Below, in pieces: positions 1-64,000 of a DNA stretch of 64,000 nt. Origin of the DNA: Peribolospora baueri (taxonomy: Eukaryota). The stretch spans positions 1-64,000 of the forward strand of contig JAMDHS010000101.1 in assembly GCA_029717555.1 (NCBI GenBank), read 5' to 3'. Position numbers and translations under genes: made by a program. Each line of letters opens with the position of its first letter. The stretch's first letter is position 1. The notes below the pieces were generated by a model. That model worked only from the letters and a program-made list of their open reading frames with translations. It searched no databases and was not told the DNA's origin.

Positions 1-38
<38 letters not shown>
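1..38. repeat. Poly(A) run of at least 38 nt (poly-T on the minus strand) inside an intron of the KH-domain gene
   Basis: 38 A's at the window edge. On the minus strand it follows a GTGAGT donor (97-92) and a TTCTCAC branch-like motif (60-54), so it sits where a polypyrimidine tract would be. Confidence 0.85.
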
Positions 39-40
<2 letters not shown>

Positions 41-97
41 ACGAAACACGCGGGTGAGAACGCGAAAAGTCCTCATCGTCCGATGGGAAAAACTCAC

Positions 98-2599
98 CAA
101 CTGCATGATGGACCGAATAGTGCGCTCAATATTAACGCGATGATCTCCATAGACAGAGATAAGGCTCGCCTGACTCCCAATAATCGGAAAGTTAATAAAC
201 GTGCCGTTATCGTGCATGACCGTCTTAATCTCTTCCAACCGATCCGTCAACATCCAATCGAGTTTGCGAGGGAGGATGGCGGTATCGCGAGAGATGATAC
301 AGTTGCTCTTGTGCATCGATACTTGGAATAACATCTCTCTCGCCCTTTGAACGCCAAAGAATTCGCCAGTGATGTAGATCGTGTTTTGTTTCGCCAATAC
401 GCCCGGGTTGCGCGTCGAGCCTAGGACGCCGGAGAGGGGCGTAGGCAAGTAGATGTTGGTCGCCGTCTCCTCCTGGATCGTCTGGATGACGCACCGCTTC
501 CGACCGGAGACAATGTTGTGGAGCTTGTAGTCGATCTCGCACGTGTCCGAGTGCAAGCCGCTGAGCTCGTCTAGCAGGACAAGCACTTGAACCCTGGCCT
601 GCTCCACGCTCTCGTACGAGCCCGTGACGACGATCTCGACGGTGCGTTCCGTCTCGAGGCCATTGCCAAGGTCAGTCCCGCCGGCGTCCGTTCCGACGAC
701 GGAGAGGTGGGCGTGCGTGCTCAACGCAATCTCGTCCAAACGCTCCTGCACCGAAGGCTTGAGGCGCTCGACGGTCGACGACGAAAAGTCGGTCCGCGGC
801 GGCGACGGCGACGGCAGCGAGTCCACATTATTGCCCGCAGACGCACCCCCGCGCGTCGAAGGCGAGTTTCGGCCGGGAGAACTTCGGTGGCCCTCAGCGG
901 GATCGCTGCCGCTGCCGCGGGCGCGAGCGGGGACGGACTCGATGAGGTCCGCCCTGGCGACCCGGACGACGCTCTTAGTCTTGAAAGGACTGTCCCTAAG
1001 CAGAGCGCCTCTCGCGCTCATCACCTGCTGGTACCCGCCGCTGAGGTGAAAGTTAAACTTGGGCGGCTGCTTGGACAGGTTCGCGTTCCCGACGTCGACC
1101 TGGGTGCCGGGACCGGAGGAGGGAGCGGTGGCGCCGGTGACGCCGAGACCGTAGGGAGGGTGGTGGTGGTGGTGACTGGCGTGCGAAGGAAGCGGGACGT
1201 TGACCGACGCGGGCGTGCTGAACGAGCTCCGCTGGGAGCGAGGCATGACGGGTGCACCGAAAGGCGCGCCGGCGGCACCACCCATCGAAGGAAAGGGCAC
1301 GCCACCTCCGACGCTGGTGGCAGGGGTGGTGGGGGCGCCGGATCCGCCAATAGGCCCATACGAGAACCCGGACGCGCCGGTGGCGGGAGCCGGGGAGAGG
1401 GTGGAATGCTGGCTCGAAGGCGTGCCGAGCGAGTGGTGATACGAATACGGGCTGGCGTTGAGGCTCGGGCTGCCTTGGGACGCGACGACGCCGGTGGTGG
1501 GCAAGGGCGGATGATAAGGATACTGGTGACCGTTCCAGCCGTGTGGACCGACGACGGCCTGGGCAGGATGGAGGCCGGGACTGTGTCCGGCGGGGACGGG
1601 GACGGCGGACATCTGGCTGTGGAACGCGTAAGGCCTCTGCTGAGCCTGCTGCTGAGCCTGAGCCGCGGCTTGCACCTGGGCAGCCATGGCTTGGAGGTGG
1701 GCCTGGTGGGCCTCGCGCTGAACGACGGGATCGACCTTGTCAAAGGTGACGAGGCACTGGTGGTTGCTCATCACTTCGCCGGTGAGCTTGCGCATCGATT
1801 CGATGAGATCCTCCTCCGTGCTCGCTGCGCCTCCGTCGTCCGACTCGATTCGCGGCGGCGACATGGACGTCGAGGCCGGAGCAGACGACGGGGCGACTGG
1901 GTTGTGGTCCGCGGCGGCGGGGCTCGGGTCGACGTGAAGTTGGGGCACCCGCGGCTCTTCGCTCGAGTTCTTGGCGCTGGGGAAAGCCGAGCTGGGGGCG
2001 GTGGTGCCGGTGCCGGTGCCACTGGAAACCGAGCTGGCGTCGCCGTGAACGTCGCCGCCGGAGGCGGACGTGACGACGGATGCGCGATCCAAGCTATCTC
2101 TCGCGCCTGCGACGACGACGCCCGTCCCTTCCTCGGCGATCTGTGATCCGCGGCCACCATTCGTCGCTCCGGTCCTGCCCAAGGCGGCGCTCCTCAGGCT
2201 GGCGCTCGAGGCTCTCTCGGTGAGGCCCGCGTGACCGCCGTGAGGTCGGAAGGCGGGCGCCGCCGCGCTGAAGCTGGAGCTCGGGCGATGAGGACCATGA
2301 GAGCGCTGAGGGCGCTGGCTCGGTTGGACGGGCTGGTGCTGAGCCTGTGCTTCGACCGAAGGCAGCTTGGGAGCGGCACTCAAGGGAGGCGCCGAGAGAG
2401 GCTGCTGCGAGGAGCGAGGGGCGGGCTGAAGGGGTGCGGCCGGCGCAGCGGGATCAGCGGGCGAGTCGTAGGTGAAATCTGTTCGGGCCGAGGTGGGGTT
2501 GGGGGAAGCGTCGACGGCGAAAAGGATGGTGGCGGAGGAGGAGGAGGAGTTATTGTTGTAGGAGCGAGGGAGGTTGAACGAGGTGGTGTAGAGATCCAT
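98..2599 (-). CDS. khd4: Multi-KH-domain RNA-binding protein, Khd4/Mug60/YLL032C type (first coding exon; gene continues off the window)
   Basis: Manual translation from ATG at 2599 (MDLYTTSFNLPRSY...); the 2502-nt span (834 codons) ends at a phase-0 GTGAGT donor at 97. It contains ETERTVEIVVTGSYESVEQARVQVLVLLDELSGLHSDTCEIDYKLHNIVSGRKRCVIQTIQEETATNIYLP...IYITGEFFGVQRAREML...LISVYGDHRVNIERTIRSIMQL, which resembles KH repeats of this family. Probably missing from the ORF track because the frame runs off the edge; the 587..2146 + ORF is its in-register antisense shadow. Confidence 0.85.
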
Positions 2600-4049
2600 G
2601 GCGGCGAGCGGTGGCGAAAGAAGGCTAACGTAGGGGGGAGGGGATGCTACAGAGACCCGACTCTTGATACTGGACAAGGAAAGAAGGACAAAGGGTAGCC
2701 GGACGTTGGGGTCACGAGGGTGGGTAGACGGGGGGGTATGTGTTTGTGGGGGTGGTGGGCGAACAGAGAGCTTCGTTCGAGCCGGACGCGAACGGGGGAG
2801 CGAGGGGGAGAGGAAGGAAGAGCGTCCGTGAGCGATCTGGGCGCAATGACCAAGCGTCGTCGGTCTTGGATGGGAGGACGAGACGGGTGGGGGAAGCGAC
2901 GTCGAGCGCGATCAACCAAGCAATCGATGGCGGGGGGGTGGGAGGGAAAGAAGGGAGTGGCCGGGGGTGTGGGATGAACTGAAAGGGGGGGATGGATGGA
3001 AGAAGGGGAGGGATGAAGGGCGATGTGAGCGGGGGCTCGTCTGTGATCGACGTCGGTCGATGCGACGGTGGTCACCGGCTGTTGTGCTCTGGTCTGCTCA
3101 CCCTGGCGTCTGTCTAGTGGGCCTCTACGAAAGAGGGACGCGGAGGGAAGGAGGAGGGCGACGAGGGCGGTGGAGGGCGGTGGGAGAAAGAAAAGGAGAA
3201 AAAAAGAGGGAGAAAGAGGAGGTGATGAGCGTTGGTGGTGTTCGGCTCGGCTTTGAAATAATCCTCGACTCGCATCTCGGCGTGTGCTCGATGAGGAACT
3301 TCCGCCGCGCGCGCGTCTTCCCTCGGGTCCTCGCTCCTCCCCTTTTTTCGAGTCGCTCCCCTCTGTGTGGGCGGACTCAAATGTGTCTCCCTTACTCAAC
3401 TCCGGAAGCAGACGGGCGAGGAATGACGGACGGACGGGCTGGCGAACGAAACGGCCGGACGCGTCGAGACGGCACGGCACGGCACGGCACGGCACGGCCC
3501 GGCTCGGCTCGTCTTGTCGAGTCGTTGCCACCGTACTCACCTGGGGCAAGGCGTCGTCGACGCGGGGCGAGGGCGGGTGGTGGAGGAGCGAGGACGGAGG
3601 GAGGAGGGCAAAGGGAAGGTGGTGCGAAGAAAGAGGGGAGCGTGATCGGAGGGAGGGAGGGAAGGAGGGAGGTGGGAGGTGGTGGCGGGCGAGGGTGGTG
3701 GTGGTGGGTGGGGGAGAGCGGGAGCAGGAGCGGCGGGGTGATGAAGGCGAGCGACGAGGTGACGGGAGGGAGGGAGGTATGGGATGGATGGGATGGGATG
3801 GGATAGATGAGCGATGGATGGAATGGGGATGTTGGATGCTAAGCAAGCGCAAGCTGATCCTGATCCTAGATTGCGATGGTGGCACGACAACGGCGACTAC
3901 CGACGACGACGACTGACGGCGAACGACGTCGAGTCGAGAGCGGTGGCGAGGAACGAAAGAGAGGGCAAGCAAAGACAAGGCAAGCCGAGCCGAGCCGCGC
4001 AACGGGAAATGGTTCGATGATGATCTTCTGGCTGGCTGGCGCGCGCAGA

Positions 4050-4081
<32 letters not shown>

Positions 4082-5880
4082 TTGGGGCTGACCCACGCGG
4101 GGCGACGGACGATGACTAGTCACGCACGCTGACCGGCGGCGACCCTGACCCTGACTGACTGACGGAGACCGAGACCGAGGCCGAGGTGCGCTCGTTCTGT
4201 TCTACGTGGCGTAGGCCGGCGAGGTAGGATGGGAGGATGGATGGATGGATGGACGGACGGACGGACGGACGAGTGGGCGGGCGAGCGGGCGAGCAAGTGG
4301 GCGGGCAGGAAGGAAGGAGAGACGCCGGTGGGACAAGGCCAGGCAGGACAGGGGCCGATGTGACGAACTGGATGGGTCGACGGTCGAATGGATAGTCGGA
4401 TGGAATGGGTGTGACTGAAGCGAACAAGGTGCGCGTCCTCGTCCGATGATCGTGCGACGGTCGCACAGGCTGGGGACGAGGGGGGATCGTCGGTCTATAG
4501 ACTCGTACGCTAGGTGGGAACGAGCGAGCGAGCGAGCGAAGGAACGACAAGGAGGTGAAGAAGGACAAGGAGGGAGGAAGGAAGGAAGGAAGGACGGACG
4601 GACACAGACAGGCGTTCGTCGACACGAGGAAGAAATGGTTTTTATTTTTCTTGCTCGCCGTTTCTCTCTCGTCATTCCATCATCCACGATCGACGGACGG
4701 GCGGACAACGACGGCCAGCGATGAAGGCCGAACCGAGCGGCCTCGCTTCCCTTGGCGGCCGACCGACGGCCCGCACGCAGCACCCGCGAGCCGGCCGGGG
4801 AGGCCAGGGAGAGAGAGCAAGAGGAAGAGCGAGAACGAGAACGAGAACGAGAACGCGAGACATCGACATTAGACACAGACAGACAGACAGACACGGCACG
4901 AGGGAAGAGTGGGAGCGTCGGTCGACGCGATGATAGATGGGCCCAGAGACAGCACGCGAGACAAACCAACCCGTCCTTCCTTCATTAACACCTCCACCCA
5001 AGCCCCGTCCTTCTCTGCCGCTCAAAACATATTTTCCCTCTCCTCTTTGCTTCCTCTGCCGCCGCGCACGGGGCAGACAGACAGACAGAGACAAAGCAAG
5101 CAAGGCATATTCATTACAACCGGAAACAAACCCGCAAGAGGGCAAGATAAAAGGCGGTGCGGTGCGCGGCACGGCACGCCAGCGAAAAGGGAGCGAGGGA
5201 GGCATGGTGGGCGCGGCGAGGGGATGCAAACAGAAAGGGCGGACCACATCTACCCGCTCCAGGCGGGGACGGCCGAGCGAGTGGAGGCGACCTGCGACCT
5301 GTGTGTCCCCCCGTCCCGAGTCCGGGGCCCGTGTCCATCCGTGCCGGCACGACGCCCGCCCGGAGCGTGTCGGACGACCTCGCTCGCTCGGTAAGGACGA
5401 CCGACTCACCTTGCCTTCATCTTCCATCACATCGTCCGCCAGCACACGCACGCGCGCTTGCTTCCTTCCTCACCCCGGGTCGTCAACATCGCTGACGGCG
5501 CCGACCGGGTCGAGTCGGCCTCCAAAGACCGTCCGACGACGACCGACGGACCGACCTACCGGGGCCGATTTCGCCGTCCTTGTCTTCCGTATGTTCGAAT
5601 GTCCGATGCGAGAGCTGGCCGGGTCGAATCGAATCGAATCGACCTGAAAGAAAGCAAAGAACGACGATCGATCCCTTAGTGGCCGCACGTCCGTCTTTCC
5701 ATCTCGGAAAACGCCGACCTAGCTCCGGCCAGCCGCCACACGGACGAACGCGCGGCCCTGGATCATCCAAGTCATCATCATCCATCATCATCATCAAAGC
5801 GCTCATCATCCATCGATTCATCGTTTGTCTTGTCTTGGCGAGACACCGGGCCAAGCACGAGCTACGAGCTAGGCCCACAC

Positions 5881-5919
<39 letters not shown>
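5881..5919. repeat. (GTCTCG)n hexanucleotide microsatellite
   Basis: About 6.5 tandem copies. One of many SSRs (GAC, GGAT, AGAC, CACGG) in the 2.6-11.4 kb intergenic region. Confidence 0.9.
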
Positions 5920-5920
<1 letters not shown>

Positions 5921-8900
5921 CCGGGTCGTTTGCGCGGCGAAACTCGCTTGGATTCGAGGGTCGAGGGGACCTCGAGTTCGGTCTCGTCCCTTTCGAAAAC
6001 TCGCGACGCCGTTCCGCCCTTCTTTGCGCGTCGCCGGGAGGGAGAGAGAGTGACGGAACGCGGCCGCGGGGCGGCCGGGGAAAAAGAAAAGAAAAGAAAG
6101 CGTCATCATTCGTACGCCCACCCGCCTCCGGCTCTCGGTCTCGGCCCGAGCCGGCCGTCCTCGAGGAACGACTGATTGAAGCTGGAGTAAAAGCGACGGC
6201 CACGGCGACGGCCACGGCGGCCTACTCGATCGAGGTCAAGACAAGGATAGAACGATGGCGCGCGCAGAAGAGGGGCGCGCGCAATGCAATGCAATACCTG
6301 CCCATCTGTCTCACATCGCTTGCCGACCGACGCGGCTGACTGACTGACGGACTGACTGACTGACACTTGGGAACCGAAAATGCCAGGCCGGACTCTGTTT
6401 GGTCCAACTCTCGGGTCGACCACTGTGTGAGCGAGGACCGACGCTCCGAGCTGCCGAGCTTCCACCCCGCTCGCCCCGGTGTCGTCCGACCGAGTCCGAT
6501 CGATGATGTCAAGCCGACGAAGGATGGAGACGGAGACAGAGACGGACGGCCGCTTAGGTCACTCGGCAAACAAGGTGAGAAGGATGATGAGAAGGAGAAC
6601 GTACAGGCGGGACACATGAGAGGACCGAGCGAGCTCCGACTAGGCGCATTCCCGCTCGCCAAGGACGGGCCAACAACCAGTTCATGGCAACGACGCTCTG
6701 TTCTTCCCTCTCTTCCTTGACTTCTCCTCCTCCTTTTTGCGCTGACAAGCTAGCTAACTACATGCTCGTCCCCGTCATTAAGGCACGGGGGGGAGACGCG
6801 GAGAGTCGCGCGCGGACTTGGCTCGCAATATGGACAGGAACGAGACGAAAAGAAAACAAAAAGTCGAGGTGACGGTGCGGGTGATACGCTGGCCTTTCGT
6901 TCATCGCCCCGTCTTCGTCCCGACCATCCTCCCTGTGTCTTCGCATTTTCGCTTCCTCAGCCGGTCGCCGTCGGCCCAGCTAGGCTAGGCTAGGTCCTTC
7001 ATGGCCTGCCCGCTTCCATGTTTCCTTCCACCTTTCCACTATTTCCTTTTCTTTTCCACCTCGTTCGCCGCCTTAGCTCCGTGCGGTCGAACCGCGTGAT
7101 CGATTCTCGCCCTGGCGGAAAAACGCTTACTTGACTCCGCCAGCCACGCAAACACCGAACACCGAGCGCATCCCCATTTTTTTTACCGTACTGCTCTTAG
7201 GCACCGGCGGCGGCCGCTTAATAATAAGCGACGCATGCGCCTCGCCTCGAGAAGCCTCGACGTCGAGTTCGCCCTCCCCTCCCCTCCCTCTTCGGCTGGC
7301 TCCGGCATGTCGGCTCCACGGCGCCGGAACCGCGTTCCTTCCTTGGCTCGACCGACCGATCACACCGTGCCGCTCCCTCCCGCTGGACCGGACCACGTCC
7401 GTCCGCTTCTCGTTTCGTTTCGCCCTCCTTCCCAACCGATCGGGCCGTCAGCCAGTCCAGTCGGTCGGCCGGGAGAGAGGGAGGCGCCGTGGGCGGCGGA
7501 GAAAGTCGGCGGACCTGAAATTCACGCTCGCCCCGGCTGGGGAGGACTGGGACTACTTACTGGACTGGTCGTGTGACCTCCTCGGCCTTGCTTGCCCTCC
7601 CTTCTGCAGACTCACCCGCTCGTCGCACCACCACCTCGTCTCCCGTTCGAGCCCGCCGCACATCTCTCTGGTTCTCTCCTCGACGCCAATCGATCGATGA
7701 CTTGGCCAATCCGCCGACGTTCCCGGGCTGCTCGCTCCATCCCGACCGACACCTCTGTGCCGCGCCGTGCTTTTTTCCTTTTTTTTTGCGAACCGGGTGA
7801 AGCCGTAGGAACAAGGTCCGAAAAGCCTTTTCCTTCCTCCTTCGACTCTCCTCAATGGCTGGACGCCCTCGTCCTTCCGTCCGTTACTCCTCCTCCTTTG
7901 ATTCGACGATGACAGGGAATCGTGGGTCCTCCCCTCCTGTTCAACGGCGCGCTGGAAAGGCGACGCCGGAGGCCGTCGGCCGGTGTGTCGTGCGTGGAAC
8001 ATGACCGGCGAGGCCGCTGGCACGAACGATGAGCGAATAGGACGCCCCTGTCCCTTCTCCACCCGCTCTCTTTCCCGACCGACCGACGCCCTCACACGGA
8101 GTTGCGAGCGCACCCCCGGTGCGGGGTCACGGATGGGAATAGGACCAATGGCCGAACGTCGATCGACTGGTGTCCGAGCGCTGGCCGGTCGCGTCCGTGT
8201 CTCCTTTAGAGAAGTGCGCGGGGGACCGGTTTCGTGCGCGTTTACATGCTCGGTTGGAGGACGAGGCGCCGCCGGGGATCCCATCAGCTTGGCCCGTCGG
8301 TCTGTCTGCTGTACGACTTGATCTCTTCGAGCAGTCGATGTGATGGCGGCCCAGCGTGGTTCTGACTTGTGTCTCCTCGTAAAGCGCAGGCAGAGGACGG
8401 GGTGACGTAATTGTCGTCCGTGCGCTTGGCTTGCCATAGACGGGGCGACGTGTAATTGTCATCCGTGCGCTTCGCTTTCTATTGCAAGCCATCGAACTTC
8501 TGCTGACGGCGGTCTCGAAAGAGGTGGTGCGCCTTTGTGCCCGCAGTCGAAACAGGCGCGTCCCTTCTTCTTGCGTCGTCGTGATGCGAGGCGGCGGGGC
8601 GAGAGTGAGCGTGGCATGTCTTTGAGGCGGAGCGGCCCCTGGGCTGAAAAAAGCGGCGTTACATCGTCCCATCGTCCACTGATTCGCTGTCGTTGATATG
8701 GAGCATCGTGCGGCAGCAGCAGCTAGGATGTTCTCCATGAATGCCTCCCAGCTAAGCGTCCCTCCGGTGGTCATCACCCAGTCCAGTGGGGCGCTGGTCA
8801 GGTCGGAGAGCGGGGACGGAATGGTGGAAGGACGTGTACCGTTTTTTTTTTTCTTGCGTCGGAGAAGGGTGGCGATCTTCCTATTTGCTAAGGAGCGCAC

Positions 8901-10301
8901 CGAGCCGAGCCGAGCTCGTAGACGTTCGCGCTCCGTCTCGTTTCTTCTTGTCCTGTGGTGAGCGTCGTCTGAGAATGCCGGAGGAAAGAGTTGCTGCTGC
9001 AGCTCTCGTCCCTCGTGTCAGCTTCGCTTCTTCGCCCATCTAACTGTTGAACGTCGCAAGTGTCGTCCATGTTGATCTGATCGAGGTCTTTAACTATCGT
9101 CGTGTGTCAGTGAAGTCGGTGGGGAAGGGAAGGGCAAGGGCATGACCAGTGTCCGTCGTTGTCGTCACGACGAGGTGCTGATAGGGGGAATGCGCGGACG
9201 AAAGTTGGCGTCGATAAGCGATTTAACAAGGAATCGACGAAGATCCAACAACAGGGAACGCGTATCCACATGTGGCATGGTCAGGACGGGCGAGGATGGC
9301 AGATGGGATGGAAGGAAGGAAGAGATGGACGAGCGAGGTAGGCGGGGTCGGATCCGCTCGATTGATCCTCTCTCGTCCGTCGCCTCGCATCGCATCGCCT
9401 CGCATCGCATGGCATCTCATCGCGCCTTACTTCCAGAACGAACGGCTGTTGAGGGACGGTGTGACGATCGTCGATTTTGATTCAAACATATATATGTACG
9501 TACGTACATACATACATAAGGCACGCCTCCCGGCATGCCTTGGCATGTCCGTCTGTCCCTTCCTTTCTTCGTTCCCTTCGCCGTGACGCCGGCGGCGATC
9601 CGGGGACGGGGAGGGAAGGTAGAGCGAGGAGGAGAGGAGGTGATGTGATGAGTTTTGGAGACGTTAACGACGGACGAGATCGACTGATCGATGCCAGGCA
9701 CGGACAGGGCGAACGGGCACAGCAGGAGGCCCGGCCAAAGAAAGGGTCGAGGAAGGAAAGGGGAGGGCTGAAGGGAAAAAGAAAAAAGGAAAAAGGAAAG
9801 AATAAAGAGAAAAGGAAATGGAAAAGGAAAAGAAAATGGAAAAGGAATGTCGACGCGAGCGCTGCGCTCGGTCGTCGCTCGCTTGGCCTGCTGCGACTGG
9901 CTGCGGCGTGATGGGGAGAGGGGAAGGCGATCGGGGCGGGCGGCGGCGGTGGGCGTTGGACTAAGAGAAGGAAAGATGATGGGTGGAGGCGGGTTGAAAT
10001 GAATGTGGATGGCGACAGACGTGTGCTGACATGTCGCGGTCAAGGTTGGCGTTGCCATCTTCGGTACGATAGATAGACAAGGCGTCGGCGTGGCGAGCTA
10101 CTACGCTACGGACTTGCCGTGCGTGGCAACCGGCTGTCCTTGTCCTTCGTTTCGTCCTTCCTCCCGTCCCGGAGCGGCGGCGGCGGCGGGGAGGCCCAAG
10201 GCGAAGGCGGTGCTGGATGATGGACTTGCTCTTGCCTGCTGGCTCTCTCTTTGCTTTGGGTCTGCTCTCGTTTGCTTTCTCTCTCCTTCCTTGTATCGAG
10301 C

Positions 10302-10346
<45 letters not shown>

Positions 10347-11489
10347 CACCCACGACGAGGGCGTATGTATGTACATGTAATGTGATGTGATGGGCGGCGG
10401 GCGGAAGGAGATAGGTGTCGGGTTGGGCGCTGAGGGAGAGAAGGTGGGAGTGGAAGGAGGGAGGTGGATGGGACTGGGTGGAAGTGGAAGTGGAAGTGGA
10501 TGTGGATGTGGATGGTTATGGAATGCGACGCCGTGGCTTGGCTGGCGGGCTGGCGACGCTCGATTGGACTGGACTCTGACCCCGCCATCTTGAGGTCGAC
10601 TGTCTTGCTGTCTTGGTTGTCAGTCGTCCTGTCTCGTCTGTCTTCTCGCCGCCTCGCTCGTTCATCTTCGTCTTCGTCTTCGTCTTCGTCTTCGTCTTCG
10701 TATTCCTCGCCCCCCTCCTCCACTCCACCCATCCTGGATATCCGAGGCCTTGGGCCCGAGCGTGAGCCGGAGTTGGGCTAAGCGCTAACCACGCACGCGT
10801 CTGCCTGTCCCGCTTCCGCCCAAGCCAAGCCAGCCAGAGCAAGAGCCAACGCCTTGCCTTGGCTTGCTCCCATCCATCATCATCACGCCGCCCCACCAAG
10901 TCTTCTCATTTCTTGTCTCTTCTCTCCTTTCGTCTTCTCTCTTCTCTTCTCTTCTCTCCTCATCTCCTCTCCTCTCCTCTCTCATCTCCTCTCCTCTCTC
11001 TCCGCCATTTCCTCCACCACCGCCATCGCCTGTACAAACTCCACCTCCCTCCCACGCTCTCTCCCCGCGTACGTCCTCTCTAACCCCCTCTGTACGTGTC
11101 CAACCGACGCTGGCCCACCTCTGACCTCCTCTCTACCCTCGCCGTCGCCGTCGCCAGTGCCCTGCCCTCCTACCGCTCTCCTCGCCCCGCACGCTTCAGC
11201 CGCCGCCTCCCTCTTGGCTGTGGCTGCAGCCCTCGACGCAGACCATCACGGTGCGGTGCGGCGGATAGGATAGCTCAGCGAGAGCGCACAGAGGCACAGG
11301 AAGACGAGAGAGAGTGTGTGTGTGTGTGGATGTGCTTGTGTGTGCCGGGGCCTTCTCCACCATATCCACTCCTCCTCCTCCTTCCTCCCTGGCGGTGCAG
11401 CTGAGCGCATGTCCGACGACGTCGCCCTTCACCCGTATCATCGCCACTCCTCCCTCTGACACGCCCAACGACGGCTTTCTTCCAACGAC

Positions 11490-14400
11490 ATGGCGCACAT
11501 CCCTACACCCCTCCACCTCGCACCCCACTACCATCACTCCGCCGACGGCAACCCCGCCGCCGCGCACTCCCCCATTCAGTACTCCTCCCCCTCCACGCCC
11601 CTCTCCGCCTTGTCGTCCAAACTCCCCTTCTCCCCCACTTTCCCCACCGCTTCCGCCAATGGCGCCCAACACACCCCTAACACCGCCGCCTCCTTCAACA
11701 GCGCTCCCGGCGCCCTCATCCTCGACGGTCACCGCGCCGATGGAGAGGGCCTAGGTGGAGGTTTCGGTGGCGCAGGCGTCTCTTTGCCCTCCTCCTCCGC
11801 CAGGATGCTGCCCGCAGGTGTGCCCGGAGGCGTCGATGAGACCGACGCCGATGAAGCGGCCATGGCAATGATGATGATGATGCCCGAGCCCGTCTGCGGT
11901 GGGTGCGGCAAAGTCATCGACGAGAGCAGCGCCGACTCTGGCGTCATCCACTTTGCGTGAGTTCCCGTCGTTGTCTTCCTGCCTTTCGCCGCGTCATCAT
12001 GCTCATGTCTCCCTCGGCCTCCCCACAGCACCCATCTCTGGCACCCAGACTGCTTCCGATGCGCAAAGTGCGGCAACCCCGTGACGACCGATCAGGACGA
12101 CATCTTGCTCCTCTCCGATGGCCACCCCATCTGCGGCAGCTGCAACTATTGCTGTCAGGTCTGCGGCCTGCCCATCGTCGAGGAGGCTATCATGACCGGT
12201 GAGCGTCCGTCGGTCCGACTGGGGCGAGCTGTGCGGTCGCAGTCGACTGACTCAACCCTTGCATGTCCCCACAATCCTCTCCCAGGAGACGAATCCTACC
12301 ACGCCTCTTGCTTCACCTGTCGCTCATGCCACAAGCGCATCGACGAGCTCGTCTTCGCCAAGACGAACCAAGGCATCTATTGCATGAACTGCCACAACGA
12401 GCGAGTGGCCCGCAGCCGACGCCACGCCGAGGCTCGACGGCAGAAACAGGCCAAGAAGGAGCGCAGCAAGGGCTCCCCTTCCGTCACCTCCACCCCGCCG
12501 GGCTCCTCCCACTCTGCGTCCGCTCACCCTCCACCGCCGTTCGGAGCCAGCCAAGGCGACGCGGCCGCGTTGTCGAGTCCGCAGGTCGGCTCAGCAGCCG
12601 CCACGCCCGTCACTGTCTCGTCCAAGACGTTCGCCGACAGGAACCAGACCGCCAGTCCTGCGCTCGTTACCACCCCTTCCGGCACCGTCCCGCCCACGCC
12701 GCCCGTCACCTCTCCCGTTTCCGAGCTCCTGCGATTCCCTGGCTCCGCCGCCGCCTCGGCCACTCCGCTGGCCACCCTCACCCATGGCCAGGCCGGCGAC
12801 CGCGACCGCGACCGCGCCCACGGTGGCGGCGGTCGGGCCAGGTCGCCCTCCGCCTCTGCCGCCCCCGCCTCGATCGCGCCGTCGGCGAGCGCACCCGTCG
12901 CCAGGGCGGGGCCTGGGGGCGTCCCGATCAACGACGGCTTCCTTCCGCCTCGACCAGGCAGCAGCGCTGGCACTGCCTCTCAGTCTCCTTCCTCCGCAGG
13001 ACCGGGCGTGCCTCCCAGGCGGCCCCTCAATACGCTTCGATCGACCTCGTCCAACAACGCCCAGGGCATCCGCCCTAACACTGTTTACGACACCCAGCTG
13101 GGCGGCGGCAGCCAAGCCAGGTCGCGCGCCCAGAGCGGCGGGAGCGCCTCCCATCTGAACCTCTCCGCTGCAGCGGCTGGCGCCGGTGCGGGTGGACTGG
13201 CGTCGTTGGGCGGCGGTTCGGCGCGGAGCAGGCTCAGCGTCGTTTTGCCCTCTGCCGTCGGTGTAGGCGTTGGCCTTGGCCTGCGCGAAGAGGACGAGGA
13301 GGATGGCGGTCGCGCGGGAACCAGTGCCTCGTCCTCTTCCGGCCACGGCCATGGTCACGACGCGATGCCTCGCAGCCCGTCAAGAGTGGAGGAAAGAGAG
13401 ACGAGGGACTCGATCGACGATCAGGAACCGCCGCCTTCGGCCGCCGAGGTGAAACGCGCGAGCAGGCTCAGCGTCGCTTTACCCAGCGGCATCGGCGTCC
13501 CGTCTTCTCCCCCGTCTTCTTCGTCCGCCGACCGTACCCGCACCTCCACCGACGGCCTCCACGCGAACGGGAACGGCTCCGGCTCCGGTCAGCGCAGGAA
13601 GCCGCAAGCCCAAGAGAACCTCAACCTGTCCCACATGAGTCGGAGTTTTAGTTTTTACGACCCCGACTTTCTCAACCTCATCAAAGCCATCGGCGACCCG
13701 GACTCGCTGGCCGCCTCGGACGAGGGAGGGATCGCAACGACGCCCACGACGCCCACCCTTCCCCAACAAGCTGCTTCCTCGCCCACTGTCGGCACCGGCC
13801 TCCCCTCGGCCGAAGACCCCGCGACGCCCACGGCGGACGATGGAAGGAGGAGTCCTCCCAAGACGGCGCCTCTGCCGAAGAGCCGATCTGACGGACACGG
13901 CTCGCTCGCCTCTGCCTCCGCCGGCGCCAGCACGGCAACACCATCATCCACGGGCGACGCGGCGGCGGCGCGCGCTAGGAAACGCGGGAGCTTGCAGGCC
14001 GTGCCTACGCAGAGGGAGCTGGAGAGGGCGGGAGAAGAGTACCGGGAGAGGCAGAGGGAGAAGGAGTGGGGTACGAGGAGGAGCGAGGACAGCTTGCCGG
14101 CCGGTCCCGGTCTCGGTCCCTTGGGCCCGGGCCCAGGCGCGGGCCTTCTGGGCAAGGTCGACGAGGGCGACGAGCCGACCGACCGATCCTCTCGTTCCTC
14201 TTCCATCGGCAAGACGCCCGCCTCTGCTCCTCCCTCCAACTCCTCTCACCACTTCCTCTCCGGCGACAACCGCGAAGAAGAAGCGCTAACAGAAGAGACG
14301 ATGACAGAGGTAATCATCCTCGACGAAGACGGCCGTCCAATCCGAACGAGCTCCTCCTCCTCCCACGCCGACTCGGACTCTTCGCGGTGGACGAAAGAAG

Positions 14401-17085
14401 AAGCGCGGATGAAACAGATTAGTAGGAAGGTGAGGGAGAGTGTGGCGCAGGCGAAGGACGGACATGTGAGCATGGATACGAGCTTTGTGGAGACGTTGTT
14501 GAGGGACCTTGAAGAGACTAAGGAGAAGATGAAGATGTTGCAGAGGAGGTATGATCGGATTAGGGTAAGTGCGACGATACCATCCTTCTCGTAGTTCGCA
14601 TCGCGTTGACTTTTTTTTTCTTCTTTCTTTTCGCCCCTTTTTCTTTTTCTTTTCTCTTTCTATCGCCTTCGTTCGAACAGCGCGCCAGTCAACAGGCAGC
14701 CCAGGGCTTCTCGATGGCCAAGGAGGAGTACGAAGCGGAAGTGCAAGCGCGCCGCGAGGCTCAGACGGAGATGGCTCGGCTCAAGATGCAGCTCATCGAC
14801 CAGGCTAGCAAGCTGGCGACGATGAACAGCGAGCGCAAGCACCAGGAGCGGCTCAAGCACAAGTCGGAGGAGATGAAGAACTCGCTCGGCACGATGGAGA
14901 GGGACCTCGCGAAACTCAAGGCCGAGCGAGACCTCACCGTCGCCGAAGTCGAGGAGCTCTCCAGCCTCCAGGGAGCCGGCGGCGACCATTCTCCGACGTC
15001 GCGCGGAGCAGCGGCCTCGTCCAACAAGCCACTGCCGGCCATCATCGACTCGTCCGGCGACATCGGACGAAGGTTGAGCGTCCGTCTCGACAAGATCAAG
15101 GACAAGTACCGGAGCGAGATCGACTCGCTGATCGTTGAGCGCGACGGACTGATCGCCGAAATCGACGAACTTCGCCAAGCCCGCGACGTCTTCCTCGAGG
15201 AGACTGCGGCGCTGAACACACGCAACGAGGAGCTCAACGTGTTGAACGCCCAGCTCAATCGGCAGATCGACGCGGCGAACCAGGACGTCGCTCGTCAGCA
15301 GATCCTCCGGGAACAGCAACAGCAGATGATGCAAGTGCACGGCGGCCACCACCACCACTACAACCAGCAGCTGCAGCAGCAGCAGCAACAGCAGCAGCAC
15401 CATCACCATCAGCAGTCCGGAGGGAGCGGAAAGGCCACGTTCACCTTCCCTGGCTTTGGTCGATCCCGTCACGCCAACGGTTCTCCCAGCCTCAGCTCCA
15501 TCCCCAACGTGTCCGCCCCGACGGCCAGCTTGTCTTCGTCGACGCTCGTCCATGACAACATGGACGCTACCTCGGAGACGTCACATACGTTCGCCAAGCA
15601 GCAGCCTTCTACGAGCGCCGTCGAAGGCCACTCCATGGCGCCCCTCCCACTGACTCCCTCCCAGCCACTGCTGGCCGCCGCGTCCGCTCCGGCGGTGGCA
15701 CGCAAGTTCCAGTGGAAGAAACCAAAGATGGGCCAGACGGCCCGCGGCGGCGTCGGCGCGATGCCTGGCTCAGGCGCCGGCGGAAGCGGAGCCCCGTCCG
15801 GCTCGCCCGCCTTGCCCCCCAAGCCTGGCCAGCTGTCGTCGTCCACTGCCGCCGCCGCCGCCGCCGCCGGTTCGGGCGGGCGAGGTGCAGGCGGCAGCGG
15901 AGGAGCAGGCCATCACGGCCCCCCCGAGCTGGTCGTGCGCGAGCACCTCTTCCAGCCTTTCAACTTTATCCGACCCGTTCGTTGTCTCGGATGCGGCAAG
16001 AACATGTGGGGCCAGCAAGAAGTGCGGTGCGCGCTCTGCGGGAGCGGGTGTCACGGCAAGTGCCTCAACAGCCTCGCCACCAGCTGCACGCAGCCTTATT
16101 CGAGGGACGAGCCGCCGGAGCCCGTCGGTGAGTGTTGGTGTCGGGCGGCGCGAGACGGCGTCGTCATCATTTTTCTTCTTGACTCACCGGTCCCTGTCCT
16201 AACTTTGTCGTCCGTTTCCTTTCTTCCGTATTCGTTCTCCTCCCTTCGCAGGCCCATCCATGTTCGGTCGTGAGCTCAGCGAACAACTCGAAGATGAGGG
16301 CCGGCAAGTGCCGATGGTGGTGGAAAAGTGCATCGCGGCGGTCGAGGCCTGCGGAATGGACTACGAGGGTATCTACCGCAAGTCCGGCGGGTCCTCTCAA
16401 CTGCGCGTCATCACCCAGCTCTTTGAGCGAGGCGAAACGTTTGACCTCGAAGACATGGACCGGTTCAACGACATTTCCGCCATCACCAGCGTGCTCAAGA
16501 ACTACTTCCGAGAGCTGCCCACGCCTTTGCTCACCTTTGATCTCCACGAGGCTTTCATTCGCGCCAGCGGTGCGTATCCTGTCCGCCCCCGCCGCGTCGA
16601 AGCTGGACGTACAAAGGCGTGCTGAACGTCTTTTCTTATCTTCCCGCCTTGGCCATCCTACCGAACAGAAACCAAGAACGATCCGGCGTTGAGGGACGAG
16701 CAGTTCCGGCAGCTCATACCCCAGCTTCCCGCCGATCACTACAACACCCTTCGCCATCTCATTCTTCACCTCAATCGTGTCGCCCAGCGGCACGAGGAGA
16801 ACCGTATGAGCGCTCGCAACCTCGGCGTCGTCTTCGGACGTGAGTTTTTTGAGCCCTCTCCCGCGCGCCCACCCACGCTTTAGTTCTGTGAACCGCGATG
16901 CGGTCGGTGGCTGACGTGATGTGATGCCTTTCCCGGCACGGAATGCCACCCGACTCTATTAATTTTTTTTTTTTTTCGCAGCCACGCTGATGCGCTCGAG
17001 CGACCCTTCGAAAGAGTTTTCGCACATGGGCGGCAAAGCGCTCACGATCGAGTATTTTATCGAACATCCCGAGTTCTTCCCTTGA
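11490..17085 (+). CDS. LIM-domain Rho GTPase-activating protein with coiled-coil and C1 domain (S. cerevisiae Rga1/Rga2-like architecture), multi-exon
   Basis: Spliced LIM motifs (CGGCGKVI..HLWHPDCFRCAKC; CQVCGLPI..YHASCFTCRSC..YCMNC), a coiled-coil at 14.7-15.3 kb and a C1 motif (HLFQPFNFIRPVRCLGCGKNMWGQQEVRCALCGSGCHGKC). RhoGAP domain MFGRELSEQ..VEKCIAAVE..EGIYRKSGG..LKNYFRELP..NRMSARNLGVVFG. Stop TGA at 17083-17085. Confidence 0.93.
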
Positions 17086-18335
17086 CCCGTCGTCGTCGTC
17101 TTCTTCGCAGCCCGTGTCGACCGACTCGACCCGGCCAGCGCTGGCGTTCGCGGCCCCGCACCATGTGTACAACGACACACACAAACCTCGGCCGCCTTCC
17201 TCTCCTCCTTCGCCCTCCTCCCCTTGGACCATCCATGTGCTGCTTGTCCCTTCGGTGCCCGCGCTCTTGCTTGCATCATTCGGACCGACCCCTCTCTCCT
17301 TCCTTTCTGCCCGGTCTCCTTTCATCATCCCAAGATACCCCTTCCGATATCTCCCTTCCCCACCTACTCTCTCCCTTCTCATGTTTATCTCGTCCGGTCC
17401 ACTCCTTCCACCCAGACAGTCTCTCGCTTAGATTGGACCGGATCGGGCGCCCGCTCGTATTCTCGCCTCGCCCTGTTTTCGTCCCTTCTCCTTCTTCACC
17501 TCAGCCTTTGTTGTACTTGCTCGCACTTCTTCTGCTACCAGCGTCCCGTTCCCCCTCTTCTTCTTTCTTTTCTCTCTTCCCGACCTGGACGACGCGCCTC
17601 TTCGTGCCTATATCCGTTCGTTTCAAAAGCTCTCTACGTCCCTCTCTTCTTCTTGCTCCTCCCCGCCGTCTCTCCTTCTTCCTGGCCATCTCCCCGTTTG
17701 TCCCTTTTTCGGCGTTTCCCTGCTTGTTCTTTCCTTGTGGCACCTCTTTCCGGGAAATTTGATCGTCGTTGCTTTGCTTACTTACCATCATCGCCAAGGC
17801 CAACGACGGACGGGTGTCTGGTTCGCCGGGTCGAAGAAGGAGATACGAAGAGGTCCGTCGGAAATACGTTTCATCACGACCTCCACACCCGGAACGTGCT
17901 CGTCACCTTTCGTCATCCGACGAATTGAAACCTTCTCCCTCCATGCACGTGCGAACATAATCTCCCCTTTATGCCTCGAATATGTTCCTCGACTATTGAC
18001 TGTATCGACCTCATCCAGCTTGTTTTCCTCGCCACCGTCGGACCGGGCCGGCTATGATGACGACGACGATGACGATGACGACGCCGAGGAGGAGTACGAC
18101 GAAGCCGGTCCCGCTAGCTACTGCACAGATATCTGGACGTCCGGCCGTACCTTGTCCCGACGACGTCTGTGCCAGTGCGCGCCTCTTTTTTCGACGGCGA
18201 GCGATATGGATGGTAGAAAAGCGAGCGGGCGGAGGGAGACGAGCCTTGCTCTGCTCCCCCTTCCTCCCCAAGGAGATAGATAGATAGATAGACGACCTCC
18301 CAGAGCCGCCGCGGCTAGTCAAAGTCGTCCACAAG

Positions 18336-21300
18336 ATGTGTCGTCTCCTTTCTGCCGGCTGTCTTCTGCTCGCCCTTTTGGCTTCTTCTGGCGCTCTCGA
18401 CGTCGCTGCCAGCCGACTGCCTTCGGGCCCCAACGTCAAGCTCTTCCCGTCTTCTTCGTCCAGCGGCGCCCCTAGTGTTCCTTCTTCTTCCTCCAGCGGT
18501 GCCTCCAGGCCCGGCACCTCAGCTGTCCCTACCTCCTCTTCTCCCTCTTCGAGCCATGCGCATACCTCCGGTCCTCACATTGGGAGCAGCGTCGGCGCCG
18601 CTACCGCCACCATTGCCCCTTCAGCCACCGTCGCGGGGAGCAAGACCGCTTGGCGCGCACCTGGCACTTTCATGAGCGAGGCTTACGACTCGGTGGGTCC
18701 CGTTCCCCCCTCACCCTTCGGTGCACGTCTGCGCGAGCGCGAGAGCCAGCGAGCAACGTCTAATGGTCTTTCCTTTCTCTCGCCATCCTACCGCCCTCGC
18801 AGTATTACCCAACGAAGAGCGGGGAGCAGCCGCAACCCGCCATCACGGACCCCGTGTACGGCTCGGTGTACCCCCTCGAGCTGACCTCGCCTCACAGTAT
18901 TCCCCAGGACAACTTTGAGGACCCGGTCATCTTCCAGCCCTCCCTGCTCAAGGCGACCAACGACAGCAACACACAGGCCTACTCGGTGAACAACAGCGCC
19001 AACACAGCGCTCATCGATAGCATCGTCACTCAGATCTCGAACATCATCAACGGGACGTCGTCTTCCGGCCTGACCCTCGGCGGTACCAACGCCAGCAGGT
19101 GCGCTCGCTGCGTCGCCGCGCTGCAAGTCGCCAAGGCGGTGGCCAACCTGGCCCCCACGGCCCTTCCGCCCATCATGGTCGCTCTCTGCCAAAAGTTCCA
19201 CCACAAGGGCTGCTCCGACTACCGCGCCACCGTCCTCGGAGCTTCGTACACTCAGATCCTCGGCCTGGCGGACCCGTCGAGCAGTGACGGCCAGTATATC
19301 TGCAACACCATCGACTCCACTCTCTGCCCCGTTCCCCCTACTCCCAATCTCGACTTGACCGGCTACTTCGCCAAGCCCAAGCCGGCCAACGCCAGGGCGC
19401 CGAAACCGAGCGGAAACCGGGAGCGGTGGTTGCACATGAGCGACTTCCACATCGACCCGCGCTACACCAATGGCGCCGAGGCCAATTGCTCCAGCTACCT
19501 GTGCTGTCGTCCCGCCGCCCACACGTTCAACGACTCGTTCCCCTTCCCGAACGGAAACTTGAGCGTCCATGTGCCTGCCCCTCGGTATGGTTCGTTCGAT
19601 TGCGACACGCCGCAAGAGCTCGCAGTTCAGACGCTTCAGGCCATCAAGGAGCTTCAAAACGTTGACAAGCTCGCCGGCGTCATCTACACTGGCGATCTGG
19701 TCAGGTGAGAGCATGGTCTGCTGAGGACGCATGTTTTGCTCATCTCGCGCATGATTCCATCGTCCTCGTCGCCCGTCCCGTCCCGCTCATCTCCCTCGCC
19801 ATTCGGGCACTCCATCACCGTTCTCTCCTTCTCCTGCAGCCACGATCCGAGCGATCAGCTGAGCCGAAGCTACTTAGAGTACACCGAGACGATCCTCTAC
19901 ACGCTCTGGAAACGCGTGCTAGGCTCCGTGCCCTGGTTCGTGACGCTCGGCAACCACGATAGCCAACCCGAGGCGTTCGACGCCGTCCACAGCTGGGGCG
20001 ACCGGGCGACCAACTTCAGCTACAACTACGAGCACGTCGCCGGCCTCTGGAAGGCTAACGGTTGGGCTGGTGGGGACGTTGAGAGTAGCAGAGCGCATTA
20101 CGCTGCTTACTCTACCAAGGTGCAGGGCAAGAACTTGAGGATCATCAGCATGAAGTGAGAGACCCAAACTCCGTTCGTCCCCTTCGGCGCAATGACCTCG
20201 TCATCGTTTGGCTCTACTCCCCTTTTTCTGTATTTCTCCCGCTTTCCCTGAACTGATGCCTTTTTTTTCCTTCCTTTCCGCTGTGACAGCTCCGACTTTT
20301 GGTATGTCGGTGAGTGAGCCTGAACGTCGAGGGCACCGCCCTGCAAGCAAAGTGACCGTGTTTCTGACGCTGGTGGTCACATCTCTCCTGCACTTCACGT
20401 TCGTAGGCAACGCTTACATGCTTGTAAACACCTCCAACCCGGACGTCTCTGGCCAATTGCGTTGGATCACCGACGAACTCCAAAAAGCCGAGGATAACGG
20501 CGAGCGCGTGTGGCTCATGGGACACGTCCTTCCGGTGAGTGATCCGTCAGTTGGTCGATTACTCGGGCGCTCTTCCGTTCGTTGATCGCACCACCCGTGT
20601 CTCTCCTTAATCGCCATCCGTACACTTGACCTCGTCTCGCTCTCCCTCTGAAGGGCTGGGACGGCTCGAACGCGTACAAGGCATCTTCCGACCTTCTTTA
20701 CCAGATCGTCGACCGCTATTCGCCGCACGTCATCGCAGCCATGTTCGTGAGTATGTCCGGGCCTTCTGCAGCGATGGCGGGAGAGATTGATATGGTAAAC
20801 TACTATTCGAACATGCGTTTGACTCCGTGCGCTTCTTGTTCGTGTTCTTGCTCGGTCGCGGGTCGGCTTGCACCGGACAGTTTGGACACACGCACGAGGA
20901 CGAGCTGTCTATCGTGTACAGTAACAACGGCACGAACATCAGCGAGTCCACCGCCGTGGCTGCCCAGGTGCGTCTGACATTGCGTGCCGAACGTCGCAGT
21001 AGGCAGGAAGGCTCACTTTGCTGTCTTACGCTTCCGCCTGCAGTGGATCGCTCCCTCCGTGACGCCGTTGACGCATCTCAACAGCGGCTTCCGTTTCTAC
21101 GATGTGGACATGGAGACGTTCGACATTATGGACTCGTACGTCTACTACTCAGACGTGAACACCTTCGCCTCTCTCGACGGCCAATATGCCGAAGGCCCTC
21201 AATGGCAGTTCGAATACAGCGCCCGCACGGCCTACGATCCCAACAGCACCTGGCCCGCCGACGCGCCCCTCAACGCGTCCTTCTGGCACCGCGTCACGGA

Positions 21301-21752
21301 AAACATGGAGCGCGAGCCGAGCCTCGTGCAGCTCTGGCAGACCCATCAGGGCAAGAGCTCGATCCGCAGCCCGAACTGCACCAGCCAAGCTTGCGTCGAT
21401 GCGAAGAGTGAGTGAACGGACGTTTTGGGCGCAGGATCGCTTTTCTCATTTTCATGTCTCCTCTGCCTCTTACACCTGCGGGTTCCTGTTGTTGATCCAT
21501 CTCTCGTCTTTGTCTTCGCGTCGGATTTCCCGCCAGTCTGCTATATGCGTAGCGGTAGCGCTGCAATCGCTCAACAGAACTGCGTTGGGGTGAGTGATAC
21601 GAATGGCGATGATAAGGAGATGATGATGATGATCAGAGTCCCTCGTCCTCCATCCTGAGCTCATTTTTCTGTTCACGCCTTCATCTTCTCGTCACCGCAC
21701 TGCGACCCGCGCATCACAGACGTATGCCAGCGTTCAAGCGCCCTACAATTGA
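18336..21752 (+). CDS. Secreted acid sphingomyelinase-like calcineurin-type metallophosphoesterase, many introns
   Basis: Signal peptide MCRLLSAGCLLLALLASSGA and a saposin-like Cys region (CARCVAAL..LCQKF..C..YICNT..LC). Metal-binding motifs HMSDFHID, YTGDLV|SHD, TLGNHD, MGH and FGHTHED. C-terminal CTSQACVDAK|VCYMRSGS. Stop TGA at 21750-21752. Confidence 0.9.
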
Positions 21753-22313
21753 AAGGAGATCTTTGTCGTCACGCGTCGATGAGACATTTTTTGCGGACAT
21801 GAGGGCAATGTCGAATCGACACCTTCATCTGTCTCATCGATGTCCGCAGACTCCGGCCACCCTGAATACTATAATGGAATGAATCATGAGGAGAGAACTT
21901 TGTTGGACGAAATGATGATCTAGCGTCAGCGCCCATACTTTCAGCGAGTTGAACGACCAGAGGGCGGCCCTGTCCGCGGCAAAACGGACTCGGTCGCCGG
22001 CGCCAACTACCACCCTCCGAGCCGGCTACTACTTCCCCCCGATGTGACTTGGTAATGCCCGGAGTGGACCGGCGGTGAATCGGGACCCGTTAGACCGAGG
22101 TCATCACGCAGGGCGGCGATCTGCACCCAGGCCACCGGGTCCCAAGCGTGGCGCTGATGGCACGCGAAACTATAGAGACACGGCTCCGCGCTTGTAAACG
22201 CAGTGGCTGGCGACGGTGGTCAATGGGAAGCCAGATCGGGGAAAGTACACATTTCTTGTTACTGTCCGCGAGGAGACAACGGGCCTGCGAACCCGACCGC
22301 CCCAGTACTGCCC

Positions 22314-23045
22314 CTACCGCCCGTTGCCCCTCCATACCGGCGCCACCGAGGCGAGCGATTCCACGTCCGTACCCGCGCCCGCCTCAAAGGCTTGGTGTCC
22401 TCGGTCCACGGAGTCGTTGGCGGTACAGCTGCTGCTCCCGATCGGCTGCATAGGGAGGAAGGTGCCCGAACCGTTATTACTGAGGCCGGATGACAAAGGG
22501 GGTGACGCTCCGAAAACGCTGGCGGACTTTGGAAGATAGGTGGAGGATCCGGTGCCGTCGCCTGCCCTGGAACCAGTGGGACCGACGCTGTTGGTGCCGA
22601 GAGCGCTGCCCGTCCCATGTCCGGCTGAGTGTCGCGAAAGAGCGCCGATGGACGAGTGGGACGAGTCGACGGGGAGAAAAGGGTTGTGCGCGGTCGTGGA
22701 CCACCGAGTATCCGCCTCGCGGAACCTGATAGTAGGCCACGCGGTGGCGAAGACGGCGCCGATGATGGAGAAGTAGTTGCCGATCTCCTGGGTGAGCGTG
22801 TAGACGTTGTAAGTTTTTCTGGTCCGTGTGAACGGCGACGGCAAAGGTGACCACGTTGAGACAGAGGGGAACGATGAAGGTGGCCAGCATGACTTTCAGA
22901 AGCCGGTTGACTCTGCTTGCGAACCCAGAGGAAGCAGAGGAGAAAGACGTGGCAGGGTCTCGTTCGCGCAAGTCCACACCGTACTACCATTGCGACCGCT
23001 GTACGAACACCGGTCGGCTGAAGACAAGGTAGATTGGATCCATAT
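22314..23045 (-). pseudogene. Disrupted C-terminal fragment of a fungal multi-TM (Dik6-like) membrane protein
   Basis: Two minus-strand frames join across a 1-nt frameshift in a 5-A run (~22814-22818), giving FASRVNRLLKVMLATFIVPLCLNVVTFAVAVHTDQK/TYNVYTLTQEIGNYFSIIGAVFATAWPTIRF. There is an in-frame TAG just upstream (~22984-22986), and no N-terminal TM segments are evident. The family assignment is from memory. Confidence 0.55.
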
Positions 23046-23596
23046 GAGGTGAGTCTCATATATCCTCGCCGTCCTCGACCCGCACGCTGAGCAACTTCCC
23101 TCGTCCGAGCGGTGGTGGTCACTGTCCTGTTGTATGACTTTCTCTTTAGTCCGCCGCCGCCGCCGCCGCCGGCGCTTGTGGAGAATCCGGAGCTCTCGGC
23201 CCTGTCGTCCTACAGCGTAATCGGCCGTGCGTCCGAGACTGATCTCCCGTTTGCTCCCATCGTCCCGGGGTCACGGCCCGCCTGCCGGTACAAGGCTAGA
23301 GGACCCAGCTTGAGCCCAGTGACTTACATCACTTCTTTTCTCGCTGCGCCTTTCGTCCATCGTCTTTCGAACCCCCACCCATCCTTTTTTTTTTTTTACT
23401 CCAGACAGCCACCCACATATCATGGGCCACCATGTCGTACGCTCCACGCGCCCTCCCCCCGCCTTTGGCGGTCTCTCACTTCCCCTCTAGCCTTAAATAG
23501 GACGGCACGACGGCCATCTCGTCTCTACAAGCCGTCCCTTTCTTCATGGCATTCCTTCCAGTCCAACATCCCTAATCTTCAAGGCGGTCGACGACG

Positions 23597-25049
23597 ATGA
23601 TGCGTGGAGGTCCGGTCTTCTTTCCTCTCCTTCTAGTCTGCGCTCTTGCCGCGCTCGCGGCATGGCCTCGTACAGCGAGAGCAGGTCCTCTCATACCCTA
23701 TACTGATCTGGGCTTCAAGTATCCTTACATGGTCCATTTGGTGAGTCGCCATCTCCTTCGGCATCGCTTCGCGACCGAGTCGCTGCGAGGCAACTCACTT
23801 GTCCACCGGCGTTGGTCTCCTCTGTCGCCTCACATGCAGCCAGATAACTCGACCTCGACGCCGACGCCAAAACCTCCGTACCCGCTCCATGTATTCCTCC
23901 ACGGCATGGGCTCGGTAGGTTCCCCGGACGAAATGGCCGACAAAGTTCTCTGGAACGGCGTCGGGAGACGTCTCAAGGACTGGAACAGCGGCAACAGGAC
24001 ACCGGCCGCTACTATCGCTGCGACCAGCTGGTTGACCGTCCTGCCTCTTGCCCCGAATGAGACAAGCACACTGTGAGTTTTTGCGCTCCAATCGTTCTGC
24101 ACATGTCTACTCTGACCCGACCTCGAGGAAGGCAGCTGACCAGTTCTGTCTTCCTTTCTGTCTCTTGGACCGTCCTTGTCTTGTCTTCCTTCTAAACGCT
24201 CCTCGCCGCAGGCCACCAGGGGGAGAACTGGACTGGGACATCAGTAGAGTACTGGCTGTCGTGCAGGAGGTGCAGCAGAAGTACCCTATCGACCCTACCC
24301 GCATTACCGTGTCCGGTTATTCAATGGTGAGCAAGCGGCTGGGGAATCGAAAAATGGGACGTCTGTCGGATCCATCTGGTGGGCCAGGATCAAGTTTACT
24401 GACTTGAGCGTGTCGGCTCTTTCGCAGGGCGCGCGTGCGATCTGGGCCCTCATCTCCTCCCATGCGTCTGTCTTCGCGGGTGCGGCCGTCGCTGCCGGTG
24501 AACCGTCCACGACGGAGCTGCCCACGCTCAACATGACCGCGCTGACAAGCAAGCCGCTGAGACACTACGTCGGCACGCGCGACTACGACGGCTCCTCGTC
24601 CGTCGAAGCCGGCAATCGAACCCAAGTCGCCCTTGACGCGTTCGCCCAGAAGAACGAGGGAGCGAGGGACGATTGTATGCTTATTCTTGTTCCCGGGCTA
24701 CCGGGGGTGCCGCATAACAGCATGGCGGACAACCCCTTCGACGAGGATATGATGGGTTGGATCGCGAATCTTACTCTAGGTGTGTGGGCGCTGTCGCTCT
24801 CGGCGGTTTTAGGGGGCGCGAGAAGTTGTTGGTATTCGTGGCGGTCGTAGTCTTGCCGTTCTCTGGCTCCTAACCGCTCTTCTCCTCCCCCCTCTCTTCT
24901 ACTCCTTCCCAGCCTCCTCCCCAAACTACTCGACCAACCACACTACAGAGGAGAAGAACGGCTCGACTCTCCCGTTGACGACGTCACCCTTGCCGTTGTT
25001 CTTGGCAACGGTGGCCTTTTTTTCCGCTTCTTTTCTGTCTCAGCTTTAA
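23597..25049 (+). CDS. Secreted, probably GPI-anchored alpha/beta-hydrolase (esterase/predicted-peptidase type), 5 exons
   Basis: Signal peptide, PLHVFLHGMGSVG oxyanion region, and IDPTRITVSGYSM|GARAIW (GxSxG split by an intron). A late His occurs in PGVPHNSM. The last exon EEKNGSTLPLTTSPLPLFLATVAFFSASFLSQL* is a hydrophobic GPI-like tail; TAA at 25047-25049. Confidence 0.8.
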
Positions 25050-25460
25050 GCGCTCTCTCGCCCGCCAGCCCGCCTGGCTCGCTTGCCCTTCCTCTCTCCC
25101 CGTCGGCGCACTTGCTTCCTTCGTTCTTGTCCGGCGAAGAAACTCCCGGTTTGCTGCTTGCTTTGCGTCTGTTCTGGCACATATTGTATGGATAATCCCG
25201 TGGACAATTCTGATAAATACCCCACATCCTGGCCCGCTACGTTCGATTGGCCATGCAACGGCAGCATTGCACGGCTCCGGACTTAGGGTTAGTCCGCTTT
25301 CCCACGCACCGTCCCTCCGCCGAGCAAGCGATCGGTCGTGGCTGAGGCCGTCGAGTGGAATTGTTGTCATCGCCCACGCCATTCGTCTCGCTTCATTCAG
25401 CACCCAAGTCCAGTCGCAAGCCTTAAGCTCTTCTTCTTCTTCTTCACGCCCGCGCCCCCC

Positions 25461-27662
25461 ATGTCTTCGCCCGTCCCAGATGCGGGCGACGGCCATCTTC
25501 CCCTTCACCACGGCCCTCGTCCAGCCGGCGGACACGTCAACCTCTTCCGACGGCTAGTTTGGGAAGGCTCCATCCCCATCTCTGTCTCGATCGCCAATGA
25601 GGACCTGCCTCCCGGGGCAGATAGGAGCGTAGAAGTGTATCATGTGAGCCCGTGCAATTGCAGTTTCCTTTGAGTGGACGAATCGCTGCAAGGCATGAGG
25701 CGGGGCTCTTTAACGCTGCTCCGGGGCAGGCCTGCCTCGGAAAGCCAGTGCAGCAGAGCCCATCGGTGTTTGACTGCGCGGCACCAGTGGTAGCGTTGAG
25801 CTGGACTGATTTTCTTTGTCTATTACTCTGGTCTTACATGCGTCCTGCACGCCTATAGATGACCGCACCTCGGGTTTCCTACCTCCCTCTCCTTCTGCCT
25901 GCCGTCCGACGCTACCTCGTCGAGCTCGTTCTCGATGAGAGCGCCGCCGCAGCAGTGAATGAGCGGAATATGTGGTTTGAGTACGAGGGTGTACCGCTGC
26001 GATGGTCAGTTTCTCCGTCGTTTGGCCCGGAACGAGCCTTCTCGTATTCGGTTTCCGGTGTTGGAGGTGGGTCCACAACGCTCTGATCATCCCGACTTCC
26101 TCGCATTCTCCTGGCCTGTACGACAGGCATTGGCCGATAGGGCTACTCTACGACTACCACACCGGCAACCCTGCCGACAGCAGCGCCGGACGACCATTTT
26201 CCCGACGACAGCCCTCGGACTCCTCCATCAGTTACTACGGCTCTGTGCTCTCACCTTCCAACAATCGGGCTCCTACCCCCACCTCGTCCCCCCGCCGTTT
26301 CCCGGCTGCTTCTTCCTCAGCAGGCTCGAATCAGGTCCTTCCCTGGCCGCTCCGACTGCATCTCCATTCTCCCCCTCAGGACAAGCTACTTCTACCCTCC
26401 GATGTCGATACGTGCAGGGCGAGCTTCATGAGCGCCATCAAAGAGGCTGATTTTGTGAGATGGGGTAGCACAAGGAGAGTAACGAATTTGAGGAGACAGG
26501 AACAGGATGGCTTATGGGAGGGCGTTGCGGAGCGTGAGTACCTGTGTCTCAACAGGATTGTTGCGGAGGGGAAGGGGGGGAAGGGGGGAACTGAGGACCT
26601 GCGCGCATGCATGCCCATTCAAGCTGACCTTTTGGCCCTTGCGTATTCAGATGACTTTGAGAAGTTCTGGTCCGTAGCCTCCAAAGTCGTCCCTCATCCC
26701 CCAGCCTCCCCTGCCCCGTCCAATGCCTCCTCCTACTCTCTCTCCTCGCAAGCACCTTCAGCGTACTCCACCATCTCTTCCTCGTCTCAACTCAACGGGT
26801 CCGCCTCTGCGGCTTCGACGCTCAAGGCTAATCAGGTTGGCGCCGCTGCTGCCGCGTTGGCTGCAGGAGAAAGCTTGGATGGCAGCGCGGCAGGAGGGAC
26901 GTCGGGTCAGCAGGGGGAGAAGGCTCTCCCGAACACGGTGAGGAGCGTGCCGATGCGATTCCATTTGCCCGATGGGGCACCCGTCGTGCAGGAACCTGTT
27001 AGTCCTGTGCTTCAGGATGGTGAGTGGTCACTCTTGCTGTTTCTCATCGATCATCTCGCTCGTCGGCGAGTTCCAGTCCGGTTCCGGATGGCGAGGCTAG
27101 CAAGAAGAACGAGGCCAGGCAGCTGTTCATTTATGTCAAAAGCGAGCGCGTTCACACCTTGTGCGCCACTTTCGCTTTGTCACATTCTTTTGTGTTCCGT
27201 CCGTCCAACAAACCGAACAGGCCGTCCCCAAACTCTCGGCACGGTCCTCTCCACCTTTTTTCCCTTGCTCTTTCCTTCCTCGTCCTCCGCCTCCGGCATC
27301 GACTCAAACTCATCCACCTTTGGTCGTCGACAACCACCGCCATCCAACTTGGTCTCCGGATCTGGGGCAGGGGGCTTGGCTTATCCTATCATTCAGGGAG
27401 CTATTGTCCCGCTCGAGGCGGAGGTAGGGTGGCTTGGATCGGCTATGGTTGGGGCGGATGGATGGTGAGTTGAAGAGGGCGTTCCTAAGACGATTTCGTC
27501 GGAGTGGTCTGGAAGCAAGCTGATGGAGTGGAATGGATGCGTCGCTCACGTCTGCTTCTTTTTCGACCTGTTTTTATTCGTCCATTTCCCGTTTGGTCAC
27601 TTTGCATCGGTTTGTCGCTCAGGTTGGGCGTTGTCATCGGTCTCGTACCGGACGCTCGATGA
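25461..27662 (+). CDS. ATG5: Autophagy protein Atg5, multi-exon
   Basis: FRRLVWEGSIPI, APRVSYLPLLL, WFEYEGVPLRW|HWPIGLLYD, FMSAIKEADFVRWGST, LWEGV..DDFEKFW, RSVPMRFHL, and IIQGAIVPLEAEVGWL..ADGW|LGVVI. Stop TGA at 27660-27662. Confidence 0.95.
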
Positions 27663-28308
27663 TTATCGTTTCGTTTATTGAGCGCTTCCTCTCAAGCTAT
27701 TCGCTATCGTCATCTCTATTACAAAGAGATCGTTCAACCTTTTTCTCTCTTGTTGCATAACCTTTTCCTCGTTCTTCGGATGCCCCTCGCTTCCTCTCGC
27801 ATTTGGCCGAAACCCTTCCTCGTGCGGACGACTTTCTTTCTTCCCCACCCACCCCGCGGTCTTCGACTTCATTCCTCTTGTCAAGGTATACCCAACTGTC
27901 AATCTCTTCGCTTTCCCGCCTTCACCTATATCTCTTCGCCCACCGCGTTACGACAACGCGCCACTCGCCGCGCCGTCGTCTCAACTCGGACGGGTCTGTT
28001 GGACACAACCCCGTCTCTGTCCGTTCGCTACCCACCCTGCGGCTTTAGCATATCGTATTTCGTGCATAATGTCAACCTTTGATCGTAAGGGCTAGCTTTG
28101 TCTCCATCGACAGTGTTGGAACGTTGCGGATAAAATGATGTCTCCTTCGCGAAGGCGTGAAAGTGTCACTGCATCCCCCATTCCATATTGGAGAGCGAGC
28201 GCAGGTACGGCCAAGGAAACGAGCTCTGCTCCATTTTCCGACTCGTGACGTCCATTTCCGCCTTCCAGCTCTGGTGCCACTGTAGCGACTGGCTCGCTCC
28301 CACGGAGA

Positions 28309-29578
28309 TCACTCGCCTCTCCACACTTCTACGCTCCAGAGCAAGCCCACTTGCTTGTCACTCCAGTTCAGGGCCGCGTCCTCGCCGGTGTGCCCCCTCT
28401 CCGAGTTGGGCATGCCAGCTCGCACATTGACTCTCAGCTTGGTTCCGTCCGGAGGGCCGACCTTGCCATCCTCCTTCGGGCCGAACACGGCACCCTCCCA
28501 AAGCCTCGTCCATGAATCAGGAGAGTGTCCGTACAGGCGCCGGCCAAGTCTGTCATCCATCATACCGGCCTCAGTCCTCCCACGGTGCCTGCCGAAGATC
28601 AAGGCAGGCTTGGTAGGGTCGGTGGAGATGGAGAGCAAGGAGGCTAGACGGCGGGCGAGGTTGAGCTGGGAGGCCTCGTCGAAGAGGTGGAACAGGCTGC
28701 CAGCGTACACGCAGGTCGCCTTTCCGTGCAGGCTCGAGATGTCCTTGGGAGGTGAGGTGGGCGAAGGAGGTGGGAGGCCACTCGAAGGGGAAGGGGGGCA
28801 CCGGTGCGGGTCACAGAAAGAGTCGAGGAAGACGTCGCCCACAATGAAGGTGATCGGACACGTCTGGGGCGAGTCGCGGAACAGTGCGTAGCCACCGTCG
28901 ATGAGACCTGGTCGCCAGTGCCAAAAAGGAAGAAAAAAATGGACATCGTTGCCATCAGCGGCATGTCCTATGGGTTTACGATAGCGGCGGTGATAACTAT
29001 TCCCACTCTGCCTGATGTCGAGGGCGAAAACCCTCTGGCCGTCCCACCCATCCATGATGAGCTTCCTCGGCTCCCCACCGAAGCAAGTGCCAACGTCCAC
29101 AAACACGTGGTCAACCCTGAACCTCTCCGAGGCCACATCGGCTTGGGCTACCGCCAGAGGATAGGCAGGGTGCGTGCTCATCCGCAAGTCTGTGTGGGAG
29201 AAGGTGTCTGTCGCGTGGCATGGTATGGAGGCGAGAAGGGAAAGAGGATGGGCGATCAGCATTGAGCCGTCTAGTCACGCTATCTTTGGGTACAGTCTGA
29301 AAAAGCAATCGCTGACATGGAAGGAAAAGGTGAGCCTGTCTGGATACTATTTAACTGCTCTCACAGATGCAACGATAAGGGTAGTCGTCCTCATAAGCCC
29401 TTCGGCTGACCTCAACGATGTGCCTCCTCAGCTCGTCCTCATCATCAATGCGTGTCGCCTTCTTGAAAAAGGTCAGTGCTGAAGGGTTCAATTTATTGTC
29501 ATCGCCAATGCCCAAGTGGTACTTGGCTGGGTCGAACGAGGGCGGTGAAAGCGGGGGCCGGGAGAGTTCTGTAGTCAT
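28309..29578 (-). CDS. SAM-dependent methyltransferase, AusD/Trt5-like fungal family, 3 exons
   Basis: LRRHIVEVSRRAYEDDYPYRCI, HPAYP..FVDVGTCFGGEPRKLIMDG, GYALFRD..FIVGDVF, VYAGSLFHLFDEASQL..LIFGRH, and HSPDSWTRLW. Confidence 0.85.
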
Positions 29579-30277
29579 GGCGGAGGTAAGAGGCGGGAGG
29601 GTGATGAAAGTACGTGCGGGGTGAGAGGTTCGTGGCGAGGACTCGAGAAGAGCAGAATGGTGGTCCAAGGAGGCGATGGAGACGGAGCGAGATATCCGTG
29701 CGTACGTTCTCCGGAAGACCCTTTATCAACATGACCTGTTCATCACGATGCCCGTCCAGGACGGAGTATCGACCTTTGAGAAAACGTGTTATGTTGATTT
29801 CATCGGCACGATCCCGCCAACTTCGGCCGATTAGAGCCGATGCTCGGCAGACAACGGCGGGGACAGATAAGATCAAGCGTGACGTGCACGACGATCAGTC
29901 GTTCCACGGAGTACTCGTACAAGGACAAGGCGGATCATTCATTAATATTCTTGAAAGACATGAAATTTTCAAACAGTGGGTGGACATAAACGGCCGGCCA
30001 GGAGCCCGAGACAGAATCTGACACACTTACTTCAGTTGATAGTGATGACCGTTCTCCATTGTTTGCTCTCGATGGTCACGTGTTGTAACGACCTCACCAG
30101 GACCCGCCTAACTCCGTCGGCTCGGCGCGACCGGGGCCGCGTAGAGAATGGCGATGTCGGTTTGTTCCCGTATCGGAGCCCACTCGGCACGATCTTGTAT
30201 TCCTTCCCCCTCGACGACGTTTGTTTGGGCTCGACTTGAGCGTTTCATCCCAGCGCAACGCAACATAACCGGTCGAA

Positions 30278-32540
30278 ATGCTCGACTTTTTTGGCAGAGC
30301 TTCCTCCGTGAAGCAGCTCAGCGGCTCGCAGCCGGGACCGTCTGCTGGCGCCGGCGAGGGCGGACAAAGGCCTCGGGGGCCACCCGGAATCGTGGTCACG
30401 ACTCGCAAGGTGGTGACCAAGGTGAAGAAGGCCACTACCGGGCCCGCTGGCCCGACTTACATCAACGCCTTGCCCCCGGAAAAGCGACGGAAGCTTTTGG
30501 AGGAGGAGGAGGAGAGGAAGAAGAGGATGGTCGAGGCGGAGAGGGAAAAGGTGTTGGAGATGGAGCGCCAGGCGGAGACGAGAAAGACTAAGACCAAGAC
30601 AGGGAACGACTCTCCGTCTTCCTCCAAGTCTAGGAAACGGGAACACGTCCGCTCTGACGGCGCGTCTACCTCCTCCGACGCTGATGACGACTCTGCCAGC
30701 CGCTCGAAACGCTATGGCGCTCGACGTAGGATGGACAAGAGCAGTAGGAGCACAAGCGTAGACGCATACGCACGGTTCGACGTGGAGGATACGGTGCATG
30801 GACAAGACTTTGTGGTGGAAAGAGACGTGTTGGCAAAGGAGGACGGCAAAGTGGAGGCGGTCAGCTCGGAGCAAATCGTCAGGGATAATCTCAAAGTGTA
30901 CCGGCCCTGTGAGTGAACTTTCACATCGCCAGGTCCTATACTCTCGCTGGAACAAAGGATCACCGTCACACTCACGCCTTGGGAACATTATGGCAGATTT
31001 CAAAGGCCTGGATGACCCAGTTCCAACAGTCACGTTGGAGTACCCTGGCGAAGGAGCAACCGAGAGGTGTGGTGCCGGATTGCTCCGCGTCATCGATTCC
31101 AGCACATCTTCCCTACGGTCGTTCATGTGTCCTATTTTTTCTCCTCGATTCCTTTATCCAGCTTTGCCCTCTTGGCGCCGAAGGACCGCAACGAGTACGA
31201 TCCTGTCTCCGAGCTCCTCCGCGCCATCTCCGTCATTCATGCGCACTACCTCACACCCGAGCAGCAGGCCATGTTCGGAAACGCAGATAGCCTCGATCTG
31301 TCCACCGGCACTGCTGCCACCCTTGCAGCAACCATTTCCGACGTCAACGGGTCCAGTCGAGCGGGTAGTGCCCCTCTGCCGTCCGCCGCTGCCACGCCTC
31401 TTACTACATGGTCTCGCGACGCCACACCCACCGCCGAGGGCGAGCGCTCCAACGCGATGAGCCCGACTCGTTTGGCACCCGTCGACGCGTCTCCGTCTCG
31501 CGCAACTCCAGCCTCCGGTCCCGAGGCAGACTCGATTCTCCGCTCTCTGCAAAAAGCAAAGAATCGACGTGACGGTCCGCTCTTTGTCCGGAGCGTCGCA
31601 CGCTTCAACGAGGCTTTTCGGGCTCTCAAAGATGCGGGGGATATCAGGGAGAACGTGAGGAAGATGAAGGGCGTCAGGGAAGAGGTTTGGAAACTCGTCC
31701 ATGACCAGAGTTATTCGAGAATCGTGGGGCCTAAGGTGGAGGGTTTGAGGGAATACGAGGCATTCAGCGACAATGTGTAAGTGCCCAGCCGAACTTGAGG
31801 TGTTAACTCGGCCAGTACAGCCAGTTTGACTTATGCCTACGTCTTCCTTGCTGTTCTACACTTCTAGGTACGGCGAACTTCTCCCCCCGTTCATGTCCAC
31901 CATCGCCAGGCTCGCATCCCTTTCGCCCTCTTCCGTTTTCGTCGACCTCGGTAGCGGTGTTTCCTCGTTACTTCTCCAAGCTGCGCTTCAAACCGGCTGC
32001 AGCGCGTACGGCGTCGAATCCATGGCCGCTCCGTCCGCTTTGGCCGACCTCCAGATCGCCGAAGCGCGACCGCGCTGGCGCATGTGGGCGCTCAATGGGG
32101 GCGAAGTGTCGAGCTGGCGCGGGGACTTTTTGAACGACGACCGAGTTCGGCGCAAGCTCGCACAGGCGGATGTCGTACTCGTCAACAACTACGCTTTCAC
32201 GCCTCGAACGAATGACGCTCTTTGCCTGTCCTTCCTCGACCTCAAGGAAGGCGCGCGGGTGATCAGCCTCAAGCCGTTCGTGCCTCCGGACTTTAGGCTC
32301 ACCGAGCGCACCCTGTCTTCTCCGCTTGCCATTCTGCGCGTCGAGGAGAGGAGGTACGGAAGCGGAAGCGTGAGCTGGACGGACGGCGGAGGAAAGTATT
32401 ACATCCAGACCGTCGATCGGAGCATGATTGCCGCGTACATGGAGAAGAATGGTAACGGTAAAGCTGCCGACGGAGGTGGAAAAGCCAGCAGGAAGAGGAA
32501 CAGACGAGCGATCGTGGACAGCGATGAGGAGGAGGGCTGA
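30278..32540 (+). CDS. DOT1: Histone H3 K79 methyltransferase Dot1, multi-exon
   Basis: VTLEYPGEGATER|FALLAPKDRNEYDPVSEL, HDQSYSRIVGPKVEGLREYEAFSDNV|YGELLP, VFVDLGSGV, GVESM, GDFL..ADVVLVNNYAF, LKEGARVISLKPF and SVSWTDGGGKYY. Confidence 0.95.
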
Positions 32541-32920
32541 GGTCCGGTGCTTCGTCGTTCGCTGGCCGTGGCGAGCATACCCGGCCGCTCGTAGAGCCCA
32601 GTCACGGGCTTGGACTTTTCATAACGTGTTCTCACATCGCTTGTACTAATTGGCCTTAGTCGTCCTTGCACTTGTTCACCTCGTCTGCCGTTCCCCGGCG
32701 GGCAGAGCAGGGCTCGCGTGTCGCATACATTCGACCTCCGGACGGATACACAATGTCGAGAGACGAAGACGAAAACGAGTGACCCTTCTCGTGAACGAGT
32801 GAAGGAGGACATGGACAAGGCAAAGAAAGGAATAGACCGGACGACATCTGCCAGTCCCGAGCTGATCCTGACGCCAAATAGCCGGCAACCCTCCCCCCAA
32901 ATCCTGGCTTGCGTGACATA

Positions 32921-35900
32921 TCAAACGCCGACCCTCCTCACCTCCCTCACCACGAAGCTCCTTCTGTTTCCTAGTTCGACAGGCGATGAGATGCCTGGAT
33001 CGCCCGCCGTCCATCCTGTCGAGCCCCTATTGTTCTTGTTACCCTCACCGTCTCCGTCGACATCGCTCCCCGCCTCGTCGGCAACCGCAGCAGCTGCAGC
33101 TCCGGGAATGAAACCGCCGCGCCGGTGGGCCTTGTCCTTGACGAGGTTCCGCGCGTTGGAGAAAATGGAGCGCGCTGCGCCTATGCTCTGCGCGATGGAC
33201 GGCGACGGTGTGAGCGGAGTTGAGGGAGAGATGGAGGCGGAAGGCGAGGCGATGTTCCACGGAGGAGAGGACAAGCCGGGCGGACTGAGATTGTCGTCGT
33301 CGTCGTCGTCGTCGTCGCTGCGGCGGCCTCCTTCGTCCTGCTCCCGCTTCCGCGCTCGGACCACCCGCAGCGGTCGGACCGAGGCGGGCGCGGGGGAGGT
33401 GCTCTCTGCCACTGTCGAGCTCGCCGAGCCGGTCGGGAGCGTCGGGGGAGGCGAGTCAGCGATGGTAAAGACGAATCCATCGGGAGCGCGCTTCGTAACG
33501 ACGTCGCCCGAGATGGGACGGTGGGGTAGGTCCTTGGACATTCTGCTTTGTTGAGGGTCACGTCGCACGGCGCTCGGAGGAGTATGGGGGGCCGGAGGCG
33601 AAGGCAGAGGTGGAGGTGTCGCCATCACCTTCGCCGTCGCCGTCGCCGGTGCTTTTACCGGTACTGTCCTGGCAGCGGCACTGTCTATGCTATCGGAGGA
33701 GCTCTGCCCGCTGAGCATGCGATCGGTCGGCGAGTCGGGAAAGGCCGGTCCTCGGAGCGACGAAGCCGAGTTCTGGCTCGTCAGTGTCGAAAGACTCGGC
33801 CTACTGTCCGCGTCCCTGACCAATGCCGTGCTGAGCGGGCTGTTCATCGACGCCAAAAGCGACTCGGACAAGGACGGCGATCGCCACCGTTTGTCCCCTC
33901 CAGACTGCAGTGGTGCAACTGCAACTGGCGTCATCGCCTCGTCCCCTTCTGAAATCACGTCGGGGAACGCCACGGCGACCGACGTGGCGTGCGTCACCGT
34001 GCCGGATCCGACAGTGGAGGGGTACTTGGAGGGGAGAGTGTAGTCGCTCACAACGCTCGCTTCCCTCCCTCCGCTCCTGCTCCCGCCCCGACCGGACGCA
34101 CGCCGAGCCCGACCGTGGCCGACATCTTGGAAAGGCAGGATGAATTGCGAGTAGCGCAGGTACCCGTCCGACGAGGTGACGGATTCGGAAGGCATCCGTG
34201 CGGCGGAGCTTGAGATCGAGATCGGGATGGGGACCGCCGCCGTCGTCTGTGGGCTTTGGCCACTTCGCGGATGCGTCTGAGGGGGCCGTCGAACGACGGA
34301 GCCGAAGATGTCCGGTGAGCTCTGTGCGTCCTCCGTCACCATCGCCCTCGCCGCTGCTGTCGCTGCCTCCGCGCCTTCGTCGGCCTCATCCAAGGTATAA
34401 GGTCGTGCGACGCACAACGAGGAGGCGCGCAGGGCGGCAGACCCGAGGACGGGCCCTCCAGCGTCGGACCGCGACCGCGCTTCTTCGACGGATCGCGCGG
34501 ATGGGATGACGACGACCTGCTCCAGCTCTGGCAACCTCGACTCGTCGTCCCCGCGCCGTTCTGCGCCGAGCGGTACATCCGAAAGGCCGTTGACGGACTC
34601 AAAGTTGACCTCTTCCGTGTCCCTATTCTTGCTCGGTACGGTCGGCCTCCAGGAAAGCAGGGTTGTGCGGACGCGCGCAGCGCGCTCCCGAAGCGTCCTC
34701 TTCTTCTCGCCCCGTGCCCCAACATCGTCTTCCTTCTCCAGCCGGTCCATGGGATTGGAGACGGAGGTGAACTGGTTGAATGCGCCTGCACAGCCGAGAA
34801 CAAACATGCACGGTGCGATGCATGGGAAGATAGATAGGCGGCCAGATCAGCGCCGTCCCGTGTGCGCAGCGTCATAGACGATGGCGACGCCTCTTTTTAT
34901 TTCTATTTATATTGTCTTTCGCCCTCCGACCTCCAGAAAAGGCTCTTACGCTCACGCTCACCTAGCACGAGCAGCAGCGCTGGGCCTCTCGGCACCACAA
35001 AGGTGATGACCGACTCGCCGCGCGTCGCCAGCAGGTCGGTGATCAAGGTGACGACGAAGAGGACGATCGTCGACCCAATCCGAGCCGTCCGCCAGTCCCT
35101 CATGACTCTCAACCTGGATCTGAACTTGAGAAAGGCGGGGGCGAGGTGGGAGTGAAGGCGTATGAGGAGGTAGAGGGATAGGGCGAGGGCGAAGGAGGCG
35201 GCGAGGACGGGTCCCAGGAGGGAAAAGCGCGTCGAGCAGACCTGTGGGGTGGGAGCAGGAGGCTTAGTCTGGAGCGGGAACGGTAGGAGGACGCTGATGT
35301 TCGTGATGGCCAGGAGAAAGATAGAGGCTGAGAGAGAGCGAAACGGGAAAAAAAAAAGAATAAAAAAACGCCGAGTGAAGGACGGGAGTGAGAACGTGGA
35401 CGATGTTTTAAAGGGCGTGAGCGATGTGGCGATGAACGCTCACCGACGAGACCGGTCTCCAAAAGGCCGTACAAGACATAGTCCCACACGGCGACGCCGA
35501 GCTCGCGTATCTCGACAAAGGACCTTGCGGTAGCGAGCACAAAGACGACTCCGTAAGCAATGTTGGACCAGGCGGAGAGGAAGGCTAGAGGAGGAAATAG
35601 AAGAACGAGATGAAAGATCAGCTCGCGGACGGACAGAAGGACGGATGGATCGATGGCGAAGCGCGCGGGATCGACGACGACGGAGCGCTGGCTTACAACA
35701 GGCGGCGGGGCTCGAAGGGTTAAAGGTCAAATTTTTGCCAAACTCGGCGAGGGCGAAGAGGAGGACAAAAGCGTCAAGGACGAGGACGAGGTTGTAAGGG
35801 TCTATCGGGGGTCCGTCCGGCGTAGGGTGGGAGGAGGCGAATCGCATCGGCGTGGGCACGGCCGAGGCGACCGTGGCCGTGGCCGTGGCTGTAGAGATCG

Positions 35901-36420
35901 AGATGGAGCGAGCGTGGTGGTCTGCCATCGTCCGCGCCGACGACGAGCCTTCGTCTCCGCGAGTGGAAAGCCGACGTGCATGCGACGCGACTCCATCGCC
36001 CGAGTCGCATATGTGACGACGGTCTGCGTTCGAGCTACTGCTTCTTTGGCTGCTGCGCCGTGTCGGTCGAGAGGAAGCGCCTTCCACCGAGCCGGCCGAC
36101 GCGGTGCGACCGTGACCGCTGGCGCTGCCATCGGGACTCGCCGCTTTACGACGACGCTTTCGCGCCCTCTGAGCTATCCAGCGGCGCTTGATATCGATCC
36201 GAAACAGGGCGACAAGCCTGACGAGCGCGGCGTGAGCGACGACGCCGAGGACAAATGTGGCGACTGCGGGAGCGTCCGGGTGGACGGCGAGAGAGGCGGG
36301 GGAGGCGATGAGGATGTCGGAGGAGAGGGCGGCGACGACGAGCTGGTGCGGGTCAGAAGAAGGCGCTTGCGCGACGGCGCCGGCCGTGAAACTCGCCGTC
36401 GGCCAACCGAGAGTGGCCAT
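32921..36420 (-). CDS. Orphan seven-transmembrane (GPCR-like) protein with a long disordered C-terminal tail, 4 exons
   Basis: Manual splicing at GT-AG sites (introns at about 35696-35585, 35443-35328 and 34963-34786) gives seven hydrophobic segments, followed by a ~620-aa S/P-rich tail (ORF 32921..34807). Confidence 0.65.
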
Positions 36421-37731
36421 CGTGCGAGCTGTTTAGCGAGTAGCGAAGTGGGCGGTACGGCGGCACGAGGAGGGAGAAGGAGTGAGATCACCATTGATCC
36501 CTCGGTCTCAGTTTCATGCGGCGTAGCACGGTCTGAAGGTCGAAAGGGAGGGGGGCGTCCTGCGCATCCCTACATGAATGTGGAAAAGAGAAAAGAAGAG
36601 CGTTCAACGCATACTATGCCAGTTGCCCGAACTGGAAGGGGGATGGAGGAGAAGGAAGACGTGGTCTGACGGTTAGGAGGGATGGAAGAAGGGGAAAAAA
36701 AAAAGAAAGAAAGAAAGAAAGTCGACGGTCAAGCTTTACAGTAGCAACGGCCCGGCGGAAGGGAGGTGAAGAAGATTTGAAGCGCCATGGGACGTCGGCC
36801 GGGTTGCGAGGAGGGAGATGGGCTGGCGACGATGAGCACTCCGACCTTCTTCCTCTTCTCCCCCCTTCTCGTCCGTCGGTCCATCCGTCCGGTCACGCCC
36901 ATGTCCGATCGCAGGCTGAAGAACAAGAACGCTGTCTGTAGCTTGGGTCGACCGAAATTCCAAGCCAGAGCAGAGCACAGATGTGACCACTCGAGTCAGC
37001 CCTTCCAAGCTGGAGGAGCAACTTACTTGCTAATAGCCAAGGTTTGAGCGTGAGCGTCACTCGGGCTGGGGCGCGCACGGATCACCATGGCGACCTCCGG
37101 GTTTTTCCTGCAGGACCGTCGGGGATCATCGGATATGCGCGGTCACATCTTAGCGCAGCGCGCCGTTAAACTGGCTGACGTCCTCGGCGTCGAGGCAAAC
37201 CCAGCTGGGGACGAGCAGCAGTAAAGAGGTAACACGCTCAGACGGGCGGGCAAGGGCGAGAGAGAGAGCGCCTCTAGGGCGATGACGACGTTACGACGAG
37301 CGGCGAGCGATGAAAAGACGGACGACAGACTACGGACGACAACGACAATGACAAATGACAACGGCGACGGCGACAACGACAACGACAATGATAACAACGC
37401 ACGAGGATGTGCGAGGTAAAGAGGGAAGAAAGCTAATGTAATGCGTGAGATCGGGACAGACGGACGAACGACGGCGAGCGCGCGAAGAAAGGGTAGGATA
37501 AGGCGAACGGGGGATATCAAACGGAATGCTATGCTACGGAGGGAAGAAAATGAAGCACATTGATCGGAGATGAATGGGGGCCCAAGAGCGAATGGAACGG
37601 ACGAAGGAACAATGTAAATGGGAGACGAGTTGGACGTCGTCGCAGGCGAGTCGGCCCACGTTGCGAAGAAGAGAGAAATAACAAATACAGCCGGAGGAGA
37701 CGTGGGACCCAGGGCGCCATGGCCACGGCTG

Positions 37732-40700
37732 TCACCCGACGAACATGGGCGCCAGGGGTCCGCTCAACCCACCCCAGCCAGCGCCGACAGGGCTAGGCGC
37801 CAGACCGGCCGCGGCGGGCGCGCCCGTGTTGCCGCCATGGACGCCGCCGGCACCATAGGGCGAGAAAGGGTCATCGCTCATGATGCTCGCCGCACTGGCA
37901 GCGCGGGGACGACCGCCGCCTTGGTCCGAAGCCGGGGCGAGCGAGTGCGAAGAAGCGGAGGGGCGCAGGTGATGAGGGGACGAGGGGCGGACTGTGGCTG
38001 CATTGGAGCCGGAACGCTGAGAGCGGAGACGGTGGTCCAGCCTTGCTTGCCTAGAGACGGTCCTGCCGCTCGTGGGCAAGAAAAGCCTGAACGTGGAGAC
38101 GGGAAAGGGAGGACGGGGGTCAACACGTGCTTCGAGGGCGCAGAACGCAGCCGAACCGTCGTGACAAAAGCCGACGGCGCACGCACCCCTTGTCCTTGGC
38201 CGAAGCGACCGATCTCATCTTCCTCGGCATATTGTTCGGTGCGGGAAACGGCTCGGGCAAACCGACGAGCGGGCCAGAAGAGTGGAAGAGCTTGGGCCGG
38301 CAAGACTCGTCCTTGTCCATGATGACAGAGTTGCGGAAGTGCTCGATCAACGCCTCCTTGCCCTGGATGTTGGCGTACGAAGCGAGCATCACCTTGTCGC
38401 TCCTGAAGCAGTTCCACCTCTGCCCCAGCTTCGCCTTCAAAAAGACGAGAAGCGCGTCAGGGCTGACGAGGTTCAAGAAGGCGTAACCAACACCACAACC
38501 GGTGGCAAAGTCGCGGCGGAGGTAGACAAAGTCGTAAGAACGAGGGACGACGGCGTCGATGAACGCCATGAGCATCTTGTCGTCCATCCTGTTGGGAATG
38601 TTGCGGATCATGACCGTTGTCTGTGCGCGCGACGATGTGAGCGGAAGGAGAGCAAGCGCTGTCAGTGCGGGTCGAGCCGAACCAAACACGACCGGGCCCG
38701 CCCGGCCCTCGGCCTGACTCACTCTAGTATCTGCCCCCCTCTCGACGCGCTCCAGACTGATCTGATTGTGTTTCGGCACGCCAGCATTATTGAGCGCGAC
38801 GAGATCGACACCGGCGACGACGTTCTGTCTTCCAAAGCTCGCGCTGTAGATCGCTCCCGCTCCGGCCGCGGCTCCGAAGCCGGTGAGCGAGCGGGGCGAG
38901 GAGCTGGCAGGGCTGAAGGGCAGCAAGGGAGGCGCGGCAGAGTAGGGTACGTAGGGTGCATGGGTGGGCACGTACGAGAGTGATTCAATCGGAGCTCTCC
39001 AAAAGCCGGAGGCGTCCCCGCCGCGGTCGCGGCCGCCAAAGGATGACGAGCCGTCCCCCTCGTCGTACCCTTCGCTGCTCTTCGACATCGCCATCCACCG
39101 GGCGTCGTCCTGGGGAGCAGAGGCGTTGAGGTGCATTCCGAGCTCGGACGAGGGCGAGGAAACGCTCCAGAGATCGTTCCCGTTCCGCTCTCCGCCCGAG
39201 GTCGCAGCCCTGTAGCGCGGGGGCGGGCGAGACGGGGGAGAAGAAAGATGATCGTAGACGCTTCCGCCGGCGCTCCATACCGTCCCGGTGGGACTAAAAG
39301 GAGCGGGGAAGCGCTCGTAGCCGTCGAAATCGATCGACAGCGGTGCCCTCACGCCCGTGGTCGGGTCGTACACGCCGAAGGGGTACGATCCCGTCGACCC
39401 GCGGCGGAGATGTCCTTCGGCGTCGAATGCGCCTTGTTGGTCGTGCACGGGGGACGCATGCGAAGAGCTGCCATCGAGCTTGTCGGATAGGCTCTTGGCG
39501 TTGAGGTGGTGGTGCCGGTACGACGACGCGGAAGTCGAGCAAGTGGAGCCGCCGCTCTGGAGACGCACTTGGAGCACGCAACCCTACGAGGACGATGAGC
39601 GGTAGAGAGCTGATATGAGTTCTCTTCCGATGGTGAAGAAGAAGGAATAGCGAAAAAAAGCGTGCGACTCACATAAACGACCTTTTGCTCCAGCTCAAGC
39701 GCGGCGCCGGCCGCCTTGTCGTCAGAGAACCTGGCCCTGAACACCTTGGTGGCGCCGTCGGCGGCGGCATACCTCGCGTCTATGGCCTCCTCCGTCAGAC
39801 GCTCCAGCTCTCCGTACGGCGACAAGAGCCTGTGAAGGGCACTACCGTCGAGGTGGGCGGAGGAAGGGCCGTGGGCGAATATGACGATTTCCCTAGCGGT
39901 GGCGGCGGTGGAGGCAGTATCCGTCCGGGAGCGACCGGCGCGGACACGAGACTGGCTCATCCACAGCATCTCGGGCAACACGTCGGGAACGGCGGGAGCG
40001 GCGGCGTTGCCGTCGACTGGGGTGGAATGTTCGGTGGTGAGGGCCAAATCGTTAACGCGCTGAACGAGGTCGGACACGTTCGATCCGGGACTGGAAGCAT
40101 AGCCGCGCGAACGAAGAGGCGAGACGGGCGAGCGAAGCGCCGGCGCCGGGGCGCCCGCCGGGGGAGCGCTGTCGACATCGAACAAAGGACGGGGTACGAA
40201 GACGCCGCCGCCGGCGCTGTTGAAGGCCTTGCGTCCCGCGCGGCTGGGGGTGGCGCCGAATCGAACGGCCTGAGCGAGGTCGAGGGAGAAGTCGTTGCCG
40301 TTGCGCTCGCCATGGCGAAGGTCAAAGGTGGAGAGGGAAAGCGAATCGAGGAGAGACGTGGTCGTGGCCATAGTCGAAGGCGGCGACGACCTCTGCTTCT
40401 TGGGCGTGCCGGTGGCAGAGAAGGAGCCGAGCGGGGGCCTGGCGGGATCGAACCTCGGTTCGTCGTCATCTCCGTCGGCGTAGAAGTGAAAGGGCAAGGG
40501 GACGGGGACGCTGCGGGAGGAGGAGGGCGCTGAGAAGTTGACGGGAGGCGAAAAAGGGGTGACGGGAGAGCGTTCGTCGATAGTGGAGCCGGAAGCGGAG
40601 CCCGAGTTGGAAGGCGCCGAGCCAGCCGAGCCGGGCTGACGCTGGCGGTGATGATGATAATGATGATGATGATGACGATGGCGACGGGCGGTGCCGCTAT

Positions 40701-41411
40701 GGCCAGGCAGGGCCGACGCCAGCGTGGGCACCTGGGCCACGCCGTCACGGTCGTGGGCGCCGCCGTGGCGCTCTGCAGGCATGGAGGGCCACTCTGCTGA
40801 GGAGCCGGGGATGGTGGCAGAGAGCGGAGGGGAGGAAAGAGAGAGGGCGAGGCGCATCCAGCCATCGTCGTCGGCGATGCCGGAGACGAGTCCGACCATG
40901 CCAGCGGGGAGGCGGTCGACGCGACTGGACGGCTGGGAGCCTTCGCAATCCGAGGAGGAGAAATGAGAGTCGGAGTGAAGGCTCGGGCTGGGGCGGGCGG
41001 GGGCGGAGGAGACGGAGGAGATGGGCGACGAGCTGACGAGATGGTGGTCCATATCGGCGGCCGACTCGACGGCATCGGCGAGGCCGTTACGGAGACCGAG
41101 GAGCTCGAGTCCGAGGGCGTTGCCCATGCCGGCGCGTCTCGCGTTGTCGGGACCTCTTTCGGTAGTACCTTGATCTGTGCTCGTGGCGGTCTGTGGTTGG
41201 CGGCGAAAAAAAGAGGACATCCGAGCGGCGTCAATGCGCGTGAAGTGAAGCGCTTTTACGAGGGCTCGTCGTCGCTCACCTGCGTCGACACATCCTCGGC
41301 GCCGCTGGAGGTCTTGTTGTCGGACAAAGGGGCGGCAGACGCAGGGACAAAGCTCTTGACGGTCGCCGCAGCTCCGGCCTTGAGCGCGGCCCACGGAGAG
41401 GTAGTGGCCAT
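37732..41411 (-). CDS. Mei2-like RNA-binding protein (C-terminal RRM_2 domain), multi-exon
   Basis: QISLERVERGADTR|TTVMIRNIPNRMD..YDFVYLRRDFATGCGVGYAFLNL..WNCFRSDKV..SYANIQGKEALIEHFRNSVIM..RPKLF is a Mei2 RRM3 signature. A degenerate RRM lies near 39.7-39.9 kb. Start inferred at ATG 41411 (MATTSPWAALK), followed by a phase-0 intron. Confidence 0.88.
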
Positions 41412-42267
41412 GTTTGGGCGGGCTAGGGCGAGGGAGGAGCAGAAGAAAGGGCCCGGAGGGAGGAGAACAAGAAACAGAAGAGATGAGGCGAGCTGGACAA
41501 GAAAGCTCGAGCCGTGACGAAGGGGAGGAGGGTGGTGGTCAAGAGGAGGGGGGCGAGCGGAGGAGAGGGCGCCGAAGTCAGAGCGACGAAGAAAGGGAGC
41601 GAGGCGAGCGGACGGGGGCTGGGCTGACGTCGCTGGTCGGGGCCGGGGAAATAGATTAGTAGGGGCGAGGGGCAGGGGGCGGCAGGGTGGGGCAGAGAGG
41701 GGAGAATCTAGTGGGTGCTAGAATGGCCCGAAGGAGTGGGAGTGAGACTGGCGACGGGGGCGGGGATGGTGACGGGGATGACGAAGGGGGAGGGGAAGAT
41801 GGGAGAGGTAGAAGGAGAGGGAAGAAGGAGGAAGAGAGAGGAGGAAGAAGGTGGGGGAAGAAGGTCAAGGTCGGAAGACGTGGAGGACGTGCCGGGCGGT
41901 GGTGGTGGAGTCTTATATATTCGGTGGGAGGAGGTGGAGAGGAAGGAGGAGCGGGGAGAAGAGCGAGGCAAAGGAAGAAGACATCGGCGATTTCTATCGA
42001 GAAGAAACGTCGATGATGAGGAACGACCACGATGACGGCGGCGCCAGCGGCGAAGACGACAGCGAAGACGACAGCGAAGACGACCACGACCACGACCATC
42101 GACCATCGACACGCGCTTGGACTCGGAACTCCGACCAAGGTTGGAGCCCAGGGCACGTATGTAAACCCAGGAGAGCGCTCTCTCTCCGCTTCTCATCCGC
42201 CCCATCTCACCCACATCGGGCCCGGATACGCAAGTGGGAGCGTAGCGGACGATCGCCGCCGACGGCC

Positions 42268-42333
<66 letters not shown>
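42268..42333. repeat. (GAGATGC)n heptanucleotide tandem repeat
   Basis: About 9 perfect copies, directly visible. Confidence 0.95.
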
Positions 42334-44269
42334 TCCGCGGTCACCCGCTTGCGCATGTACGGGGGACGTCGTAGCTAGATAAGGGAGAGGGAGCGAAGCG
42401 GATCCAGCCAGTGGAGGGCGATGGCGACGTCGAGGCGATGCGATGGCCAACAAGCGATGAGTCGTCCCACGCACCTCACCTTCACCTCCGCGACGTGTGG
42501 GCTGGGCTGGGCCACTCCATTCGACCGACGTTCGACAGACAGACGATGCCATCTCGAGACGACGCATAGATGCTGAGGGACGGACGGACTAGTCAGACTG
42601 ACTGACTGACCGACGGAGGGAGGGAGGTGACCTAGCCGCCCCCGTGCCTCCCTCCGTCCGTCACTAGACTCCCTCCGTCCCTCGCCCCTCACCGCTGGCC
42701 GCCTTCCCACTTCCCACCCATGCGCCCTCCTCCCTCCGCCGATCGGCCCATTCGCACCCCGGCGCCGCACCCCGTTGCCCCTTGCCGATCGATCTATCTA
42801 TCTATCTATCTATCGTCCACGTCGGCGGAACAAAAAACAAAGCGGGAGGGGCGATCGGGCGAAGGGCGAAGGGAGGGAGGGAGCGGGTGAGGGACGAGAG
42901 TAGCGTCGTCGGCGTCCAAGTCCAGCACGGAGGTGGGCGGAGGGAAGGGGAGAAGGCAAAGTAGAGTTTGGATTGGGGACGGCTAATCGAATGGATGAAA
43001 GACAAGTGTGGCGTCAGACAGAAAGAGAAAAAGCAGGCGCGCGTCGGAATGGCACTCGCTCTCGACCTTGCTTGCGCGTCTCGGCTCCGCGCCGGCTGCA
43101 TCGCGCATCGTGGGCACGCCCCATCCGTTCACTCGGTCGAGTCGTGAGCGGGCGAGGCACGGACGGACGGAAGACCGCACACCGCCCACGGCGAGCGCAA
43201 GCAAGGCACCCCGTCTGGAACTCGCGCCACTGCCCTTGCGGGGGAAGGGAGGAGGAGAAAATGAAAATGAAGCGCGCCTCGACGTGACGACATCCGACCG
43301 ACCGAGCGACCGAGCGATAAGGGGTAGAGGTGGGCGGTTAGTATAATTGGTAAGAAGCCATTTATCCCATCCCCATCCCATCCTCCCCTGAAAGCTTGTC
43401 TATCAGTCTGTCAGTCTGTCAGTCTGTCTGTCCGTCTCTCCGTCTGTCAGTCGTCTGCCCGCCCTGCCATGCCGTGCCCATGCTATCCATCCATCCATCC
43501 ATCCATCCATCCATTCATTCATTCATTCGTCCCTGCCAGCCCTCCGTCTCTCAATCCATCCATCCATCCAGTCGCCCATGCCCCAAGGCAAAACGCGTTT
43601 CCCTTTGAACGGGCATGACCGACCATAGATCACGCATGACATTACGCACGCCCGCCCGCCAGCTCAGCTTAGGACCGGCCACGTACACGCGCTTTCCGCC
43701 GGCTAGGCTAGGCGCTCGGGGCAGCAAGGGAAAGCAAGGAAAAGAGAAGCAAAAAAAAAAAAGGGAAGGGAAGGGAAGGGAAGGGAAGGGAAAGCAAATT
43801 CACTCGGCACCGCGACGAGCCCCTTGCTCGTCCGCTCCCTACGCAGTCAGTTCGTCGTTCGTTCGTTCGTTCGTTTCCGCCCTTCACTCAGTCGGAGCCT
43901 GCATCTTCTGCGCGCGCCGTCCCTTGCGCCAGTCGAGGTCCGGTGGGAAGCCAGAAGAACAAGGCACGCGGGAACGGACGGCCTGGTCTCGCTGCGGCAA
44001 CAACTGCGGCGAGAGAGAGACGTGCGCGTGTGGTTGAGTCCCACGGACATCGATCGGATCGTTATCTCAGGTCTTGTATTCTCTTCGACCACGGCCGCTA
44101 TCGACGTAGAGTAAAAACAACAACAACAAAAGATAGATGCGCCGACGAGGAGGTCGCGAACGAACAGACGCGGGAATGAATGACAAGGAGACAGCGAACG
44201 ACGATGACAGACAGCCAGACCAGACCACGCGAGACGAGCCATCGGACGCCCGCTTCCACCCACCCCCCT

Positions 44270-46085
44270 TCATGCGAACCCGAAACCCTCGCTCCCCTCG
44301 TTGATGGCGAGCAGCAGCTGCGACCGGAGCATATCGTACGACGTGTACTGCGGCAGGTCCAATTGGTTGAAACTGGTGGTACCGGCGACGAGAACAGCCA
44401 GCAGTAAACTCCGTTAGCCCCCTAAACATCCTCATCTCGTCTCGCCTCCTCTCGTCCGCCACCACTCACCACGTGTGCGCCGCCGGCAGTCGATCGTTCC
44501 CGTACGCCTTGTGAATGTTGAACTTTTGCACGCCGTTCACGCCCTGCAGGTTGGAGAAGCCCTCGAGGGGCACCTTGCTCGTCCCCGTCACAAACTGCAG
44601 CAGCTTGGCCCGCTCAAACTGGTCCAGGCTCCGCACCGCCCTCCACCACCACTGGATCACCGCCTCCGAATGGCTGTACCCATGCAGGTCCGTGTTGTTC
44701 TTCCAGCTGTCCACGTCAATGTCCGGCAGGCCCGAGATCAGCAGCTCCATCTCCTGCTCCGTAAAGATCTGGATCAGCTCGCGAGGGATGATCTCGTGGA
44801 AGCCCGTCAAGAACGCGTCGATCTGCTCCCGGATGCTCTTCGTCAGCCGCTGCTCCGTCACCAGCTTGACGTACTCGTGCTTGTTCTCCTCCGTCACCGC
44901 AATGTTCGACCCGTTCGGCTTGAGCTCGATCGTCTTCGTCTCTCCAAACTCCTCCGCCTCTACCTCAAACGTCAGGTCCATCACGTCCGTAATGTCGTTC
45001 TCCAGCATCCACTCCAGGCTCTTGTAGTACTCCGGGTCCACGCTCTCCACGTCCTTGTAGTCCACCGGCCGCCCGAGCATGTGCTTGTAGAACGACCGCG
45101 TGAAATAGGCGTCCAACAGCCGGCCGTCGTAGATCGCCTTGCCGATCACCCTTCCGACAAACTCGAAAAACCTCAGGTGCTCGCTGTTCACGTACGACGC
45201 CCGGTTCGGTTGGTACGTCAGCCGATCCGCCGCGCACGGCTGGAACAGCGCATAGTCTGGGTTGAACATTTGCCGCGCCAGCACTTGGAACCACTCGCGC
45301 GTGACGCCGCCAGCGTCGACGCCCTCCTCGTCGTAGAAGCGCACGCTCAGCTTGCCGTGTTTCACCTCGTTCCCCGTCCGTCGCTGGAGGTAGGAGTACG
45401 AGTCCTCGAACACGTACTGCCTCCGCACCGACAGCGACAACACCGCCTGGTGCTCCCTCCTCCCCTTGTGCAGCTGCTGCGTAAAGTAGTTCCGCTTGTT
45501 GTCGAACTCGAGCACCTTGGGGTTGTGCACGAGCAGCGAAAACGATCCGGACATGAGCGACGGGTTGTTGCGCACCATCACATTGAGCAGCTTGCGGTGC
45601 TGCTCGGTGAACGAGAAAAAAATGTCCTCGATAGACCCCTTGCCTTCCTCCCCGCCTCCGCCCCCGCCCACCGCGTCCGTCTCCATCGCCGTCGCCGTCG
45701 CCGTCGCCGTCGCCCCAATCTCGCCTCCCCGCTGATGCGCCGGACTCGAGCTCCTTCCTCGGGCCGTCATTCTCCTCTCCCCGTTGATCCCGCAAACACC
45801 GACGTGCTTCGATACGACCATGAGCGACTCGATCGTCGGCAGCAGTACCATCGCCGTTTGCGGATCGTCCTGCAGCTTCGACAGCACGTCCCCGAGCCTT
45901 CGCCACAGCGGCGCAAACTGGAAGCTGTCGTAGATCGCAGTCACCTTCTCCGCGTCCGTCTGTCGCGTTCCTCCTCCTGGCCCCGCGTTCACTTCGTCCT
46001 GCACAGCCAAGGCCGTGTCGTCGCCGTCAGCTCGCCGTTCTGCCGTCAACGTCTCTGTCGGCCGTCCCGCCCCTGTCGTTTCCAT
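44270..46085 (-). CDS. TOM1: C-terminal part of HECT E3 ubiquitin ligase Tom1/HUWE1 (pre-HECT helices plus complete HECT domain), ~572 aa if started at ATG 46085
   Basis: [108 protein letters not shown]. An intron at 44469-44373 splits the catalytic Cys codon (TG|T). The last exon is [34 protein letters not shown]. Confidence 0.93.
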
Positions 46086-46409
46086 CGTGCCGTTACGTGG
46101 GGCCGGTGACCGCCGGAAGGAGAGAAGAGTGTGCTTCCAGCGATTGGAGAGAGAGGATACGGCTGCGGGCAATTCGGGGACCAGGAAAGAGCTTGAGAGA
46201 TGAGATGAAAGCGGGTATGGAGAGCGGGTCGGCCGTTGTTTGTGGTGGGAAAAGAAACCAAAGTCGAATGATCGAGCGCTCGACGGTTGCCGCAGCATTC
46301 TGAGAGTCACTGCGACGGTCGACGAGAAGGGCCATCTTCCGGCGTCTTTCGCAAGCTCAGCTCGTCACACACGTTCACCGCTCTGCTCCTCTGACCTCCG
46401 CAATCGATC

Positions 46410-48019
46410 ATGGTAGCTACCGAGAGTTCCTCTGCGGTGGAGGACGTAGCGCGCAGGGCCAAGCGCGCCTTCGAGGCCGGCCAGCTCTTGTCGGACGAGG
46501 AGAGGAGCAAGGCGCTCGACGTGCTCAGGGCGGCGCTCGAGGAGCACAAGGACGACATATTGGCCGCGAACAGGAAGGATATGGAGGTGCGTCCTTCATG
46601 CTGTTGTAGCCGTTGGCCGTTGTTTGCGTTCTGACTGACCGAGATCGCCCTCTGATTCGCTGCTTGCCGCTTCTCTTGCCATCGACCTCGTTCATTATTT
46701 CCGTCCCTCCGCTCGCAGGCAGCCCGAGTGCTGGTATCGTCGGGCGTGCTCTCCTCCTCTCTTGTAAAACGTCTCGACTTGCTCTCCTCTCCTTCCAAGT
46801 ACCCCTCCATGCTGAGCGGCATTACCGACGTCGCATCGCTACCTTCTCCGACGGGCCAGATTACGTACGCAAAACGCCTCTCTGACGATCTAGATCTTTA
46901 CCGCCTTACCTGCCCCATCGGCGTCCTTCTCGTCATCTTCGAGGCCCGCCCCGAGGTCATCGTCAATATCGCCTCGCTCGCCATCAAGTCCGGAAACGCC
47001 GCCATTCTCAAGGGCGGCAAGGAGAGCAGGAACACGGCGGCTGCATTGAGAAAGGTCGTGTCCGAGGCGCTGGCCGGGACAAAGTTGCCGCGGGACTACA
47101 TCCAGATGGTGGAGACGAGGGAAGAGATTCGAGAGTTGCTCGAGCAGGACCGATACATCGACCTCGTCATTCCTCGCGGAAGCAATCAGCTTGTTCGCAA
47201 CATCCAACGCGATTCGAGGATTCCCGTCATGGGACACGCTGACGGCCTCTGCGCCGTTTACGTGGACGAGGCGGCAGAGGTGGACAAAGCGACCAAGATC
47301 GTACTCGACTCCAAGGTGAGTCGTGCTGGTGAAACCGTCGCTCTATTCTTCTCGGTAGCCTTTCCTCGCAACCGACGTCAAATTCTCGTCTTCGTTTGCC
47401 ACAGACCGACTATCCTGCCGCCTGCAACGCCGCAGAGACGCTTCTCCTGCACGCCTCTCACCTCCCTACCCTCTGGCCTCGCCTCGCTTCCTCCCTCCTC
47501 TCCGCCGGGATCACCCTACGATGCGACCCGGACACCCTCGCCGCCCTCCGATCCTCTCCAACCGCCTCCTCCCACCCATCCTTCTCTACCCACGTCCACC
47601 CAGCCTCCGAAGAGGATTTCCACACCGAGTTCCTCGACCTCACCCTGGCCGTCAAGTCTGTCCCCTCCGTACAGGCGGCCATCGAGCACATCAACGAGCA
47701 CTCAAGCCACCACACCGACGCCATCGTCACCCCCTCCGACTCGCACGCCGACCTCTTCTGCAAGGGCGTCGATTCGGCGGGCACCTTCGTCAACGCGTCC
47801 ACGCGCTTCGCCGACGGGTTCAGGTACGGCTTCGGAACGGAGGTGGGCATCAGCACCGGCAAGACACACGCCAGGGGTCCCGTCGGCTTGGAAGGGCTTG
47901 TCATCTACAAGTACGTTCTCCGAGGTCGGGGAGAGCGGGCGCACGTCGCCGGCGAGTTTTCCGACGGCACGCGCCAGTTCACCCACATAGACGTTCCGAG
48001 CGGCAGCGGGCCGTTTTGA
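46410..48019 (+). CDS. PRO2: Gamma-glutamyl phosphate reductase, 3 exons
   Basis: CPIGVLLVIFEARPEV..KSGNAAILKGGKES, IDLVIPRGSNQLV, IPVMGHADGLC, DYPAACNAAETLL (catalytic Cys), and NASTRFADGFRYGFGTEVGISTGKTHARGPVGLEGL. Confidence 0.97.
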
Positions 48020-48438
48020 AAGCGGCTCACGCTCTGCTTTTGCAAGTACCAGTACCAGTTGGAGAGACATGCATCCGCGAGTTGGATCAATCGCATCCTT
48101 TCCCCTTGGGCGGCGCGCCCAAACGATGTGGGCCTTTCGTGAGCCACACAAAGAAAGGGAGAGAGAAAGTGGGATATTGTCTTCAGCGAGGTAAACTAAG
48201 CATTACAAGAAGAGAATCCTGACCGTCCGCCGTCCTCGTTGCCGCCGTCGTATCGTTAACGTCGAATCCAAGAAAACGAGTGCACAGTATAGAGAAAAAC
48301 GATTGTTCGCTCTCCTTCCAGGCCAAAGGCCGGCGACACAGTCGAGGACGGATTGCACCCAACTCCACCTCACCTCGGTGACGGCGAAGACGTGAAGTAG
48401 GCGAGCATGGACGAGCGCCCAAGGAAGGGCTGGCCGCA

Positions 48439-51400
48439 TCACATCTGCACAGTGGCGGCACCACCACCACCACCACCCGCAGCGCCCTTGCGCCTCCTCC
48501 TAGCCTGCACAACAAGCATGCTCGCACCCAGGCCTCCGAGGAGGAGCCCCTCCGCCGCTGCACCGATGACCCTTCCCATCTCCTTGAGCTCCGCCTTGAC
48601 CGCCTCCTCCGTCGTGGCCGCCGACGTAGCGGGATCGCCGCCGCCTCCTTCCCCCCCGTCTCTCATCCCATCCGTCTCCCTTCTGAACTCTGATCCCCTC
48701 TGGGCGAGCTTTCCTCGGCCGACGATGACGAGGTCGTGCGCGGGATCGACGAGAGGGAGAAGAGTCTGGAGAGACGTGTGGATGGGCCTCGTGCGGAGGT
48801 CCGGGGCGAGGGTGGACGGGAACGTTATGAACGTCACGCCCGCGTCGACGGTGACGGCGTAGTCGGAGGCGGACGGAGATGCGGATGAGGAAGGGGTTGC
48901 TCTGGCAGCGGAGGAGGAAGAAGAGGATTGTCCGCCGGAGGTCCCTTCCGGGCCGGAGGACGACGGAGCGTGTTGGCCGACATCGCTGACTGTACCCGCG
49001 GCGGTGGAATGTGCTGCCAGCGAGGCACCCGGCTTGTCCTCGGGCTCTTCGGGAAGTAGACCTTGCTGGGTAAGGAAGAGCTTGTCGAGCAGGTGAGCGT
49101 CCCCGCGCTGGATGGTCTGGAGGTTGATGGTGTCCTCGTGCGCAGCGTCAGGGTCGAGCTGACCCGCGGCGTGGTCAAATTGCTCTGAAAGGTTGGCCGC
49201 CGCCTCTTCCCGTTCTCGAGCCTCGGACGATTTGGCCGCCTGGGCGGCCGCCTCGGTCGAAGCGGCCATGTTGAGCACGAACCCGTCCGCCTTGCCTAGC
49301 GCGGCCATGCGCTTCACTAACTCGATTGCCGCGCGATCGTCGCTGCCTCCCCAGAAGGGCACGATGATCCTCCGCCGCTTCGACAGCCTGCTACGCGGCT
49401 CAAGGCCCAGCCTCTTCTCCAGCGCCTCGCCGCTCAGCAGCCCTCTCGCGCGGCTCTCCTGCCTTTTTATTCGAGGACGGAACTGCTTCGCATCGTGGTG
49501 CTCCAAAATCCCCCGATCGATGAGAACGCCAGTGCTGCAGGAGCTCTCGTCGATGTCGCGGAAGAGCCGTGCAGGAAGGAGATGTGCCACGCCGCCATAC
49601 GCCCAGTGAGCCTCCTCCTCTTCGCCTTCGTCCGAGCTCTTGAGCCCGAGATGGCTCGCAGCGGCCGTGTTGCCGAGCCAAGAGAGACCACGCGCGGTCG
49701 TGTGAGAGCTCTCCCACACTGCCATCGCCAAGCCTCCTCCGAGAGCAGAGTCACCGTCAGCGCGAGAAGGACCGTTGAGGGCCCATTGCGCGCGGGCGTT
49801 CCTGTGAGTGAGCACGCTCACGAAATCGCCCTCGGGCACGCTGAGGATATCGCCGTAAGGCTCATAGCCTGCTCTATGGGGGCGGTATACCGACTGCGTA
49901 GGGCCGGCCAGAAACGTGGTGGTGGGAGCGCCATTGAGACGGGCGTAGTGCCGCAGGTTCTCGAGGACAACGTCGCGTCGCCGGTCGTCCGAGACGGTAA
50001 TGAGGCGCATGATGTTTGAGGTGGAAAAGGTCAGCGGCAAGAGTCGGAGGAGGTCGAGCGGCACCCGTCCCGTCAAATCTGACTTATCCTCCGCGTCATC
50101 CGCCTCAGGGCTCGGGAGGCCCAAGCTAGATATGAGCGTCATGAGCGCGACAACGTTTGGGTTGGGCGACGAAAGCGCTACGGTGATGGGGAAGTCCGTG
50201 ACGGCTCGCTTAGTGGAAAGAGTGGGCAGGTTCATCTTGACAACGTCGGGCGTCGTCTTCCCGGTATCCAGCGTCTCTAAAGTCATACCGGGCTCGGACT
50301 CTTCCTCCTCCTCTGTGCGTCCGAGATAAATCCAGCGAGAGAGAGGGCGGACGGTGATGGTGGTGGCGAGGCAGACGACAACGAGCATCGCGAAAGCCTG
50401 CCGAACCAAAAACGATGGGACCAGTGAACTTGTTTGTCAAATAGCAATAAGACTTTGCCGTCGGAATAGCAATCGCTATCTGCATTTGGCGTCGGAGAAC
50501 CAACACTCACCTTCTTTGTGACAACGTTGAGCTCCAAAGCTACGTTAAGGATGATGATCTCAATGATGCCCTGATCGGCGCGATCGTCAGGCAGCCAAGG
50601 ATAGGGTCGAGCTGGTAAGACTTCCGCAACGTAAACGGCCGACGACTGTAGACGACCCACCTTGCTCTGCATGAGGCTTCCGATGGCAAGCGCCTGCCTC
50701 CACTCCAACCCAGTGAGCCGAGCAGCGACGGATGTAGCAGTCATCTTGCTAATGAAGATAGCAACGACGAGCAGGACGATGAGGCCCCACGTTTTTCCAT
50801 CGTTGAGGAGGCGCATGTCGGTGGCGAGGCCGGAGACGACGAAATAGAGCGGCAGGAGCATACCCATCACCAGTGACTCAATGCCTTCTGTAACTTTCAC
50901 GGCGAAGACGCCGTGCGGACAGCAGATGCCGAAGGTGATGGCGCCGAGGATTGGGTGAACGCCGAGGGCAGACCTGGATGATGCGGTGGTGAAAATAAGA
51001 AAGGGTATGAGTCAAAGAGCCTTTTTTTGCAAAGGAGAACGTTCTTTCTTCTGCAGTCTTTTTTTTTCTCTAGAGGAAAGGAAACGTGGAAACTTTGACT
51101 TACGTGAAGAAGGCGGAGATGAGGGCGCCTGCCAAGGTGAACGCCAAAACGCCTTCAGGGACCTTGCCACCCTCCTCGGCCGTCTCCTCATAACCGCTCC
51201 TCTTCACCATCCAGCTCAAGATGGGCCGCACGGCTACCCATAGGAAGACGACAAAGCCGGCAAAGACGAGCAGCTCGTACAATGCGTTAATGGGCGCCCC
51301 ACCAGAACCAAGGGCGGAGCCGATGGCAAGGAGGATGTAGCCGAGCAGGTCGTTGAATACGCCAGACGCCATGGTCATGGCGCCGAGCTGGGTGGCCAGA

Positions 51401-52459
51401 ATGCCCATCTCCGCCGCGACGCGGGAGAGCACGGAGAGGGAGGTAACAGCCATCACCGTGCCGACGAAGACAAAGAAGGTCTGAGGGCAGCGTCGGGAGA
51501 AGGAGAAAAGAAACACATAATGTCAGCGTCCTTGTTCTGACTCTGATTAGATTTGAAATTCGAACAAGGCATAGAGAGAAGTCTCACAGTAAACTTGATC
51601 GTCTGATCCGTCTCGGTCTTCCAGACAAGGTAGGACAATCCGGCGGAGATCGCAAAAGGGATGGCCATACCGGGCAGGACGATAGCAAGTACCTTCTTCA
51701 AGTACCGGGCCATGAGCGCGATGTCAGTCTCTAGGCTGTGGGAAAGGGGAGGGGAGCAGAGGGAAGGTTAGAAGAGGTGAGCGAGCGTCAAAGGGCAGAG
51801 GCTATGGGAACCTGGAGCGTGTGTAGCCTCCTCCCTCGCGAACCCGGCACGGCATCATGATGGACCGCAACCCACCCAACCATAAACAAAAAGAAAATCA
51901 ATCCGATGTTGGCCGTGACCGACAACAGCGGAATAGCATCGTGAGGAATGATGCTATTCGTAAAGCCGGGGATATTACCAAAGGCCGTGGGCCCTAGAAG
52001 CACGCCAGCCAAGATCTCTGAAATTTTTGGCGCAAAAAGGAGAAGAGTCTGGGTTGAGAAATCCAGAGAACAAGCTGAAGGACGTAATGCCAGCCCGAGC
52101 GGCGACGTACCTCCGACCACCTCGGGTTGGTTGATCGCTTTGAAAGCAGAGCCGAGCAGACGGCAGAGGATGATGATGATACAGACCTGTGCCGATACAG
52201 AAGGGACGTAAGGGGAGGGAGAAGGAGGAAGGAGGTGGTTAGCCCGCCCAACCCCGCCCCCATTGTTGACCTCCTCTGCTCCCCCGCATAGAAAGGCGTT
52301 CGACGTCCCGACGGGACAGGCTCACGCCGCGAATCAGCTCACCTGAACGAGAAAGAGCGCAAAGCCATTATTGGGGTCGGTGTAGCTGGTTGGGTCAAAT
52401 AAGAGCGGATTGGCGTGGGAAAGGTAACCGACGTGCGAGTGGTTGGAGAAGGGGGACAT
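48439..52459 (-). CDS. Cation/H+ antiporter (CPA2, Kha1-like), multi-exon
   Basis: FALFLVQ|VCIIIILCRLL..QPEVVG|EILAGVLLGPTAFG, ANIGLIFFLFMVG|LETD, VTSLSVLSRV, LGVHPILGAITFG, LLPLYFVVSGLATD and GSLMQSK|GIIEIIILNVALE. The C-terminal domain contains IIVPFWGGSDDRAAIELV. Confidence 0.9.
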
Positions 52460-53696
52460 CGTGCGCCACGGGCAAATCGTTTGCTGGTGGCAGTCGCCGT
52501 CGTTGCCGTCGCCGTTCGCTCGTGGTAGCCGTTATCGTTGGAACGGCGCGAAGAAAGAGAGAGTAGGTCGCGGGGTAGGCGATCAGTCGCGCGACGCCAT
52601 CGACGACGTGGAACAGGGTGCAAGCCGTGGAAGACGGGAGATGGAGAAGAGGAGAGAAGGGGGGCGGTGGCTCCTACTGTTACTGTACAGACGTTACTCT
52701 ACAAACACCCCACCAAATCTCAGTCAGGTCCTCGTTGGTGGTCGGTCGTCGATCGTTGTTGGCCGTCGGCCGCCGGCCCCGGCCCTTCCTTTCCCACTCG
52801 ACGCCCCTCTCGCGCATTGGCGGCGGGCGCCCGCAGGTGCGACGACCACGTGGACAGCCCGCATAGCCGCAGCAATGATGCAAGTGCAAATCGGGCACGT
52901 GATCTTCGCTGCGGCACGAAGCACAAAGGCTTTCTTCTTCTCCTTCTCCTTCGCTCCCTCCACCTCTTCTCTCCTTGCTCAGAACCACGACAGGAATCCT
53001 TTCTTTCGCCTTCCCTCGCTTCTCGCTCTGGTCGCAATGTCACAGCGCTTCTCCTTGAACGACGGCTCTCGCGCTCTCTGCCAAACGAGCAGACGCTTGC
53101 CTCGCACCGAACAGTGCCCATTCTTCCTCTCTTTTCCTCTATACCTCTCGTCCATTGCCGTCTCAATTCACATCGTACCTCCTACACCCCCACGAGGTCC
53201 AGGTGTTACTAAGGGCGGCGAGAGCGATTCTCTTGACCGGAGCGGTTGTACGCAACCGTTCCTTCTGGGCGTTTTTTCGGATGGCGGACGATTCTCCCGG
53301 GCCGTTTGTCCCTACGAGGCACCCAACATACCTTGTTCATTTCGCTCGTCTTTTCCGTTCCGATTTCATAGTCTCCTCTGTCTCACACGCTCATCTCAAT
53401 GGAAAGACCGCTTGGATATACGAACGAACAACTTGGAATTGAACACCTTGGACTTGATGAGACAAGCTATGAACATGACGGATGAGGTGGATGGGACGGG
53501 TGCGGGGAATGGAACAAACACAAGTCGAGCACCGACGTGCACGGGGAAAACGAAAGATGCTATGAAAGACTTCGGACGGGGACAGCAGCGAAGACTGGGG
53601 ATAGGGCATCAAGACCAGAATGAAGGGCTTTTCGGACCGACGGAGCGAAGCATTGAGATGAAACCGGAAAAAGGGAGGGTGGGTAGGTAGCGTCAA

Positions 53697-56600
53697 TCAA
53701 GGGTGCGGCTCGTACATATAGTCGAGCACCTTCAGGCAGCGCAGCATTCTGCTCTGCACCGCGTCTGCAGGCGAGAATCTCCCGAGCGCCAAACTCCTTG
53801 GCTCGGGCTGATGAGTCCTCTCGCTCTCCTCCAGACCCTTCACCAACGCGTCCAAGTCGCCCACCAGAGCCGTACCGAACTCTTCGATGCGCGTCCGGAG
53901 CTCGGTTGCGATGACCTCGCGCGAGTCGTGGACGTGCGACAGGTGCAAAATTAGCGCGAGTGTCTGCTGGAATGTCTTGCTCGTACATTCACCCGCCGTC
54001 AGGATATTCACCACCAGCCGAAGCACGTGCGCGGGGATTTGTGGCGGCCGCGTCAGCTTCAGCTGGTTCGGGGCAGAAGCATCTGCGCCAGCAGTCAACG
54101 ACGGACCGGCTTCTCCTTGTGCCGGCCTGCCGCTTCCCACCCCAGGTGACCCTTGTAGAGCCTCAGTCGCCTGCGCGGCAGAATCACCGGCCGTTGGCGG
54201 CTCAGTTGGCTGGCCGGGCCCGCTTTGTCCTTCTTGTTCGCTCGCCTCTTCCTTCTTGAGGGAAGTCAGCGGCCGGGTGATGGTGGACAGGAGGCTGGTA
54301 AATGATTCCATAAGAGCGGGCGTCTTGAGCAAGCTCGGGCGGTCGAGAAGACCGAGCAGAACCACGATCGGATACTTTGTCGCTGGCGACGGCTTCTCCT
54401 TCTCCTTGCCTTTCCCCTTCTTCGTTTGCGACCGCTTGAGACCCACAGGCACGTCGCTCTCAGTGAGGAAGAGAAGAGGCACCTGAGGGTTGGCAGCGAC
54501 GAGGTGCGCCAGAGCGTCGAAGGAGCGCTGCGCCAGCAAGTTCGGCACGTTCTCGCCAGGCATGTGAGCGAGAGGGCCTCCGGACCCAAAGAGGCCTGGC
54601 GTCGTCATCGCCGGCTCAGGGTTCGTCTTCTGTCGCTTCGGCGTCGGTCTCGGAATAATACCTTTGCCAGCGCGTAGGGGCGCTTGTGAGAAGCTCCTAT
54701 CCATGGCCTGCGGATCGCTCGTGCCGTCTTGAAGAACAGTGAGAAGAAGGTTGAAAAGCTCGGTTCTCGTCTTGGAGTTCTCCGAGAGATTGGCTAGTAC
54801 CTTGTGCAGCGCGCCCCTCTTGTTCATCTCCGGGAAGAACAGTAGTCGCACGAGCGTAGCCACGCCAGCCTTATCCAGGAGCTGAATAGCATCTCGCGAC
54901 GGACTTGCCTTCTTAGACGACCCTGCCGCCGCTGCGCCTTGCTCGTCGCGTTGCCTGCCAGATTGGCCGAACAGACGACGAGATTGCCTCGGTGGCCACC
55001 AATTTACTTCGGCAAGCATCGCCGGGGGCAAGGTCTGAAGGAAAGTCTCATCTTGATCCAGGAGAACGGTTTGGCGAAGGCTCGGGTCCAGGCCGGCGAG
55101 GAAACTGGCTGAGTCGATCTCCGCTGGCTGGCCCGCGGCCTCTTGACCACCCTCTCCGGCTACGCCTTCGCCGCGCTGTCGGCGCTGCTCCAATGACCGA
55201 CGGCGAACTTGTTCCAGTGCCTCTTGCTGAAGGACTTCGGCCCGGATCTCAGGAGGGAGGGCTTCCAAAAATTCGGGGCTGATATTGGTGTCCTGAGGCG
55301 CAGCCGCGGGCTCTGCTCTACGTTCGCGGAAGTGCTGGTTCAGCACCTCCTCCCGCATGTCGTCTGGGAGAGCCTCAAGGAAGCTCGGATCAATGCCCGT
55401 ATCAGTAATGTCGATCGAGTTTCCGTGGACGGTGACAGTGACCCTCTCTGGCTGACCGGCCTGTTCGGATACGCCTCCACCTTCTCCATTGCCGGAGGGA
55501 CTCCTAGCGCCGGCGGTCGGAGTACCATGGGCGGCGGATACCGCGCCTGCCGGCGTGCCACCCGGCGTGAGGGCTTGCTGCAAGTCCCTCAGCTCCATCG
55601 CCTCTGCCGAAGACCCTGGAGCACTGTCGCTCACGTCTTCCATCTCTGCGTCGTCGTTGGAAGCGTGAGCGGCCGCTTCCGCTGCCTCTCTCGCCACGCG
55701 CTCCTCCTCTGCCCTTCTAGCCTCCTCCTCCGCCTTCCTTGCTTCTTCCTCCGCCTTTCTCGCCTCCTCTGCTTTGCGCTCCTCCTCTCGCTTGGCCTCT
55801 TCTTCCCTTTCCTTCTCTCGCCGCTGCTTTTCCTCCTCTTCCTTGCGCTTCTGTTCTTCCGCCTGGTGCACCCAATAGGCCGGCAGAAGGGCGTTCAGAA
55901 CGTGGTTGCGGAAAGACATCCACGACGACGAAGAAGGGTTGACGATGCGCGACTCTTCCTGCCAACGCTGCACGGTCGTAATCGGGGTGAAAGATTGGAC
56001 CTGCATGACGGGGTCGTAAGGCCTGGAGGCAGGCACGCCTTGTTGGCCGCCACGGGCTGTGATAACGGCAGTGGCTCGCGGACGCCGCTCAAGCCCTCGA
56101 CCTCCTCCGAGCTCGCCGATCGTAGCCACAGCGGGCATCCGCATTGGCCCGTGTCCGTGCCCATGTCCATGCGGAAACTCGATGTGAATATCCGTTCCGT
56201 GCGCCGCACCGCCACGACTGAGAAGCGTTTCAAGGAAGTTGAGCACTTCTCCACCACCGCCGCCGATTAGATCATTGATCGACTGCGCCCAATCGCTAAA
56301 CGTCGCTTGACGACCGTCTCTGTGTGCGCGGCGAGCACCGTATGGAGCCGGAGGCGTAGCGCCCTCCGTGCGGTCGACTAGTAACGGGTGAGACGTCATA
56401 TCGTCGTCCCCTCTTCGTCTGCCACCGGTCATAGTCATTTCCCCGTAGTCTGTCACGACGCAAAGGAAGTAGATGATGGATGTCAGAACCCAAAGCTCAC
56501 ATCATGGTAGATACCAGAGGCACTCACCCAGGAGGCGGTTTCGTCGACCACCACCAACCATGCTCATCATATGCCCTGGCATGCCCGATGGGCGAGAACC

Positions 56601-59600
56601 GCGAGCACCTTCGGCGTCGCGAGCGAATGGCAGAGTAGTCCAGCCCCAGTTGGCGCCAAAGCGGTCATCAGAGAGCCCGGCTGGCGGCTCGCCCGAAAAG
56701 TCAACCTCCTCATTCTCGAAGAAGTCTTCCTCCTCGTCCATGATCGACTGCTCGCCGTCATCGTCTTCATCACCATCGAATAAGGGTCCATCTAGAACAA
56801 TTTGATCCTCGTCCACATCAACTTCTTCGACGATAGGACCGGCTTCGCCACCAAGATCGCCATCGGCCGCACCGAGAACGTAATCGAGAGCTTCGCCATC
56901 CTCATCGTCTTCGTCATACCTAAGGGCAAGCATTTCTCATCGACAGTCAGCAACACTTCAACGTGATGAAAGAACTAAATGAGCACTCACTCTTCTTCTT
57001 CATCCTCGTCTCCACCTTCGTCTTCATCGTCTTCGTCCACCCATTCACCCCCACTTCCGCCTTCGTCGTTCTCGTCATCGTCGCTGTCTTCATTGTCGTC
57101 CTCGTCTGCATCCTCGTCATCGTCATCGATAACAACGTCCACATGCTCGTCAACATGGTGCATGTCGTCAAGATCGTCGTCCTCGTCACTGCGCGTCAAG
57201 AAGTTGGCAGAAGTCAGATCGGAATTCTTCGCGGCGGTCACAGCAGCAATGCTCACCTCGCATCGCTGTCCCCGAGGGTACCATCCTCCCCGTCGTACAT
57301 TTCCTCATCGTCATCCTCCTCGTCCATGTCATCATATTCATCTGAAAGTGAGTCAGGCAAGACTGCATCAGCGCGCCTATCCACGTAAATAGTTCCAGCG
57401 GAAGGCCATTCTAGAGCTGACAACAACGGTGAAGTTGGGGAGATGGATACTCACCCTCGTAATCCATGCCTTCCATCTCCCCGGTGTGCATCCCGAGCGA
57501 CGACGTGCGGTAGAAATCTGGAGTCTCCTCCCGGTCAGTATAATCGACCGACTCGTCCTCGCTCATCATATCTTCGTCCGAGACCTCGGACTCTGAATGC
57601 TCCTCTCCTTTGTCTGCTCCATGGCCCTTCGAGGAGCGATCCGCCTTGCCCATCTTGATCGCGACTTTCGTGAGAAGCTCGAGGGGACGGAGGATCTCGT
57701 CCAAAAGCGCCTTCACGGACGGCAGGTTGAGATCGACATCGGCAAGCGCGTTGGTGAGGACCGTGACGTAGTTCTTCTCCAGCATCGTCTTAGCGATGTG
57801 CAGCGTTGAGTCTTCGCCATGCTTGGCTGAGCCGTTAGGTCGAGCCGTGAGGAGTCGGTGAGTGAGGTCAGCCAAAGCGTAGAGACGCCCATAACGGAGC
57901 TCGATGGGCTCGGCCGAGGCGGAAGCGTCTTTAATAGCCTTGGCAATACCATCGAGGACGAACTTGCGGACAGAGACTAGCTCTGGAGAGACGTCCTTGA
58001 CGTCCTGGTGAGTGGCTACGTCCGCGGTGAGTGCGACAAGAACGGACATGGCCCAGTTGGAGAGCGTCATTCGCTTGCGAAGTTCGTGAGAGAACTCAGT
58101 CTACGAAAAGGGAACCACCACTCATGTCAGTCTCGATATTTTACGGAACTCCTAGTCGATATAACGCCAGACTCACATGAAGGAAGCCGAGCGGGACCAG
58201 TTCCGTGAGGAAGAACGAGAGAACGGCCGCCTTCGGCTTGATCGGCGTGGCAGGATCCCTGCTGCCCGAACGCTTCTTGCTGAAGTTGATAAAGCTCAAC
58301 TTGCTGGTCGTGTACGATGAGAGGAGCTCGGTGAGGCACTGCATGATGAAGCACGTGCAAAGGTATGGGGCGTCCTGCTCCTCCTGCGCGCCCTCGCCAC
58401 TTTGTGGGCTGGTAGAAGCCGCGCCGCCGTTGACACTCTCAACCGGGGCAACATCTTGAGTGCCGCCAGCCTTGACGCCGGTAGAGTCTTTCTTGCTTGC
58501 AACTGAGCCAGTTCCAGTCGCAGCTGCCTTGGAGTGCTTCAAAAGCTCGGAGAGCAAGAAGTGTATGGCTGAGTCAAGCGCCTCGTTCGGCACCAGTGCA
58601 GGCGGGAGAAGGGCCACCTTCGACGGTTCGTCAACTTGCATATGCCCACCGGCCTTGGTGGGCGAAGCAGAATGACCGCCACTCTCCTTGGTCGCTTCCG
58701 GAGACTTATCGCTCGGCTCCTCCTTGAGCTTGATGTAGCCCGATCCTTTTTCGGTGTTGAATTCGGCCAGCTCAACCGACGCCTTAGCCGCCTCGACGAA
58801 AACATCAGGGTCGCGATTGGCGGCCATGTTGTAAGAGCGGATAAAGTTGGACACATCGGTCAGCTTGTTGCGGCCAAGGGCGAAATAGGCCCGCATCTCG
58901 TTTTGCATGGCCGTCCTCAGTGTCGTCGTGTCCTCGGTGATGTGTCGGAGGATAGTTATGACCAACGGCTGACAGCCTGCAACCTCTTTCGGCGAATTCA
59001 ATAACGACTTGAAGATCAACTGCAACCCGTTCTGATTGACGAACTCGGCCGCCATGTCGTGTCGTCGGGTCAATAGAACAAGGGTACGCATAAGCGCCAG
59101 AAAGTCGCCCCTGAGCAATGTAGTCGATTCGACCCTGCGCAAAACGACCATGCATTGCTGGAAGATGAAAGAGCGAGCCTCTTGGAATAGCGGTGCCCTG
59201 CGCACACTGACATCAGACGGTATCTCGTCTTTGCCCAACAACTTGACATCCCGAGGTTCCTCGTCGATACCCAGAAGCGCGTCCGCGACGAGAAACTCAG
59301 AGGCGAGCCACCTGGGCAGAGGTGAGGACGATGGCTCGCGACGCATGAACTCCTTCGCGAGCGCGACAACACAGTCCATCGCTCGACAGGCCTTTCTGTC
59401 GTCCATCTTCGGGCTGCTCAGCGACGTGTCATTGAGGATAAGGGCAAGCAAGCGGAACCGCACAGCGATGGTGGCCTCTTTCTCGTCGAATGCTGCTCCT
59501 TGGGCATCGTCGATGTCCTTCAGGAGAACGTCGAACGCGTTCTGGCCATCGCTCTTGATGGACGACGAGGTAAAGGCATCTTGCACGTCGAATACGAGTG

Positions 59601-62600
59601 GTTCGTGGTGATCGGCGAGCTCAAGCGCACGGCGAACGAAACCTTTTTCTAGGTCAAGCCGTACAGACTCAAGCTGCTCGCGAGGAGGTGGAGAGGGTTT
59701 CTCCGGTTCTTTGCCCTTGTCGCCCGGGTTGGCTTGCTCCTTCTCTCCCTCGTCGTTTGAGCGTTCGCAGTCATTGTCGTCCATCGCGACATCGTCTGCG
59801 TCTGCATCGTTTATAGACGTATCGCCCTCCGCCCTGGCGCCTGAAGTGTCAGCGGACGTCGACGTTTCGTCGCCTCCAGCGCGCTCGCCCTGGGACTGCC
59901 TCTCGTCAGCATTCTCTGGTGGCTGAGGCGTCGACGAGGAAGAAGTCCTATCCCGCGAAGCGCTTGCCGTGAGCTCCGGGTGCATGAGGAGGTATTCGGT
60001 GGCAGCGCTGAGGTTGTTGTGGCAGCGCACCAATGCGTTCTCTGCGGCCTCGCGAGAGAAGCCCATGTCCATTAGCTGGCGAACCTTATTCTCGTCTGGC
60101 ACCGTAAGTACCTGCATGCTCCGACGCATGGTCAATCCCGCAAGGCCACCTGCACTGAAAGGTGACGCGACACCGCTGCCCGTCCCGCTGCCAAGACCGC
60201 TGTCCGGCTTAGGGGGGGACTCTTCGCCCTCGCGCTTTAGGATGTTGAGAATGATTTGCACGACGGATCGATTGATGCTGAGCGGCAAGGAGGCGAGCCA
60301 GGGCTTGTCCCATATCTCGCGAACGGCCGGAAGGATGGCGGCGCGAAGCTTGATAAGCAGCTCGTGGGGGTCAAAGTAATCTGGCGAGTCGCGGTTTCTG
60401 TCGCGGGAGGTCAGGACCGTAGTTTGAGCCGCTTCCAGCAATGGTTTGGCGGCAGAGAGCGACTGAAGGAGGTTGAGGACAACCTTGAGACCGCCACAGA
60501 CGTGACCAAGTCGGATACCGGCATCCTGGTCCGGCTTCTGAACGGTGCCATCAAAGTTTGAGTCCACTTCGGCGATGTAGCGTCGGAGGATCTCGAAGAG
60601 CAACTCCGGGCCGCCAGCACGCTGGAAAGGGATTAGCAGGACAGTTTGAAGACCTTGGCCGGGGCCTTCGCCGAAGATCAATGTCGTCGTGTGCCCGACC
60701 ATGACCGTCGCATACGCGAAATTGTTGGCTTCGTTGGACGAGCCTCGCCATCTCAAATGCTCAACCACGACTCCAGCTACCACCTCTGCGATCCGCCGAG
60801 CTTGCACCACGTCAGGGTTACGGCGGTACAAAAGCATCTTGATGACGTCCTGGAAGAAGGACGAGAGTGAGATGGGGATTTGCGCTGCTAGGTACCTAAG
60901 CGCCCTGCCGTTGTGCATGCGCCTCTCTTGCGGTGCGTTGGGCGCAGTCGGCGCCAACTTGATGTTGCTCTCCACGGAGCCAACTTGGACGTCGAAAAGC
61001 ATGTCGTTGGGGAAGCCGGCAGCCGTTTGGTGGGGCTGCTCTACCTCTCGAGGGTGCGACGAATATTGCGCAGAATCGGTCTGAGAGTCGATGGCTGCCT
61101 CCGGAGAAGCGGGCTTCTCCTCCTCTTTCCCTGAAAGCGGCAACTGAGGGAGGACGGACTTGAGCAGGATGTTTTCCCACGTACACGTGCGCTGCAAAGC
61201 TCCAAGGCGAGCCAGCACCTGCTGCTCGTCGGTCCCATTAAGAACGCCAAGGAAAGCCGTGGCGACCTTGCCCGACGAATAGCCAAGCGTTTTGCACACA
61301 TCACTGAGAAGATGTGTACGTGCGTTGAGGCTGACGAGAACCCGGAAGCTTTTGTTGGCCTCGGCAAGCTGCTCTCCAGCTGGCAAAACAGAAAAGGGCT
61401 AGATATGAGTGGGTGTGCAACCTTTGGCTAAGGGGTGGAAAGTACATCCGACTCATGAAGCTAGGCACTCACGAGACACGTCCAACATTGGCAGCATCCT
61501 GCTCTCCGCAGAGGAACCCGCTCCCTCGGCTGCCCAAACCTGCCCGCTCTCCTCCAATGCAGTCTTGACGGCATTCACGAGCGCCTGCATTACCGTCTGT
61601 GGCTGTATCTCGCTCATGGAGCGTATCAGCGTAATCATCGAGTCGGCTGCCATGGACGATGCGAAGTCGTATGGAAGGCAGGGAGACGCGTACAACCGCG
61701 ACAGGCGCTCCATGCCGTCCGCCTTAAGAAAATCCTTGCAGTGCGAAACGGTCTGCATGAAGCTTTCAAGGAACTGGAGAAACGCAGAAAATGCCCGGTG
61801 GTAAGCACATCGAACGACAAGGGAGAGTCGCGCACGTTGGAAACCTCACCCTCGCAATCACGTCCATGTACGCGACGACGCGGTTGTCCTTCTGACCGCC
61901 GTCCTTCCTAAAGATATCGCTCTCATCCATCACCACATCGGCCAGTGCTACAGAGCGGGGAGTGGGGCTGCTAGGCACAAGGCCACTTTGAGTAGCTGTC
62001 ACCGTCGTAGAAGAGGCGGAGAGCCCTGCGCCCGTGTCTCCCATATCCACGTCCTCTGCTGTCGTCCCAAGCCTGCGATCCTGTTCGGACACAGCTTGGA
62101 GAGCATAGAACGATTGCTGACCCTCGTCGGGAACAAACTCTTGCCCCTCGCGCTCGATCGTCTCAAGCGTATGGATGATGGAATCGAACACTCTCTGTTT
62201 TAGGCTGGGATGATGTCGAATAAGCTCATCAATGGCAGAGCCGAGCATGCTGGCGTTGTCCCTGTCCTGAAGAACTTTGGTGTGGCGCTGAGACGTGAAG
62301 ATGCCGAAGAGCTTTGGGATGACCTCTTTGCTGTTGAATAGGTCCAGCCCTGCCTGGTTGAGGCAGAGCGCTCCAACAGCGTTAGGTATGGAGATGATAA
62401 CGTCCCAGCTCGCCCCAATGTCTTGCTCGACGACGGCGTAAAACGCCTCAGGCAGCTTGGCCTCTTCCAGAACGCCCAGGCTGGTTGGCTCGTTGTGGAC
62501 AAAGGTGGCCATAATATTGATGGCCAGTGCCAGGATCTGTGGCCCGAAAACGGTGCGGTTCTCCATGATCATGCGGATCGACTGCAGGAGGGTGCTGTCG

Positions 62601-64000
62601 ATGAGGTTGCGAAGACCATCGGCGGTACCAGTCGAAGTCATCATGTGAGAGAGTGACTTCAGCATACTCCTCAAAAGGCTCGCTCGTCCGAATGGCAGTT
62701 TGCCGTAGACGTTGTCTTGGTGTGGCGGCGCCGAACTAGCGGCCAGAGGAGCTGAATCCAACTCTTCGCCGGATAGTCGGATATCGTACTCGACCTCCTC
62801 CTTGATCCTGCGCACAAGCGTCTCGAGGCCCTGCGCGTTGCAGAAAAGGCCAAAAGCAGGCTGGAACGCGTAGATGATGCTATCGAGCAGGCCGACGGCG
62901 CGAGATATGGTGCGGCAGACAAGGAAGGACTTGGGCTCGGGGATTTGAATAAACTGCACGAGCAGAGGGATGATGCCGGCGCTGACAACCATATTACTGC
63001 CGGCGGGACTTGAGGAGATGAACGCGATGAAGCCTAAGAGACTATCGATGAAACCGTCGCTCGCCCGCGGTGGGTCAACAGCAAGGTCGGAGAGAGCCCG
63101 ACGGATAACGTTAAGGAGGATGCCATGGTTGAGAGAGGCGTTGACGGCCCCCAACGTTTCTGACAACTTGCCACGATATCTGCCTATAGCGTCAAGAGCG
63201 TACAACGCCGCGCTCTGCACCTCTTGTGGCACGTCCCGTTCAGGGCGGATCAACTCGACCAAGCTTTGGACGAGGTCGGGCTCATACAAGAAGAGGCGAG
63301 TGTTCGCGGTGGCCTCGGAGGCGATGTGCGCTGCGCGGAAGAGATACGGAACAGGGATCACAATATAAATGCGCCATACAATAAAGACAAGCTGAAACAC
63401 ACAGAGGCGGGGCGATACTCACCAAAAATTGCAATCGCGAGCAACCTCATCACCAACATCTGCTGCCTAGCCGCCGGATTCTGTATGTTCTGTGCCACTC
63501 GGATCTTCTGATATAGCGCGAAGTGGTCTTCCTTCGGGACTTCATTGTCCTGAGCTTGGGCGAGGAGCACATCGATGGCGCGATCGCCAGACTTGGTGAC
63601 GTCGCCCAGGTCGATTATGGTCAGACCTTCGTCGGTACCGGACGCTCCTTCCTTCCCCCCTGGCGCACCAGCAACTCCTGCTCCACTAGGACCAGGCGTC
63701 GTTACGGACGTCGGCGGTCCTCCAAGTGTGGCAGCTCGCTGGGGTACGCCTGGGCGAGATGGTCGAGAGGGCGTTGCGAAGATGTCCCTGTCGGCCTCCA
63801 CTCTGTCCTCCCTGAATCCATTCGCACCTAATTCACCCTGCCTATCCAACACCCTCGAGGGATCGGTGCGACGGAAAAACTGGAACTGCACCGTCTTGAG
63901 CTCGTCTGAAATCTGAGTCTCTGGCTTGGCGAGGTCGACGATCTCAACGCCGTGCTCGCGTGTGTTCCATCCTCGGGCTAGGCAGAGCAGGCGCTCTTCG
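53697..64000 (-). CDS. TOM1: N-terminal and central part of Tom1/HUWE1 (DUF908/DUF913-type solenoid, UBA, acidic region, UBM repeats), ending in a stop before any HECT domain; 5' end off-window
   Basis: Exons include ORFs 63358.., 61766.., 58141.., 57411.. and 53697... Motifs: LALAINIMATFVHNEPTSL, IDELIRHHPSLK, UBA (VRQLMDMGFSREAAENALVRCHNNLSAATEYLLMHP), ETPDFYRTSSLGM, and three UBM-like repeats (IDPSFLEALPDDMREEVL; ISPEFLEALPPEIRAEVL; FLAGLDPSLRQTVLL). Also RDAIQLLDKAGVATLVRLLFFP and ILTAGECTSKTF; ends RMLRCLKVLDYMYEPHP*. Confidence 0.92.

What the first reader, a model, noticed from the sequence alone, without database searches (positions are those of the whole stretch)
44270..64000. Split TOM1/HUWE1: scaffold and HECT halves separated by two complete unrelated genes
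Seen: the Tom1 N-terminal/central coding sequence ends with TGA at 53697 (..LKVLDYMYEPHP*) and is followed by pyrimidine-rich UTR-like sequence. The next Tom1 segment ([16 protein letters not shown].. through the intact HECT domain and its AHTC motif) resumes ~7.6 kb downstream on the same strand, in the correct order. An intact same-strand Kha1-like gene and an intact opposite-strand PRO2 lie between. I saw no frameshifts in either half. Known: Tom1/HUWE1 is normally one very large polypeptide forming an alpha-solenoid ring capped by the HECT domain. Inference: the break falls in a variable linker. The locus may be a gene fission giving a two-subunit ligase (non-catalytic ubiquitin-binding receptor plus a ~570-aa catalytic subunit). 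Alternatives are a giant gene-hosting intron or trans-splicing.
Basis: partly seen in the sequence, partly recalled or inferred. Interest (0 to 1): 0.92.

Follow-up and report, generated by a model that had tools for sequence, protein, structure and literature searches.

The report
Naturally split Tom1/HUWE1 ubiquitin ligase
This fungus encodes the giant Tom1/HUWE1 ubiquitin ligase as two separate genes, a scaffold gene and a catalytic gene with two unrelated genes between them, and the same break is found throughout the smut and Malassezia group of fungi, so it is an old, conserved gene fission rather than an error.

Summary
On the minus strand, the Tom1 scaffold reading frame ends ..LKVLDYMYEPHP-TGA at 53699-53697. 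The HECT part is a 572-aa gene model at 46085-44270, with one 97-nt intron and an intact catalytic Cys. A Na+/H+-exchanger gene (same strand) and a complete PRO2 (opposite strand) lie between them.

It is not a misassembly. Independently built read contigs of two organisms about 98.5% alike carry the same order.

The same break is annotated across Ustilaginomycotina. HECT-less scaffolds end at the homologous helix in U. maydis UMAG_05564, Tilletia and Tilletiaria. Stand-alone HECT proteins of 540-743 aa were listed for 22 named species, among them U. maydis UMAG_03442 and Malassezia. In 70 of 70 contiguous relatives the junction is one open exon, so no ancestral intron lies there.

The window's HECT half is sister to all sampled Ustilaginomycotina copies (support 100/99). 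Unlike in U. maydis, its halves are still 7.6 kb apart and collinear.

By alignment to solved yeast Tom1, the break lies inside the last armadillo-like domain (ARLD4), about 120 residues before the HECT domain.

Best reading: an ancient gene fission. Non-covalent reassembly of the two proteins is inferred, not shown. I found no paper describing it. This scan earlier noted a split HUWE1 in red algae.

The parts
53697..64000 (-). Tom1 N-half gene (scaffold: ARLD1-3, UBA, acidic region, UBM, first part of ARLD4). The 5' end lies beyond the window, about 150 codons missing. Several short introns.
   Evidence: ORFs; translation; Pfam DUF908, DUF913, UBA and UBM; collinear tblastn with Calocera and Sporobolomyces Tom1; introns with GTGAGY donors at 57454, 57256, 56990 and 56527.
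63092..63969 (-). DUF908 region (split by an intron)
   Evidence: Pfam PF06012 in ORF 63358..63999 (profile 95-278) and ORF 61766..63418 (profile 277-357).
61850..62905 (-). DUF913 region
   Evidence: Pfam PF06025, E 3.5e-90, residues 172-523 of ORF 61766..63418.
59974..60099 (-). UBA domain
   Evidence: Pfam PF00627/PF22562, residues 434-475 of ORF 58141..61398.
55314..55412 (-). Best of three UBM (ubiquitin-binding) repeats
   Evidence: Pfam PF14377, E 8.2e-30, 3 stretches, best at residues 364-396 of P0001.
53697..53699 (-). TGA stop of the N-half, 6 codons after the conserved helix ..LKVLDYMY
   Evidence: junction alignment.
52300..53696 (.). Spacer between the N-half stop and the exchanger gene start (presumed 3' end of the N-half plus the exchanger promoter). 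The lower bound is approximate.
   Evidence: Sequence; three-frame view of the exchanger 5' region; ORF 52428..53690(+) has no Pfam match.
48439..52300 (-). Start approximate; completeness not verified.
   Evidence: Pfam PF00999 in ORFs 50283..51011 and 51100..51522; N-terminal TM-like exons.
46411..48019 (+). PRO2 (gamma-glutamyl phosphate reductase), complete, transcribed divergently from the HECT half
   Evidence: ATG read; tblastn of 458-aa P0312 over residues 2-458; Pfam Aldedh; homologues named PRO2 or glutamate-5-semialdehyde dehydrogenase.
46086..46410 (.). 325-nt divergent spacer between the PRO2 ATG and the HECT-half ATG; presumed shared promoter region. Contains an alternative in-frame ATG at 46298.
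   Evidence: Substitutions between the two organisms are denser here and in the N-tail.
44270..46085 (-). Tom1 HECT-half gene: exon 1 46085-44470, intron 44469-44373, exon 2 44372-44270 including the stop; 572 aa
   Evidence: Gene model; Pfam HECT E 6.5e-88; 65-71% identity to stand-alone HECT halves of Ustilaginomycotina.
45792..45968 (-). Residues 40-98 of the HECT half: three helices that correspond to the end of ARLD4 ([16 protein letters not shown].., ..[15 protein letters not shown])
   Evidence: Aligned to yeast Tom1 chain residues 2789-2841 of 9mhp. 13 invariant and 7 nearly invariant columns among 19 split-type sequences. Helices in a low-confidence model.
44372..44471 (-). Catalytic Cys codon: TG at 44471-44470 and T at 44372, split by the 97-nt intron

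Best explanation
TOM1/HUWE1 has undergone a gene fission here. One gene (53697 to beyond 64000, minus strand) encodes a HECT-less solenoid scaffold with DUF908/DUF913, UBA and UBM modules. It stops just after a helix inside ARLD4. A second gene (46085-44270, minus strand) has its own start codon and lies 325 nt from the divergently transcribed PRO2. It encodes a short unconserved tail, the last ~120 residues of ARLD4, and a complete HECT domain.

Shown:
- the arrangement is real;
- the same break exists as two annotated genes across Ustilaginomycotina, on different contigs in U. maydis and Tilletia;
- the ancestral junction was a continuous exon;
- both halves stay conserved.

Inferred:
- The fission is a single old event in the stem of this group. 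The window's lineage is sister to all sampled members and still holds the halves 7.6 kb apart and collinear.
- The two proteins reassemble without a covalent link. In solved yeast Tom1 the final solenoid repeat and the first HECT helix pack on the preceding repeat and also on the N-terminal Head domain to close the ring. The HECT half would therefore clasp both ends of the scaffold and restore a Tom1-like ring ligase.
For: Real arrangement:
- A 24,379-nt Logan contig covers 45723-58000 with 0 differences.
- A 26,040-nt contig of a second organism is collinear over 44274-58000, with 174 substitutions, across both junctions.

Same break elsewhere:
- I searched with the last 450 aa of the N-half (393 hits at E<=0.001, 150 listed).
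- 7 clusters (8 listed representatives) end 3-121 residues after the homologous helix and lack HECT. Four clusters are named: U. maydis UMAG_05564, Tilletia walkeri/indica, T. horrida and Tilletiaria.
- All 11 named full-length hits I looked up belong to other fungal groups.

Stand-alone HECT halves:
- They have their own Met and an unconserved tail before K[IV]YExFxF.
- They were listed for 22 named Ustilaginomycotina species, including UMAG_03442 and two Malassezia.
- Among proteins of 1107-3160 aa carrying UBM plus HECT, none of the named ones is from Ustilaginomycotina.

Unlinked halves in relatives:
- The longest contigs differ between the two halves: U. maydis 560,724 vs 733,962; T. walkeri 30,180 vs 24,330.
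- 7 metagenome loci have no scaffold in the 5.3-10 kb upstream; the 3 put in the tree fall in the Malassezia clade. In the 3 examined, a kinase and UBR1 flank the HECT gene.

No ancestral intron:
- In 70 of 70 contiguous loci the junction is one frame without stops.
- All 5 donors read in this locus are GTGAGY, whereas the only usable donor at the break is GTACGA.

Placement: the window's HECT half plus Ustilaginomycotina form a clade with support 100/99, and the crown without the window has 100/100. They share a 3-residue deletion.

Constraint:
- Catalytic Cys and HECT are intact.
- The ARLD4 remnant has 20 of 53 columns at least 90% conserved, against 0 of 47 in the N-tail.
- The last helix of the N-half is conserved to its end in the crown species.
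- 5 of 5 crown N-halves keep DUF908, DUF913, UBA-like and UBM.
- Between the two close organisms, codons 48-572 show 6 synonymous and 6 non-synonymous changes. The tail shows 2 and 6, plus an in-frame 3-nt deletion.

Structure:
- The break maps to chain residues ~2779/2789 of yeast Tom1 9mhp.
- This lies inside ARLD4, aa 2456-2889 (preprint 10.1101/2024.11.25.625210, passages).
- The Head domain contacts the final repeat that leads into the HECT domain (preprint 10.1101/2024.07.08.601072, passages).
Against: - No call shows separate transcripts or two proteins for this organism or any relative. The separate genes in relatives are database annotations.
- A formally in-frame donor/acceptor pair exists (GTACGA at 53715 with ..ctctcaag at 46192), so reading frame alone does not exclude a 7.5-kb intron here.
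- I could not search the rest of this genome for a second, intact TOM1.
- Single origin is not proven. The N-half tree leaves the window unresolved (held together with the crown: lnL 3.63 better, AU p 0.67, which does not demonstrate a clade). Neighbouring genes are not shared with the Malassezia-type loci.
- The C-terminal scaffold region of the crown species sits on a long stem (1.28 changes per column). That could mean relaxed constraint at the supposed interface.
- The synonymous/non-synonymous counts are small.
Confidence: 0.78

Rival explanations
1. True fission, but the halves no longer work together. The HECT half acts as a free-standing small HECT ligase, and the scaffold has become a HECT-less ubiquitin-binding protein with its own role.
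For: The halves are unlinked in U. maydis and Tilletia. The scaffold's C-terminal region evolved fast on the stem of the crown group (1.28 changes per column). The HECT half has its own unconserved N-tail.
Against: The non-catalytic ARLD4 remnant of the HECT half is as conserved as the HECT domain: 20 of 53 columns at least 90% conserved across 19 sequences. The last helix of the scaffold is conserved right to its C-terminus in the crown species. Both genes were found in each of the 3 species where both were named (U. maydis, T. walkeri, T. horrida). In solved Tom1 these elements pack on each other and on the Head domain.
Confidence: 0.15
2. One gene with a giant 7.5-kb intron that hosts the exchanger gene and PRO2, removed by cis-splicing from about 53715 to about 46192.
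For: Same strand and correct order. One in-frame donor/acceptor pair exists, and the acceptor is preceded by a pyrimidine-rich stretch.
Against: There is no intron at this place in 70 of 70 contiguous relatives. The donor would be GTACGA, whereas the 5 introns read in this locus use GTGAGY and are about 60-110 nt long. Relatives with the same break have the halves on different contigs, where cis-splicing is impossible. A same-strand complete gene would sit inside the intron.
Confidence: 0.04
3. Assembly artefact, or a recent disruption that left two decaying pieces.
For: A large insertion in a conserved gene is a common signature of misjoins or pseudogenes.
Against: Independent contigs of four runs from two organisms bridge both junctions at depth about 77-118. 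There are no N in the window and no significant repeat at the junctions. Both halves have open frames, an intact catalytic Cys and deep conservation. The split is shared with a whole subphylum.
Confidence: 0.02
4. Trans-splicing of two separate pre-mRNAs into one Tom1 mRNA.
For: It would also reconcile unlinked halves with a single protein.
Against: No call supports it. The HECT halves of relatives are annotated with their own Met and unrelated N-tails of very different lengths (the first conserved motif after the tail, MVRxNP, sits at residue 137-328), and the scaffolds end in stop codons after unrelated short tails. That spliced-leader-type or exon trans-splicing is not a known feature of these fungi is my recollection, not a call.
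Confidence: 0.01

Closest known systems
S. cerevisiae Tom1 / human HUWE1 (solved full-length structures 9dns, 9dnt, 9eld, 9egk, 9mhp; 7jq9, 7mwd)
   Same: Same domain content in the same order: DUF908, DUF913, UBA, acidic region, UBM, ARLD4 helices, HECT with catalytic Cys. The HECT-half E-value against Tom1 chains is 2e-154.
   Different: Those are single polypeptides, listed as monomers in the review PMC13196369 (passages). Here the chain is broken inside ARLD4, about 120 residues before the HECT domain, into two genes 7.6 kb apart.
Annotated gene pairs of Ustilaginomycotina, e.g. U. maydis UMAG_05564 (3702 aa, 'uncharacterized / UBA domain-containing') plus UMAG_03442 (571 aa, 'HECT-type E3'); Tilletia walkeri A4X09_0g5202 plus A4X09_0g5834
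   Same: Break at the homologous place: the scaffold ends 3-6 residues after the ..L[KR]xL[DEN][YW].. helix, and the HECT half starts with its own Met and tail before K[IV]YExFxF. They share a 3-residue deletion and form one clade with the window.
   Different: There the halves sit on different contigs. Here they are adjacent but for two genes, and collinear. The window's scaffold end resembles full-length Tom1 (47% identity to Calocera) more than the crown scaffolds (36-39%). The tail after the helix differs (EPHP vs TGR/VGR).
Split HUWE1 of hot-spring red algae
   Same: A HUWE1/Tom1-type ligase encoded as a detached scaffold gene and a separate catalytic gene (an AI note that I did not check).
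   Different: A different kingdom; two facing genes next to each other; break point unknown to me; surely an independent event.

Membership tests
Tom1/HUWE1 subfamily of HECT E3 ligases | C-terminal HECT domain with catalytic cysteine | tested here: met
   Pfam HECT E 6.5e-88. AHTC is restored across the 97-nt intron and the C-terminus ..GFGFA is complete.
Tom1/HUWE1 subfamily of HECT E3 ligases | N-terminal DUF908-DUF913 solenoid with UBA and UBM modules | tested here: met
   The first ~94 profile positions of DUF908 lie outside the window.
Tom1/HUWE1 subfamily of HECT E3 ligases | Orthology by tree and best matches | tested here: met
   Collinear tblastn with Calocera and Sporobolomyces Tom1. 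Best solved matches are Tom1 and HUWE1. The sequence falls inside the fungal Tom1 tree.
Tom1/HUWE1 subfamily of HECT E3 ligases | Scaffold and HECT domain in one polypeptide | tested here: not met
   There is a stop at 53699-53697 and two complete genes lie between the halves. Relatives have the same break as separate genes. Transcripts were not examined.
Split Tom1 of Ustilaginomycotina (defined here from database proteins) | Scaffold ends just after the ..LxxLDY.. helix of ARLD4, and the HECT protein begins with its own Met and an unconserved tail before K[IV]YExFxF | tested here: met
   Junction alignment of 6 full-length, 8 scaffold and 9 HECT-half sequences.
Split Tom1 of Ustilaginomycotina (defined here from database proteins) | Common descent with the other split copies | tested here: inconclusive
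   HECT tree: the window is sister to all 17-18 sampled copies, support 100/99. N-half tree: unresolved, constraint not rejected (AU p 0.67). No shared neighbouring genes. A second, independent break at the same loop is not excluded.
Nested-gene (gene-hosting) intron | Spliced junction joining the flanking exons | not testable with these tools
   No transcript data could be laid on the window; see Tried and rejected.
Nested-gene (gene-hosting) intron | Intron present at this position in relatives, and splice signals like the locus's other introns | tested here: not met
   0 of 70 contiguous relatives have an intron there. The donor would be GTACGA, against GTGAGY in 5 of 5 local introns.

The most novel reading that the evidence does not exclude
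The window preserves a near-original state of an ancient fission that defines Ustilaginomycotina. In this reading, a two-gene block landed in a coding loop of ARLD4, and the divergent PRO2 promoter became the promoter of the new catalytic gene. The 572-aa HECT subunit now docks non-covalently as a clasp on both ends of the >3,000-aa scaffold ring. Tom1 activity in smuts and Malassezia would then depend on assembly of two separately expressed proteins. That makes it a natural split-ligase system in which the catalytic subunit could be dosed, exchanged or regulated independently of the scaffold.
Probability: 0.3. Interest if true: 0.78.

Novelty: new variant of a known kind. Interest (0 to 1): 0.62.

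Why it matters
Tom1/HUWE1 is treated as the archetype of a giant single-chain HECT ligase. Its activity needs an intramolecular ring closure next to the HECT domain (review PMC13196369 and both Tom1 preprints, passages seen).

A whole fungal subphylum breaks the chain inside the solenoid yet keeps both parts conserved. The group includes the genetic model U. maydis and the skin commensal Malassezia. This offers a natural test of three questions: whether the covalent link matters, how the last solenoid repeat and the HECT domain are held on the ring, and whether scaffold and catalytic subunit can be regulated separately.

It also matters for annotation and gene-family surveys. The scaffolds are labelled 'uncharacterized', 'UBA domain-containing' or 'DUF913-domain-containing', and the HECT halves 'related to ubiquitin-protein ligase 1'. 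The fungal HECT survey PMC5913265 counts one TOM1 in U. maydis and treats domain-poor TOM1 sequences as potentially truncated (passages seen).

The window's lineage, with both halves still side by side, is the best place to ask how the fission arose.

Tried and rejected
- Whole genome: none is held for this window, so I could not search for a second TOM1.
- RNA evidence: no RNA holder listed. Only DNA contigs could be laid, so transcript ends and splice junctions are untested.
Verdict 'no answer': scores 0.70, 0.71 and 0.67, but one unrelated-protein control scored 0.73. Halves of a split gene also resemble solved single-chain structures. It counts neither for nor against binding. The tool did not use my alignments.
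- AlphaFold2 of the HECT half from a 19-sequence alignment: mean pLDDT 54. This is too poor for a fold search. I used only the helix positions, with caution.
- Relic of a junction duplication. A 38-nt, 71% direct repeat (46291-46328 vs 53740-53777) reads FSxxxAVxxRMLR in frame in both places. It is not above chance: DNA local score 24 vs shuffles 20.6 +/- 2.3, and protein score 30 with 21% of shuffles as high.
- Synteny. The PRO2 search was swamped by conserved homologues and gave no locus tags of use. No PRO2, exchanger or scaffold lies in the flanks of the 7 split-type metagenome loci. The kinase and UBR1 that flank the 3 of them I examined are not in the window. Whether the window's arrangement is ancestral stays open.
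- The idea that the two inserted genes were the old downstream neighbours of TOM1 (tandem duplication followed by loss): no PRO2 or exchanger within 10 kb in any of 80 loci. These are mostly distant fungi, so this is weak.
- Cerrena zonata 634-aa HECT protein looked like a split outside the group. Its sequence runs through the junction without a break, so it is a truncated model of a contiguous gene. L032, which had no scaffold hit at first, is one 3290-aa ORF with DUF908, DUF913, UBM and HECT.
- Literature. These searches found no description of the split:
  - 'UMAG_03442 / UMAG_05564 / um03442 / um05564' (0 papers);
  - Tom1 + HECT + gene fission + Ustilago;
  - HUWE1 + split + Ustilaginomycotina;
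  - gene fission + fungi + ubiquitin ligase + HECT;
  - Tom1 + Malassezia + Ustilago maydis + HECT domain + two genes.
  Passages of PMC5913265 and PMC3673628 do not mention it. Supplementary tables of these papers were not read. The one held supplement of the Malassezia proteogenomics paper PMC5389616 had no HECT, TOM1, DUF913 or HUWE1 entry.
- Earlier notes of this scan: nothing near this place or by sequence.


Full report
**What is in the sequence**

All Tom1 pieces lie on the minus strand.
- The last scaffold ORF (53697..56501) ends ..LRCLKVLDYMYEPHP-TGA (stop at 53699-53697). Pyrimidine-rich sequence without Tom1 similarity follows.
- Upstream ORFs carry DUF908, DUF913, UBA and three UBM repeats.
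- The acidic region is interrupted by four short introns with GTGAGT/GTGAGC donors, so no frameshift is needed.
- The gene runs off the window at 64000.
- The catalytic part lies in ORF 44466..46364. From the ATG at 46085 it gives a 572-aa product. A 97-nt intron (44469-44373) splits the catalytic Cys codon, and the product ends ..GSEGFGFA. An upstream in-frame ATG at 46298 would add 71 residues.
- Calocera Tom1 matches the window collinearly. Residues 2541-3127 end at 53709 and residues 3137-3632 restart at 46043, so the halves abut without overlap.
- Between them lie a Na+/H+-exchanger-family gene on the same strand and a complete PRO2 on the other strand. The PRO2 ATG (46411) is 325 nt from the HECT-half ATG.

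**Not an artefact**

The window has no N and no significant repeat at the junctions. Contigs built independently from public reads bridge both junctions.
- One 24,379-nt contig is identical over 45723-58000.
- A 26,040-nt contig of a second organism is collinear over 44274-58000 with 174 substitutions (16 + 45 + 113), about 1.3%.

The first two runs may be the source of the window. The second organism is very close. Together this excludes a misjoin but adds little evolutionary depth.

**The same break in a whole subphylum**

I searched 1.84 billion representative proteins with the last 450 aa of the scaffold. There were 393 hits at E<=0.001, of which 150 were listed.
- Full-length relatives continue for 502-540 residues after the match.
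- 7 clusters (8 listed representatives) instead end 3-121 residues after it. Six of them end ..LRAL[DEN]Y[LI][MLY][TV]G[RK].
- The named ones are U. maydis UMAG_05564 (3702 aa), Tilletia walkeri/indica, T. horrida and Tilletiaria anomala.
- Five of five tested keep DUF908, DUF913, UBA-like and UBM, and have no HECT.
- All 11 named full-length hits that I looked up are from other fungal groups: Calocera, Mycena, Sporobolomyces, Ambispora, Saitoella, Geopyxis, Actinomortierella, Hesseltinella, Fimicolochytrium, Sarea and Phycomyces. Two further look-ups were unnamed.

The pre-HECT region of the catalytic half finds stand-alone proteins of 540-743 aa in 22 named Ustilaginomycotina species. These include U. 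maydis UMAG_03442, Sporisorium, Tilletia, Ceraceosorus, Meira, Exobasidium, Violaceomyces and two Malassezia (493 hits, 120 listed).
- Each has its own Met and an unconserved tail before K[IV]YExFxF.
- A 23rd species, S. scitamineum, was listed only as a partial 383-aa fragment.
- One apparent exception, a 634-aa Cerrena protein, reads straight through the junction and is a truncated model.
- Among proteins of 1107-3160 aa with UBM plus HECT, no named one is from Ustilaginomycotina. That search could not see proteins above 3160 aa.

The two halves sit on different contigs in U. maydis (longest 560,724 vs 733,962) and in Tilletia.

**Ancestral state**

Of 80 metagenome loci that encode a relative of the HECT half:
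- 70 have the scaffold end and the HECT start in one frame with no stop, separated by -24 to 168 nt.
- One has only a partial scaffold match.
- One has too little upstream DNA to tell (L042).
- Seven have 5.3-10 kb of upstream DNA without any scaffold (L001-L004, L006-L008).
- One Tilletia-like contig (L005) has only ~0.7-0.9 kb upstream.

In the tree, L001, L004 and L006 fall in the Malassezia clade and L005 falls with Tilletia. In L001, L004 and L006 the HECT gene lies between a protein kinase and UBR1.

So the break arose in a coding exon, not at an old intron.

**Placement**

The window's HECT half is 65-71% identical to the stand-alone copies and 55-65% identical to the full-length proteins compared. 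It shares their 3-residue deletion. It is sister to all of them:
- quick tree, 35 rows: 100;
- careful tree, 29 rows: 100/99, with the crown without the window at 100/100.

The scaffold tree does not resolve the window. Holding it with the crown is not rejected, and that tree is slightly better (lnL +3.63, AU p 0.67). The crown scaffolds sit on a long stem of 1.28 changes per column, and the window's scaffold end still looks like full-length Tom1.

**Where the break lies in the structure**

Against solved yeast Tom1 (9mhp chain numbering):
- the scaffold's last helix aligns to 2768-2779;
- the first conserved helix of the HECT half aligns from 2789.

In yeast this is a loop of about 9 residues. 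The Tom1 preprint gives ARLD4 as aa 2456-2889 and the catalytic module as aa 2890-3268 (10.1101/2024.11.25.625210, passages). The break is therefore inside ARLD4.

A second preprint states two things (10.1101/2024.07.08.601072, passages):
- the first HECT helix helps to close the ring.

The HECT half would thus touch both ends of the scaffold. This is the basis for the inferred reassembly.

Conservation agrees with this. Across 19 split-type sequences, residues 48-100 of the HECT half have 20 of 53 columns at least 90% conserved, against none in residues 1-47. Between the two close organisms, the conserved part shows 6 synonymous and 6 non-synonymous changes. The tail shows 2 and 6, plus an in-frame 3-nt deletion. 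These numbers are small.

**Rivals**

A 7.5-kb gene-hosting intron is formally possible. Donor GTACGA at 53715 and acceptor at 46192 are in frame. Three things argue against it:
- the donor is unlike the five GTGAGY donors of the locus;
- no relative has an intron there;
- relatives with unlinked halves cannot cis-splice.

Direct transcript or protein evidence is missing. The complex prediction gave no verdict (see Tried and rejected).

**Known or new**

Five literature searches and passages of two HECT surveys and a 2026 review gave no description of this split. The proteins are in public databases under uninformative names. The architecture may therefore have been broken more than once.

**Verdict**

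This is a real, conserved gene fission of Tom1/HUWE1, a new variant of a known ligase. In this lineage the two halves are still neighbours.

Noticed in passing
window 43388-43590: Block of short tandem repeats, (GTCT/GTCA)n and (CCAT/CATT)n, about 700 nt downstream of the HECT-half stop. Read contigs of all four runs break or branch here.
   Followed up: no
window 45644-45722: GCC/GTC-rich triplet run inside the HECT-half coding sequence. It encodes the alanine/threonine- and glycine-rich variable loop between the ARLD4 remnant and the pre-HECT helix. The read tool skipped it as a repeat, but contig coordinates stay collinear across it.
   Followed up: partly
window 48298-48393: In the second organism, 94 nt between the convergent 3' ends of PRO2 and the exchanger gene are replaced by 19 other letters.
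   Followed up: no
window 38120-39583 (-): ORF with an RRM_2 domain (PF04059, E 4.5e-33), the Mei2-type RNA-binding motif. Its neighbour ORF 39349..41538 has no Pfam match.
   Followed up: no
L001 11810-17902, L004 11500-17244, L006 11535-17084: In these three Malassezia-clade metagenome loci, the stand-alone Tom1 HECT gene lies tail to tail with UBR1, the N-recognin E3 ligase, and downstream of a protein kinase. This neighbourhood is shared by the three loci.
   Followed up: partly
proteins P0176, P0084, P0173, P0128, P0074, P0172, P0133 (C-terminal 370-410 aa): The ARLD4 part of the crown-group scaffolds sits on a very long stem (1.28 changes per column). The HECT halves of the same group sit on a short one (0.24-0.34). 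Evolution after the fission was therefore strongly asymmetric.
   Followed up: partly
window 46291-46328 and 53740-53777: A 38-nt, 71% direct repeat that reads FSxxxAVxxRMLR in frame both at the end of the scaffold gene and upstream of the HECT gene. It is not above chance in shuffles.
   Followed up: yes
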